A DNA stretch of 64,000 bases from Atractiella rhizophila (taxonomy: Eukaryota). Each line of letters opens with the position of its first letter. Positions within the stretch are counted from its first letter, which is position 1. The translations under genes were made by a program, and so were the position numbers. Positions 1 through 64,000 of the stretch are shown here, piece after piece. The DNA is taken from NCBI GenBank assembly GCA_021432655.1, contig MU271382.1, forward strand, positions 1 to 64,000, read 5' to 3'. The notes under the pieces are model-generated. The model worked only from the letters and a program-made list of their open reading frames with translations, was not told the DNA's origin and did no database searches.

Positions 1-319
1 CTTACCCCCTCTGGCCTCTAGCCACACATGGGCATCATGCAGTGCGCTGTGTTGCTGTGTTGTCGCGACTCGCTTGAGAGAAAGGTGAGGCGTGTGGAGG
101 AGAATGGCGACAGAAGACGCCCCTAAGAGTCGGTGAGGCGCTAGAGTCAGGTGTACAATGCGGGGAAGGAGCTCGAAGGAGAGAAATAGGGATGGATGGA
201 AGCCGGAGGAAGATCAAGGCGGGAGGATGTGGAGACGAATGGAGCGGCTTCGAATACGGCACAAATGATCGATCAAATCACTCAACTTGAAGTCACGGTT
301 GAGAACATGGGATTGCTAA

Positions 320-782
320 GAGCCTGTTTGGCAACTCCCAAATTCGAAATCCTGGCTGATGTGAATTGGACGTGAATTGGACCCTAATCAGGCAATTCAG
401 CGTACCGTTTGGCGGCCATAAAATTGCAATTCTCAATCTGTGAATTGCAATTCACCCCAGCCAAGATTTCAAAAATCGAAATCGAGCTCCAGAGCTGTAT
501 TTCGATCTTAAATTTCCTGAATTCGTTGCCGGGAGATGGAACGGACACCTCTCGGTCCTGTCCATGACCGGGAATGTATTGAAACACCAAAAAAATGCGG
601 ATGAGGACTCATTTGCGGCATGCTCACGGCCAAGCGAATGCAAGCAAATTTTCCAAATCAGAATTGCGTTTGGCAACAGCTTGAATTCAAATTCTCAATT
701 CAGGAAGCTGCTTGAATTGGATTCCCAATTCAGGCAATTCACAAAATTCGAATTCAGGCTGAATTGGCAGCCAAACGGGCTC
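320..782. mobile_element. PIF/Harbinger (Tourist-like) MITE, 463 bp
   Basis: TIR GAGCCTGTTTGGC (320-332) vs GCCAAACGGGCTC (770-782), 12/13 match; TAA on both sides (317-319, 783-785); non-coding interior rich in GAATT/AATTC motifs. Confidence 0.85.
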
Positions 783-2729
783 TAAACGACGGCATCCGGA
801 TATGCACAAACAGGCAAGGACAACCTGCAGGAGTTAGCATGGACGACCTCCATCCTCTCAACCACCCTGTCCCTCCCAAATCGTGCCTCTCACCTCTGCT
901 CCCTCCCTCCCTTCCGCCTTGACAACGCGTCCAGTGACTTGTCTTTTGCCTTCGTCATCCACCTATCCGACTTCCCCTCGCCGGCTTGCTAGAACAAGGG
1001 TGGGAGTAGTCGACGAAAGGGCACGCTTCCTCATTCTCTAGTGTCTAGGAGTGGTGATGAGCAAGATTCCGGAATTGAGGGGGAAGAAGGGGATCGATGG
1101 AAAGCAGGTGCAGACGTAGAGATGGAGATCTGATGTCGAAGGAATGGCTGGACGAGAGGATTAGGAAGATTGAGGAGGGTCTCGAAGAGGAAATGGTTTT
1201 GAGTTAGGAGGCGGTATGGGAGAGAGCCGATGCAGTATCGGTGCTACTGCTTTCGGAGCGAGGACTACTAGCGAGGATGATGTGATAAGACAAGGATTGA
1301 GTACTGAGTGCTCACTGGTTGCCGAGTAACGATGGGGAGATGGAGCTGGGAAGGTTATGCTCGTTGAAGTTGTTGTCCGTCTTTCTTATTTTACACTCTT
1401 TTCTCTCCACAACACTAATGCTATGCAATGGAGCAGGAAGCAGCTGTGCGACAACGTCGACAATCTGCGACCTTATCCACAGTAAACAGGGTTACTTACA
1501 TAGTTTACATTGGCTTCCCGGAGCTACATTGACTACAGTCTGACAGCTCTTTAATATGATTACAATGACAATAACAAAAGACCTATACCATAAAGGGGGA
1601 GTGAGGTGGAATGCCAGAACAAAACGGAATATACTTTTCTGCTTGGAGTGGTGCCTTTCTGCGTTCAAATAAGACATGAAAGGGGAGGAAAACATATTTG
1701 TTGACGGGCATATCAACTTCACAGCATCTGAGGCGTCATTTCGCCGCCTATCCAACCATCAGCTCCACTCCTAAGTGTAGACAACAAACGATTTACCCTC
1801 GCTCTCTCTGTGCATATCTATCAGAATCTCGGCTGTTCTCTTGACGATGTCTCCATCGGGCAAAGAAGCTGTATTGGCAGGGTCAAGGAAGAAGTCTCGA
1901 AGGTTTTCCCACATTAGCAGTTGTACGTGACCGCCTGGGTTGGATGGATAGATGTATACGCCTTCGTGTGAGAAAGACAGGGGAGAAGGTTCTGTTTCTA
2001 CATATGGAAAAGAAACTCAGCTTTTTGAGGAGGTGGGACGGAAAAGGCTCGCGAGAAGACAAGCTCATCAGTTTTCACTGGCTGGAAATGCCTTTGGTGG
2101 TTGATCTTGCTGATTGCGATGTTTTGAGAGGCAATAGCTCGAGTAAGAGGATGTTTATATCCTTCGAACTGCAGTGTCGCTCGTTGAGCTCGTGAATCGG
2201 TTTTTCTACAGTTCGTACGGGAGCTACGCGTGAGCGAATCACAGACAACGTCAGTTGACAGGTACACCGCAGCAAACAAACGTCTAAACAAACCTCTCAA
2301 TGAAGAGAGCCTGAGTTGGGCTCATTACGTTGAATATGATAACCCCAAAGCATTAGTCTGTAAGTGTAAGATGCCAGGGTAAGCTCACGCTGCATATCAA
2401 CAACGGAGTGTGCAGACAAGTACAGAAGCAAAATTATTAAAGCGAAAATGCACACATACGCAAGAACAAACGTTTGGCGGCAAAGGGCGCCGTCGTTCCT
2501 TAGGCATCCCCTGACACCTGGAAGGAGTTTTTTGCCCCTTGAACTGAACCACAGCGCGACTGTAGGAGCGAGAGCTCGCGTATGGCGAGCACTATGAAAC
2601 AAAATAGAGAAGACATCACATGGTGATTGTGTGAGCCTTACATGATAATGTTTACTCTGAATAGAGTCGAACCCCGTGAGCGGATTGCGTCGGGATCATC
2701 CTCGGAGATGAACAGAGGGGTCGGACTCA

Positions 2730-2806
2730 GTCGGAGTTAAAACTGGTCGACCAGTTTTGCACTTCACAAACTGGTTGACCAGTTTTGGACCAGTTTTAAC
2801 CCCGAC
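2730..2806. repeat. 77-bp foldback/inverted-repeat cassette
   Basis: GTCGGAGTTAAAACTGGTC (2730-2748) vs GACCAGTTTTAACCCCGAC (2788-2806), 18/19 inverted; internal perfect 20-bp palindrome AAAACTGGTCGACCAGTTTT. Confidence 0.7.
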
Positions 2807-2947
2807 GATCTCCCACCCTGACGCGAATCATCTGACGTTTGCTCAGCAGACACCTCAGCTGAACTCTCCAAACTCGGAGCCCCAGGCTCCCTTCCACACC
2901 CTCGCAAGTTCATTCCTGTCACCCATCTCGACTTCTATGGTGGCGAC

Positions 2948-3760
2948 TTGGAAGAAGCGGTCAATCCTGTGATCGTCTGTGATGGGATGCATGCGTTTGG
3001 GTTGGAAGAGAAAGAGCCAGAGCAAGTGACTGGCACTAGGAAGAGGAAGAGGAGCACTGCAACTGTGCGACAATCGAACACTCAGAAGTGGCGCAATAGC
3101 GTGAAGGACGATGGAGATAATACGAGGATGGTGAGAGGATTCAGAAAGATCGCTACTTTTATTGACCATGACGCGCCGACCGAAGCTAGGCGTGTCAGCT
3201 CTTTGTTCCCTTCACATGTGACTAACTTTTGTTCACAGGCTGCATTCCACTTCTCAGAATCCCGACGCCGAGATGTACGCCTTTTCTTCCGTTCGTTCAT
3301 TGGAAAGGCCAAGCACTCACACCCTTAATAGCGCAAGAAGCGATGCATGGTCAATGATCGTACCGATGTTCCAATCGATGACTCATTACAAAGTTCGTTC
3401 TCTGCTACCCCCTTGATAGCAATTTGCAGCTGACTTTTATATATGTGGGAAAGTGAATCATTCTAATCGTGGAGATGACAGCAAAGAGCTTACTTGGTCC
3501 CTTGTATCCTCGATCGCGATCAAGCGGCAGCAGAACATGTTCGTCTTTATCCACGCATGGCCACCAGATACTTATTTACAAATCTTTTCGGAAACAGATT
3601 GGCCGCTCGCCGATCGTGTGCCAAGAAACAGGAACATGTCACGTCGCTCGAGCAGGAGGTGAACAAGTTGATGCACGAGAGGGACACATGGAAGCAGAAA
3701 GCTGAGATGTCCGAGGAGGAGTTACGGTGCGCCACTGGTGCAGACGCGTTCGGAGGCTGA
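2948..3760 (+). CDS. bZIP-domain protein (spliced; 5' end uncertain, possibly degenerate)
   Basis: NRLAARRSCAKKQEHVTSLEQEVNKLMHERDTWKQKAE is a basic region plus leucine zipper; upstream RKRKR-type NLS. Confidence 0.55.
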
Positions 3761-4068
3761 GGCAACAGCTATATGGGATTTTTTTTTCCTTATGGCGCGA
3801 GGACGCCATTTTGTCTCGTGAAGGACTTGGAGAAAGAATGGCTGTTTAACGAGCGTTTGTGTTGGTGGTGGGATTTTAGTGTAATAAGATGTACAACCCT
3901 CATCATTTCGAGCGATGCGGCCCAGTGCTCAATCCAAAGCTGGAGTGCGGTGCAGTCCCTCACAACTGCAACCAGATGCCTTCCCTTGCCGGAAGCTTCC
4001 ACAACAAACCAACTTGAAACCTTATCCTGATCCCATTCGCCGTTACGTCAACCCGTGTCAGAAATTCA

Positions 4069-7000
4069 TAGGGATGGCTATCGGAGTCGAACCGTACCAG
4101 GGTACGCCGGCTCGGATACCTATCGTATGTCGGTCGACTGAGGAAAAAAGGCTACGACTGACGATTCGACTCGAATACGGCCCCAAAAGTGTATCGAATC
4201 GCTGGAGGGTATTTTTTACGACTACGACACGATACACGATTCTGCATGCCCCGTTTTGGGGGAACGGCACCAATAGTAAGACGTTCCACCTTCCAGAAGG
4301 CACAAGCTAAAACACTCTTCAGTCCTCCGGACCTCCCATCACCATATAACCCTTGGCATCGGCATCGCTCTGTCTCTCCCACGTCTTGATCACAATTGAT
4401 TTCAACCATGGCAACAATGGAGAGCTTTCTTGGGCTAGGAAAGAGGACACGAACGTCGGTGGATATTGTGAAAAGGAACAATGAGGATGGAACTGCACTA
4501 AGTCAGTTCAAGAGGCGAAAAGATCAAGAGTACGAGTGAGCTTTTTCGTTTGTTTCGCAGTGGACGCTGCTGAGATGTACAGAAGGCTCAGAAAGATTCC
4601 GGGATATGCAGAACTAAAGGCTCTGCATGTAATGTCACATACGTTCCAACCAGACCCCAAATCACGTATGTTTGCAAAAGTTTTCTCATTTGCTTCGCTG
4701 AGACGAGTTCAGAGCACCACTTCACTTTTTGTCAAATGTCAACAACTCATTCATCAAGTTGCATCACTTCTCGAGGATGATGAGGAGCCTGTTCATCGTG
4801 CCTTTTCTCTCTGGACCCCAACAGTTACCGACATCGGAGGGAAACAAGGCCTGGTTGCTTTTCGAGCCCTCTGGTACAAACTCCTTCAGATCGACACGTC
4901 TCTCGTACCGGCTCCTCTCCTTGACACACGGAAAAGCTCCATCTGTGCAATTGCCTCACGGATACATTCCGTTCTTGTGGCTGAAGGCCATGGTGGCAAA
5001 ATGGGAGAGATGGACCTTGACTATGACCCCACAAAGGACCACAGCATTGCTTTAGGGGACGATGAAGAAGATCCGTTAGGGATGGATATTGACGGTGATG
5101 AGTTGGCGGAGTCATTGGAGCAGAACAAGAAGATGGATCCAAAAGGCAAGAAGAGTACAAGAACAACAGTTCATTTCGTTTTGTTGTCTCATTTAAGTTA
5201 GAACTCATTATTGCAACAGAACTCAATGAGCTGCCAGGTACCGGTCTCCACACTCGATCCTCTCCTACGGGATTCAACTAGCACCATGAATGCTGATCAA
5301 GTTCAAAATCATGTGAGTATGCTGACCATTCATCTGTGACATCCTGAGTCCTCTGTAGGTGTTGTCAAAGAAACGAAACCCAGTCTGGCTCTTCTACACA
5401 GTTATCTCGAAGTCGGAAGCATACCCTGATGTGCAAAACGGTCACATAGCGGGAACCACCTACGTTAAGTGTAATCACTGCCGTTGGACTCACCGGATCA
5501 CCAAAAGCAGCAATGGAAAGCTCACGCACCTCGAGGACCATCTTACCGGATCACCACGTCATTTCAAGAAGACTGGTCGGTTCTTTAAGTTGCTGAGGAA
5601 GAAATATGAAGATAAGGTGGCTATCACAGGGGACGAACGGAAGATGGCAATGAATCATACCCCTGTTTGTCTTTATCTTTTACACTTACTACTTGAGATA
5701 TTTATATGTGAATAGATTTTGGAGGAGTATGCTAAAAGATCTGGGAAACAGCTTGATATCATTGAACAGCTGCAGGGCATGGCCGCACGTTTCGGAGATC
5801 AGGTATGTTTTGTAGTCTGCACAAACCTTTTCTTGACTTTGGTTCTTCATTGCAGGCCTTTGATCAAACGAAGTTTGACCAACTTCTTGTCAACTTCTTT
5901 GTGGCTACAGATCAACCCTTTCAACTTGCGGAGGACCCACACTTCCGTGATCTCCTCCACTACCTCCAATACACCTACCCCACCATGAAACCTGAACATG
6001 CAGCCATCCCTGCCAAAGGAACTTCTTGGAACAGCGATGATGAAGGTGGAGCAACCGAAGAAGAAATAAATTCCGCGGACTCGGATATGAAGCATATGAA
6101 AGTGCCCATGAGGAGGAAGTTGAGGGAGAAAGTAATGAAAAAGGGTGATGATATAATGCAGGAACTCAAGAAGGAAATGAAGGTAAATGTTCTATAAGTG
6201 ATTGTAAATTGTCTTATTGATGGGGATACAGGAAGCAGATACAACGATCAATCATGCGCTTGATGCTTGGACTTCGGAGAATGGATTCCCTTTTCTGTGC
6301 ATTACTGGTGCTTACATCAACAAGGACTGGGAGCCTGTTGAACTTGTCCTGGACTTCACAGAGCTCCAAGGCTCTCATACTGGGGAGAATATGGCAGAGG
6401 CAGTATGGCGATGTGTTACCAATCTTGAAATCACTCACAAGGTCAGTCCCATAATAAAAAGTTTACAAGGACCATGCTAAGGGATAGATAACAGATAGGC
6501 TGCATCTAATAATGACAGCATGATAAGCTCTCTCGCTCGGCGATTTGCTTCACAAAAAATTCCCTTCAATGCAAAAGAACGCCGGATTCGATGCTTTCCC
6601 CATATTATCCACCTGGCTGTTCTCGCACTTCTCGACTCTCTTGGTGTATGGGCTAAGGTTGACGAAGATGGGAAGAAGCCAAAGCGGAAAACAAACTATC
6701 AAGAGTGCGTCACGGAGAAGCTTGGAACAGTTCATGATGATGCTGCGAGGGCAGAGGATGAGTATTTGGAGGGTGAGGTAAGTGTTCTTAGAGGTGCTAT
6801 TCCCAAAGTACGTCTTTCATTCCTTTCAGTTCAATCTGTACAGCTTATTGCTCTATCATCAGCTTCGTGCTTTAATTAGAGGTATCAGGAGTTCCCTCAA
6901 TCGACAAAACAACTGGCTACTCGAAACAACTAGCTACTGGAGCTCGAGAAGGCATTGACTGGGTGCAGAGCATGTCCGATGCTACTCTAAGGATGTTGAT

Positions 7001-8388
7001 CCTTGACATCCGCACACGTTGGGGCTCTACTCATGAGATGCTAGACTTGGCAAACAAGTGTAGACCTGCTATTGACCGCTACTTGGACCACTATGAATTT
7101 TCGGAAGAGGAACACTTGTCAGAAGCTGATTGGGAAGGAGTGGGTATTTTTTGCAAGTGCTTAGAGGCATTCCGTGATGTGACAATCCGGATGTCAACAA
7201 CTGTGAATCCTTGCCTCTCATCCACCCTTCTCCAGTATCACGGTTTGCTCAATCACCTGAACAAGATAATCAAGGATTTCCCCCCCAATCTCTCCAAAGC
7301 ATACCGAAGTGGTCTGGTTAATGCACATACAAAGCTTGCCGAGTACCACTACCATTCGGACGATTCTCCATACTACATCTATGCCGCTCGTAAGTACCTC
7401 CTCACTTCTAATTCTCATGTTTGTGTTTGGCTGACAATTTCTATCAAATGGGACTAGTTCTGGATCCTCGACTCGGACCAAAATTTTTCAAGCGCCCGAT
7501 CTTCAGCACATCCGAGAAGGCTGCTATTGAGAAGCACAAAAGTAATCTGATTGAATTATTCAAAACAAAGTACTTTCCAAAGTACGGTCGGCACATCCCA
7601 GTTCAGCCAGCCAACACCTCTGTCGAGCCCAGCTCTGCTGGATCTTACCTTGATGCGGCCTTCAACGATGTTGACTATAACGACAGTGATGATGACCTCA
7701 ACACGAGAAATGCAGCAGAAATTGAACCTATGCGAGAAGCCAACCATTATCTGAAACACCCCAAACTTCCTCTTCCTGCTTCTTCCAACATCTTTCAGTG
7801 GTACAAGAATCAATCGGTCGCATTGCCCGCATGGTCTCATATGGCAAGGGATATCCTTTCCATTCCTGGTTTGTCCTTGCTCTTTTGCTTTACTGGATTG
7901 TGAGCTCATCCTGACTGTTATAGGTTGCGCTGTTGGTGTTGAGCGCATTTTTTCCGGTGCGAGGGATACAATCGGTATTCGAAGGCATCGCTTGAAGCCA
8001 TCTACCATTCGGACCTTGATCATTGCAAAGGCTAAACTCAGATTGGATCGGGCAAGAGAACGAACGAAACTGTTGAAAATGCTTGAAGATGCTGAAAAGG
8101 AGAAACAGATGCGAACTCGGACTGAAGCATCCTAGGTTGGAACGATGTATCTTTGCTTATAATATTGCATTGTACATTCAGACATTCAGTTACCTCAGAG
8201 CAGCGCAGAATTAATCGTTAGACGAGCCGTAAACCTATCGACTTCGGCCGCCCATGTCGTGTCGGAGGCTATATCGAACGACAGTGATTTTGATGGTACG
8301 GGTACCGATACGATACGACTACGGCTTCAGAGCCGCCGCGAATCGACGAGGGCTGACCCGATTCGATTCGATTCGATAGCCATCCCTA
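4069..8388 (+). mobile_element. Full-length hAT DNA transposon, 4,320 bp
   Basis: Perfect 15-bp TIR TAGGGATGGCTATCG (4069-4083)/CGATAGCCATCCCTA (8374-8388); perfect 8-bp TSD GAAATTCA (4061-4068, 8389-8396); TCGA/CGAT-rich subterminal repeats. Confidence 0.96.
4408..8135 (+). pseudogene. hAT transposase, multi-exon, disrupted
   Basis: BED-like finger (VWLFY..VKCNHC..HLEDHL), LDAWTS, RIRCFPHIIHLA, TRWGST, LDPR, and the C-terminal dimerisation motif MARDILSIPG..VERIFS. Apparent frameshifts near 6505 and 6930. Confidence 0.88.
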
Positions 8389-9779
8389 GAAATTCACAAG
8401 CAGCCATGTCCCCTCCCACCAACGGCGATTCAGTTGGCGGTCTCGTCCGACACTCCTTAACGTTCTGGCATTTGCCTGAATCTGCCCTTCGAGATGACGA
8501 GTAGAAACAGATAGAGGATGGTACAATCGATTTCATGGTGCGGAAGCGAAAGTAACAAATTGCAGATAGCAGTCACGGTGGAGAAAGAGAGTTTTTGGTA
8601 CTCCTCGCAGACACTGATCCTCATCTCCTCCGCTCAACTCTCCATCCGGCCCTCTCCGTCAAACTCCACACCATCCCACAATGCCAGCGAACAGCTCAGC
8701 ATCGTTTTCTTTTCGCTCGCCGCTTTTTAGACGTCCATGGCTCCATCAAACTGCAGCTGCTATTGGATTTGCCACCTCAGGCCCCCAACGCACTCGCAAT
8801 GGGCATGGCCCCTTGAACCCGACGCTAATTCCGACCAGTTCACGCTGGATCCTCTCATGAAGATGTATGCTTTGCCCCCGTTTCACAGTAAAGGCCGAGA
8901 CTCCTTCTTTATGTCATTGGTTGAACTGGGGAGAGAATTTGATGCCTTCTACTCGATTCTATGCGGGCATTGGAGAAAGAGCTATGAAAAGCTTAGTATA
9001 ATTTGTTGCTGAAAGAACCCGGATGACAATATTAACAGAATTAAGTGATTCCGAAGATGTTCTCCATGAAGTTGAATGAATCTACCCAATTGCTCCTCAG
9101 TTGCTGAGTCGTGCAAATGGATTTGAATGTGTCTGCCCTTGCTATAACATTGTGAATTTCAGTGCCTGCTTCGGACGAGTCCATTGTGGATGAGATACCG
9201 CTTCCATGGAGGGTGCTCTGCTGATGAAATTGTCTGATTGACCTTGCAATCAGCGGAGCATTGTCTCTATCGGCCGTAACCTGACCTGCAAAGGTATAAA
9301 AACAGGAATGAGCTCCTGGCAATCACTCGTTGTTTTCTTGTCAGACATTGCATCATGTCCAAGCACACTCGAAAAGATTCTATGGGCTCAGACACCAGTC
9401 ATCAGCGCCACCGCCGAACACCCGATCCTCAAAATCACTGCCATTAAGCTTGACTCGTCAGATGATGATCTCAGGGAATCAGACTCCATTCGCAGGTCCC
9501 CTCGAAAGCATGCTCGAGAACTACCACGAGGGGTCGACTTCGAGATGGACACCAGCTTTGAAGGTTGGAAGGATGACGAGATCATTGGTTGGTCTGTTCC
9601 GATACTTCATCCTAATTTTCCTGCTGATATCACAATAGATTTCGACATCCAGCGCTGGGGAAGGTCCAAAGTTCAAAAGACAGTGACAAGCCGAGTGTTT
9701 ATCTTCATCATCATGAACGCCCTATCCTTTGTTGTGGGACGTATCTGAAGGACACACGATCTGGTAGAAAGTTGGGAGA

Positions 9780-11390
9780 ACTTCGCATTTTCTACACCTT
9801 TGTCTGTAAGACCGCCGCCGTCCTATGGCATCGCCCTCATACCCGTTCCGCTATCATCAGAAGGTTGGAAATCCTACACCACAGGGCCCAATGAATAATG
9901 CTGGGAGCCTTCAAGTCTACCCCCATATCTGCACTCTCTTTTGACTCCAACCTCCTTGACCCCCTTGCTCGCCTCGACAAGCTAGTCCTCCGCTGTGCTC
10001 TCCGCCTACTTACCCTTCCTGATTCAAACCCTGCTGGAGCATTAGCTCGCACCCGCAGGATTTCTTTCATAAATAAATTCCCTTCCCCACTTCACCACAT
10101 TTTTCACTCTTCCAACATCTCCTTTCCTATCGACCTCAAGATCCTAAACCCGCTTCCCCTCCCGCCCGACTTCCTCCCACTCTCCACCACCTTGATACCT
10201 GATTCTGAGGAACTTGTGTGTGAAGCGTATGACAAGATTGCTAACAACAGAACAGATCTTCATGTTTTTGCTGATGGCTTTAGTGGTGATAGAGGAGTGG
10301 GAGCTGTCACGGTGGAGTTGGAGTCAGGATGGAGAGGATATGTTGGGCTAGGAGAAGTGGGAAGGAACTCGGCCTTTCAGGCGGAGTTGACTGCCATCAG
10401 AGTCGCGCTAGGTCGCCTTTCAAGAGACGACGACATCCCCCCTAATGTGGTCATTTTCTCGACCAGTCAAAGCGCCATCATGGCCTTTGATGGCCGACCT
10501 AGTGCACGCCTGGGTCAACATATCCTCCTGGACGTTCACACGTTCCTCGCTACTCTTTCCAAACTACACCCTCACATTCGTTTCCGACTTCAGTGGACCC
10601 CTAGCCAATGCGACTTGGAGGACACCGAGGCAGCTAATAACATCGCGCAAGAAGCATCGAAGTCGGACGAGGCCCAACCTCCTTATCCTTTCCCTTTCAG
10701 TCCGTCCTCCTTTTTCCACACCATTCGTTCTCTTGTTCTCCCTCCGCCTTTGAGCCACAACACATCCAAGCACCACAACAAGCCAAAGGCGAACTTTCAT
10801 CAACTGTCACCTACAAAATGCTTTCAGAACTGCCAAGACCGGTAGCCCCCATGGCGGTTCAACTAAGATCGGGTCACATTGCACCGAAGAAAGGTGCAAA
10901 AGTCCCCTTTCTGTGAGCGCTCCCATGAAACAGTCATGTACTACCTTTTGTCGTGTGAGAGATACAGAAGACATCACAGCACCCTGAAGGCAAACTTGGC
11001 CAAAGTACGTATACAGCTTACGAGCTACACCGCAGTCCTCTCCAACCCTGATGCCCTCCCACCGCTATGGAAGTTCATCTGTACAACCAGGAGGTTTCCC
11101 ACCCATGCTTGCGCCACCGAGAGGATCCTCAGACACAAGAAGAAGAAGCATGATGCTTCCCTGCCGTCTGGCATCCGTGTTGGAGTAGGTTGAGATGGCC
11201 TTCGCCCTCCCCTCACGAAGTCACTCCCCAAAGTTAAGCCTTTCTGAATCCTTCTCTTTCCCTTCAAATTTGGACTTCCTTTTCACCGCTTTCCTTTCTT
11301 CCTTTAAGTCTGCCCTTTCTATCTCCCACAGTGACTTTCTTGTATTCATTGTACTTCTACTTATTTTATTCCCCTTTTACAGAACACACA
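9780..11390 (+). mobile_element. 5'-truncated non-LTR retrotransposon (Tad1/I-like): RNase H and C-terminal Cys/His region
   Basis: LGAFKSTP, VFADG..GVGA, SAFQAELTAI, IFSTSQSAI, LQWTPS, LRSGH, C..ETV..LL.C; catalytic residues degenerate, frameshift near 10800; boundaries approximate. Confidence 0.8.
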
Positions 11391-11553
11391 TCTAACATTC
11401 TTTTAGAATAGCCGCAATCAAGTATCGCGTCAAAGCCATCCCTTCAAGGAAGCTTTGTCTCTTACCCAGCCATCTTAGACGTCATGCAAAACCCAGGAGA
11501 ACACTACACCTTGCAAGGGACCGTGATTAGGAGGAGACAACCGAAGTCACGTT

Positions 11554-11718
11554 TGTCAGAGTTTGGCACCGTTTTAAGCTGCATTCGTGCCACTGTCATT
11601 TGTGGCTCTAGTTTTCTTTCCCCTTTGCCGTTTCTCTCATTTTGCCAAGTTCCTTAAGGTATAAAAAGTCCATGATAATTTCATTGTAATTCATTCCTTT
11701 CGACCCTTTGAATCAACA
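11554..11718 (+). mobile_element. Solo LTR, 165 bp (copy 1)
   Basis: TGT...ACA termini, TATAAAA inside, 5-bp TSD ACGTT (11549-11553, 11719-11723). Confidence 0.9.
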
Positions 11719-12200
11719 ACGTTATGGTGAGGGATGACTTCATCAGCTTCATTCCAGTATTACCTACTTCCGAGTGAGAGATCATTTTCTTCATCCTCTG
11801 ATTAAGCTTGCTCACAATTAGTGTAGTGACTCATGGAGCGCGGATTCCGTAATGGAGAGCTTCGCTTCTTTCCTGAACTCTCCACTTGCACCTCTCACAG
11901 TGGCTTCCATTGATTTGTGGCGCATGTACGCCTCAGGCTACTCTCTCAGGGGCTCTGGGGCCTGGGATTTGATCTGGTGCTATCCTGCCAACTTCTCTGC
12001 GCACTCATCAGCTCTGGGGGACCCATCAGCCTTTCAGATAAAGATTATAAGGCCGTAGCTACAGCTAGACTTCCTGTTTGGGGATTCGCTGGGACTGAAG
12101 ATAAGGGAACGTTCGAGTCTGACGTGAGGAACGCCATCGACTCTTTGAATGCCCAAGGGGGAACGGAACTTTCACTCTCATCGAAGGAGCCGATCATTAC

Positions 12201-12365
12201 TGTCAGAGTTTGGCACCGTTTTAAGCTGCATTCGTGCCACTGTCATTTGTGGCTCTAGTTTTCTCTCCCCTTTGCCGTTTCTCTCTTTTTGCCGAGTTCC
12301 TTAAGGTATAAAAAGTCCATTATAACTTCATTGTAATTCATTCCTTTCGACCCTTGGAATCAACA
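12201..12365 (+). mobile_element. Solo LTR, 165 bp (copy 2)
   Basis: Near-identical to 11554-11718; has its own 5-bp TSD ATTAC (12196-12200, 12366-12370). Confidence 0.9.
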
Positions 12366-13154
12366 ATTACGTCGAATCGTTCGCACCTTCGGAGTATGAC
12401 AATGGAGCCGGATTCGACTTCTTCCTCGCTAATTCGAAAATGGCTCAACCTCTCCTGGTAAGTGTTCTCTCAACGTTGGATTGATTCTCAAGGAGAAGCT
12501 ATGTAATCGGTATTGATACTACCTCTCTTTCCCTTCCAGTCTCGACCCTGATGCCAATCCTCACATCTGTCTCCAGCAGTTGCTCCTGTTCCCTGACCGT
12601 ATTCCCAGCGAGCATTACTGTGACGCTCTGATCACATTGATTTCGTTCGTTTTGGCTTGTTTTAGGACTTTGATCTCAAACCCATACTACCCAAACAGTA
12701 CAAAAGCATCAAATTCGAAAAAAGAAATTGACATATTTGTACCTGTGAAGAATTAGGAAGAATTACTTTCGTTAACGGTGCGTTGTTTTGTGTAGCTGCT
12801 AGGCTTTAGGTTTTGAAAGAAAACACGACAATCTTTCTTTCCTGTTGTACAATCTTGTGATCTCAGCAATGCTCTCGCTTCAGAATTGTAGAATAGTCAA
12901 ACAGCTGATGAAATATAGTGTACGAAGGGTGTAAACCGAAACGCTCCAGTTAGGCAATCGCAGAAAGACCTAGTTCTCAAAATCTTGTTGCTAACACCCA
13001 TGTTCAAAATGCTGATAACACCGCCGTAACCACAGGCATATCATGGACGCGACGGGGATCTTTTCATTCCCGTGACATGCAGGACACACGAATATTCTAA
13101 CGGGCATGTAAGTTTGTCCTCCTCTTTGCCTGTCAATTCGTCCACTCTCCATTG

Positions 13155-14600
13155 ATGACAAAGTTTGTCCTCCTCTTTCTCTGTCAATTCATCCACTCTC
13201 AGTCGTCAGCGAATTCGACAAACTTCGTCATCAATGGGGGCTTTGAGACTGGGAAGACAGCACGCTGGCAGTGCATTTCGAACACCTCTACTGGCTGTGG
13301 TGCGTGCTATTTTGCAGCTTTGATGTTTAATCACACATGGTTTTACAGGATTAGAGTCGACATCAACAGGAGGATTCGCCAACACTGGCAGCATTAATGC
13401 TTTCATTACTTCCGGAAACCAGCTACGGCAGCCTCTCGCTATTGAGGCTGGAAAGTATGACCTGATATTTTCGATTTATTGTGTGCAATGTGCTGGTGCG
13501 AGCTAGAATGTGATTGTCGCTCTCGGACCATTGCTGCTTTTCGGAACCGCTGCTTTAGGGTCCACATCATTTGGTTCATCTTCCCTATTCGTATTGATAG
13601 TGATAGCTCACGCTGAGGATAGGACCATATCACGTCTCGTCTCACACATTCAATGTGGGGAAAGGGACATATTGAGGTTCGGCTACAACGATAGTGCGTC
13701 TCTCACTTGTCTCTCACCTGATTGACCGACCTTATCTCTTTTGACACAGCTGGCTGTCTCCGAATTGACGATGTCTCTTTCAGAGTCCACAAAGCTGTTC
13801 TAACATCGGCTTCCTCGGTAAACACTACCGTACTGGTTGGCGCCATCACAGGGGTTGTTGTTGCATTGGCAGTCTGCATTGGAGAAATACTCTTCTTTCG
13901 ACGTCGACGGCATAAGAAGAAGAGAAGTTCTATGGGCTCGGGACCACAGAAGGAGAAAGGAACCAAGGTCGCTATCTCTTATCCGAAGAGAGGGCATCCT
14001 TCTTGGATACGTCCTTTGAATGATCAGAGCGTGTTCATTTTCATTCGAGAGGCAAGGTGCATCGCAGTCAAAGCAGCTGCCGCGTTCACGTCCTACGTCC
14101 TCAGACGGTCATGGCCGTACAACCTCAAGAACTTATCAAAGCTTCGCTGAATTCGCTGCCGCGAATAATAAGCACGTCTCGCATGAATCCTCTTCCAGCG
14201 TTATATCACCGACCTATCCAATCATGGTCACAATCACATCAAGGCCATCGATCCACCTACCCACCCTCAAACTCAAATTTCGGCGCCACCACCAACAATG
14301 ACATCATCCTCCCTTGAGAAAGTATCGACATTAATCGCCCTCTTCCCATTACTCCCACGACATCGTTTTACCAGCCAACTCGAACGCCACTGAACGCCAC
14401 CGAGTGCTCGAACTCCTCCAACACCAAACTCGCATCTTTCTCCCCGAGAGCGAGATGAGAACTCGAGTGTTTCCCCTGTGCCGCATATTTCGATTCTGGA
14501 TTCTGACCAGTACTCTATGAGGACAACTAACATCGAATACATCGCTGCTCGCTCGAGACCGTTAGAGGAGAGGGATTTCTACCCTCAATATCCCCGTTTG
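13155..14600 (+). pseudogene. Signal-peptide, single-pass membrane protein with carbohydrate-binding-like N-terminus; disrupted
   Basis: MTKFVLLFLCQFIHSQS signal, NFVINGGFETG motif, TM segment VLVGAITGVVVALAVCIGEILFF followed by RRRRHKKK; internal stops/frameshifts; 3' end approximate. Confidence 0.45.
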
Positions 14601-14899
14601 CAGCATACAGCAATATAATCCCCGTTTCCAGTCCACTTTCACTCCTACACTTCGATCTTCAGCTTATTTGTTGCTTTATCTGCTCCCTTGTTGTTAGTTA
14701 TTAGCCGTTTGCTTGAAATATGAGGTTTATCGTGAGGTGCCGTATGGCCAAATAAGATGGGGAATGGAGGTAGCTATTGCAATGTCAACCTGCGAGATGG
14801 TGGTGTATGTGGCGCTTCAAACAAGCATATTAACAAGCTCATACATATAAAACTGCCTAGAACATGACAACAAAGACTTCACTCATTTCCAATAGCAGT

Positions 14900-15650
14900 G
14901 ATGAGTCTACAATTTCGTCAGCATTGGCAAGTGTTCAAATTGGCCCTCATCACGCACTGGATGAATGTCGGTCGCTTCTCCCCTCAAACTACTCCGAAAT
15001 AAATGATGAACGGGATCCATCCGAAATGCACGCGACATCAAACGTCTTGTTCAAAGCGTCTAGAGCAAAGGTTCCGAGTCATGTGCATAGAAGTTGACTC
15101 AGGGGAACATGTACCCTTCACGTCTTCGGAAACCATTCCCTGCGCAGGATGACATGAGCCACATATTAATGCCCAATAATTCGAGAGCTTACCGTAAATT
15201 TGTCGGAGTGAATGAAAAAGGAAGAATCGTTCTGTTGAAGGAGTTCCGGTTCCGATTTACCGCCCTTAAATCACATGACTATCTCCAGCTACCACACCTT
15301 GTTGTCGACATTGCTTGTGGAGACTTTCTCTTCTATCACCAGACGTGCATGTCCCAAGATTTGCAATTTGATAACGACAAACTTTGAATGGCCACCTAAA
15401 CGCCATATTTGCGATGATAAAGGAAAGAGTGGTTCCGGCTTGGTAAGCTTCGTGCATCATCCTGCTGACTTGTTTCGCGATGTGTGGGGTTAACACCTTT
15501 CCCGGCCCTGCAACGAGATGTGCACAAAGTAAGCAATTTCTCAGCATGGGTCAGCTTCATCGTAAAAAGGCAAAGTTACCTTACGAAACTCTGTCACGAC
15601 CGGATGATGAAAACGAGCCGGAGACCTTTGGTTCAATGATCATTTTGGAA
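14900..15650 (-). pseudogene. Highly degraded protein-kinase-like remnant
   Basis: Frame-hopping traces of H-R-D-L-K-P-E (ATGATGCAC..AAGCCGGAA) and IKIANLGHAR (DFG-like) in kinase order. Confidence 0.3.
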
Positions 15651-15891
15651 ACGATGAAGCGTATTGGGCTAATTTCTCACTCATCCCCACCTCTCCCCGT
15701 TGCTGCATACGGGCAGCTAACTGCGTGATCGGATACCTTTTCATTTAGACAGGCATCCTACATTCTACGCAGATGATGAGAAGGTCCACATTAGATTCGC
15801 GGTAAGAACATAAAAGGAGGGAGGCGAGTACTGGTGAGTTCAAGCGTCCAATAAATCGAATCCGGTTGATTTATAAGAATAGCAGATCCAA

Positions 15892-16807
15892 ATGGTTGAC
15901 TTTACGCTCTACTCTCACGATGCTGGACCAAATGTATGGTCTTTGGGTCCTCTTGACAAGTACAACTGACATAGCATGGCGTTTCTAGCCCTGGAAAGTC
16001 GCAATCGTCCTGGAATGCTTGGGACTTGATTACCAGCATATATATATGGACTTCACGAAGGGTTTGCGTCCTCTCTGTGTCGTCTAGTTCTGGCTACAAT
16101 TGCAGACTCAGGGGAGCACAAAGGGCCGGAACACACGAAACTAAATCCAAACGGACGCGTACCGACGCTGATAGATCACAAAAACAACGACTTTACGATC
16201 TGGGAGTCATGTGCTATCATTACTTATCTGGCAGACAAGTAAGCTCGTCGGTATGGCGCCAGCAACCTTTGTAATGTTTGTAGATATGACACTGAGCGGA
16301 AGCTGTCTGCTACTACTCCCGAGGATAAATTTATTGAGCTTCAATATCTTTTCTTCCAAGCAAGCGGTCAAGGCCCTTAGTAAGTATTGTAGTTTTTAGT
16401 CTTCAGATACTGTATACTCATGATTGCCATGATGCAGCTTTGGGCAATTCGGATGGTTCACGTTCTTCCATCCGGAGAAGATTACTTCTGCTCAAGAGCG
16501 TTACAAGAATGAGATCAACCGTGTGTGGAGTGTGCTTGAGGACATTCTGTCGAAGAAGGAATGGCTCGGCGGATCCAAATGCACCATCGCTGATCTTTCC
16601 TTCATCACTTGGAACGAAATGGTTCGCTTTATCCTTCTCCCTCATTCGTCAGGAGCTGAGAACTCCACCTGCTTAAAGGCTATCAACACAAAGGCCATTG
16701 ATGATCCTGAGAAATATCCGAAGGTCTTTGAATGGCACAAGAAAATGGTGGAAATGGCCCCCGTGAAAAAGGTATTGGAGGAGAAGGCTGGAAGGCAGAA
16801 GCATTAA
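15892..16807 (+). CDS. Glutathione S-transferase, Ure2p-like (multi-exon)
   Basis: MVDFTLYSHDAGPN|PWKVAIVLE, LNPNGRVPTLIDH, IWESCAIITYL, FFQASGQGPYFGQ, WLGGSKCTIADLSF; canonical GT-AG introns give an open frame. Confidence 0.92.
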
Positions 16808-17421
16808 TGGATGCGAATGAAAGATTATACCAAGAAAAGGGGGTTATAACGAGTATTCAAAGGTCCTTTTGCGGAAGGACATGTTCTGCTCAAGCTGAAC
16901 TGTTCTTCGTCTCTTGGTGCAGAGTGAATTGAATTGACATCAGAACATCAAGCTCAGTAACCATTGGCTTCTGTTGCCCTAAAGAATAGTCTTGACTGAA
17001 AAACAACCACGAATCTGTCCTCAGTGTGAACTGAACGTGAACTGCGTCGGCAAGAAGGATACGCAACAGGGCTTTTACTCTTCTCCTTTGGGTCTCACTG
17101 AATGTCAGATCCAGATCTACTCGCCTTGCGGCCAAGGAAGGATTGAGCTTTCAGCTTGTCAAGCCCAACTTGGTACAAGGGGTTCAGGTTTTGGGTTATA
17201 GTTGAGTGCCCTACAAGTAATCTTGCCATCACAACACGTTCATGTGATTGGAGATTCCGAGAGCGTAATGAATAATAATAATATCATAGGCTTCGGGTCC
17301 TTTTCACAGGCAAGAGCATCAGTCAGGCATTATGGAGTATCATGTTGTTTGCCTCGTGCTATTTGCAGAAGAACAAAACATGCAATCGACGCACATTCCA
17401 CAAGAATCCCAAACCAATGGC

Positions 17422-18563
17422 TCAAATTGGTTCCACGACTGCCGCCTGCTCTCGACTCTGGTTCGTCCTAAGCGAATAATCATCGCCGTGCTGTTTATTT
17501 GCACAAACCCATCAGATTTGCAAGGTAATCGAGAGGGGATGGTGAAGGAAGACACGGACCTGGGTGATGTATCTGACCCACGGCAGCGCTTGATATCCGC
17601 TCTTCTCGACGATTTTGAGGTATCGAACTTGGATCCCGGATACAGTGAAATATGGAATCTCAAACTTGACACTGATTGGAGCACGGTTCTCTAAGTCTTC
17701 TGTTGTCCCAAAGAAAAACAAACATCAGGTGATGCTAGTGCATTAAACGTTACGACGAACCTCCTTTGACAGATGGAAGCCCGAAATGTGCACGCATGAG
17801 GAATTCCTTGTTTCCTCCCAACTGCTTGATCTTCCATACAAAAGCCGACTTTTCAGGTAAGTATTGTACCGTTCCTACGGCTGCCTGGATCGATGCCAAC
17901 ACTTAGCCAGGGAGAAGATGAGGTGAAGCGGAACATACGCGGAACCGTGGAGTGTCTGCATCATCGGGGACGGGAATGTACACTTCAACGTTATTTGCCG
18001 TCGATCGTCGTTTGAACTGTGCTCTGACCTGTCGTAACATTAATCAGCTAACACGGCCACAAAACCTGCAACGTAACACGCGAAGGAGGAAAGGCTAACC
18101 TTGACAATATATTCTACCCTTGATCCCTTATGATGTTCAATGCTAGCCTCTGCCCAGATGAGAGGCTTGACTTGTGTATTCAGACGGTAGCTCATGAGCT
18201 CGAACTCTCCATCTGGGGGGATGAAAGAGTTCGTCTGTTCATTCTCGAAACGTGCCAAACGAACACATTTATGGAACTTAACGTCCTCCATCTCAATGGC
18301 TTTGCCTAGAGATGCTACCGAACAGTACTTATCAGCGTATGGGTGAAGGATTAAAGCACTGAGAACGCACTCCGCCCAGTACTTTCGAACATCACTTTAT
18401 CGTTCAATCCTAGTCGTAGCTCCGGCATACCCGATAGGTAGCACTTCATCTTGACCGCACCAAAAATTTCTGAACGAACCACATTTCCCGCCATATTCAG
18501 CTATTCAACGAGACCAAATCAACGCCGAACATAGTGGCCTCTTAGACAGATGTGGTACGCACT
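17422..18563 (-). pseudogene. APM1: AP-1 adaptor mu subunit, 3' half only
   Basis: VRSEIFGAVKMKCYLSGMPELRLGLNDK, MEDVKFHKCV, FIPPDGEFELMSYRL, VKFEIPYFTVSGIQVRYLKIVEKSGYQALPWVRYITQ; introns kept; N-terminal half not found in the window. Confidence 0.85.
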
Positions 18564-19106
18564 ACACGGCTGGCCGGAGGTTTGGTTGGATCGTTATCAA
18601 TGTTTATGCACGGCAAATGTCTCGCAAATGGCTACTCAACTTCAATAACCTTTTCTTGGCCTTGCTCTTCGGCTTCCCTTCTCTATGGCGATTGGTTTGG
18701 GGAATATCAATTTTCGGGCAACACTTGCTGATTGCGGCTGCTATGTATCTACAAGAGCAGCTCTTTTAAGAGAGCCGCAACTAAGCAAGACATAAAGAGA
18801 TCACTGAATAAGAATTGATCAAGAAACAGGTCCATGCTAAATGGTCAGACAATAATGAAGAACAGTGCTATATGAGAGCAAAGGAATTAAAGGGTGGTCT
18901 ATGCCAAGTTCTAAGAGGAAAGCTTTGATGGGAATGCACCTCTACCGTGCTAAGGAGCGCATGATCCTCCCAGGAATGATGGGACCAATCAGCTTGTTAC
19001 CAGATATCCGGGGGTTTGACGTTAGAATTCGGTCATGTTCGCGAGCACTCGCTTCAATTCTGAGCGACAGATAGAGATATGGGAGTCTGACTTTATAATC
19101 ACGTCT

Positions 19107-20411
19107 TCACGGAATCGGGATGAGCCACCACCATCATTCCTCAACTTTTGTCATCTCCTTGCACACCGCATACTCTTTCATGATCCTCCTCACGTTCACG
19201 ATCTCCTCGTCGTGCCACTCTCCAAAGAATAAACGAACCACAAGAGCCGATCCCATCCCTCTCCATCAGTCCGATCCCCCTTCATAACTCCTCTCACATG
19301 CCAGTCCCCAATGAACCAGCGGATGAAGTCTTGGAAATTGAACGAGTCCACCACGCAGTACTTAAGTGTTACCGAACATATCATCGTTGCATTTTGGATT
19401 GTGTTCAAGAACTGGGGAGATATGAGGTTTGAAGTTTCTTCGCCCCCGTCGAGGGTCAGGGAGCTAAGGTGTGTGAGATGTGATAAATCGAGCGGAGTGG
19501 GGAAGATGGATGTCGGTCCGCTGGCGGAGAAGGGGTTAGCTCGACTGTGACATGTTCCAGATGAGGTGGCAAGGGGTGGTCTGAGATGGAAGGAGGGAGG
19601 GGACACATATTGGAGAGTTGCAGGTGGCGAAGGGTGGGTGGGAGAGAGAGGGAAGGGAGAGGCGGATACTGGTCAAGGTCTAGGTATTCGAGGCCATGAG
19701 GTAATCGAAGGCTAGTTGATGCGGAAGAGGCAGAGTCCTCCACCTCCCAAGCAGTGAGACGTTTGGTCCTCCCACACGTTCGCCGCATAAAGTTCTCGAC
19801 CTCCTCCTTCTTCCACTTCCTCCAACCCTCCTGTCCAAAGGCTATGTCATTCACACTCGTCAAGCCTACAATCGCATTCAACACAATCTTCGCGTCTTCT
19901 TCATTCCAACAGGCATCCATCCGCACTCTTGTGACATTCGGCGAGCCCACTATGACGTCTTTCACCATCCAAACGCTGATGCTCTCTCCAAACCGCAACA
20001 TTGTCAACTCTCCCCACAAGCGCCCAGCACCGGGATATCGTTTCAAGCGTGCATACCTTCCCTCCACGTAATCAGGTTCGTCCCAGTAAGGAGCTGAAAC
20101 AACCCTCCACAGTTGGCACACGTCAGAGAGGATGGAAGCATCGTCGACGAAACCAAATATGACACAGAGGAGCTCGGCGGGCAAGTGCGAGATCGAGCAT
20201 GGAATAATCCCCGGAGGTGAGGAGGCCGAGAGTTGGATAATGCACACCCTGTCGTCAGGGAAGGGGGACGCTTCGTCGTCCCTGATTGGAACCCAGCGCT
20301 TTTCGTCATCGAAGGGAAAAATGGCTATGGGGGCGAAGATGGCATTCGTTGGAAGAAGGGTAAACGTGTGAGTATATTGATCGCCACACGAATGTCCTTC
20401 GACAGACGCAG
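19107..20411 (-). pseudogene. F-box-like/LRR-like family member A (5'-truncated, frameshifted)
   Basis: CSISHLPAELLCVIFGF..LSDVCQLW F-box-like motif; LRHLQLSNMCPLPP repeats; frameshift near 19520; clear paralog of the genes at 54938 and 60540. Confidence 0.7.
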
Positions 20412-21359
20412 TTGACGCGTGCCCTTCTACACCCATACTGCATTCGAATTCTGCGAAAGCGTCGAATCTCTCGAAGGGAGCTGGACTTAGCTGAGGGACT
20501 AATTATTGAATACGTTAAAGAGTTTGAACAGCTGTATTATCAAAAGGACATCCACCGTGTCAATTTCTGTCGAATGTCTCTGCACAAGCTTTTGCATCTT
20601 GCGGCTCAAACTCGTCGAGTTGGACCATTTATCTACGTCACTCAGTGGACTCTCGAGCGAACTATCGGCATTTTGGGCTCAAGAATACGTCAACCATCAA
20701 AGCCTTACCAGAACCTCTCAAAGCAGTGTATTCAGCAAGCACAGTGTCAAGCATTACGCTCCATTGACACCACACTCATGGAGAAACGAATGCTCCGTAC
20801 ACTCCCTAAAGGCGCTCTCGAATTAAGCGGTTCCTTTGCACTGTTACGTGCCTCTGAACCTGCGGTCTTTACCGATGGACCTGAGAGGGATGTCACTTTG
20901 AATTATCTGCGACAGCTTCACACTGAAGTGGAGCTGTCGGCATGGAATGGTAACTTTACAAAATGGGCACGTCTTCAACTGCCAAATGGGGAGCGAGTGC
21001 GTACTCGATGGAAGGAACTGCAACGCCCTCAGAATGAGGTTCGCATCAGTCGGAACATCATGTATACACGACGCAGCTCCCCTACCTCAAAAATGGAAGT
21101 TGAATATGGCGAGGTCAGTTACTTCTTGGAACTGACCACGGCCTCAGTTACCCACCATCTTGCTCTAGTTCGACCATTCCAAGAGTATGAGAGCCGTGAT
21201 CGTTACGGTGTTGTGGTGACTTATAAGCCTGCACCGGCAGGTGTACTTGTTGTCATTCCTGTTCATAACATTACTGAAATGGTTGCGGTGGTTCCCAGAC
21301 CATGGTTTGAGGATTGGTTCATTGTGCATAAACTAGGTTTGGATGTAGAAAGTGATTAA
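20412..21359 (+). mobile_element. C-terminal fragment of a fungal CACTA/EnSpm-like transposase
   Basis: LHKLLHLA..TRRVGP....QWTLERTIGILG..IRQPSKPY.NLS and KWARLQLPNGE..R motifs; N-terminus absent. Confidence 0.75.
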
Positions 21360-21379
21360 TTTTATCATCCACAAGTTCG

Positions 21380-21989
21380 NNNNNNNNNNNNNNNNNNNNN
21401 NNNNNNNNNNNNNNNNNNNNNNNNNNNNNNNNNNNNNNNNNNNNNNNNNNNNNNNNNNNNNNNNNNNNNNNNNNNNNNNNNNNNNNNNNNNNNNNNNNNN
21501 NNNNNNNNNNNNNNNNNNNNNNNNNNNNNNNNNNNNNNNNNNNNNNNNNNNNNNNNNNNNNNNNNNNNNNNNNNNNNNNNNNNNNNNNNNNNNNNNNNNN
21601 NNNNNNNNNNNNNNNNNNNNNNNNNNNNNNNNNNNNNNNNNNNNNNNNNNNNNNNNNNNNNNNNNNNNNNNNNNNNNNNNNNNNNNNNNNNNNNNNNNNN
21701 NNNNNNNNNNNNNNNNNNNNNNNNNNNNNNNNNNNNNNNNNNNNNNNNNNNNNNNNNNNNNNNNNNNNNNNNNNNNNNNNNNNNNNNNNNNNNNNNNNNN
21801 NNNNNNNNNNNNNNNNNNNNNNNNNNNNNNNNNNNNNNNNNNNNNNNNNNNNNNNNNNNNNNNNNNNNNNNNNNNNNNNNNNNNNNNNNNNNNNNNNNNN
21901 NNNNNNNNNNNNNNNNNNNNNNNNNNNNNNNNNNNNNNNNNNNNNNNNNNNNNNNNNNNNNNNNNNNNNNNNNNNNNNNNNNNNNNNNN
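21380..21989. other. Assembly gap (610 N)
   Basis: Run of N. Confidence 1.
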
Positions 21990-22369
21990 CTCTGCACCCT
22001 AGGTTTTGCGCTGATCGCAATTGACGGTGACTGCTTCTTGAATATCCTCGAGAACTCGAGAAAGTGACTCAGAACTGAAAAATCAGAGTTCTGCGCGTCG
22101 TCTGCGATGTAGTACGACATTGAAAGGAAAGGGAAGGAAATTCCATCAATTTCCAGCTCAGCATGAGAAAATATTTCTTCATAGTTATCGGACTATGTGT
22201 ATGCAGGAAAATGCGGGAACTTTGTCTGAATTTGCCGCGAAAAGCCAGGAATAAGGGAAAATGTCGGAAAGGACTTTTGACAGGGGTCGAAGGATCAAAG
22301 CCACACTTTTGCAATTGATTCCCAGCCGCCTTCTGCGCCAAACTTCGACGGATCTTGAGGTCTCCTAAA

Positions 22370-23167
22370 TTAAAATGCCTCAGTAATGCACGCTTCCGAC
22401 CTATCCTTCTTTGCTAGCGCCTTCTCGGAACAATCTCGTGCCAAATGTCCGGAGTCTCCGCAGACCCAGCAATTGATTTGTCGATCGGAATTTGATTGAT
22501 CACGCCTTCTGAACCTTCTCGTGTTCGTGAGCAGTGCCTCCCCAGTTCCTCCTCTTGACTCCCCTGAACCTCCTCTTCTCCCTTCCTCATCCCTGAGAGC
22601 ACCAATAACATCTTGAATGGACAACTCTTCCTTAGTCGCCATTAATGTTCCAGCAAGGTTCCCCCAGTCCTCCGCGAGGTTGAAAATGAGGACATCCGTA
22701 ATATCGGTGTCAGAGATCTGGAGCCCGATCGATTTGAGATTCGACGCACTAGAAGAAACTTCTTGAACGTAGGACTCAATTGGCTTCGAGGGGTCGTGTT
22801 TCGCGTTATAGAAACGGCGTTTAAGCGTGATACGGTTTGCGCGGCTGTTCTTCTCATACTTGTCTTTCAAAGCCTTCCATGCCGCTGCCCCGGTAGCTGA
22901 ATCTCGGATATAGATGAATTGCGATGGATCGACACTTAATCCGACGATCGTCAGCCCAACCTCGTTTGCATCTTTCCAGTTCTTCAGTTTCTTCGTCTCC
23001 TCTGCCAAAGGCTCCTCCACCACTCCACTCACTTCTTCCCAGCAACCACCTCTCTTCAACACCAACGAGACAGCAAATTTCCAGTCGTAATAATTGGTTT
23101 CCGTAAGTTTGGGAACTGACTGAATCAGAGAGTTAAGGTTGGCATTGGACATGGTTGTATTAATCAA
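22370..23167 (-). CDS. Ty1/Copia Gag (UBN2-like domain plus CCHC zinc knuckle)
   Basis: PKLTETNYYDWKFAV, AWKALKDKYE..RITLKRRF, CWVCGDSGHLARDC; open ORF, no pol downstream. Confidence 0.88.
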   Translation of the reverse strand: MINTTMSNANLNSLIQSVPKLTETNYYDWKFAVSLVLKRGGCWEEVSGVVEEPLAEETKKLKNWKDANEVGLTIVGLSVDPSQFIYIRDSATGAAAWKALKDKYEKNSRANRITLKRRFYNAKHDPSKPIESYVQEVSSSASNLKSIGLQISDTDITDVLIFNLAEDWGNLAGTLMATKEELSIQDVIGALRDEEGRRGGSGESRGGTGEALLTNTRRFRRRDQSNSDRQINCWVCGDSGHLARDCSEKALAKKDRSEACITEAF

Positions 23168-23499
23168 GTGGCTACGAGTCTACACGGCAGGTTGGGTACG
23201 GAATCCAGGGGAGCTCCGTCAGGACTGTCCAACCTGTCAGCCCTGATGAAAGGATTCAGGAAGTAAACCAGATGGAACTTGAGGTATAAACAGTGCTTGA
23301 TAACTCTGTCATGGTCATTTCTTTTTTGATAACTACTCAGAGGTTACTATGATACTATCTGGTTTAATGTATCCATTTGTTCATATATCCTGGGTTGCTA
23401 AATGTTCCACTACAGCAACCTTCAACTCATTTCTCCTCTTCGGTGCTTCCTCAAGCTGATGCGCTTGATCTCCTCAACCTAAATCTTCATTATGATCCA

Positions 23500-24350
23500 C
23501 AACCTCCTACTCCCAAGGTCTGCCATATGTCTCACTCAGCTCACGTTCAAATGCTATGCCATCCCGGTAGAAAGCATCCTTGCTCAGGTCCAAATCTTGT
23601 TCATCATTGAAAGCAAACATATGGACAATCATGCAAACTCGGATCCAATCTTGAACCATTGCAATGCTGTTGATTGTTAAGGAGGCGCAATTCTTCGAGT
23701 GATTGGAAGCAACCTTTGAGGTATCCAATGGCATGTTCTGCGGCGATGCGAATACGTGAAGGGTGCACCGGTGAACATTGAAAAGACGTTCCGTTGCATT
23801 ACAGTCTTGTTGCACAGTTGCCTGATCATAGGGAATAATCAACCAGTCCTGAATTGGGTATCCTGAGTCTTCCCAACACCATTCATCATCTACGAGAAGT
23901 GCAGAGTGGTGATTACGAGGAACCACTCTGTCCATCTTCGCTTGCCAGAGTAAAGTATCTCATGCTAGCAATCGAACGGAGGAACAGGCACCTTTAAGTG
24001 ATCCATCCACCACATCATCCCACTTTGCCTTCCTCAAAGACGAAAATGCTGACGTGTAGTGTCTCCCCATTCTCCTCATCCAACTGCCAAAAACCTACCA
24101 AGAGCTTCCCGTCGAAAGTGTGCACGCTCTCCAGCACGTCCTTGATGCCGAACACAAAGCAGGACCAAGTTTTGATTTAGGGGCATGATACTTCATGCCT
24201 CCAGGGGGCAGAAACAAACACGGCCGTAGCTTGCTGATGATCCTGAACTTTGTTGGAACTAATTACCCTATTTGAGGCATGTTGATGTTGCTGTGCTTGG
24301 TGCCCGAGCCCTTTGTTCTCATGGTAATCCTTGCTGCATTCGTGGTAGAG
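23500..24350 (-). pseudogene. Degraded PIF/Harbinger transposase (DDE_Tnp_4-like)
   Basis: EWCWEDSGYP...WLIIPY and RIRIAAEHAIGYLKGCFQSL in different frames; boundaries approximate. Confidence 0.7.
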
Positions 24351-27109
24351 GCTAACCTGAATTCACAGCATTTTGTATGAGATAGGTCATAGAACACGAC
24401 TGTTGACAGGAATCAAAGGTTTTGAGATACGAGCCCTTTCCAAGACCCAATCCTAACTCGTTACACTCTCCACTCCATGAGCATATGCCGGCAATTCTGG
24501 GTTTGTTTGACTTAGTGGCGAGGTGGGTTAGCAATGGTTTTCACCCGTTATTGCCCATGTGACATAATTTCCAGAAGGGGTGTTTCATGTTCAGCCGAAA
24601 AAGTTCAAACCAACCCATGTTGAAACTTTCATATTACTCTCTCTACATTTGCCTGTTGGCATAACTCACACTAAACTAGTCCATTAGCCCCTGAGGGTTA
24701 TTTAGGACCGCACCAGGCCCATATTTTGTTTCTACACCTTGCTGGATCCGACAGTTACAGAGTGTTTGGGGATGGCAAGGTGCTTTTAAACCTCATTTAC
24801 CTCATTTTGAGCTCCGGCCATGACGTGAGATCCCATTCTTGACAACTCTCAGCATCCGATGGGCTCATCAAGTCTCGGCAAGGGAGGAAGGAAAGAGAGA
24901 GCCAGAGTTACTCCGGGTTGACTGTGGGAGACTGCTCAAGGTGCGCCGACTGGTCTTTTCTGGTTACAGTTAGGGTTATTGTGTTTAGAAGGTTTCGTGC
25001 ATATCTGAGAGTTAAGGTGATGTAAAGATACATGGGCACTGGCGCAGGCTTTTCAATTGGAGTCGTTTAAGTGAAAAATATTAGATTCAGGGATAGGTTT
25101 ACACCCATTGATCAAATAGGGAACAAAAAGTGTTGTGGAGAGTGAATCGATGGAGTGCTGGCGAAGTACAGTGTTTTCCTTTGGCTCCAATTGAAATTGT
25201 GCCGCAGGAGGATTGAGGATCGTTTGACATTAACTGAATTGCAAGAAGAGAAAGATAGATCTTAAGGACGTCGGAGATGGTGTGTTGGTTGTAGTCTGTT
25301 TCTCCGTTAGAAATTGCAAACTAACGCTAACGCTTTCCACCACTTCATCATGATTGCATCATGAGACTTACGAGTTCTTCCCGCAGCACTGGAAGATCTG
25401 TCCATCCTTCATTTCCTACCTTTTGTTCTTGCGTCTGACAAACTGCTCGTCCTGAGTTTATCCCTCATGCTCTCAACTCCGCCTGCTTCTATGCATCCTT
25501 ACTTACGGATGATTTTTGGTTCAGATATCTCCTCCACCGTATTCCTCTCGTCTTCTTCTCTCTCCACTATCAATTCGCACTATTTAGTTGCCTTTTACCT
25601 GGTTCTCCTGCTTGCTAATGGCGTCCGCTGCAGATATTATTTCTTAGAGTCTTCCGGCGTTCAACAAATCAGTACTCGCTCTAGTCTAATTATCATCGGC
25701 GCCATCTATCATCCTTTTTCAACGCGATGGATACCTCACTCAACCCCTCTTCATCACATACCAACGATCACGATCATGAAGGCCGTGGAAAATTGTCTGA
25801 TGACGATAACCGATGGGGCGCCAAATCGCAGGAAATTCCATCTCTGTAGAACGTGACGCAGTTCACACCGTCTCGGTGCCGCAGTTGCATCCTCAACCCA
25901 ACCCATTTCTGGTCAAAGCGGCAATTCTAGCTCAGCAATTTCACACCCTCTTACATACCGCTGAGAGCCGATGTTCCCACCCCAATAGCTATCTTATTCT
26001 TGGTCTCCTCCCAAGTTTAAACTCCCAAATCTTCAAAGTCCCGGAGAATGTCAAAAAGACAACAGAACAACAAGTTCGAATCCTCGCCATCAACAACGAG
26101 GCATCAACAATGGCGGCATCTGTACTGTCCCCACCCTTTACATGCTTGAAGTTGTCATGCTCCAAGTTGGGGACCTCCTTCAAGTTCCAGAGGGAGAAGA
26201 CGTCTGGCCGTGCGATGTTTTCGATCCCATCTGCGGGACTTCCACAGGAGGGTGGATTGCCCTTATGTTCGGACAATTGGGAATGACTTTCGAGAATGCA
26301 TACGTGCATATGAGCAGATCTACCACATGTTTTCTCCGTAGATGCTCTAATCTCAAAAGAAGGCAACTCATACTCTGAAGAGAGGCTCGAAGCCGTCTTC
26401 TTTGAGATCATTGCACAGTTCGCTCCATCATCAGAACAATTGTCCCATCTTCCTATGAAGGATGGCAATGTCGCAGATCAATGCAACACTTTTGTCGGCT
26501 CAAGATACGAATCAGCGGCGGTCATTTTGACGGAGCTGTGCACGTACGACGCCCATCATTCACCTCGCTTTGCTGTTCAATGTGTGGTGTGGAAAGCAGC
26601 AAGAGCACCAGAATACGAAAGATACTAGGCATCAAGAAACCAATCTCCTGCTAGCGGCTATCACAAGGCTCAGCAGATCGAGGCAGAGATAGGGAACGGC
26701 AGTAAAAAGAGTGCACAGTAGAAGGCAGTTGTGGTTCTGGTGTTGTCATTCCCTCTCTTTGCTGCTTCCAACGTCCTTTCCAAGCCTTCCCTCAGTTGAA
26801 CGCATAGTGACTCGGTCCATTTTCTCCTCGCTACAGTATTCGGTATCTCCTCTCCATCCTCTCTTCTTCAGGTGGAGTGGAAGCGATCAAGACGTCTGAG
26901 ATCTACCTCCTCAGCACAACCCTGCAAATGGTTCGCAAACACAACGCTGGACTGCCGTTTGTCCCGCACTTATCCCTCCTTGGCGTATGATTGTCACATG
27001 AAAGTATGTACGGACTGGATGGGGTACGTCACAAATGTTGTGTGTGAGGTCGCATGTAGCCGTCAAAACCAGCGAGAGATACGAGGTGCGATTCACTGTG
27101 GTAGGATTT

Positions 27110-27328
27110 GGAAATGCGGACACATAAGGGTGAGGAACTGTTCGAAAAGTAAGCTAATAGTGGAGGTGTCATATAATGATGTACTTGCCAAATTCCTCCT
27201 CTCCCCAATCCTGACCCAGTTCTCTGCTCCGCCAACCATCATCCGAGCTCTACCCTATGCGGCCTAGTGCCATACCTGGTAAGGCTAGCCTCATGCTCAT
27301 CAGCGCAGCTGACATGGTCCTGACAAAG
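27110..27328 (+). repeat. Dispersed ~220-bp repeat, copy 1
   Basis: Collinear, highly similar to 54490-54715 (GGAAATGCGGACACATAAGGGTG...GGTCCTGACAAAG). Confidence 0.85.
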
Positions 27329-28795
27329 CGGCTACCCGTCGTTGGACAAACTTCCAGCCCGATCGTAACACGGAAGGCATTATCTGGTATATCATACCGT
27401 CACTTTCACGACAGGCGTCGTCCTGAACTGCTAGAGCGCCGTCAGTTTATCCCACTCAATAGCGCTGGAAAATTGCCCACAATCCCAATTCCTCAAGGTG
27501 TCATGATACTTATTCACGACTACCCAACTTCGTCAATAACCCACAAGAATTGAGGAAGGCTTTAAATCCCTCTCTGACCCTCTCCGACTTCAGTCACTGC
27601 CAATCCAACACTTTCCAGTGATGTCAGGAGTGGCTTTACTGTCACAGCAGCAGTCATATCTTCCATATCTGATTTTCTCTTCATACTTGGTATCCTCGTC
27701 AAAGTATATTGGAGGCGAAAATGCGACATCGCATTCTCGTATCGCTACCCCAGTGGTGACTTCAGTCACGTCGCATGCTGAAGGTCCGCAGAGCAGCAGG
27801 GAAGGCTTTGCGCTCATTGGGATCGCACTGACTGCCATTGGATGTGCGCTGTATATCGTCAGCGGGACAGCCTACCTTTTTGGTGAGTTGCAATTGCAGA
27901 AGGAGGAGCAAAGGATGGATCAAGTACGTCGGTGGAGGGCAAGGCAGTGGATTCTTCACCTTCAAGTCTGTGTCAGTATCCTGCCGTACCCTGATGACCA
28001 TAGCGATAACTTATCTCTACTAGCTGCCTAAGTCTCTGATCACTGTAGGTCGACGTACCAAAGGAAGTGAAGGCAAAAGTCGTGGTACAGGAAGTTGAAA
28101 GTTTCATTTTGTTGATTCAAAAAGAAACAAGCGGAACGATGAAGCTGACAGCGGGGATGGTGACGATGGTTAGAAGCAGCAAGCGGGAAGGGTTGGGACG
28201 CAATACATATCAGTCCAGAAGCGAAACGAGATCAGAAAATGAGAAGGAAAGCACAAACCATACCTGTTGTCCATTTAGCCCTGTCATCCAAGTTGGTAGG
28301 TTGGGAGAGGTAAGTCCGTCGAAATGTGCGAGAAGGCACAAACACATGCGCGAGGAGTGAGGGTGAATGGTGAAGGCGGGTGCAAAAGGGGAGAGGGAGC
28401 ATGGAGGGAGGACGAAGGGCATGGGGACGCTGGACGTCAGGGACGGCAGGGGAGGGACTCGGAGCAGGTGCAAGCAGAATCTGTGACAATGAAATATTAG
28501 TTGAAAAATGAAAAATACAATGAGAAGAGAAAATGAGAATCAGAAACAATTTGGATGCGCATCTTCCCTTGTGCGGTTTACTACGTGGACCTCATGGACA
28601 AGGGGTTCGGCGGAGGAAGAGTGAGAACTTATTGTTCTCTTGCCGCCACGTCACTTGACGTCAATGGAGGCACGAGGCACCTTCAAGTTCCAAGCGGACC
28701 TTGAACTTTTCTTGTCACTCTTATCACTAAGGGACGATCATTTAACCCTCGTTTACCCCAAAGGCATCCTTATTATTCACAATATTGCCAACATT

Positions 28796-28945
28796 ATGCT
28801 GAGGCATGCACAGCGTAGCAGAGATATTAGACGGGGACAAAAACCACGTTTTTCTCGCAGTAAGAAAGGTTAGTTACTGGCCTTAATTATTGCTTAAGGT
28901 CGTTTTTGACCAGCAAGTACTTCAGGCTGCTTGACTTGCCGAGAA
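28796..28945 (+). pseudogene. Zn2Cys6 transcription factor, 5' part (before insertion)
   Basis: MLRHAQ...FSRSKK G|intron 28869-28925|CLTCRE; continues in frame at 44879 as RRVKCGEEKPECANC. Confidence 0.9.
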
Positions 28946-29259
28946 TTCCCTGTGAACAGTCCAGGCCAGTTTTTTTTGACCACTGGTTTTTAGTGCTGGT
29001 AATTTACCTGGGCAAGGCTGGTAAAAATGAACCAATACCGGGCGAGAAAGCGGGAACGTCGAGCCTGGTTTTTTACTGGTGAGTAAACAGGTTTTTTTAG
29101 CTGTTTTTACTGGGGAAGCCAGTATTCAATGATTCACATTTCTGCAGGCAAAACCACTGCGACGACACCCCGAGTTCAATCAGGATCAAGTAGTACACAC
29201 ACCTTGGTGAGTAGTTGTTCCTTGGAGCAGAAATGCCAGGCTGAACTAACTGCTGCATG

Positions 29260-29655
29260 CTGATTTCACGAGCCAGGTGGACGAGCTGATACGAATTGCT
29301 AGCCGTTCCCAATGTTTGTCGCGATTTCTCTACTTATCAGGGCTCAAACATGCTGAATAGAGAATTTTACAGGTCTAAGAAGCGCTTTCCGCCCTTCTCG
29401 CTCTCGAAAAACAAACCAGTTCGGCATCTGACCAGCCTTCGACGACACGAATGCTTTTGGTGATCGTGAAGTTGTTGAGTGAAAGGAGAGACTGGAATGA
29501 ACTGAAGGAGCAGGTTCAGGCGTTGAGTAAGAAGCATGGACAACTTAGGGAGAGCACGAAGAAGATGGTTGGAGCGGTGATGGAGGTTTGGGAGGCGGCA
29601 AAGGCAGAGGAGGATGAGAGAGAGGGACTGACGGTCAGTCTGAGGGATGTTATGG
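29260..29655 (+). pseudogene. RPN5: 26S proteasome lid subunit RPN5, 5' fragment part 1
   Basis: DFTSQVDELI..|intron|..LLALEKQTSSASDQPSTTRMLLVIV..DWNELKEQVQALSKKHGQLRES..KMV..LRDVM. Confidence 0.88.
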
Positions 29656-29944
29656 CATCGTAAAAAAGCTTTAATGACTGACCAACATTGATCAGGCCAT
29701 TGGTGCCGTCAGGGCTCGGCTAAGTGACCGTGAGTGACCAGCTAGTCAATACCCCGAGATTGTGTGATCAGAAGCGCATCAGAAACTCTAGGCGGCTCAA
29801 TCAGGCACATTTCAAGTAGTGCTCAGGGAACAAGGAGATGTGGTCAGCAGCACGTCAGTAATCATATGCAATTGTATCAGCTTAGTCTCAGTCAGTGAGC
29901 AGATAGTAGGGAGTTGTGGTTGGAAGTGTATCAAGAAATGACCA

Positions 29945-31503
29945 CATCAGCACTTTCTGGACGGGTGTCTATGGAGCTATGAGCCCTATGATAGCTCATA
30001 GGGCTTTTGTCACCTGGTCGCTATCCTAGACCCCTAGGAGCGGCACTATAGCGCTATAGCGCTATGACTGAGTCACCTCGTTTGCTTCCTTATTTCATTT
30101 GCAGGCTCCTTCTCGTGCTTTGTGACATATATGTGCAATGAAATCCATTATATTAATCAAGGCAATCTCATAGTTTACACATCTTGCACTGTAAAATTGA
30201 ATCATTTGCTTGTTCTATCACAACCCATCACGACCTCCTATCCAGCCTACAGTTTCACCGTTCTAATGTTTAAGATAACCTTTTTGATTTGAGGAAAAAC
30301 GTGAGGAAAGAGGGAGGTAGATCGGATGTGCTGTGGGTTGTGTGGAGCCGACCTGTGCTAAACAGGGCGGGTTGACACAAGGTCAACAAACCGTCTTACC
30401 GAAGTGCCTGTCTACTAGCTGTGAGTGAAGGGACTTTGGGAGATATATTGACTCACAAATAGTGCGCAGATCTATGTCAGCAATGTAGCTCAAGTAGATT
30501 GAAACATTTTCATGTCACTTTGCTCCTTCCTCAACTCAGATTAGGACTGCCATTAGAATGATGACCTTACTCACTAGATTCAACACTGAATACTAGAACA
30601 TTTGAAGTTCTGTGGTCTCACCACAGCTTAACAGTCCAAGCCGCTTCAATGACCATCCGTTGACTCCTGGGACCGCTTTTTACCGCATGCATTCAGGGGA
30701 ATTGAAGAGAATGTAAGCAGGTTCTTCACCTCATACGAGCAAGTGGGGCAGAGGCGGATGGAACGGTGTCACGGATGCGCATGAGGAAAGGGCGAGGGGT
30801 AAGCTGTGATGCGGAGCGTAACAGCAAGACCGTTGCAGGTGATAAGAGGTTCGGTGAGGAAGGAGCGTAAGCGGGAGGATGGAGAGAGACAAGGTCTAGA
30901 CAACAATGTAAGAAGAAATATGAAGAGTGTCACACATCTTCCCATCTTGTTCCTCTGACCGACGGTATGCCGAAGAGAAGGACAACACACCTTTAAAACT
31001 TCTCTACACTCCACATAGTCCCACACCTAAATGAGCACAGTTCACAGAAACAACTCCCTTCAGGCTGATCCAGATTCCATAACAGTGATGGGGTTTGTTG
31101 CACACAGTCACAGCACTAGATTGCAGAAGGTGAGTTGGTCAGTTGAGATGCAGCTTCCAGGTCCAGAAAGGATGTCGAGAGAAAGGGAAGGTTTGCACAA
31201 AGGCGACAGCTGCGGAAAATTGGGTAAGGAGATGTTGAAGGAGATGCAGATGAATGTTCGATGCGGATGGACTTTGTGAAAATTTTTCAAGGAGGGCAAC
31301 AGCCCCTAACCCACTGGCCCCCTATGCAATGGAAATGCGGTGAGTCACTCTGGAGCCATGGATTAGTTTCAAAGTTTGCGTTTACAGTTTGCCATAGGTT
31401 CAACGAGGTCCTATAGCACCATAGGACCACCTAGCAGCTCCTAGGAAGGGTCTATACGGTGGTGCTAGGATAGACCGTATAGCACCCAGGGAAATTGCTG
31501 ATG
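29945..31503. mobile_element. Non-autonomous CATC-terminal element nested in Plavaka, 1,559 bp
   Basis: TIR CATCAGCACTTTC / GAAATTGCTGATG (12/13); CA TSD (29943-29944, 31504-31505); CTATAG/CTAGG subterminal repeats. Confidence 0.85.
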
Positions 31504-32537
31504 CAAAGCTGTCAAGTCTGATTCAGCTGGTGATCAGGTCGGTGGGAGCAGCGGAGGGATGTTTGTCAGGTTGGCTCATTCTGCTTATTTTCACTCTTTT
31601 GTGCTGGATGAGTGTCTTGTTCGAGTGCAAGTCGACCGATAGTAATGGATTGCAGCATGCGTACATACACTCCATTTCCCTCCATCTAAAACACTCCCAA
31701 ACCCACACTGCTCGTGAACCCTGCCTCTTACATTATCACGATCCGTCTCTTCGCTTTCTATACTCGTGGCACATCTCACGGTGGGCATCGACGATTAAAC
31801 ATCGGTCGCAGGGGGTGTGCTGTGATAGGAGGGGAAAGCTCGAGCGGTGCATAGAGATGCTAGCCTGGATGCTGGCGGGTACCGGGTGGAGAGCAGGCGG
31901 GCATGAAAACAGGGATAGGAACAAAAGTGAGTGAGTTAAAAGACAGAGAGACGAGTAGGAAGGGGAAGAGGGAACGAACATACCGCTGTCAGATTTCCTG
32001 CAGTCCACCGCAACCCTCCCCACATCTCTCAGAAGCGAAGTGATGAGAAGGAAGACAAGTCAGGGACACATGCATGTTTTGTCTCGATTCGCCGTGTAAA
32101 TATGAATGCAGCAGAAGGCGACAGGCATTCCGGAGCGGATGACAATGTGTTTCTTCCAAAACAAGACGGCTGAGCAAAATGACTTCCCATGTCGCTGTAT
32201 TCATGTTCAAACCTCCACAATGCTCATATTCTCGACAAATTGCGATTCAAAATGACAAAGACATGCAGTAGAGCAAGAGTGCTCCTGAAGCTTACTGCGT
32301 CACTTTCCGCTCAAAATAAGCAGGGAGTGCTTGAAATCTGACGTGACACTCCGTAGCTTTTCAAATTCAGAGTTCATTAACATTCCTCTCCTCTCAGAAG
32401 AGTTCGCTTCATCCAAACACAGACGACAAAAGCACTCACTTGCTCAGTTCAAGTCTCAAACACCGCCTAATTTTATATCCTCTAACCACCTATTTCATTA
32501 TTCAAAGTCAATACAGCGTGAGACTGTGAGATGCAGC

Positions 32538-32562
32538 AGAGAGAGAGAGAGAGAGAGAGAGA
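32538..32562. repeat. (AG)n microsatellite
   Basis: About 12 AG units. Confidence 0.9.
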
Positions 32563-33369
32563 GTAAATGTTGGCGGTTTGCTGCTTGGTTTTGTCTTCCT
32601 TTTGCCACCGGCGGCCGGATTTCGAACTTGGGTGTTTTCAATCCATAACCTGTTTGCCATCGTTCACTGATTTTCTTCGCTCGCTAGGGTCGCCGTTGAA
32701 ACAAGGGAGGGATGGGTGCGATAAAGAGGTCCACCTTCATTGGGGACAATAATTTTGGCCAGCTCTTGCAGTTCAAGTTGCGGTCTGATGTTGCAAAAGT
32801 TGGCAAAGAACCCACAAGAGGCTACTTCCCCTTCGAGTCCGTTGCCAGTTCGAGCACAATGCTAAGAGCAATGGCTCCTCATACTGCATTGCCGAAATAA
32901 CAGAGCTCGCAGTATCATTTTATTGTCGTATGCATTTGTAATGTTACTGACTTCTGTTTGCATTGAGAACAGTCTCCTCGCTCTCTGTCGTTCCCTCTCC
33001 AGCTATCCTGTTTCCCTATCCGTCTCTCCGTCCTTGGTACATTCGTCAATGCCATGATGCACTCCTGCCACTCAACTAATGATCATTAAATTCAACAACG
33101 GCTGATACGAAACGGAACCAGATGAGGTACCTCGGCTGAGGGAGGGAGGGCGGTAGTAAGAATATGTTGGTGTGTTATAGCATTGTACTCATGGCTAGTG
33201 TAGCGGGACATAGAACCATTACTGTAATCAACTCTTTCATCCCCATATTGCCCCCTTCCTTTGAGATATGAGCTATCTTTCATTCGCAAAATTGAATAAT
33301 ATTAACATAAAAATAGACAAGAATATGCTATCTACAATACTTTTGCTATGTCCTTGTAAGGAAATGTTT

Positions 33370-34839
33370 CTATTCTTCAACTTCTTCCTCCTCCGGGTTG
33401 AAGTCAACTTCAAATCCTTCTAAATATCTGCATCGCTTGTACCGTGGTGTGGTGCGGAAGAATCCCTTTCAGCATTGTCCTGTGGAAAGACTTCCTTATT
33501 CCATATAGAGATAAGGTCCGTAAATTTGTCCTCATGCTGTGCTCGGATGGTTGAGAGGAGTTTGACCGTTCTTTCGAAATGTTGTCGATAGTCGTTGACT
33601 TCTGTTGTACCCAGTTTGATGGGTACTGTCCCTTCGGCAGAAAAAGCTACATCGCCGCTAAGCGCATATCGAGCCTTCTGGAGTGTGAACATTGTGTTAT
33701 TTTAAGCATGGATGGGGACATACCAAAGTGGAGGAATAAGCCATCAATGGAATTGTTATTTGATGGATTGACAGGTTGCTTCCCGTGGTTGCTCCGCGAG
33801 CACAACGATTTACACTTGTGATCGTGGCAGGTCCGTGAACAATGATGCGTGCAATCTTCAATTTGTAATCAGCAGTTGCTTGGGACAAAAGGGATTCTTA
33901 CTCTGAAGAGAGCTGGGGAACGAAGATATGCAGCAGCCTTGATTGATTTTTGGTGTGAGCTAGTGCCTTGAGCAGGGACTTCGTAAGCAGCGTAAATGTA
34001 ACTTTCGTGGTTGATATGTCGCTGGATTTCTTCATCTTCTTGACGATTTTTTTGGATCTTCAGTTCTGCAGACGTCGAAGATTTGATTTCGAAGATGTCA
34101 ACAAGATTACTGCGCATTCTAAGAGCATTGTCGCTTTTCTGTTCAGCAAGACCGCGTTGTACCTAGAGCTCGATATCAGAATGCAGCATTACATTGAGTG
34201 AAAGTAAATACTTCACTCTGGAACCAGGCACTGCTGTGCCATTGAACAGCTTCAGGCGGAAGCTGCCCAAAGATGAATTTGAGGAAGTCAGACTTCCGGT
34301 ACTGACGACGGACCTACCGTTCTTGATTCCTTCGCTGCCTATCTCTTCTCTCTTCACTATCTTCTTCCTCTCCACCTTCATCATCATCAGATACCACATC
34401 TGGTTCCGCATCTTGTGGATATTCTGAGGTGTCTGATCGTTTGGCAAAGACACTCTCAAGATGTGTTGGCCAAGGATGGTAGAGGAGCACCGCAGCCTTG
34501 CCAGCACGATAAACTTGAACTTTGGCTAGTTTAGAAGGTGCAGAAGGGATGACCCGAGTAGAGCGACGTCTTTTAGAGGGAGGTTCATCTGAATGAAGCT
34601 GCTCTTTCACTGCTTCAAGCTCTTCTTGCATTTTGGCGCGCTCTTCTCCCTAGGTCTGCTCGTTTTCCTCTGCTCTTGCCACAGCTTCTTGTAGCAACAT
34701 CAATTCTCGATATGCACCATTACGCTACAAACATGTCGTCCTTCCTTGCTGAACAAAAGAAATGGCGCACCTGCCGCTTCAGAGCCCTGTACAGCTCCCT
34801 GTAATCTTTCCTCTGTGGTCTATTTTCTTGGTCTGACAT
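33370..34839 (-). CDS. Plavaka accessory ORF, divergent from the transposase (multi-exon, DUF6532-like C-terminus; premature stop near the end)
   Basis: Coiled-coil N-terminus, PPSKRRRS NLS, acidic tract, YLRSPALFR..IPLMAYSSTL..RYALS; TAG at 33420-33422 just before the final acidic tail. Confidence 0.55.
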
Positions 34840-34984
34840 TTGCCCTTGAATGTTGTGCTGGGGAGAAAGAGTTGTGGGCTTTTATAGCCGTAAGAAGAGG
34901 TAAACAAGAATGACGTCATGACCTCAAGACGCGTCTGCTGTTCTCGTCATGATAAACAAGTTATTATTTCTCCATCAAACGACC

Positions 34985-37900
34985 ATGGCTCCTCAAAACA
35001 CAAAAGTAAACACAATCAGAACCTTACCCGCTGGGAAAGTAGAATGCCCTGACTGCCACAAAGTGTTTTCTTTCGCCAAAGGCGGCATTAAAAGACATCG
35101 TGCACTCCAGCACCCAAAGCCTGCTCAGCGAGCAGGCTGGAAACCCATCAAGCTTGATGGAAGGCGTGTTGGAATATTGTCTGAGAATGTGAGTACACTT
35201 TCTTCATCATTTCATATTGCTGATAATTGAAGCAAGGATATCCCCGACTCAGATGGTTCCGAATCAAATAATGAGGAGGATAATTCGAAGGACGGCACTT
35301 GCTCTTGGGTTCACCACCAACGTGATCGTGTTTCCAACTTGTTTTCAGCTTCCTTAAGAACACACTACTGACATGTGCACTTTTTGAAGAGGCTTTCAAC
35401 GCATCACAACCCCACCAATCTCCGGATCCGTCCATACCAACGACCTTGCCTCTCTCATATTCATCATCCAATCCAGTTTCCACTCCAACCTCCTCGTTAT
35501 CTGACAATGAGGAATGGGACACAGCACTTCTACAAGAACTGGGTGGCCCGTATTTCCAGCTTCTTCATCCGGATTCACTTTCTACAACTCCTTTTTCGTA
35601 CCATTGCCACCACGCTCCTTTCAAATCCGCTAGTACAAGAGAATTATCTCCCTATCATCCCTTTAAAACCGAAGCTGATTTTGATATGGGATCTCATGTC
35701 TTTCATCAAGGAATGACACAACGGGACACTACGGCATACTTTCGCAACCTCAAGAAGCACGGCCTACCGCACTTTACACTCGACTCCTTCAAAGATCTTA
35801 GAGAAACACTCAAGAAGGATAGGATGAGTGTCACCACTGAGGTGCGTCATTTTATCAAACACAGTGCATTGACTTATGCCGGTTAGTTTCAAGAACACCT
35901 GATTTCGGCTGAGTTTGATGGAAAAGTGATACAACATCGTATATTTCTTCGAGATCCAATTGATATTATGAAAGAAGTGATTCGGGACGACTCCACCCGC
36001 CAGCATATGCTGTTTTATCCTGTCAAAAAGTTCAAAAGGACTGGGAACCCGCCGTTCCGCAAGGTGACGGCATATGATGAGCTGTGGACTACTAAGCGCT
36101 GGTGGAAGCTTCAAGTGAGTCTTCTTCATATTAATTCACTCACAAGAGTATCATACTCAAATGTTATCAGGACTTGTTACCCAATCACAACGGGTGCATT
36201 GGTGCCATCATCCTATATTCGGATGGGACGAACGCAGTGAAATTCGGACAAAAGACAGTTCACCCAATCTATATGTGGCTGGGGAATGTACCTTTACGAG
36301 AGAGGAGTGCTAGTGGAAAGGAAGGGTGCCAACTCATTGGCTTTCAGCCCGAAGTAAGTACAATAGCTTTCCCTGTTACTTTATGACATCGATTAACGAG
36401 TGAGTAGATTTGAGGTACAGAACAGCAGAAAAAAAACAAAAAGTTTCGCCTATATTGTCGCTCGGTCTATCATAAAGTTTTGGGGATTGTCCTCAGGCAA
36501 ATACGGCGATTTGAACAAGTGGGTTTCAGGGTTAGAGTTGGCAACGAGTTCGACAAGCTGGTGTTTCCACGCCTTTTCCTTTTGCAGGCTGATCTTGCAG
36601 AGCTGTACGTCGTTTCAAATCATTCGCAATGACATAAGTGACTACTACGACAAGTTACAATATGCTCCTCCTTCTTGGAGTTAACTCTAAATTCAGATGT
36701 CCTGTTTGCCTTGTCCCCAAAGAACACCTCCACCTCATCTCTCATCAATTCCCAAAGAGAACAGTGGAACAGGCTCAATTTCATCTGGAGCAATACCGGC
36801 AGACAGAACAGCACGACGGCGCAACTGCAGCGGTTAAAGAGTTGACAAGTACTTCGTCACTACGTCCTGAAAAAGTGCGTTACCATCCCCTCTGCAGCTG
36901 GATCTTATGCCTCGGTAGTCTGCTTTCTATCGCTTGCGGTGTAGCGATGTTTATGATGCCATTGCAGCGGACTCATTACATGTTTTTGGTGGATTGTACA
37001 AGGATCACATTATGCAGAAGATTTTTGAGAAGCTATCGACAGCAAAGAATGAGAAGGTGCACTCATAGTGAGTAAGTGTTTGTGTAGATCCAGTTTGTTT
37101 ATCAATTTTTATTACAGTCTCCTCTCCCTACCTCCCTATGGCTCTTTACGCCATGTACCCAAACGAGGATTGACTAGCCTGGAGAGCTTTACCTGCATGG
37201 AAATTCAGGATGCGATGAAGGTACCTCTCCGCTTCAGTATTGCTGATATCTAATCATAGAATTGGCAGTGCCTAATTGTTGCTATGATCGGGATTCTTCC
37301 TGCTGAGATCGAACAAGAGGTTATTCCTGCCTTACGATCATTAGCTGTCTTCGAGCTTCTTGTCAAGATGCACGTTCAAGAGGAAGATCAAATCGCAGTG
37401 CTACGAAATGAGAAGATTTCATCCTTTGAAGCTGCTCTCAAGGTACATTTCAAGTTTCTGAGGGAGTCTCTAATCCAATTTCCTAATGGTGGGGTTTAGA
37501 CACTGCACGAGCATTTTGGCATGTCGACTAAATTTCCAAAGGGTCACCTACCTGTACATTTTGTTCACATGATCAGCAAAGGTGGAACGCTGGACCATCA
37601 GACCACTGCACATGGAGAGCGAGCACACTGTCCTCTCAAAGAGACCTTCATCGCTCGCGCTGTTCACAGTACGATCGATGGAGAAACTGAAGAATCAGTG
37701 AGTTCACATATTCACAGTTAACTTTAGCTCAAGCAGGTACTTAGATGGCGCATCGTGCATTTGAATTGATGCAGCTCCAAGCGATTCAACGACGGGTTGA
37801 TGCAGCCAATGCATCGCAGCTTGACTGCTCAGCGTGAGACGTCAACTTTCTGTCTCTACGGCTCGTCAAAGGATTTTTATATTAAAACCTACTTCTGCAA

Positions 37901-38491
37901 AATAGCAATAGAATTCAACAACGCCGAGATCTTATCAATGCTCTTCGACTCTTCCTCCTTCGGCTGATGAATCCTTCGACCCCAGCGCGTGTCCGCCAAC
38001 AGCAGCTGCCGCAGATTGATCGGTCTATGGTATGTCCACCTTCAATTCAAGATAGTCATTGATGTATCTCCCAGATTTGTGATTACACGCTCTTCCGTTG
38101 CCCGTTCAACTCATGGATGGATGAAAGGGAGTACGAAGACCTCATCCGCTGCCACCCTGATTGGCAAACGAGCGGGAAACCACGCTACAACGATGTAATA
38201 ATCAGAAATGAAGACTGCACTATCTCTTTTGGGCAACTAGTCCGTTTGTTTTCTTGTCGTGTGGATGGGCGGGAGTTCCAGCTGTTATTACTTCGTGAAT
38301 ACCAGTGGGTCGGAAGGCACCATTTGTCAGGGATGCCTTTCCTCAAAGAACAGGAGGTATTCAGATTCCATCTTCCCACTAGTATTGTTCGCAGTCGCTA
38401 TGTTCAACCGGATCCCATTGACGATGGTTTCTACCATGTCAATGATCTCGCAGAAGCAGATCTATTTCTTCGGTTTCAAAATTTATCCTGA
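34985..38491 (+). pseudogene. Plavaka transposase with N-terminal C2H2 finger (multi-exon, some stops)
   Basis: CPDCHKVF..KRHRALQH; RDPIDIMKE, YDELWTTKRWW, IILYSDGT..FG..VHPIYMWLGN, ADLAE, CPVCLVP, FPKGHLPVH, GERAH, CHPDWQ..PRYNDV. Confidence 0.88.
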
Positions 38492-38735
38492 TCATTAGGC
38501 TCACTATATATTGACTTGAAGTACATGCTCGTGTCGTAAAAATGTGTCGTAAAAATTAAATTTTTTCAGTCTCATTAATGATCAGTACCTAACCGGGACC
38601 CATCAGATCATGCGTAGTCCATCATTCAGTCATCAGGCTTAACCATTCCTCTATAGGTAGTGATCAGTACCCGTTCCCGTCCCCTCAGACGGGGCCGTCA
38701 GGAAATGATCAGTTATTAAAGATTTTCATGATGGG

Positions 38736-38896
38736 AAGGAAAGGTTCGCTTTTCCCTATTCTTCTTATACTTACGTTACGCACTGAGGAGCTGATTTCGG
38801 ATTGATATGATAACAGATCTTCCTAGAACTTGAACGAGCTCGTCTCACTCGCCGACTCTTTGCGATGCTCGAAGCAAAGGGAGGGGTGGCAGAAGC
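38736..38896 (+). pseudogene. RPN5: RPN5 5' fragment part 2
   Basis: (E)GK|intron|IFLELERARLTRRLFAMLEAKGGVAEA, then abrupt truncation. Confidence 0.85.
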
Positions 38897-41800
38897 GTAA
38901 CGGATCATCCAAGAAATCGCAATTGAGACTTTCGGCGCCGTTGGCAGGAGAGAGAAGACGGCCTTCATCTTGGGGCAGATTAGATTCTGGAAGCTCCGTT
39001 GCTAACAGGCTTCTCCGAAACCGTGGCACCCCAAGGCATCTCCATCGACTTCCAATGAGCCATAGCGTAGCCATGACCAGGAGAAGCAACGAGTACTTAG
39101 GAGAACTATACAAGTTGATTGGAGAAGAAGGTTTGACGCAGGTTGCCTGCATGATAAATAGGATCCACTATCCAGGTGTGTCCTCTCTTGCTCAAGTTTA
39201 ACCGGCCGGTTCCATCCTAAACTACGTGGGGGGCAGCGCTGAACTTTCTCATTTCACAAATCTCTTCCAACATCTCGATACCTTAACACTGCACCCATCC
39301 ATCATCCACCCGTCTCCCCGTTCGCTTCCTCTTCCACCTCTTTCTCCACAAAGAGCTTCGTTCGAATGGTTCACCCCTACCGAGAAGATTGTCCGCACAC
39401 TGGCCATGTTGTTCTCCACCTCAACTTTGTCGTTCTTGAATCTCGATTCGACTTTGATAGACTCTGAAGCTTAGCCACTAGGTCAGATGGAAACAGCACA
39501 GGGAGCAGGATGATTGTCAGAGTATTGTGATAAGTCAGTATCCCCTCTTTCTAAGCCTTATCTCACAATGAGCATGACCTCTTCGAATTCTAGCCGGATA
39601 TCCTCATGCAGTGGCGGACTGGGGGGAAACGGAGCAAGCTTGCTATGGAGATAAGACAAGTGAGTGTGGCCACAGTCAAAAGCGCTCAATTGCTGAGGGT
39701 TATTCGGTTCCTGAGGTGTCGGTAAGAGAAGTTGCGGAGGGACAGGAACCCAGGGAGTTGACAAGTCGGTTTCGGTCGAACAGGAGGGCGGATGAAGAGA
39801 GAGGATGGAGAGAATCATGCCAAAAAGATCGGACACTGCTTAAAAGGAGAATGAGTTAGAAGGAGAAAGCACACAACGGTGGTAGAAGCGAGAGGAGATA
39901 CCTGTCATGTGGGATGTGGGACAAACTCCAGCTAGAATCCATGCTGTGCAGAGTATGATTGAAAGACTGTTTGAAGCGATTAGTCCTGAACGAGTGCGAG
40001 TGAGAACAGACATGGATGTTCATAAGCTCATCGCAAATCGATAATTGCATCCCGTTGTTTCGAAATCTCAACGTACGAGACTCCTGCCGATGCTCGCTAG
40101 AGGTTGATATCGGGAATGGCTAATGGAAGGGAGAGCAAGTGGGCCATGGCAAAGCGGAGTCGGGACTACAAACGAGCGAGTTATATTAACGCCTGAACAA
40201 AAGAAAGAACTTAGCTTACCGTTGAGGTTTATCTCTGTGATCCATCTCTCGGCACCAGGCGGCCGTCGACATGTCGTAGCCCTCAACAAGTTCCGAGACG
40301 GGAGAGAACTTGCCCAATAGACCAGCACTTCGTCCATCCACATCCACACCTCGGAAGATTCTGCTCCTGCGGAAAGGGAGTGGGAGAGGTGGAGAGGCAT
40401 CGTTGTGAAGCCACGAAAGACAGGCGGTGGCAAGATGATAGATGGCGAGGGGAAAGTGAAAGTCATGGCGGAGACGATTGAGAGCATGAGAGCTACCGAA
40501 CACAAGAAATCTTCAGCAGAGAGAAAAAAACCGGAGGAAGACCATACCAGATAAAGATCCCAATCCTGTACACCTCCAGATACTGTACCAAAGCAGAAGG
40601 AAATTCTCTGTCTTTTACAAAACTGTTGCAATAGCTCTCAGTCCACAGAAATGAGGATCTTCTTCTGCTTAGGCACAGTGCTGGAGGACGGAGTCATCGT
40701 TATGGGCGGAAGTTAATTCAAGAACGCCGTCCATCGTCAAAAAGGGCTGCTCGTCGTGGTAGGCTGTGGTAGGTATAGGCATAGGCAGATGAGGAAGATA
40801 CCTGTGCCCCTCTCCTGCACAGCGACAGCGCTGCAATCAGACAAAGTGAGAATGGAACTTCCTTGCACAGAGAAGTCTCCAAAGTGCAAACTTCGCATCT
40901 GTAAACGCCTGTCACCGCACAGATGCCCAGGCCACAATGCAGAAGCTACCCTTTTTAAGCGTAACGGATCATCCAAGAAATCGCAATTGAGACTTTCGGC
41001 GCCGTTGGCAGGAGAGAGAAGACGGCCTTCATCTTGGGGCAGATTAGATTCTGGAAGCTCCGTTGCTAACAGGCTTCTCCGAAACCGTGGCACCCCAAGG
41101 CATCTCCATCGACTTCCAATGAGCCATAGCGTAGCCATGACCAGGAGAAGCAACGAGTACTTAGGAGAACTATACAAGTTGATTGGAGAAGAAGGTTTGA
41201 CGCAGGTTGCCTGCATGATAAATAGGATCCACTATCCAGGTGTGTCCTCTCTTGCTCAAGTTTAACCGGCCGGTTCCATCCTAAACTACGTGGGGGGCAG
41301 CGCTGAACTTTCTCATTTCACAAATCTCTTCCAACATCTCGATACCTTAACACTGCACCCATCCATCATCCACCCGTCTCCCCGTTCGCTTCCTCTTCCA
41401 CCTCTTTCTCCACAAAGAGCTTCGTTCGAATGGTTCACCCCTACCGAGAAGATTGTCCGCACACTGGCCATGTTGTTCTCCACCTCAACTTTGTCGTTCT
41501 TGAATCTCGATTCGACTTTGATAGACTCTGAAGCTTAGCCACTAGGTCAGATGGAAACAGCACAGGGAGCAGGATGATTGTCAGAGTATTGTGATAAGTC
41601 AGTATCCCCTCTTTCTAAGCCTTATCTCACAATGAGCATGACCTCTTCGAATTCTAGCCGGATATCCTCATGCAGTGGCGGACTGGGGGGAAACGGAGCA
41701 AGCTTGCTATGGAGATAAGACAAGTGAGTGTGGCCACAGTCAAAAGCGCTCAATTGCTGAGGGTTATTCGGTTCCTGAGGTGTCGGTAAGAGAAGTTGCG

Positions 41801-43020
41801 GAGGGACAGGAACCCAGGGAGTTGACAAGTCGGTTTCGGTCGAACAGGAGGGCGGATGAAGAGAGAGGATGGAGAGAATCATGCCAAAAAGATCGGACAC
41901 TGCTTAAAAGGAGAATGAGTTAGAAGGAGAAAGCACACAACGGTGGTAGAAGCGAGAGGAGATACCTGTCATGTGGGATGTGGGACAAACTCCAGCTAGA
42001 ATCCATGCTGTGCAGAGTATGATTGAAAGACTGTTTGAAGCGATTAGTCCTGAACGAGTGCGAGTGAGAACAGACATGGATGTTCATAAGCTCATCGCAA
42101 ATCGATAATTGCATCCCGTTGTTTCGAAATCTCAACGTACGAGACTCCTGCCGATGCTCGCTAGAGGTTGATATCGGGAATGGCTAATGGAAGGGAGAGC
42201 AAGTGGGCCATGGCAAAGCGGAGTCGGGACTACAAACGAGCGAGTTATATTAACGCCTGAACAAAAGAAAGAACTTAGCTTACCGTTGAGGTTTATCTCT
42301 GTGATCCATCTCTCGGCACCAGGCGGCCGTCGACATGTCGTAGCCCTCAACAAGTTCCGAGACGGGAGAGAACTTGCCCAATAGACCAGCACTTCGTCCA
42401 TCCACATCCACACCTCGGAAGATTCTGCTCCTGCGGAAAGGGAGTGGGAGAGGTGGAGAGGCATCGTTGTGAAGCCACGAAAGACAGGCGGTGGCAAGAT
42501 GATAGATGGCGAGGGGAAAGTGAAAGTCATGGCGGAGACGATTGAGAGCATGAGAGCTACCGAACACAAGAAATCTTCAGCAGAGAGAAAAAAACCGGAG
42601 GAAGACCATACCAGATAAAGATCCCAATCCTGTACACCTCCAGATACTGTACCAAAGCAGAAGGAAATTCTCTGTCTTTTACAAAACTGTTGCAATAGCT
42701 CTCAGTCCACAGAAATGAGGATCTTCTTCTGCTTAGGCACAGTGCTGGAGGACGGAGTCATCGTTATGGGCGGAAGTTAATTCAAGAACGCCGTCCATCG
42801 TCAAAAAGGGCTGCTCGTCGTGGTAGGCTGTGGTAGGTATAGGCATAGGCAGATGAGGAAGATACCTGTGCCCCTCTCCTGCACAGCGACAGCGCTGCAA
42901 TCAGACAAAGTGAGAATGGAACTTCCTTGCACAGAGAAGTCTCCAAAGTGCAAACTTCGCATCTGTAAACGCCTGTCACCGCACAGATGCCCAGGCCACA
43001 ATGCAGAAGCTACCCTTTTT
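38893..43020. repeat. Tandem duplication of a 2,064-bp unit (38893-40956 and 40957-43020)
   Basis: Identical ORF translations offset by 2,064 bp; no nucleotide differences noticed by eye. Confidence 0.95.
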
Positions 43021-44878
43021 TGACTTCTCTGTCAAGTCAACAAGAAACACACCGGAGAATCACCTCGCCACCCTTCCACCTCAGATCATCAATCTTCTGC
43101 CCTTCTTTCGAATAGTTTGACTCAGGTACTTGACGGCGCTGAGGCTACGCTGGAGCTGGAGCTGTTGTTGAGTTGAGGACTTTGCGTCCGTCGTCTGCTG
43201 AGCAACTTGAGGAATGTTTGGCCACATTTGTCTCAGACTGTGCTGAAACTTAGAAAGTTTTCAAAATCGACGAACTCGACTCCTCCTCGACTCCCTCAAA
43301 CGGCATTATTCCGGTGTCATCATCCTCCTAAATCGATATCGACATCCCCCCATCTCGTTTCCACCCCATCGCAGGTTTTTGACGCGAAAAACACGTTTTT
43401 TTCTCGCCTTCAGCACTTTTTGGGAACCCTGCCTCGACGAACATTCGATGCCATTTCAACGTCAGGTCTCCTTTATGACAAATGAATGTGGATTCTTAGA
43501 TGGTTCTTATGTCTCCAGCTAAGTAGCCATGCGTCGGTTGATGGGAAGGTCTCGGAGTGAAGGAATTCGAAGGAATGTAGTGAACGCATACAAGGGGATG
43601 GGAAGGTGCTCTAGCCGCATCTTCACACTCTGTGAGTGTTTTAGAATATATAGTATGGTTTTGTGGGCGTGGAAATCGTTTTCGCGAACTTTGGTTTGGT
43701 TCGAAAGTGTAGCTGTTCCATGGAGGGGGGACTTGAAGCTTGAAGAAGAAGTGACGCGTTTTCTTTCAATTTCTATACGTTTTTGCCTTGCTTTAAACGT
43801 TTGACATACGCTGATAACACTCCTTATTCCTTAGATTCCTTCAAACACTCATTTTGCACTTTCGGCCCATCTCGGTTCGCCTTCTCACAGACAACTTCTA
43901 ACTCGTTTGTCTTACGTTTATGCAAGGAACCCTCATCCCAATCGAGCCGATAATACGTCAAGAGAGTAGTGGAGCAGCAGACTGGGTATTGGTGATGAGC
44001 AGTTGAGGGTTAGTACCTTCATTCTTGTGTCATGTCGTACCTTCATCGTCTTCTTCCTCTAACTCGGGTGTAGGCTTAATTTGTAGCAATCGAGATGTTC
44101 GAGCGAGTTTTGTACAAGGACTTGGAGGACGCGAAGCGCAAGAGGAAGCTCCGACGGCGATGCGCAAGAAACTGTACCAAGGTTTGGTCTCTTCATTTTC
44201 ATTGTGGTTCAATGTTGTCTTCTTCTAATTACTCGTTACTAGGTCATGCAGATCGTTATTGTGCCTTGGAAAGGAGTCGGAGTGGAAGCAGGATAGAGGC
44301 AGCAGACGGCGGACGAGGGGGCGCACGAACAGCGGAAAGGCGAAGGCGAAGGCGTCGTATTAGCAGATTGCTAAAGCAAACTCCGTTCGTGCTCTCTTGC
44401 TTGTCTTCCTTCGACTTACTTGCTTTGTTTGTGGCTAGGCTGATAGCCTGTGTCTAGAGGGAACCAGGGATTCACACAACATCGGGTTGCAATTATCATT
44501 TCTCTTTTTATAACAATATTTCTGCGAGAATATGTGAGCAAGAGCGGCGATTTTGAGAATACCGTGCCCGGTAATCAAATAAGGAGTCCCTGTGAGAATA
44601 TCGAACAGAAACTGGGTGAGATGGTAAAATAATTGGTTATTTACCTGTTGAAGTCCAGTCTGGACACAAGTAAATAACCAGTCTGGAGCACTGGAAACCG
44701 AGGTGCGGTCCTTTCATCCCCGCTCCACTCTCTCTGGTAATTTACCAGTCCTCCCTTTTGAATTACCTGGATTGCCACCTGGTATTCTTGCAACTTCACC
44801 AGAGTGGACTCTGGTAAAAAACCAGACCAGGTAATCCTTCAAAAAACCTGCCTGGACTTTCTACACGGCGGCCGAGAA

Positions 44879-46780
44879 CGACGTGTGAAATGTGGCGAAG
44901 AGAAGCCAGAGTGTGCGAATTGTCGTCGACTATTCCGCAATTGTGTCTACGGAAACAACCCGAAAGCTGCACCGCAAGATCAAGAGCAGCGATATGCTAA
45001 ATCGAATTCTCAACCAGCTGAGGGATCTCCTCAAGCACAACCCCAATATACCTCATTATTTCGAGCAATGCCACCCAGGGTTCATTCCAAACCGGCAGGG
45101 GTAGGGCAGTGCAGTCTTCCAATAGCCCAACCAGGTTGGCGTCTTTTGCCAATGCCTTCCACAGCAGACCAACCTCAACCCTCATCAGGACCCTATTTGT
45201 CATTAGATCAACACACGTCAGAACTTCACAAGCAAGCAAATCTATTCCCCCAACAACAACCGATCCAATTAGCGGCGCAAGACATGAGTCTCATCCAGCA
45301 CTTCCTGGATGTTCTTGCGCCTACGTCCAAAGCGATCGAACCCAAACAACCGAACTTTTGCTCGATTTGTTTGTAAAATCCCTCTTTTGTGAGCCTCTCT
45401 ATGATGGTGAGAATTTCAACACCTTACTGTCATAGCTGAACAATAGAATAGGCCTCTTGGCTTATTCTGCCCTCCATGTGAGCAGAAGAATAGATCGACC
45501 TGATCTCCTTACTACTGCCCATTCCAAACATCAAAGGTCCCTGATGCTTCTTGAGTGTTCTTGGGACATCTCTGTAGCCTTCCCCAACATCGAGCTGATC
45601 CTCCCTACCTTGGTTATTTATGCTCTATGGGAGGTCAGTCACGGGACGACTTCTCGAACAATGAACCTCGTCTTCAACATGGCACAATGTTGTTTTTCTC
45701 CGCCGCCTCACTAACCTTAAACAAATATATTACGTTTGGCTGAGCTCTCGCAAACGCATGAGCAGCAGAAACACAAGAACAGGTGTTTATATACATGAGA
45801 GCTTGTGGCAAATAGAAAGTTCCAGAATGTTCATGAACAAAGTATTACTAACATTTTACACATCTCCAACACACAACAAGCACTGACCTTTGCCAACCAG
45901 ACTTTTGCGAGTTTATCTTCTACCGGGAAATCCTGCGCCATCATCCTTGCTCGACTTTGCTTCACCTCGTCTTCTTTTGGAGCTCGGACGCCAACATTTG
46001 TGCACTGGCTTTTGCAATCCACGGCTGGACCTTCCGTTGGAAACCAGCCCTTTATGGACATTCCTTCTGTGCGTGTAGACTGGCTACAGTGAGCCTTTAT
46101 TTCTCTTCTGCCAACGCGGATACAAGGAATGTGGTGTAGGTTGTTTCAGTTTGCTGCGCAAGTGTCGATGCTAGATCGCGAGCTGCAGTCGTTTCTCACC
46201 TCCTTCTTTGCGGCAGAACAGTTTGACACAGCAATTCAAAGAGGCAGGGCGATTCTTCAACGCATGATTTCGCTCGAGGAGCAATTGGATGGTGGCAATG
46301 ATTTTCACGAGCTTTATGACATCGATAAAGTCCCGACCATCCTCATCACCTTTGCCCCCGACCTGCTCAACCTCATGTACAAATCCGTTTTTGTCAATTC
46401 TCTCATCATTTACCTGGGCCGAATTATCCATTGTCGACCCGAAAGTCATCACAGTGCAAAAATCGTAGCGACTGCAACGACAATCGCTCAATCTGGTGAA
46501 GACCCATCATACCATATCTTCCCTTGGTGTTTGCTTTTGGCAGGGTTGGAAGCTTCAAACCCACAGAATGTATGCCATCTATAACCGGGAATGTTACGCT
46601 AATATTGCAAGGTAAAAGTATTGCCGGATATCTGCATGTTTTGATCGCATGGCTTCTGCTGGTTGGATTTCAACGAAGCCAAAACTGCTTATGGAACAAA
46701 TCCGCGAGGACGAAGCGAAATCAGGACGAATTCAGCTGTCAGAAATAATTTTACAATCGGAGCACTTGGTTGTTTTGTGA
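44879..46780 (+). pseudogene. Zn2Cys6 transcription factor, 3' part (fungal TF domain)
   Basis: RRVKCGEEKPECANCRRLFRNCVY; later exons LAYSALHVS.., FPWCLLLAGLEA; stop at 46778-46780. Confidence 0.88.
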
Positions 46781-47314
46781 TTGTGGCATAGTCGAGATGA
46801 GATGGGCACTTTGGTCACGTGCAAATCCAGTTTCTTTGGCTTGAAGAGGTGATGCGTACGGGGCTCTGTTTCTTCTGTTGGATGGATGCACCTAAATGAG
46901 CGAAAGAAGGGAGGATCCCAAAGTAAAAGAACAAATAAGCTCAGTAGGCTAGGCTCTGTGAATCCATTCATCCGTCACGTCATCCGCCGTCTCCACGTAA
47001 GCTTCCTGGTCCGCCTTAACGGTCAACATCTCCAAACTCCCGAACTCAAGTACTCGCAAATCCACAGCCATGATCCTTGGCCAAACTCGCAGAACGCATG
47101 AACGCTCAAAAGTGCGACAACGACCACAACAACAATTCATGACGAAGGCCAAACAAGATGTCAGAGTGAGGCTACGAGGCGAGATATTAGAATACATTTT
47201 CTCATAACTAAATCTTAATAAACAACTGAAGGATGGATGTGAAATACGTAGCATAAAAGTAGGTGATCGAAAACCATTGAAATATGGACACAAATCGTAA
47301 CAGAAAGAGAAATC

Positions 47315-48048
47315 TCAGTCCTCATGTTGCTGCTGTTGACAATCTGAGCAATTGTGATTACGATGTTGGCACTGTGTCCCCTTTGCGGAGAGGTCTCGAC
47401 GCATGACGTCCCTTTCGTATCTGAGATTGTCCACAATGGTCTTGAGTTTGATATTTTCGCTCCTCAACTCCTCCACCTCTGGGTACCGAATCATTAGGAT
47501 CAAAGTCATAAAGAGTACTGAGCCGCTCACTGCCTGACAAGTTCTCAATCCACGCCTTTTTCTTCTTACGGGACTTAGCAGCGGATACTCGATTTTTGGC
47601 AAGGCGCTCTTCTCGAGTTTCGGTGTACTTGAGTGCGATTGTGCCCGATTTCTTCTTTTGCGAGCCTGAGCTTTTTTGCTGCTCCGCCACTAACATTATG
47701 AGAAAATAGCAAAGTGGAAAAAGAAAGGCAATCCACGTACGTCGCTATAGTCAGAAGCTGACTCTGATGCTGCCAATGTAGGCGACACAGGAGAGGAGGG
47801 GGATGACTCCATATTTGCGGTCGGAGTTGGAAAAGTGAACGCTTGAGTGGTGTCATACTCCGAGAAAGACGTGAATAAGTCTACGGCCAGGACAGACGTT
47901 TAATTGTTTGGTCTTTACTGACGAGAAGCGTTGACTTGCCTAGAAAAGGGTTGCCTGAGGCTTGGAAAGCGGAAGGTGGCAAGCTTCCGGAAAATACTGA
48001 GCGCTGTTGGTCGGCAGGCAAGAAAGGCTGTGGATTTTCGAACATCAT
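47315..48048 (-). CDS. bZIP transcription factor (spliced)
   Basis: REERLAKNRVSAAKSRKKKKAWIENL|intron|EVEELRSENIKLKTIVDNLRYERDVM; start codon tentative. Confidence 0.75.
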
Positions 48049-48135
48049 AACGCACTAATTCTGATCAGGTTGGGTCAAGTTTTCGAGACAGACAGCCAAA
48101 GCGAAGTACTGGGGCGAAGAGGGGAGAAGGGTTAA

Positions 48136-48640
48136 TAGAGGGTTTGCGAAACGAGCTCCTTCGACGACCCCTTAATATTTTCGGCTTGACTAGTGCCGAG
48201 TATATCGTGAGATGCCACGCGCGAGCTCTGAGTCAGAAAAATAAAACTATGGCAATGTCAGAAGTTGCAGGGGGTTGCGAAAGAAAATGCCTAAACCAGG
48301 ACTGAAACCATGAAACCATGGTGGAAGGTGTTGTTCACCATCTTTATGACAACAGAAACAACGTGAATTGAATTGCGGAAGGTTGCCGGGTTATGGAATT
48401 ATGCGGCATTAGGCTTGAATCCGCAAAAGTCCGTTTATAAGCCTTGGGTCTTAAGGAAGCCTCGATAAACGACCTTGCTTAACGATTTTGGCAGGGAAGC
48501 GCAGCACTTCCTGTCTCCAGAACTTTGGGCCCCGGCTCCGGGAAATAGCGTCGAGTTAATCTGAGATATTCCTTGTACGACTGCGCCGGCCAAAAATTAA
48601 GGGGAAAAATAAGCTGGAGGCTCGTTTCGCAAACCCTCTA
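48136..48640. mobile_element. MITE with perfect 21-bp TIR
   Basis: TAGAGGGTTTGCGAAACGAGC / GCTCGTTTCGCAAACCCTCTA; no 8-bp TSD, so the terminal TA may be the TSD. Confidence 0.8.
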
Positions 48641-49465
48641 ATGTGAGTGAAATTCCAAGCAACGCTTCGTGACTCTTGATGTCATATGACGATGACATCG
48701 TGACGTGAAAAATTAAATTGAGACGCAGACTCATTCAGGTCCATGATCTTCCATGTCCGACACGAGTTTGACGACACCAAGGTGACGGTGACGGTGCTGG
48801 AAGAGCCGAAGGAAGGCGAGAAGGAACATACAGGCTGTTGGAGGGCTATTGGAGGAGGATGGGATGGAAGAAGGGCAAGAAGAAGGAGACACTTGGAACT
48901 GAGCGCTCCTCCTCCTGCCATTGTCGTGGTGTGGTAGTGATGCGATGGGAGAAGGAAGGATGTTTTGAGCATCCATCATTCATGTTGTCGCCTCGCGGCG
49001 CTAGATACATTCAACACTTTCGAATGACCATAGTTTCTTTCCCTCTCCCTTTTACACAGAGTCGCATTGGACGGAGTTCAAGTGCCTCCCGTTGGGCTTG
49101 CCGCTGAGAGGCGTCAGCAAGTCACTGGCCGCTGCTGGCGGAAGAGGCGGACTTGCTACTATGTGGAGGAGGCACAACCTGTGCAATCCATCCAGGATAC
49201 ACATCAGTAAAATGGCCAATCCTCAGGGAGAGAAACACTCTCGCTTGGAGGTAAGCGTTTCTCTTTTCGACCCTCGGAGCTCAAGGAGCTGCAATAGTAA
49301 CCTCCAAGTTCCTCCTCTCCTGCAAAACAGCCTTCATTCCTTTTGGTGCATTAGCATAAGCTGTCCACTGAGCATGTTTCTCCTCCTTCACATCAACCCA
49401 CCAGCTGACAAATGTATTAGCCCTGCGAAGTGCGAGATAACAATGAGTATCAGTTGCATTTAGTA

Positions 49466-51850
49466 TGTAAGGAAACTACATTACCTGCGAAGTGCGAGAT
49501 AACAATGAGTATAAGTCTTGCACTTGCAGGTTTACAAGCTTTTATAACAGAGAGATCCCCGTGGCAAAAGATTGGCCACAGTTCCAGAAAGTGCTCGAAG
49601 GAAACTAAACGTGCAAGTGCGCAAGTGGTGAAAGGAGGAGGCGCACGATTCTGCAGATTCTGTCAAACTCCCCCTCGCATCCTACTTTCCACTCATCCCA
49701 ATTTTCTGCATAGCTCCATCTACCTTCACTCTCGAAACCCCCTTTGTAAGTACATCAGCAGGTAAGTCCTTCGTGTCCATATAGTGGAGTTGAATTTTGC
49801 CGCTGACAACGCATTCACGAGTGTAATGATAGGGGATGTCGATGTGTTTCGTTCGTTGACGGAAGATAGGGTTGTTAGCAAGCTGATGTGATCCTAGGTT
49901 GTCGCCGAAGATAGTGATTGGAGCATCGATAGAGAACCCAAGGTCGTCAAGGAGATTGCGGAGCCACGAAGCTTCTCGAGCTGCAAATGAAAGGGCGACG
50001 TACTCGGCTTCCGTGCTCGAAAGGGTAACTATCGACTGCTTCTTGCTTCTCCATATGACAGCGCTGCCTGCATTCGTGAAGAGCGTCCCAGAAATCGATT
50101 TTCGATCGTGGCTGGCGGCGAAGTCTGAGTCGGAGTACCCAGTAAGTTCATTTCCTTCACTGTGGTAGGTGATTTTAAGGTCTGTTGTGCCGCATAGGTA
50201 ACGAAAGATCCTCTTGATGGCTTTCCAATGCTGAGGTGAGGGGTTGTCCGAGAATAGGGCAACTTGGCTGACAGCGAAGGCAAGGTCCGGTCGTGTCGCT
50301 ATCATGAGATAGAGGGAGCCGACTGCTTCCCTGTAGCGACCGTTCCAAGATTTTGGTACATATGTTCCTTCATTTCCGCCTTCCCCTTCATTTGTAGCCG
50401 GTTCTAACTTCCCTCCAAGCTCAAACGGTGTTGCGGCGGCGTTGCAGTTTCCATTTCGAACTTCTTCAGCAGGCGCTCTGTGTAAGCTTGTTGATTGATG
50501 GAGATTCTGTCATCAGACTGTGTTATGCGAATGCCTAAGAACTGGTGAGCTCTTCCTTCGTCCTTGAGTTTGTAATGTTTCTGAAGCGCTTTCTTCACAG
50601 CTGCTGCTTCCTCATCATCCTCGGCCATGATGAGGATGTCGTCAATGTATAGCCCTACGAGTGGGTAATTTCCTGTTTTCCCATCTCGTCTCGTATAGAT
50701 TGTGGCTTCTGACATGCTTTGTCTGAATCCTAAACTTCTCAATTTTTCATCGGCATCCCCGTTCCAGACTTGTCCGCTCTGGTGGAGGCCATAGACGCCT
50801 TTCGTCGCTCTTATCACCCAATCAGGATGTTCTGGGTCTTCCCAGCCAGGAGGAGGTCGAAGATAGACGGGTTTATCGAGTTTACCATAAAGGTATGCTG
50901 TTGATACATCTACCATGTGTACTGGCCACTTATTCTTCACTGCAATAGATAGGATAAGGCGAAACATGGGCATGGAGGGGACCGGGGAGAATGTCTCATC
51001 GTAATCGACACCTTCGTACTGTCTGTACCCTTGTGCAACTACCCTTGCACGATATCTGACAGTCTCTCCCCCTGGACCTAGCTTTTCCCTCAGCACCCAT
51101 CGTGACCCAATCACATTCTCCCCCTTTTGGCAGCGGTACCATCTCTCCAACATCCTTTTCCCTCCACGACTCGCTTTCCTTGTCAAAGGTGGCTTGCCAT
51201 TCAACGGCATGCGGACCAGCAACGGCCTCTTCGTATGTCGGAGTGAGGTGGCAAGAGGAGGAGGCGACTGTGATGCGGGCTACCGCATCTGATAAGGGTG
51301 AGTTGCCGAAGTACTTTGCTCTATTGTCTTTCTGAGCTTGTGCAGGTGTGCGCCGTATGTGCTGTGGGCGTTCTGGAGGCGGCAACGGTTCTGTTTTCGC
51401 TTTCGACGGCCCTTTGGTGGGTTTCTCCCCCTCATTATGTTGTTCTCTTGTTATGACTGGAATTGGTGCTGTTTTGGGAACAGGAGGGTCTGCTCGTTTG
51501 CTCGTTTGGACTTCGACAGGCTGTAGGAGGGTTGTGGGGTACGTTTCGTGGAATTGAATGTGTAGCTGGTTGGTTACTGATCCGTTCTTGGGATTATAGA
51601 TCCTATATGTTTTGCTCTCCCAATCGTAGCTGACCAACCTGCCCTCCGTCAATCGCGCATCGAGTTTCTGTCGGTTTGGCTCAGGAGGGATTAGACTATG
51701 AGTCCTGCATCCCAATACTCACAAGTGGTCCCACTGATGGTTTCTTACCGGTCCAGGCCTCGTACGGCGTCTTTCCTTCAAGGGCAGAGGTTGGGCGCCG
51801 GTTGATGATGTGGATGGCGGCCATGGCGAGCTCCCCCCACAACTTCTTGA
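49466..51850 (-). mobile_element. 5'-truncated Ty1/Copia element: integrase C-terminus, RT, RNase H, PPT, 3' LTR
   Basis: LWGELAM..INRRPT..TPYEAWTGKKP; YRARVVAQGY, VDVSTAYLYG, KGVYGLHQSG, LYIDD; TRPDLAFAV, GYSDSDFA, STEAEYVAL, RTKHIDI; PPT GAGGGGGAG then TG..CA LTR at about 49466-49665; frameshifted. Confidence 0.92.
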
Positions 51851-53253
51851 CCACAATTGGGTTGAAGGCACAAGTGACCATGAAAGTGTACCGGATCAAG
51901 AAGATGGAGACGAGGAGCAAGAGTTCAAATCCAATACCAAAGCTAAAGACAAGTTTCAAGGTATTTTCAGAGGTGAAGAAATGCAATCTATCAGAGAATG
52001 GATCGCTGCGCTTGAGATTCTAACTTGGATCGAACGGCCTCCAATGAACCTTGGAAGCGCTTCCCATGGCAAATTGAAAGCCGACTGTTGGTTTGTTTTA
52101 TTCACAGTTTGTCTGCCTCTAATTTTGCCGATAATCTGGACTGGACGAACTGATCGCATGGAACATTGGAGAAATTTTGCATTTTTGGTTACATTTACCA
52201 ACATTGCTTGTGCTTATTCTTTGACTGATGACCTCATCGATCTTGGAGAGGATGTTTACCGCAAGTTTCGAGAAGGCTGCTTCAAACTCTTTCCTCACTC
52301 TCCTTCCGCTCCAAATCATCATTTAGCTGGGCACATTCCTCTACTCCAAAGGTTCTGGGGCCTGCTCATGCCACTTTCTGAATGGTCTGGAGAACGAATC
52401 ACCGGAACTCTCCAGCAGTTTCGGACAAACAACAAATTCGGTACGTTGCCATCACCACAACCTCTGTGCTCACAATGACGGGGGAATAGATGAGCTTAAT
52501 CTCACTATGTTTCGTGAATTTTGCCGTCGTGGTCGATTCGAGGCTTTCTTAAACGATCCACAGCTGCCAATCAAGCACTCCGCTCTGAAGCACATTCTTC
52601 CGAGCACCATCTGCTCTCGAACGTCGTCAATGTCACTCAATGACGGCAGTTTCGTACTGTCAGATGATCAACTCATCAGCTTTCAAAAGCAATCGAAACT
52701 TCTCAAAGACTCTGATTACAACTCAATTCTTACGCTCGTTAACAGCGAGTTGCGGCCGCGGAAGAAGCAAAAGCATCATACGATGCTTTCTGAGCGCTTA
52801 TCTCAGATAGATCTCTGCAACATTGTTGTGCCATTTCGCCAATATCTCCAACAGATCTCGTACAAAGGGCGAATGATCAGTCAAAGAGGAAAACACAAAG
52901 GCAACAGTGGAGTAAGATTCCGAAAAGGGGATGCAGAAGAATGGGGAGAAGTTATTGATATCATTCGACACGTGAGGGAGGATGGACAAATTGGTTGGGT
53001 ATGTGAGGTTTTTCTTCAAGTTTCCATTTATTCCAACTTCGGCACACGACATTTATCATTTGACCCATTTCTTAACTTTCCTGGTCTCAAAGCAAAGGCT
53101 ATTTACTTTGGTACCAATAGCCGAAAGGAGATGATCAAACTCAACCAGGTCAAATCACATCATGCACACATTGCACCACCTTTTGGTATGCTTGGTATCA
53201 GAGATGAACGTATAGTTTTAGCAATTGATTTGGATAGGGGTCATTCTGAATAA
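51850..53253 (+). mobile_element. 3' fragment of a second CACTA/EnSpm-like transposase
   Basis: PMNLGSASHGKLKADCW, PNHHLAGH..RFWG..SEWSGERITGTLQ..TNNK; intron 52441-52489 joins the two ORFs in frame. Confidence 0.75.
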
Positions 53254-53812
53254 TAGTTTGATTTTTTCATTAGCCTGTTGCTTGCAAAGCAGAATATACA
53301 TTTATGTGATATTCACCAATCTCGTAGGATGTCACCATGTCCATTTTAAGATGACTGGTCACCTCCTTCATGTAGCACATCATGTCCTCACAGCTTGTAT
53401 CCCTAAAGACCAATGCAGTCTTCGTCAGCTGCTGAGTCAAAGACAAGGCTATGGCTACCAGGAAACAAGAGGCCATTGAGCTCGAGAATCTTCTTCTGCG
53501 TTGAGGACGGTGTTGGGAAGACTCCAATATCGCGACCGAGTGCTGGGACGGTCTGCCACTATAGGTAAAAGCTCGCCTGATAGGTAAATGCTCGCCTTGA
53601 TTAAGTGGGAGGTGAGGCGCACCTTTCAGGCCGGCCAAACCTCCGCAATCAGTTGCCCGAGGGCCTTGTCGGCAGGCCAGACCCAGGCATGGTATTCTTT
53701 TCATGTTCGCCATGCTGGCACAGTCCAGCCTCTCAGGAGGAGCCGAATTATTGATAGGGGTGACCTGTGAGTTTGACCTTCCTTTTATCGTCATGGAGCG
53801 TTTGTCGGCGTG

Positions 53813-54324
53813 TAGAGATGTCAACGAGTATGGTACTTTGTGGGTACTTGTGCCACAGGTATCCGTGCACAACAAGTTACAAATCAGCTACAGAGGGTAA
53901 ATTTTCATCAGGGGTACCCATTTGTAATCCCTGCTAAGTACCTAAGAGTACTCATGCGCATATGTCCTGAAATGGTAGGTACCCGTGGGGTACTTGTTTG
54001 AAAGAGTTAAAGAGAGTTTTATATCAATTTTTGATCTTTTTCACATTCAAAATGGCTCTATCTGGCTCTGAGATACAAGTAATAGTGGTGTTTAAACCAT
54101 AAATAATGTATAATAAGTCATCTATATAAACTAATGTACCTAAACTGTAAAATTATGTTGATGAGTAGAGTCTAAGTTAATACAAGGGTACTTGTGAGTA
54201 GTACTCATGAGTACAAGGGTACCTGTGTCAAAGGTCACAACAAGTTACAAATCAGGCTTTAAGCTGATTGATACTTGTGAGTAAGGGTACCTGTACTCGT
54301 GAGTCCTACTCGTTGGCATCTCTA
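53813..54324. mobile_element. hAT-type MITE, 512 bp
   Basis: TIR TAGAGATGTCAACGAGTA vs TAGAGATGCCAACGAGTA (17/18); TSD TCGGCGTG/TTGGCGTG (7/8); many GTAC subterminal motifs. Confidence 0.88.
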
Positions 54325-54489
54325 TTGGCGTGGATAAGAGTAGGAGCGGGACGAGGGAGGTTTAGAAGGTCACAGCTGGATATAGGAAACAAGAGGGGTT
54401 GACTTGGAATGAACCTGCATCTAGATAGCAATCAAATAAGATAGCGACAACAAGGTCATGTTCTCATAGAAATGGATGCTCTATCCGGG

Positions 54490-54715
54490 GGAAATGCGGA
54501 CACATAAGGGTGGGGAACTGCTCGAAAAAAGTATGCTAACAGTGGAGTGGAGGTGTAATATAATGATGTACTCGCCAAATTCCTCCTCTCCCTCAATCCT
54601 GAACCAGTTCTCTGCTCCGCCAACCACCGTCCGAGCTCTACCCTACGCGGGCTAGTGCCATACCTGGTAGGGCTAGCCTCATGCTCATCAGCGCAGCGAC
54701 AAGGTCCTGACAAAG
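54490..54715 (+). repeat. Dispersed ~220-bp repeat, copy 2
   Basis: Homologous to 27110-27328. Confidence 0.85.
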
Positions 54716-54937
54716 TGGCTGGACTCGAAGAACAATTTCGAGTGGCCGAAATAACGTCCGGAGCCGAAAAATCTGGCTCCGGAGCGAATTGTTGCCCGTC
54801 GTGAGTATTCCAGCATTAGCATTAGGTGCAGCAGTCCCAACAACACCTAATCCATCGACACCATCCGTCTCTCGCGAACGGTTTACTGATATTCCTTCTT
54901 TTCCGATCCTCAAGTCGATTTCGAGCTGAGCCTAGGA

Positions 54938-56857
54938 TGCCTGAGGCCGAGGTTTCGTCGCGTAGAGGTGCTGCAACGCAGGCACGATTGATCTCTCTTT
55001 GGCTTCATTCTTCTCCCGTAACACGATTTATGGGCTACAGTGTGATTTCTCTTCTCAGTGGGAGGATTCTCAGAAATCAGAATCGACTGTCCTCGTTCAT
55101 CGAATCGCCCCAAGAAGACTACCCGCTTCAAATTTGCTCCAGCTTTCCTTCCTTCCCTCTTTCCTATCCCTCCTACCGCTGACAATTCACACACTCCGTT
55201 GTAATTTTGTCTTACCTCTAGAATTCACACGCGACGATCTTGTAAAGTCGATCCCGAAATTGTCCTATTTTTCACTTGAACCTATCGGAAATGCCGTCGA
55301 GAACGATGGTGTGGCGAACCTTTGGATTACTCTCGACCGGAATTATTTCATTATAACCTTTGGGACGTCACTGTGGTGCTTGAACGACAAGAAGTGGCAC
55401 TTGAATGGCAGGCAGTTGACCCGCACGTTTGTTCTTCCAGAAAATCGCTCTCAGGCTATCTTCAACCCCTTAGCCCTATATTCTGACGACGAACAGGCGT
55501 TCGTCCCAATCAGCGATGGGGAATGGCCAGCCGTCTCATCCCTCTGGGAAAACAATGCGAACATCCTGCAAATCTCACTGTCCCCATCTTCACTGTCCTG
55601 CCCCATCTTGCGCCTGCCTGTCGAGCTCCTTTCTCTCCTCTTCGATTTTGTCAAATTATTCTCGATCTAGACGAAATCAGAAGTTATTTTATCTGGGCAC
55701 TCGCTGAACCCCCGAGACTCCACGAAGTCTGCCAGCTCTGGAGGACTCTTTCAATTCCTTACTTGGAAGAACCCTATTCTGTGAAGAAGAAGCATGCTCA
55801 CTTAAAACTGCATCCTCGCAGTGGACGTCTGTGGCTTTCCCTGCGGTTTAATGGTTATATGAGTGTTGAGCTTGCAAAAGAAGTCGTCGCGAGTTCGCCG
55901 AATGTTACGTCGTTGGACCTGAATGCAGTTTGGGATGAACAAGAGGCAAGGATGATTTTGAGTGCTGTCGAAGGTTTGAAAAGGGTGGAAGACATATCCT
56001 TTGGATGAATGCGAGTGAGAGATCCGAGGCAGAAGGAGGGTGAGCATTGTCGGCCCAAAAAGTGGAAGAAGTGTGAACTGGAGAACTTTATGCGAAGGGC
56101 GAGTGAGAAGATTACATCGCTCGATATTCACAACGTGGACGACTGTTCCTCCTTCTCCTCTCCTCCTCTGCCGCCAGCGGGTCTCCAATTACCTCTTAGC
56201 TTAACATCCCTGGAACTTGACAAATACCTACCCCTCCCCTCGCTCTCCCTCCCGCAAACTCTCCGAGAGCTGACTCTCAACAAGTTGTGCCCACTCCCTC
56301 CTTCCATCTCAAGCTCCCTTCTGCCGCCTCAGCTGCGAAGGCTCAAAATCATACTCGCCCCCTTCTCCGCTGGCGGACAGACCTCCATCCTACTGGCTCC
56401 GCTCAACTTAACACATCTCGAACACCTTACCCTCCTCATCCTCGACGGTGGCGAGGAATCGTCAAACCTGGATTCCCTCAAGTTCTTCCGTACCCTTAAA
56501 AACTCAAAGAAAATAGTCACGATAGAGATTTCGTACTGTGTGGTGGAGTCAATCGATTTTCCAGACTTCATCCGTTGGTTCTTTAGTGATCGGCGAGAGG
56601 ATGGGGAGTTGGCTGAGGATGAATCTGTTAAGGTGGATACACTCACTTTAAGGGTTCAGTTATTCTTTGGAGCATGGACCGACGAGGAATTTTGGACTTC
56701 CAGGAGAATGATAGAGGAGAGTGTGACAGAGAAAGATCTGAAAGATCTGGAGTCGAAAAAAAAGGTGGAAGTTTCGGAGGGTGGGGACGACTTTCAGCCC
56801 AAGGATGATACGACTGAAATGACAGACTCACAATCGCCGTCGGTGCCTGAGAATTGA
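54938..56857 (+). pseudogene. F-box-like/LRR-like family member B
   Basis: CPILRLPVELLSLLFDF..LHEVCQLW; LRELTLNKLCPLPP; LDGGEESSNL; frameshift near 55660 and in-frame TGA at 56006-56008. Confidence 0.72.
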
Positions 56858-57417
56858 AGGAAGCGTTTGTGGATACGATAGTACCACTAGGGGATTCACC
56901 TTGTCTTGTGAGCTTACACGGCCTCATACGACCGCTCCAACGGAAGTACTTTTGCCGAATGTCAATTACTGCTACAATCATGCAACCGCTTTGAATTATT
57001 ATCGTTCACCGGATCCTCAACAACACGATGCATCTAGGTGCTCGATAGTTCTTCAGCAACCATTGCGCTGCACCTTGGCCTCAAAACTTAAGGTGAACAC
57101 TAGCCAAGTGGAGTAGCTAACCTCAAGTCTGCAGGAAATAGCACCTGGCTGGAGAGGAAAACTTCTGGGCTGGGTATTTTCGTTTTCACTTCCTACATCC
57201 GTTTTTACTTCGTTGCGCTTCGAATCCTTGTATGTGGAGCTAACAGATGATTTAAGAAGGTTTCAACCTGAACAATGGGTTCGTTGATCCACCCAGTTTA
57301 ACATGTGTGTTCCCTCTCTCGAATGCGAAAGCCAGTCAATTCCTCAAGCTTTATCCAACGGCGATCAGATGCTATGCTCATCTCCCATCCATTGTCACCT
57401 ATTTACTGTTATGACCC

Positions 57418-58958
57418 TTAATCTGCCATCACGACTGCTGCCATTCCCTGAATATTGAATCCATTGAGTTTGAATCCCGCCGCTTCCGCTGCAGGGCTCA
57501 TGTCAAGCTGTTGGATGATCTTTGCCTGACCTGGAGCATCCAAAGACATAACGTTGATGGTCGTCGCATTCGCGCCATTGACGAACATGAAGCTATTCAG
57601 CATCAGCTTCATTGCGAAACAAGAAGGGATACGGACTCTTTGCCAGAAAGAGAGACAATCTTGTTGTCGATGGTTCCGAAGCCATCGCCTTGAGGGTATT
57701 GCTAGAGACTTTCAGCAATGGAAGAGGGATAACGCGATGGACAAACCTTGACGATTGTGGCATTCAACTTTTCATCAACATTCACTTCCGTCACCTATCT
57801 TACGTTCAGGGATTTCGCATACAAAAGAAGGGAAACCTCACCAAAGAAGTAGCGATGTCTGTCATGTAGAAGTTCCCTGTCGCCTTCGACCGCTGAATCC
57901 AGCACACTGCTCCTTGGCCATTCACCTTGATCGCGCTCGACTTCGTGTGGTCCTTCAAGTCGATTACTGTGAATCCGACGGCTGGATCTGTCGCAATCAA
58001 AGCGTTCGTTCCAGGTATCAACGAAGAGCCGAAAGGTAGAGCGCCACCAGCTGGCGGGGGGACAGCAGTAAATTGTTCAGAAAGAGTTCCCTTAGCATCC
58101 ACATCCCAAACCGCCAAATTTCCCGGAGCGTCAGGAGCGCCTTTAATCATCGCGATGACTTGAGTGCCATCTTCGCTAAATAGAATGTGGCTCGCTGTTT
58201 TGGCCGGACCGGCTGGAGGTGTCGTTTGGTTGAGATCTAGAGAACGGAAACTGGTGGATGGACAGGCGCGCATCCCTTTGACGGACGAGACCAAGAAACA
58301 CGCTAGCCCAATCTCAGATCTCTGTCCTCGTCAAAGAACAAGAGGGGGACACACCAACTCCAGCCTTTGCACCTCCATTGAGCGCACACAGCTGATCCCC
58401 CACCGGGTTGAAAGCCAAACTGACTGGGAATTCCCCCCCAGAGCTAACAGGTTTACCTAGTAGTCGGAGTTGAGAAGGATTGCGTTGATCGATCGCAAAT
58501 AGAGATATCGAATTGCTGCCTGGGTTCACTGCTGCAAGCAGGCTACCGTTGGAGGATGTGACGACAGAGCCTTGTGAGAAGAGAGGATCTGGGGAGTCTA
58601 CGGGATCCGTAACGCCTCGAGATCCTTTACCGCCAATCCTGAAGGCTCTTGCAAGAGACTATATCACGCTCATAAGGACGAGCAGAAGCTGAGAGGAGCT
58701 AACAGACCAATTCACCGTTGGGAGCAATGTTGGCTGTAACCACAAAGTTGTTTTCGCCTGGCTCATTTGAAATGACTATGTCTCGCCTCAGCGAGTGCTT
58801 CTTTCCAATCTGGACTTACAATAAGCAGCGCCAGCGACAGTAGCCAAATTCACTCCGCGATTCAGTTGATGACCTCCTCGGCGACTTCCCGTCTCGAGGG
58901 GAGCCGCAAATGATGAAGAGAATAAGGCAACGGTGGAAAGGAAAGTGAGGAGCCTCAT
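57418..58958 (-). CDS. Secreted beta-propeller protein (lactonase/carboxymuconate-cyclase-like), multi-exon
   Basis: Signal MRLLTFLSTVALFSSSFAAP; DPLFSQGSV, VNPGSNSISLFAID, PVSSGGEFPVSLAF, ASHILFSEDG, QGAVCW; canonical introns. Confidence 0.8.
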
Positions 58959-59642
58959 TTCGATAAAAGGGGTTTGAAAACAAAGTCGACTGGCGACAAA
59001 AGATTACGGAATTGCTGCTAGAAAGATGAAACTTCGAAGCAACTTCAAGTTAGGATGACGGCCACACTACCATAAGATGAAAAGGTTCTGCCTTCTTGAC
59101 ACCAGGCCACTTCGCCCACTCGCACAAAGAGAACAGCTCTTTGAATCCAAAGGAACGATGGCTTTCAAGGGACAAAGGCCTTTTGGACCTTTTTTATAGA
59201 GGCACAAGGTCGGTTATAGACATTCCAACCGTGTTGCTAAGGGAGGATTGCAGTGGACTGCCCCCAGCTCCAACAAATACAATTGAGGGTTGCCTACACC
59301 ATCAAAGACAATATGTGGACGAGCGCAAGTCCTATAACCGCCATTGATGATTCATGATTTTCATGGAGCTCGATGGAGCTGGTCAGCTAGACGCGACGGG
59401 CTTTGGTGTGTGGGTACGCCGAGGAGAAAGAGAAAAGCTTTCCCTACAGTACTTCCGAGTCGAAGCTTCAATAGCTGTTAGCACTTGATTGTAGGCATTA
59501 ATAGCAGTTGGAGGCACGAAACATGTAAGTTCCAAACCTCAGACCTTATTCAGGCCCATAAATTGCTACAAGTAAGATTGGGAATCTTAAAATCCCTTAC
59601 ATTACGGCAACACTACATGGTCTGGGATCGCTGGCATAGTCC

Positions 59643-60223
59643 TAGTGTGCGGGGTAATACCTTACCGTTCTGCCATTAAGGTATTGCCAAAGTTCTGCCA
59701 CAGCGACTTTTTTGTTCTGCCATTGTTCCGCTAGGCAGGCGGCCACATCGGTTAGCTGCCATGCCGTTTGGGAGCTTAATTTTGAGCTTAACTTTGAATT
59801 TTTTTTGAGGCGCTCTATTTTTACTGTAATTGTTTTGTCTCGTGTTGTTCTTTTCGAATCGACCCCGTTACGAGAATGCCAAAACAAGAGTATCCACTCA
59901 CAATGAAGAGCACTTCTCAAGGAGTGAAGGAGGTCATCTTCTGTGGTACACATTCCTGCAGCTTTCCCGATGGTTCGAAGAGCAGAAGATTCAGGATCAG
60001 ATGTCGCGAGCAAGCGCGCCCGTCTCAATTGACCATTTGAGCCGTGGGAACCCCTTTATTATATGCTTCTTTGAAATAAATGATATTGCCTGACTGCTAG
60101 ATATGCCTACAATCCTCTGAAACTGCAATTTAGTGTTCTGCCCTTCTGCCATTCGTATTGCCATCTGCCATGGCAATACCTTATGTTCTGCCACGCCCCA
60201 AAATCGTATTGCCCCTAAGGCTA
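59643..60223. mobile_element. Putative hAT-like MITE, 581 bp
   Basis: TAG..CTA ends with imperfect TIR (TAGTGTGCGGGGTAATAC vs TAGCCTTAGGGGCAATAC); flanks CATAGTCC vs CAT(GAT)AGTCC; TTCTGCCA/TATTGCC repeats at both ends. Confidence 0.6.
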
Positions 60224-60539
60224 CATGATAGTCCCATTTCGCTCTAAATGATTGACCTGGCTTCCAGCTTATGAATATAGCTAAAATATTATCCAGTTAT
60301 CTCTCCCTATGATTTCCGTTAATCGTATGCGCTTGAAGACGGCTGGAGAGGTGTGAAAGGAGTTCGGGGATATGACTAGCCTAGGGTTGCTGTCTATGTC
60401 TTTTCCAAGTTAGGCACCCGCCGCTTCCAGAAGAAGGAAGGTGTTGCCGCAGTTGAAGGTCAGACTGTATCTCACATTCACATTCTCACGTATGCCAATG
60501 ATAACGCAGATTCACGGATAGTCTGCCGCCATTTTCGAA

Positions 60540-62247
60540 ATGACTGAGACGCAAACATCCATCTTTGATTTTCAGGACTTGGAAGCGACAGCACTTGTCC
60601 AGCTTATCACTCCAGAAGCGTATACGACTTCACTCAAACTGTCCATTCTTCCCTCTCTCCTCTCCTACCTCCCTCCATCAATCCGTACGTTACGGTTCAC
60701 GTTTTTCTTGCCCCTTACATTCCTGGATTCGACCTGCTGAGGTAACCTCGAAACTATCCTCTTTCCCACTCAAATGTCTCCAAAATGTAGTTGAAACCGA
60801 CAGAGTGATTAATATTTGGATCAATATTGACGAGAGAAGTGTCACAGTTACCGTTACCTTTGAAGCGGATGAAGGCCGTGCACTCGTCCATTCTGAAAAT
60901 TGGCCCTCACTCGACAACGGCTTAATTCGCAAGTTACCTCTCTCAGAGGATCGTTCTCAGGCCCCCTTCGCACCGATCGCGTTATATAATGAAAACCAAC
61001 GGCGCTTCTTTCCAATTAGTGATCATGAAGCATCACCTCTTCCGTCCCTCCGTCAGAAAATTGGGACCAGCATCCAACTCTCAATCTCCCCAACTCTGGT
61101 GCTTCATCCATGCTCCATCTCACACCTCCCTAGAGAGTTGCTCTCTATCATCTTCGATTTTTTCACCGACAGCGAACCCAGATACAGCGCAGCCTCCATG
61201 CTCTCTGTTGTCTGCAAGCACTGGCTAGCGGTTGCGGCCGCTTATTGGAACAGCGCTGCTCATGCTTGTGCGGAAGTGAAGCACGCTCACTTGAATCTGT
61301 ATCCTGGTGCTGGAAGGCGATGGAGAAAACTGCGGTTCAAAGAAAGGATAAACGTTGGAATGGTGAAAGAGGTCATAGCTGGCTCCCCGAATGTTACCTA
61401 AGTGTGGGTGGATGCGTTTTGGAGTGAAAGGGAGGCGGAGATGGTTTTGCTTGCGATTGAAAGCTTGAAAACGCTGAAAAAGTTAACCTTTGGACAATTC
61501 GGTTCGAGAAAGTGGAGGAAGAAGGAAGTCGAGACTTTCATGTGGAGGATGAGCGGGAGGGTCAAACAACTCGAAGCTGACGAAGTGGAGAACTCTGCTT
61601 ATTCGACATCAGCCGGGCTCCAATTATCTCCTGGCCTAACATCCTTGTTCCTTCGAACGTATCCACCTCTCCCATCGCTCTCCTTTCCGCTCTCCCTCCT
61701 GACCCTGAGTCTCTCCAACATGTGTCCCCTCCCACCTCCCATCTCAGATTTCCCTCTACCACCTCTTCTCGAACATCTCCGAATGGAACTTTCCCCTTTC
61801 TCGGTGGATCAAGATATGTCCATCCTCTCCACTCCACTCGACTTTTCCCATCTCACACACCTCCCTGCGCTCTTCCTTGACGGTGGAGGTGAAACTTCAA
61901 ACCTCGTTTCCCCCGACTTCTTCAGCACTCTAGAAAATGCAAAAGCGATCGAACGCATAGAGGTTATGTACTGCGTGGTAGAGTGGATCAATTTCCGAGA
62001 ATGTATCTCCTGGTTCTTTGGAGATCGTGGAGTGAAGAAAGTGAAGAAGGACTGGGATGTGACTGAGGAGGATGGTTCCCAGGAGAGAGAACCGAGCGAA
62101 CGAGGTTTACAGGTTCTGTTGTTATTTGGAGAATGGGAGGAGGAAGAAATCAGGATCACTGGCAGGATGATGAGAGAGTGTGGTGTTGGCGACCTGGGGC
62201 CGTCAAAGATTTGTTGGGGCAGTGTTCTGGAAGATGATGGGAGTTAA
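60540..62247 (+). pseudogene. F-box-like/LRR-like family member C
   Basis: CSISHLPRELLSIIFDF..LSVVCKHW; LSLSNMCPLPP; LDGGGETSNL; frameshift near 60730 and in-frame TAA at 61399-61401. Confidence 0.72.
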
Positions 62248-62336
62248 CTTTCCGAGTAAGATGCGCCAGGAAGTTACTCAGTAAAGGAACTGTCACTTTT
62301 ACGTTGGCAGACTCTTTCAACGGAGCGTGAGAGCCT

Positions 62337-64000
62337 TTATTTCATTAAGTTGGTGATATATTGTATGGATGTACATGGTCTAAGTCCTTGAATTGAATGT
62401 CCTAGGAAATGCCACCAAAAGCAGAATGTATTACCAACTAAAGTCGGCTTGTTTATTTGCCATCCCCATATAAGGAACAACAAGCGACCGTGCCAGTGAA
62501 AGCACCTGTTTTCAGGTCCGCGAGGAATTTTCCTAAAAAGTGACGAAGACGTACCATTAGTCACGGAATTGGAGCAGCCGAAGATATCAGAGTCTCCATC
62601 AACCACGCAAGCCTGGTTCACGGTCCAGTATCCACTGAGAGCTCCGCAAACCCTCGCGAGCTGACCATTGACGGCGGTGGTTCCACAGACCTCGCCTCCA
62701 GAGCAATCAGAGTTCGAAGAACACGACGCCTGACTCCCACCAGTAGCCCACTGGTATTCATCCTCTTTTTTCAACGCGGCGTGCTGTTCATCATCATCAT
62801 CATCCTCTCCTTCCGAGCACCATAGTAGCAAATCCAAATCATTCTTCTTCACCCCCGCCGCGTCCAGTTCATCAGACATAGAGGAAGCCAGCATCGGAGC
62901 GAATTTGGTAGATGGAAGACGGGGCTGCGATTCTCTCTTCTTTGCATGCGTAGACAAAGCAGCAACTGGGGAAGAATCCACAGTGGCGGACGGTTGATCA
63001 TGAGTAGGTTGCAGTGGGTCCATCGGCTCCAACGATTTGAGTCCCGACGAGCCCAAGCTTGCTTCCCCCCTCTGTCGCAGGATCTGCTTCTCCTTTTCCT
63101 TCACATTACATTCGGTCTTCAAAGGCTGGGGAAGGGTGAAACTCGTCGATGAAGCCTCATCCTCATCCTCGCTAGCCACAATTTCGAAGCCCGTTATCAC
63201 GTTCAAAGGATCGCCTTTGGCGGAGGGATATCGAGGATCTTCCTCCTCGTGGTCTCTCCCCATATCCGCTGGCTTCGTCGTTCGGGTTCCCGCGGCGGAG
63301 GGTTAAGCGGGGGGAGAGGTCTTAGCGGATTGGTGTAGCCAGGGTACAACTACGCGTGGTGGGGCTTTGGGGCGACGCGGGAGCAAAGATTTGGTCGCAC
63401 CGGTGTGGACATGATTGCTAGACATTCGACCAACATGATTTGAGGAAAAACGAGGTGATGCACTAATGACCCTTTTGGCTCGACTGGGAGTCGTGAGAGA
63501 CGGTTTCTTCTTTCCTGGATACTGGTGACACGGCTCCTTCACTTGCTGTGCAAGTTGCGGAAATGTCAAGCTCGGTGCGATCGTTCTCTTCAACTCTGCT
63601 GAGCTCGAGACTTTGAGGCTTGCGCTAAGAGGAAAAGTAACGCGCCGGTTCATCCATCCCAATCCATCCAACGGAATAATTCCATGCCGCTCAACAATGG
63701 CTTCCTCTGATGTTCCTCTTGGAGTCAGCGGTTTCGAGTTGGAAATACCAATGGAACTTGTGCTTGTGAGAGGAGCTTGGCGTTTAGCCAGTGAAGATGG
63801 AACAGGCACCGACGGTTTGCACGCTGGGCTCCGGGTACCTCCATCCCTTCCCTCCCTAAATCCAGTCTCACGCTGTCCAAAACCGAGACCAAATCTGGGG
63901 ACGCCTTAAACAACACCGCTTTGACGTTGTCTTCAACAAATCATCCTGGAGGAGGCCTTTCCAGGTCTCGAACAGTGCCTTGACGGTCTTTGGCTCCTTC
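62337..64000 (-). pseudogene. Low-complexity S/P/K-rich hypothetical protein, 5' end outside the window
   Basis: ORFs 63303-63809 and 62337-63263 are in the same frame, separated by one TAA; no recognisable domain. Confidence 0.35.

Follow-up and report, generated by a model that had tools for sequence, protein, structure and literature searches.

A putative gene-capturing, non-autonomous DNA transposon carrying a piece of the proteasome gene RPN5 within a Zn2Cys6 transcription factor gene of Atractiella rhizophila

Introduction

Target-site duplications (TSDs) measure 9-11 bp in MULEs and 3 bp in CACTA elements, while an 8-bp TSD combined with short imperfect terminal inverted repeats (TIRs) and subterminal motif arrays constitutes the Ac/Ds architecture; the usual hAT termini are of the (C/T)A(A/G)NG type. 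Elements that capture genes are well known in plants and only occasionally described in fungi. Plant Pack-TYPE elements, which have TIRs and a TSD and are non-autonomous, carry and amplify fragments of host genes and give rise to chimeric ORFs (PMC8903248, PMC6379663). The available portion of PMC8903248 makes no mention of fungi, and a literature search found no paper putting the ‘Pack-’ label on a fungal element. In the Dothideomycetes Pyrenophora tritici-repentis and Pseudocercospora fijiensis, histone H3 was transduplicated by hAT transposons (PMC6710886; PMC3538342). No open paper linking Atractiella rhizophila with transposable elements was found.

The window, i.e., the whole 64-kb stretch of A. 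rhizophila DNA that was analysed, contains at 28946-44870 what is very probably a copy of a multi-copy family of non-autonomous cut-and-paste DNA transposons, with a captured piece of RPN5 and a nested Plavaka element, lying in a transcription factor (TF) gene.

Target gene and insertion site

28796-28945, plus strand: 5' part of the Zn2Cys6 transcription factor gene, ending ...GCLTCRE
28796-28868, 28869-28925 and up to 28945, plus strand: exon 1, intron and start of exon 2 (20 bases) of this gene
28946-44870, plus strand: complete inserted element, 15,925 bp
44879-46581, plus strand: remainder of the TF gene, RRVKCGEEKPECANC...C of the zinc cluster
46093-46581, plus strand: ORF of the TF gene with the Fungal_trans_2 domain, downstream of the zinc-cluster part

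The octamer GCCGAGAA stands in identical copies at 28938-28945 (left) and 44871-44878 (right), forming the TSD. Since the bases adjoining the two copies on the outside differ, the duplicated stretch measures exactly 8 bp, and 28946-44870 is the extent of the element. Joining 28945 to 44879, whereby the element and one TSD copy are removed, gives MLRHAQRSRDIRRGQKPRFSRSKKGCLTCRERRVKCGEEKPECANCRRLFRNCVYG... and regains the reading frame; the rebuilt cluster has six Cys in the canonical spacing CX2CX6CX5CX2CX6C. By itself, the downstream ORF aligns with no more than positions 7-36 of the Pfam Zn_clus model, which has 39 positions. The element sits between the second and third Cys codons, and therefore the DNA-binding domain is destroyed.

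Contigs of run X3, which comes from an independent study, cross the insertion site uninterrupted, with a single GCCGAGAA copy and with the TF intron (57 nt, GT..AG) exactly spliced out. At the rebuilt site, 2 of 30 bases are different in the X3 transcript, and over 28768-28866 it departs from the TF gene by 2 other letters and 9 gap positions. Because of these differences, it is perhaps not the empty allele of the present locus and may instead represent an orthologue, another allele or a paralogue.

Ends of the element

28946-28975, plus strand: left TIR, 22 of 30 bases matching the right end; contains the core AGTCCAGGC and, after it, a T-run
44841-44870, minus strand: right TIR, the partner of the left one
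28983-29080, plus strand: left subterminal array with five CTGGT, e.g., CTGGTAATTTACC and CTGGTTTTTTAC
44677-44830, minus strand: right subterminal array with five CTGGT, reading inward from the end

The two ends align without gaps over the 30 bases, their outermost bases being unlike (TTCCC... on the left and CGCCG... on the right), and the TIR they form is weak. When the ends of all 28,236 pairs of exact 8-mers separated by 200-25,000 bp within the window were scored over 30 bases, the 22 of this pair was the highest score. The two runners-up, one a genuine hAT element, scored 19. A stretch at 46788-50698, considered as a third element with an 8-bp repeat (ATTGTGGC) and a TIR score of 19/30, is probably a product of chance, because a copia RT ORF (50407-51279) spans its right end. 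Within the window, the core AGTCCAGGC is present solely at the two ends of the element. In the 2 x 220 terminal bases, the motif CTGGT/ACCAG was counted 13 times, whereas the window composition predicts 0.79 (about 16-fold enrichment), and the five CTGGT per end have the same orientation relative to the end on both sides. These arrays are presumed transposase-binding sites. An earlier sequence-only reading had placed the insertion in the zinc cluster, with an 8-bp TSD on both sides and exact rebuilding of the GCLTCRE-..C sequence upon deletion, and had described the ungapped, imperfect TIR with unequal outermost bases and the CTGGT/ACCAG arrays; the calculations bear this description out.

Captured RPN5 fragment

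29027-29078, plus strand: first exon of the chimeric ORF, MNQYRARKRERRAWFFT-, situated in the subterminal region and followed by a GT donor at 29079
29259-29655, plus strand: RPN5 part 1, parent residues ~10-124, with an intron-like stretch containing stop codons in between
38736-38999, plus strand: RPN5 part 2, consisting of an exon end (38736-38743), an intron (38744-38816) and an exon equal to parent residues 127-188

The captured piece corresponds to residues 10-188 of the 498-aa RPN5 (PSMD12, proteasome lid), as located by tblastn with the parent protein P0004, which is full length (498 aa), has a PCI domain and is encoded elsewhere. The fragment is 87% identical to this parent and 95-97% identical to the other copies of the family. 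Part 1 contains the Pfam domain PSMD12-CSN4_N (E 1e-22). The piece retains its introns, which points to capture at the DNA level; the two non-coding stretches interrupting it are spliced out in the gene models. Five short gene models named Atractiella rhizophila hold the same RPN5 fragment, on five contigs of 42.7, 292, 77.5, 92 and 128 kb. In several copies, a chimeric ORF of 136-173 aa starts in the element's own subterminal region; its first exon was located here by tblastn of P0001 and P0002, and four of the five models begin likewise. The C-termini of P0001 and P0002 coincide with a premature in-frame stop in RPN5 part 2 (38898-38900), which they share with the present copy.

Nested PlavakaB

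29656-38733, plus strand: nested PlavakaB, 9,078 bp, CATCG...TGATG, with inverted ends of ~28 bp containing one indel
35887-36629, plus strand: remnants of a Plavaka transposase (PF18759; E 5.5e-7, 1.1e-8 and 7e-5)

The nested element splits an RPN5 exon and is flanked by a 2-bp TSD, GG, at 29654-55 and 38734-35. Three consecutive ORFs, each in another frame, match PF18759, and for two of these the match exceeds the curated cut-off; this copy is frameshifted; at position 36133, one base is missing in other copies present as contigs. A Plavaka-less joint running from 29652 to 38734 with a single GG was present in one contig each of runs X1 and X2, and P0001, P0002 and P0011 read continuously through the site (...RDVTEGK...) with Plavaka absent.

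PlavakaB is defined by a TSD of 2-3 bp and CATCA..TGATG ends, from which the nested element deviates by one mismatch, and one published consensus, PlavakaB-1_AuCo, likewise opens with CATCG (PMC12730594). The likeness to PlavakaB thus covers the ends, the 2-bp TSD and the Plavaka transposase homology. Within the available part of the same source, Plavaka is assigned to the EnSpm-like CMCT clade and not to KDZ, the Plavaka families are described from Agaricomycotina, and no TET-carrying Plavaka is given for Pucciniomycotina (PMC12730594). The present finding places a PlavakaB-type element in the latter.

Backbone of the element

38893-40956, plus strand: tandem unit 1, 2,064 bp, beginning within the RPN5 fragment, with no other recognised content
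40957-43020, plus strand: tandem unit 2, 100% identical to unit 1
39766-40088, minus strand: spliced transcript of three exons from run X3, with introns 39836-39901 and 39966-40011, both GT..AG on the minus strand
43021-44870, plus strand: right arm of the backbone, where no coding content was recognised

Subtracting Plavaka with its TSD and one tandem unit from the element leaves a backbone of 4,781 bp (15,925 - 9,080 - 2,064). None of its 59 ORFs of at least 45 aa reached any Pfam cut-off, and no transposase domain was among them. The Pfam transposase homology of the element is confined to 35887-36629, inside the nested PlavakaB, and the backbone itself encodes no transposase. On the minus strand, an ORF of 189 aa, the longest of the backbone, matched only a near-identical 71-aa model of another copy, together with two further low-complexity matches (E about 5e-4 to 9e-4). 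The ORF at 40108-40317 had P0011, itself another copy of the family, as its sole match; three ORFs compared with PDB sequences gave a best E of 0.048, and two Cys-containing ORFs found no usable match in the ESM Atlas, with low recognition scores. Tandem unit 1 matched no family or parent gene beyond its RPN5 start. Neither an Rfam family nor a tRNA was found in 28500-45500.

As regards the content of the element, the sequence-only reading had recognised the 5' part of RPN5 as cargo, the nested Plavaka with the tandem copy, and a remainder of about 4.78 kb, and on these points it agrees with the domain match, the full-length parent gene elsewhere, the inverted ends and GG duplication of Plavaka, its absence from other copies, and the arithmetic. 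It had also counted an ‘unidentified coding fragment’ and a ‘decayed Cys-rich ORF’ as cargo. Comparisons with Pfam, protein databases, PDB sequences and the ESM Atlas gave no support for either of them being coding; both are therefore dropped as established cargo, which leaves RPN5 alone.

Either tandem unit 2 arose by duplication very recently, or it is an artefact of the assembly. Among the 15 contig joints listed, none goes back as a tandem duplication would, the compared stretch (26900-40956) being one that does not include unit 2.

Other copies of the family

The contigs of the public runs were compared with 26900-40956, a stretch that ends before tandem unit 2, the right arm and the right junction. 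The depth of the Plavaka-less contig was 1261.9 in X1 and 848.1 in X2, and that of a flank contig covering 27992-28870 with zero differences was 126.9 and 90.5, respectively. From this ratio of ~10, contig depth not being itself a copy number, we infer that the family has about ten copies. In X1, a different flanking sequence adjoins the left end at 28946/28947; this is the one left flank seen for other copies, and the 8-bp TSD is established for the present copy. A structural variant without 38817-40121 is represented by a contig joint and likewise by gene model P0011. Among the contig pieces listed, none bridges the left junction 28945/28946, which is uninformative either way. Since X1 and X2 may come from the sample from which the window was assembled, they show copies within a genome rather than independent confirmation. 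One high-depth contig skips a 403-bp stretch at 27452-27854, where no TIR is present.

No second copy of the ends was found in the window, and a 24-nt word from the left end had 0 matches in the metagenome contigs. In BLAST, the single match to a degenerate two-end pattern there (locus L001) resembled no part of the window; it is ascribed to chance. The sequence-only reading had made its case depend on the termini recurring elsewhere with 8-bp TSDs; the element recurs in the five gene models and beside a second left flank. The family is thus multi-copy.

Proposed history of the element

In the preferred explanation, the backbone of ~4.8 kb would depend for its movement on a DDE transposase supplied in trans by an autonomous relative, an enzyme that would recognise the imperfect 30-bp inverted ends together with the symmetric CTGGT(W)nTAC-like subterminal arrays. 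By cutting the target with an 8-bp stagger, this presumed enzyme would produce the duplication of GCCGAGAA that is observed. Earlier, the family would have picked up a genomic, intron-containing piece of RPN5 (residues 10-188 of 498) and then been amplified, RPN5 piece included, to roughly ten copies, in several of which the chimeric 136-173-aa ORF would be read from this piece. The present copy would have inserted between the second and third Cys codons of the Zn2Cys6 gene and in turn been invaded by PlavakaB, which split the RPN5 exon; it also shows the perfect 2,064-bp tandem duplication. The element is very probably a Pack-type (transduplicating) non-autonomous TIR transposon. The sequence-only reading had proposed the same class, with which the TIR, the TSD, the lack of an own transposase, the RPN5 fragment with its parent and the occurrence at several loci are consistent.

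Superfamily and alternative explanations

Neither an autonomous partner nor a transposase with matching ends was found in the window or in the scans of metagenome contigs, and mobilisation in trans and any assignment to a superfamily are therefore presumptive. The family might be a Ds-like, non-autonomous hAT derivative whose subterminal CTGGT arrays are bound by a hAT transposase, a possible although somewhat doubtful assignment. The 8-bp TSD, the short imperfect TIRs and the arrays of short motifs within ~200 bp of each end would fit it, but the backbone has no hAT domain, and the termini TTCCC.. / CGCCG.. are without the hAT-type (C/T)A(A/G) start; the sequence-only reading had remarked that the ends lack (C/T)AG termini. 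The genome does have hATs, including an element at 4069-8388 with an 8-bp TSD and a Dimer_Tnp_hAT domain; however, this hAT begins TAGGGATGG (TAGGG) and has nothing in common with the ends of the present element. According to the available text of PMC6710886, the known gene-capturing DNA transposons of fungi are hATs, which also favors this assignment.

Mobilisation by a KDZ (Dileera/Zisupton) transposase, as suggested in the sequence-only reading, seems unlikely. Zisupton and the Dileera family Zisupton-1_PGr of Puccinia graminis, a member of the Pucciniomycotina like the present host, produce 8-bp TSDs (PMC12730594), but the whole window yielded no KDZ domain, and the only transposase nearby is that of Plavaka, which is EnSpm-like CMCT rather than KDZ. 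Moreover, two Dileera consensus 5' ends given in Table S1 of PMC12730594 (first 400 bases) start with GACCTTT and, compared by eye, are unlike the ends of the element. Two further groups were rejected: Kyakuja, with a 7-bp TSD, CA..TG ends and no TIR (PMC12730594), by the 8-bp TSD, the presence of a TIR and ends other than CA..TG; and Merlin, with a conserved terminal 5'-GG and a TSD of 8-9 bp (PMC8101967), by ends starting with TT and CG.

The element could also belong to an undescribed lineage of fungal TIR transposons, characterised by an 8-bp TSD, C...G termini, the AGTCCAGGC core and CTGGT(W)nTAC arrays, unlike the termini of hAT, Dileera/Zisupton and Merlin; it may routinely transduplicate host genes. 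Its amplified, truncated RPN5 ORFs may also be expressed and, as a dominant-negative fragment or by giving rise to small RNA, might influence the proteasome or the expression of RPN5. We regard this proposal as speculative and rather improbable.

A misassembly, or a segmental duplication without transposition that happened to break the TF gene, is highly improbable. The N gap in the window (21380-21989), the repeat-rich region and the suspicious 100% identity of the 2,064-bp tandem repeat would be in keeping with it, but a misjoin would not yield an exact 8-bp duplication whose removal regains an in-frame six-Cys motif; in addition, inverted repeats and symmetric motif arrays mark both ends, and at least five other contigs carry the same unit. 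The notion that all 15.9 kb form one autonomous element with nothing nested, the Plavaka gene being its transposase, agrees with Plavaka as the sole transposase homology in the TSD-bounded region but is hardly credible at all and is refuted by the Plavaka-less joint and the continuous reading of P0001, P0002 and P0011, other copies being precisely without this segment in contigs and gene models, while the segment has its own inverted ends and 2-bp TSD, splits the RPN5 exon and belongs to families making 2-3 bp rather than 8-bp TSDs (PMC12730594).

Comparison with known systems

Under the preferred explanation, a non-autonomous family with captured RPN5, the Pucciniomycotina, which diverged early among the basidiomycetes, provide a clean and well-bounded case in which a cut-and-paste transposon has captured and amplified part of a gene. 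No fewer than five public ‘hypothetical protein’ gene models are chimeric ORFs of transposon origin that incorporate part of an essential proteasome gene, and a Zn2Cys6 regulator has been knocked out, its zinc cluster split, by a recently active family. With ~10 copies about 2-3% apart, structural variants and PlavakaB dating events, the family is tractable for tracing the transposase. No new principle is involved, Pack-type capture being plant textbook knowledge and hAT transduplication being documented in fungi. The sequence-only reading had called such capture best known from plant Pack-MULEs and Helitrons; it is less exotic in fungi than was implied, because capture by DNA transposons has already been documented there (PMC6710886).

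The 8-bp TSD of the present element contrasts with the 9-11 bp of MULEs and the 3 bp of CACTA elements, and its termini match neither Pack-MULE nor Pack-CACTA. It shares TIRs, a TSD, a host-gene fragment, amplification and chimeric ORFs with the plant Pack-TYPE elements, but its host is a fungus and only one captured gene is identified. With Ac/Ds-type elements (PMC3260210), the 8-bp TSD, short imperfect TIRs, subterminal motif arrays and a transposase acting in trans would be common features, whereas the terminal bases depart from the hAT type. The histone H3 hATs of Dothideomycetes are likewise fungal TIR DNA transposons with an 8-bp TSD, a captured housekeeping gene and many copies. However, as described in the available parts of these reports (PMC6710886; PMC3538342), they retain the hAT transposase domain and carry an intron-less, transcript-derived whole CDS in RIP-bearing ascomycetes, in contrast to the intron-keeping fragment in a member of the Pucciniomycotina described here, in an element without a transposase. 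Functionally, the element would correspond, in a fungus, to the plant Pack-type elements and to fungal ‘transduplication’.

Insertion into a zinc-cluster gene

The octamer GCCGAGAA at 28938-28945 of the window sequence is repeated at 44871-44878, and since the bases directly outside its two copies are unlike each other, the target-site duplication (TSD) has a length of exactly 8 bp; the insert, hereafter the element, therefore spans 28946-44870 (15,925 bp). Joining 28945 to 44879 restores a frame that translates as MLRHAQRSRDIRRGQKPRFSRSKKGCLTCRERRVKCGEEKPECANCRRLFRNCVYG..., with six cysteines spaced CX2CX6CX5CX2CX6C; the ORF downstream of the insert, taken alone, aligns to no more of the Pfam Zn_clus model than positions 7-36 out of 39. 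The rebuilt reading and the partial downstream match place the element in the gene of a Zn2Cys6 regulator (TF), where it separates the codons of cysteines two and three. An insertion into such a zinc cluster had been claimed by the sequence-only reading, and the exact 8-bp duplication and the six-cysteine cluster rebuilt on removal bear it out. In the copy of the window the zinc-cluster regulator is destroyed.

Features of the element, the interrupted gene and a separate hAT element (strand where assigned)
4069-8388: hAT element, 4,320 bp, complete-looking, TSD GAAATTCA of exactly 8 bp
28796: TF start codon
28796-28868: TF exon 1
28869-28925, plus: TF intron, GT..AG, 57 nt, skipped in run X3
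29656-38733: PlavakaB transposon nested in the element
35887-36629: Plavaka transposase homology (PF18759), split across three frames
38744-38816: GT..AG stretch, 73 nt, in the RPN5 fragment
38893-40956: tandem unit 1, 2,064 bp, beginning within the RPN5 fragment
38898: in-frame stop in the RPN5 fragment
39836-39901 and 39966-40011, minus: introns skipped in run X3, both GT..AG
40957-43020: tandem unit 2, 100% identical to unit 1
46093-46581: Fungal_trans_2 domain, downstream of the Zn_clus match

Contigs of three public sequencing runs were compared with the window, X1 and X2 coming from one sample and X3 from a separate study. X3 behaves like a transcript assembly, because its contigs precisely skip canonical introns. 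At least two X3 contigs extend from TF exon 1 across the position of the insertion and carry the 8-mer once; they match the rebuilt site except at 2 of 30 bases, encode CLTCRKRRVK, and show two other letters and nine gap positions in the exon-1 part. From these differences, the contigs represent an orthologue, a paralogue or a different allele, and whichever their origin, the closest relative of the TF gene is uninterrupted at the insertion site.

Ends of the element

Within the window, 28,236 pairs of identical 8-mers are spaced 200-25,000 bp from each other, and the inner 30 bases of all of them were scored as inverted repeats. The element's pair ranked first among them with 22/30 matches; the next two scored 19 each, one being a genuine hAT element. 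The core AGTCCAGGC is present in the 64-kb window only at the element's two ends, and the terminal 2 x 220 bases hold 13 CTGGT/ACCAG motifs versus 0.79 expected, with five CTGGT per end in the same inward orientation, embedded in longer words (CTGGTAATTTACC and CTGGTTTTTTAC among them). At their very tips the two ends have different bases (TTCCC versus CGCCG), just as had been noticed before.

Nested PlavakaB and tandem unit

The nested PlavakaB has CATCG...TGATG ends; its inverted repeat, some 28 bp long, includes one indel, and a GG duplication flanks it on either side. The definition of PlavakaB in the cited part of Kojima (2025, PMC12730594) is CATCA..TGATG ends with 2-3 bp duplications; a CATCG start is also found in one published consensus of its supplement, and the paper assigns Plavaka to the EnSpm-like CMCT clade, not KDZ. 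In X1 and X2 each, a contig connects 29652 to 38734 across one letter, which is the exact Plavaka-less form, holding GG only once and one substitution. Together with the transposon's own ends and the GG duplication, this joint upholds the earlier claim of a nested Plavaka. Other PlavakaB copies in the runs are set apart by 1,569 bp of internal sequence (joint 29942 to 31512) and are without one base at 36133, the place where the transposase frame of the window's PlavakaB breaks. As a separate observation, Plavaka families are described in the cited part of PMC12730594 only from Agaricomycotina; here, the PlavakaB hallmarks (CATCG..TGATG, 2-bp TSD) occur in a fungus with Atractiella-named proteins (Pucciniomycotina).

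The perfect 2,064-bp tandem duplication arose very recently or else is an artefact of assembly. Once PlavakaB, one GG and one tandem unit are subtracted, the backbone comes to 4,781 bp, in agreement with the earlier figure of about 4.78 kb. A spliced minus-strand transcript crosses 39766-40088, within the tandem unit, in X3 contigs; near-exact X3 contig matches, with short GT..AG introns skipped, were also seen at 30457-30675 (minus strand) in the Plavaka. Spliced antisense transcripts thus come from both backbone and Plavaka in whichever organism or mixture X3 was taken from.

Captured RPN5 fragment

The fragment comes from the proteasome lid gene RPN5 (PSMD12): its ORF at 29379-29660 hits the N-terminal domain of PSMD12/CSN4 (E 1e-22). 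Of five relatives returned by a database search, four carry the name Atractiella rhizophila at NCBI; two of these are full-length RPN5-like proteins (480 and 498 aa), 87% identical to the fragment, and two are short gene models (170 and 173 aa), 95-97% identical to it. The 498-aa relative, P0004, also has a PCI domain, and its tblastn against the window placed residues 10-123 at 29259-29651 and 127-188 at 38814-38999. The first block holds an intervening stretch with stop codons and is split by PlavakaB; by our reading of the PlavakaB boundaries, parent residues 124-126 lie at the point where PlavakaB inserted. The intron-like sequences retained in the fragment point to a probable capture from genomic DNA. 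The two full-length models, P0003 (480 aa) and P0004, are near-identical and lie on two annotation contigs, one of them diverging over its C-terminal third as if frameshifted, which suggests two haplotypes or a duplicated locus.

None of the 59 backbone ORFs of at least 45 aa reached the Pfam cut-off, and sequence and structure-database searches found no parent gene or family for the other backbone ORFs.

Other copies of the element

A second database search brought up five short gene models of A. rhizophila, 136-173 aa long and each on a different contig. Four of the five start with MNQY.AR.RERRAW.FTG, a peptide whose coding sequence in the window, 29027-29078, falls within the left array of subterminal motifs and is followed by a GT donor at 29079, and the C-terminal ends of the short models P0001 and P0002 coincide exactly with the stop at 38898. 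These models are chimeric ORFs of other element copies.

The share of sampled words of 38734-48733 was 0.69 in X1, 0.68 in X2 and 0.08 in X3, and contigs of all three were aligned to 26900-40956 at 85% likeness. X1 and X2 may be the window's own source sample, so that they would display copies within the genome, not independent confirmation. The Plavaka-less contig has a depth of 1261.9 (X1) and 848.1 (X2), about 10 times that of a difference-free contig over 27992-28870 (126.9 and 90.5); this ratio would correspond to some ten element copies, contig depth not being equal to copy number. In an X1 contig, another flank reaches 28946/28947, and its last letter, C, would fit the C starting the element's right end. 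The joint 38816 to 40122 skips 1,305 bases (depth 872.3 and 418 in X1/X2 contigs) and has the same structure as the short model P0011, whose ...EGK passes directly into the 40122 region. Backbone contigs, among those listed, are about 2-2.5% off the window (15/601, 16/737).

Other features of the window

A copia-type retrotransposon piece, gag with zinc knuckle (22373-23179, minus), adjoins the N gap at 21380-21989, just ahead of which a DUF4218 match under the Pfam cut-off lies at 20364-21356; copia RVT_2 with an SH3-like domain is found at 50407-51718 (minus). Three copies of a gene family, about 72% alike and with weak F-box-like matches (19308-19997, 56188-56581, 61331-62021), appear to be host genes of a local family, not transposons. 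A 230-bp repeat, 90.5% identical, occurs at 27110-27333 and 54490-54720. In the left flank, a high-depth contig from the runs skips a 403-bp stretch (27452-27854), which showed neither a TIR nor a TSD.

Comparison with known transposons

The absence of a Pfam transposase from the backbone, the RPN5 fragment with a full-length parent elsewhere and the several copies support the Pack-type reading first made from sequence, and the element as a non-autonomous TIR transposon family. On this reading the family captured a genomic RPN5 piece and amplified it, and the window copy destroyed the zinc-cluster regulator before or after the PlavakaB hit.

Domain searches of ORFs found no KDZ domain in the window. 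The window's hAT has TAGGGATGGCTATCG inverted ends (15/16 matches) and a plus-strand ORF run ending in a Dimer_Tnp_hAT domain (7412-7900), but its ends are unrelated to those of the element. Compared by eye, two Dileera consensus 5' ends in the cited part of PMC12730594 start with GACCTTT, unlike the element's ends, and Kyakuja is given there with 7-bp TSDs and no TIRs, in contrast to the 8-bp TSD and inverted ends here. Merlin ends start with GG (PMC8101967), whereas those of the element are TTCCC and CGCCG. In architecture the element is closest to hAT, but its terminal bases are unlike those of hAT elements.

Gene capture by non-autonomous DNA transposons is presented as classical in plants (in the cited parts of PMC8903248 and PMC6379663), and fungal cases of transduplication by hAT elements are on record (likewise PMC6710886 and PMC3538342); because of these precedents, the element belongs to a known kind of gene-capturing transposon. 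In Dothideomycetes, hAT elements captured a histone H3 gene that the cited part of PMC6710886 describes as intron-less; the RPN5 fragment differs from it in keeping intron-like stretches.
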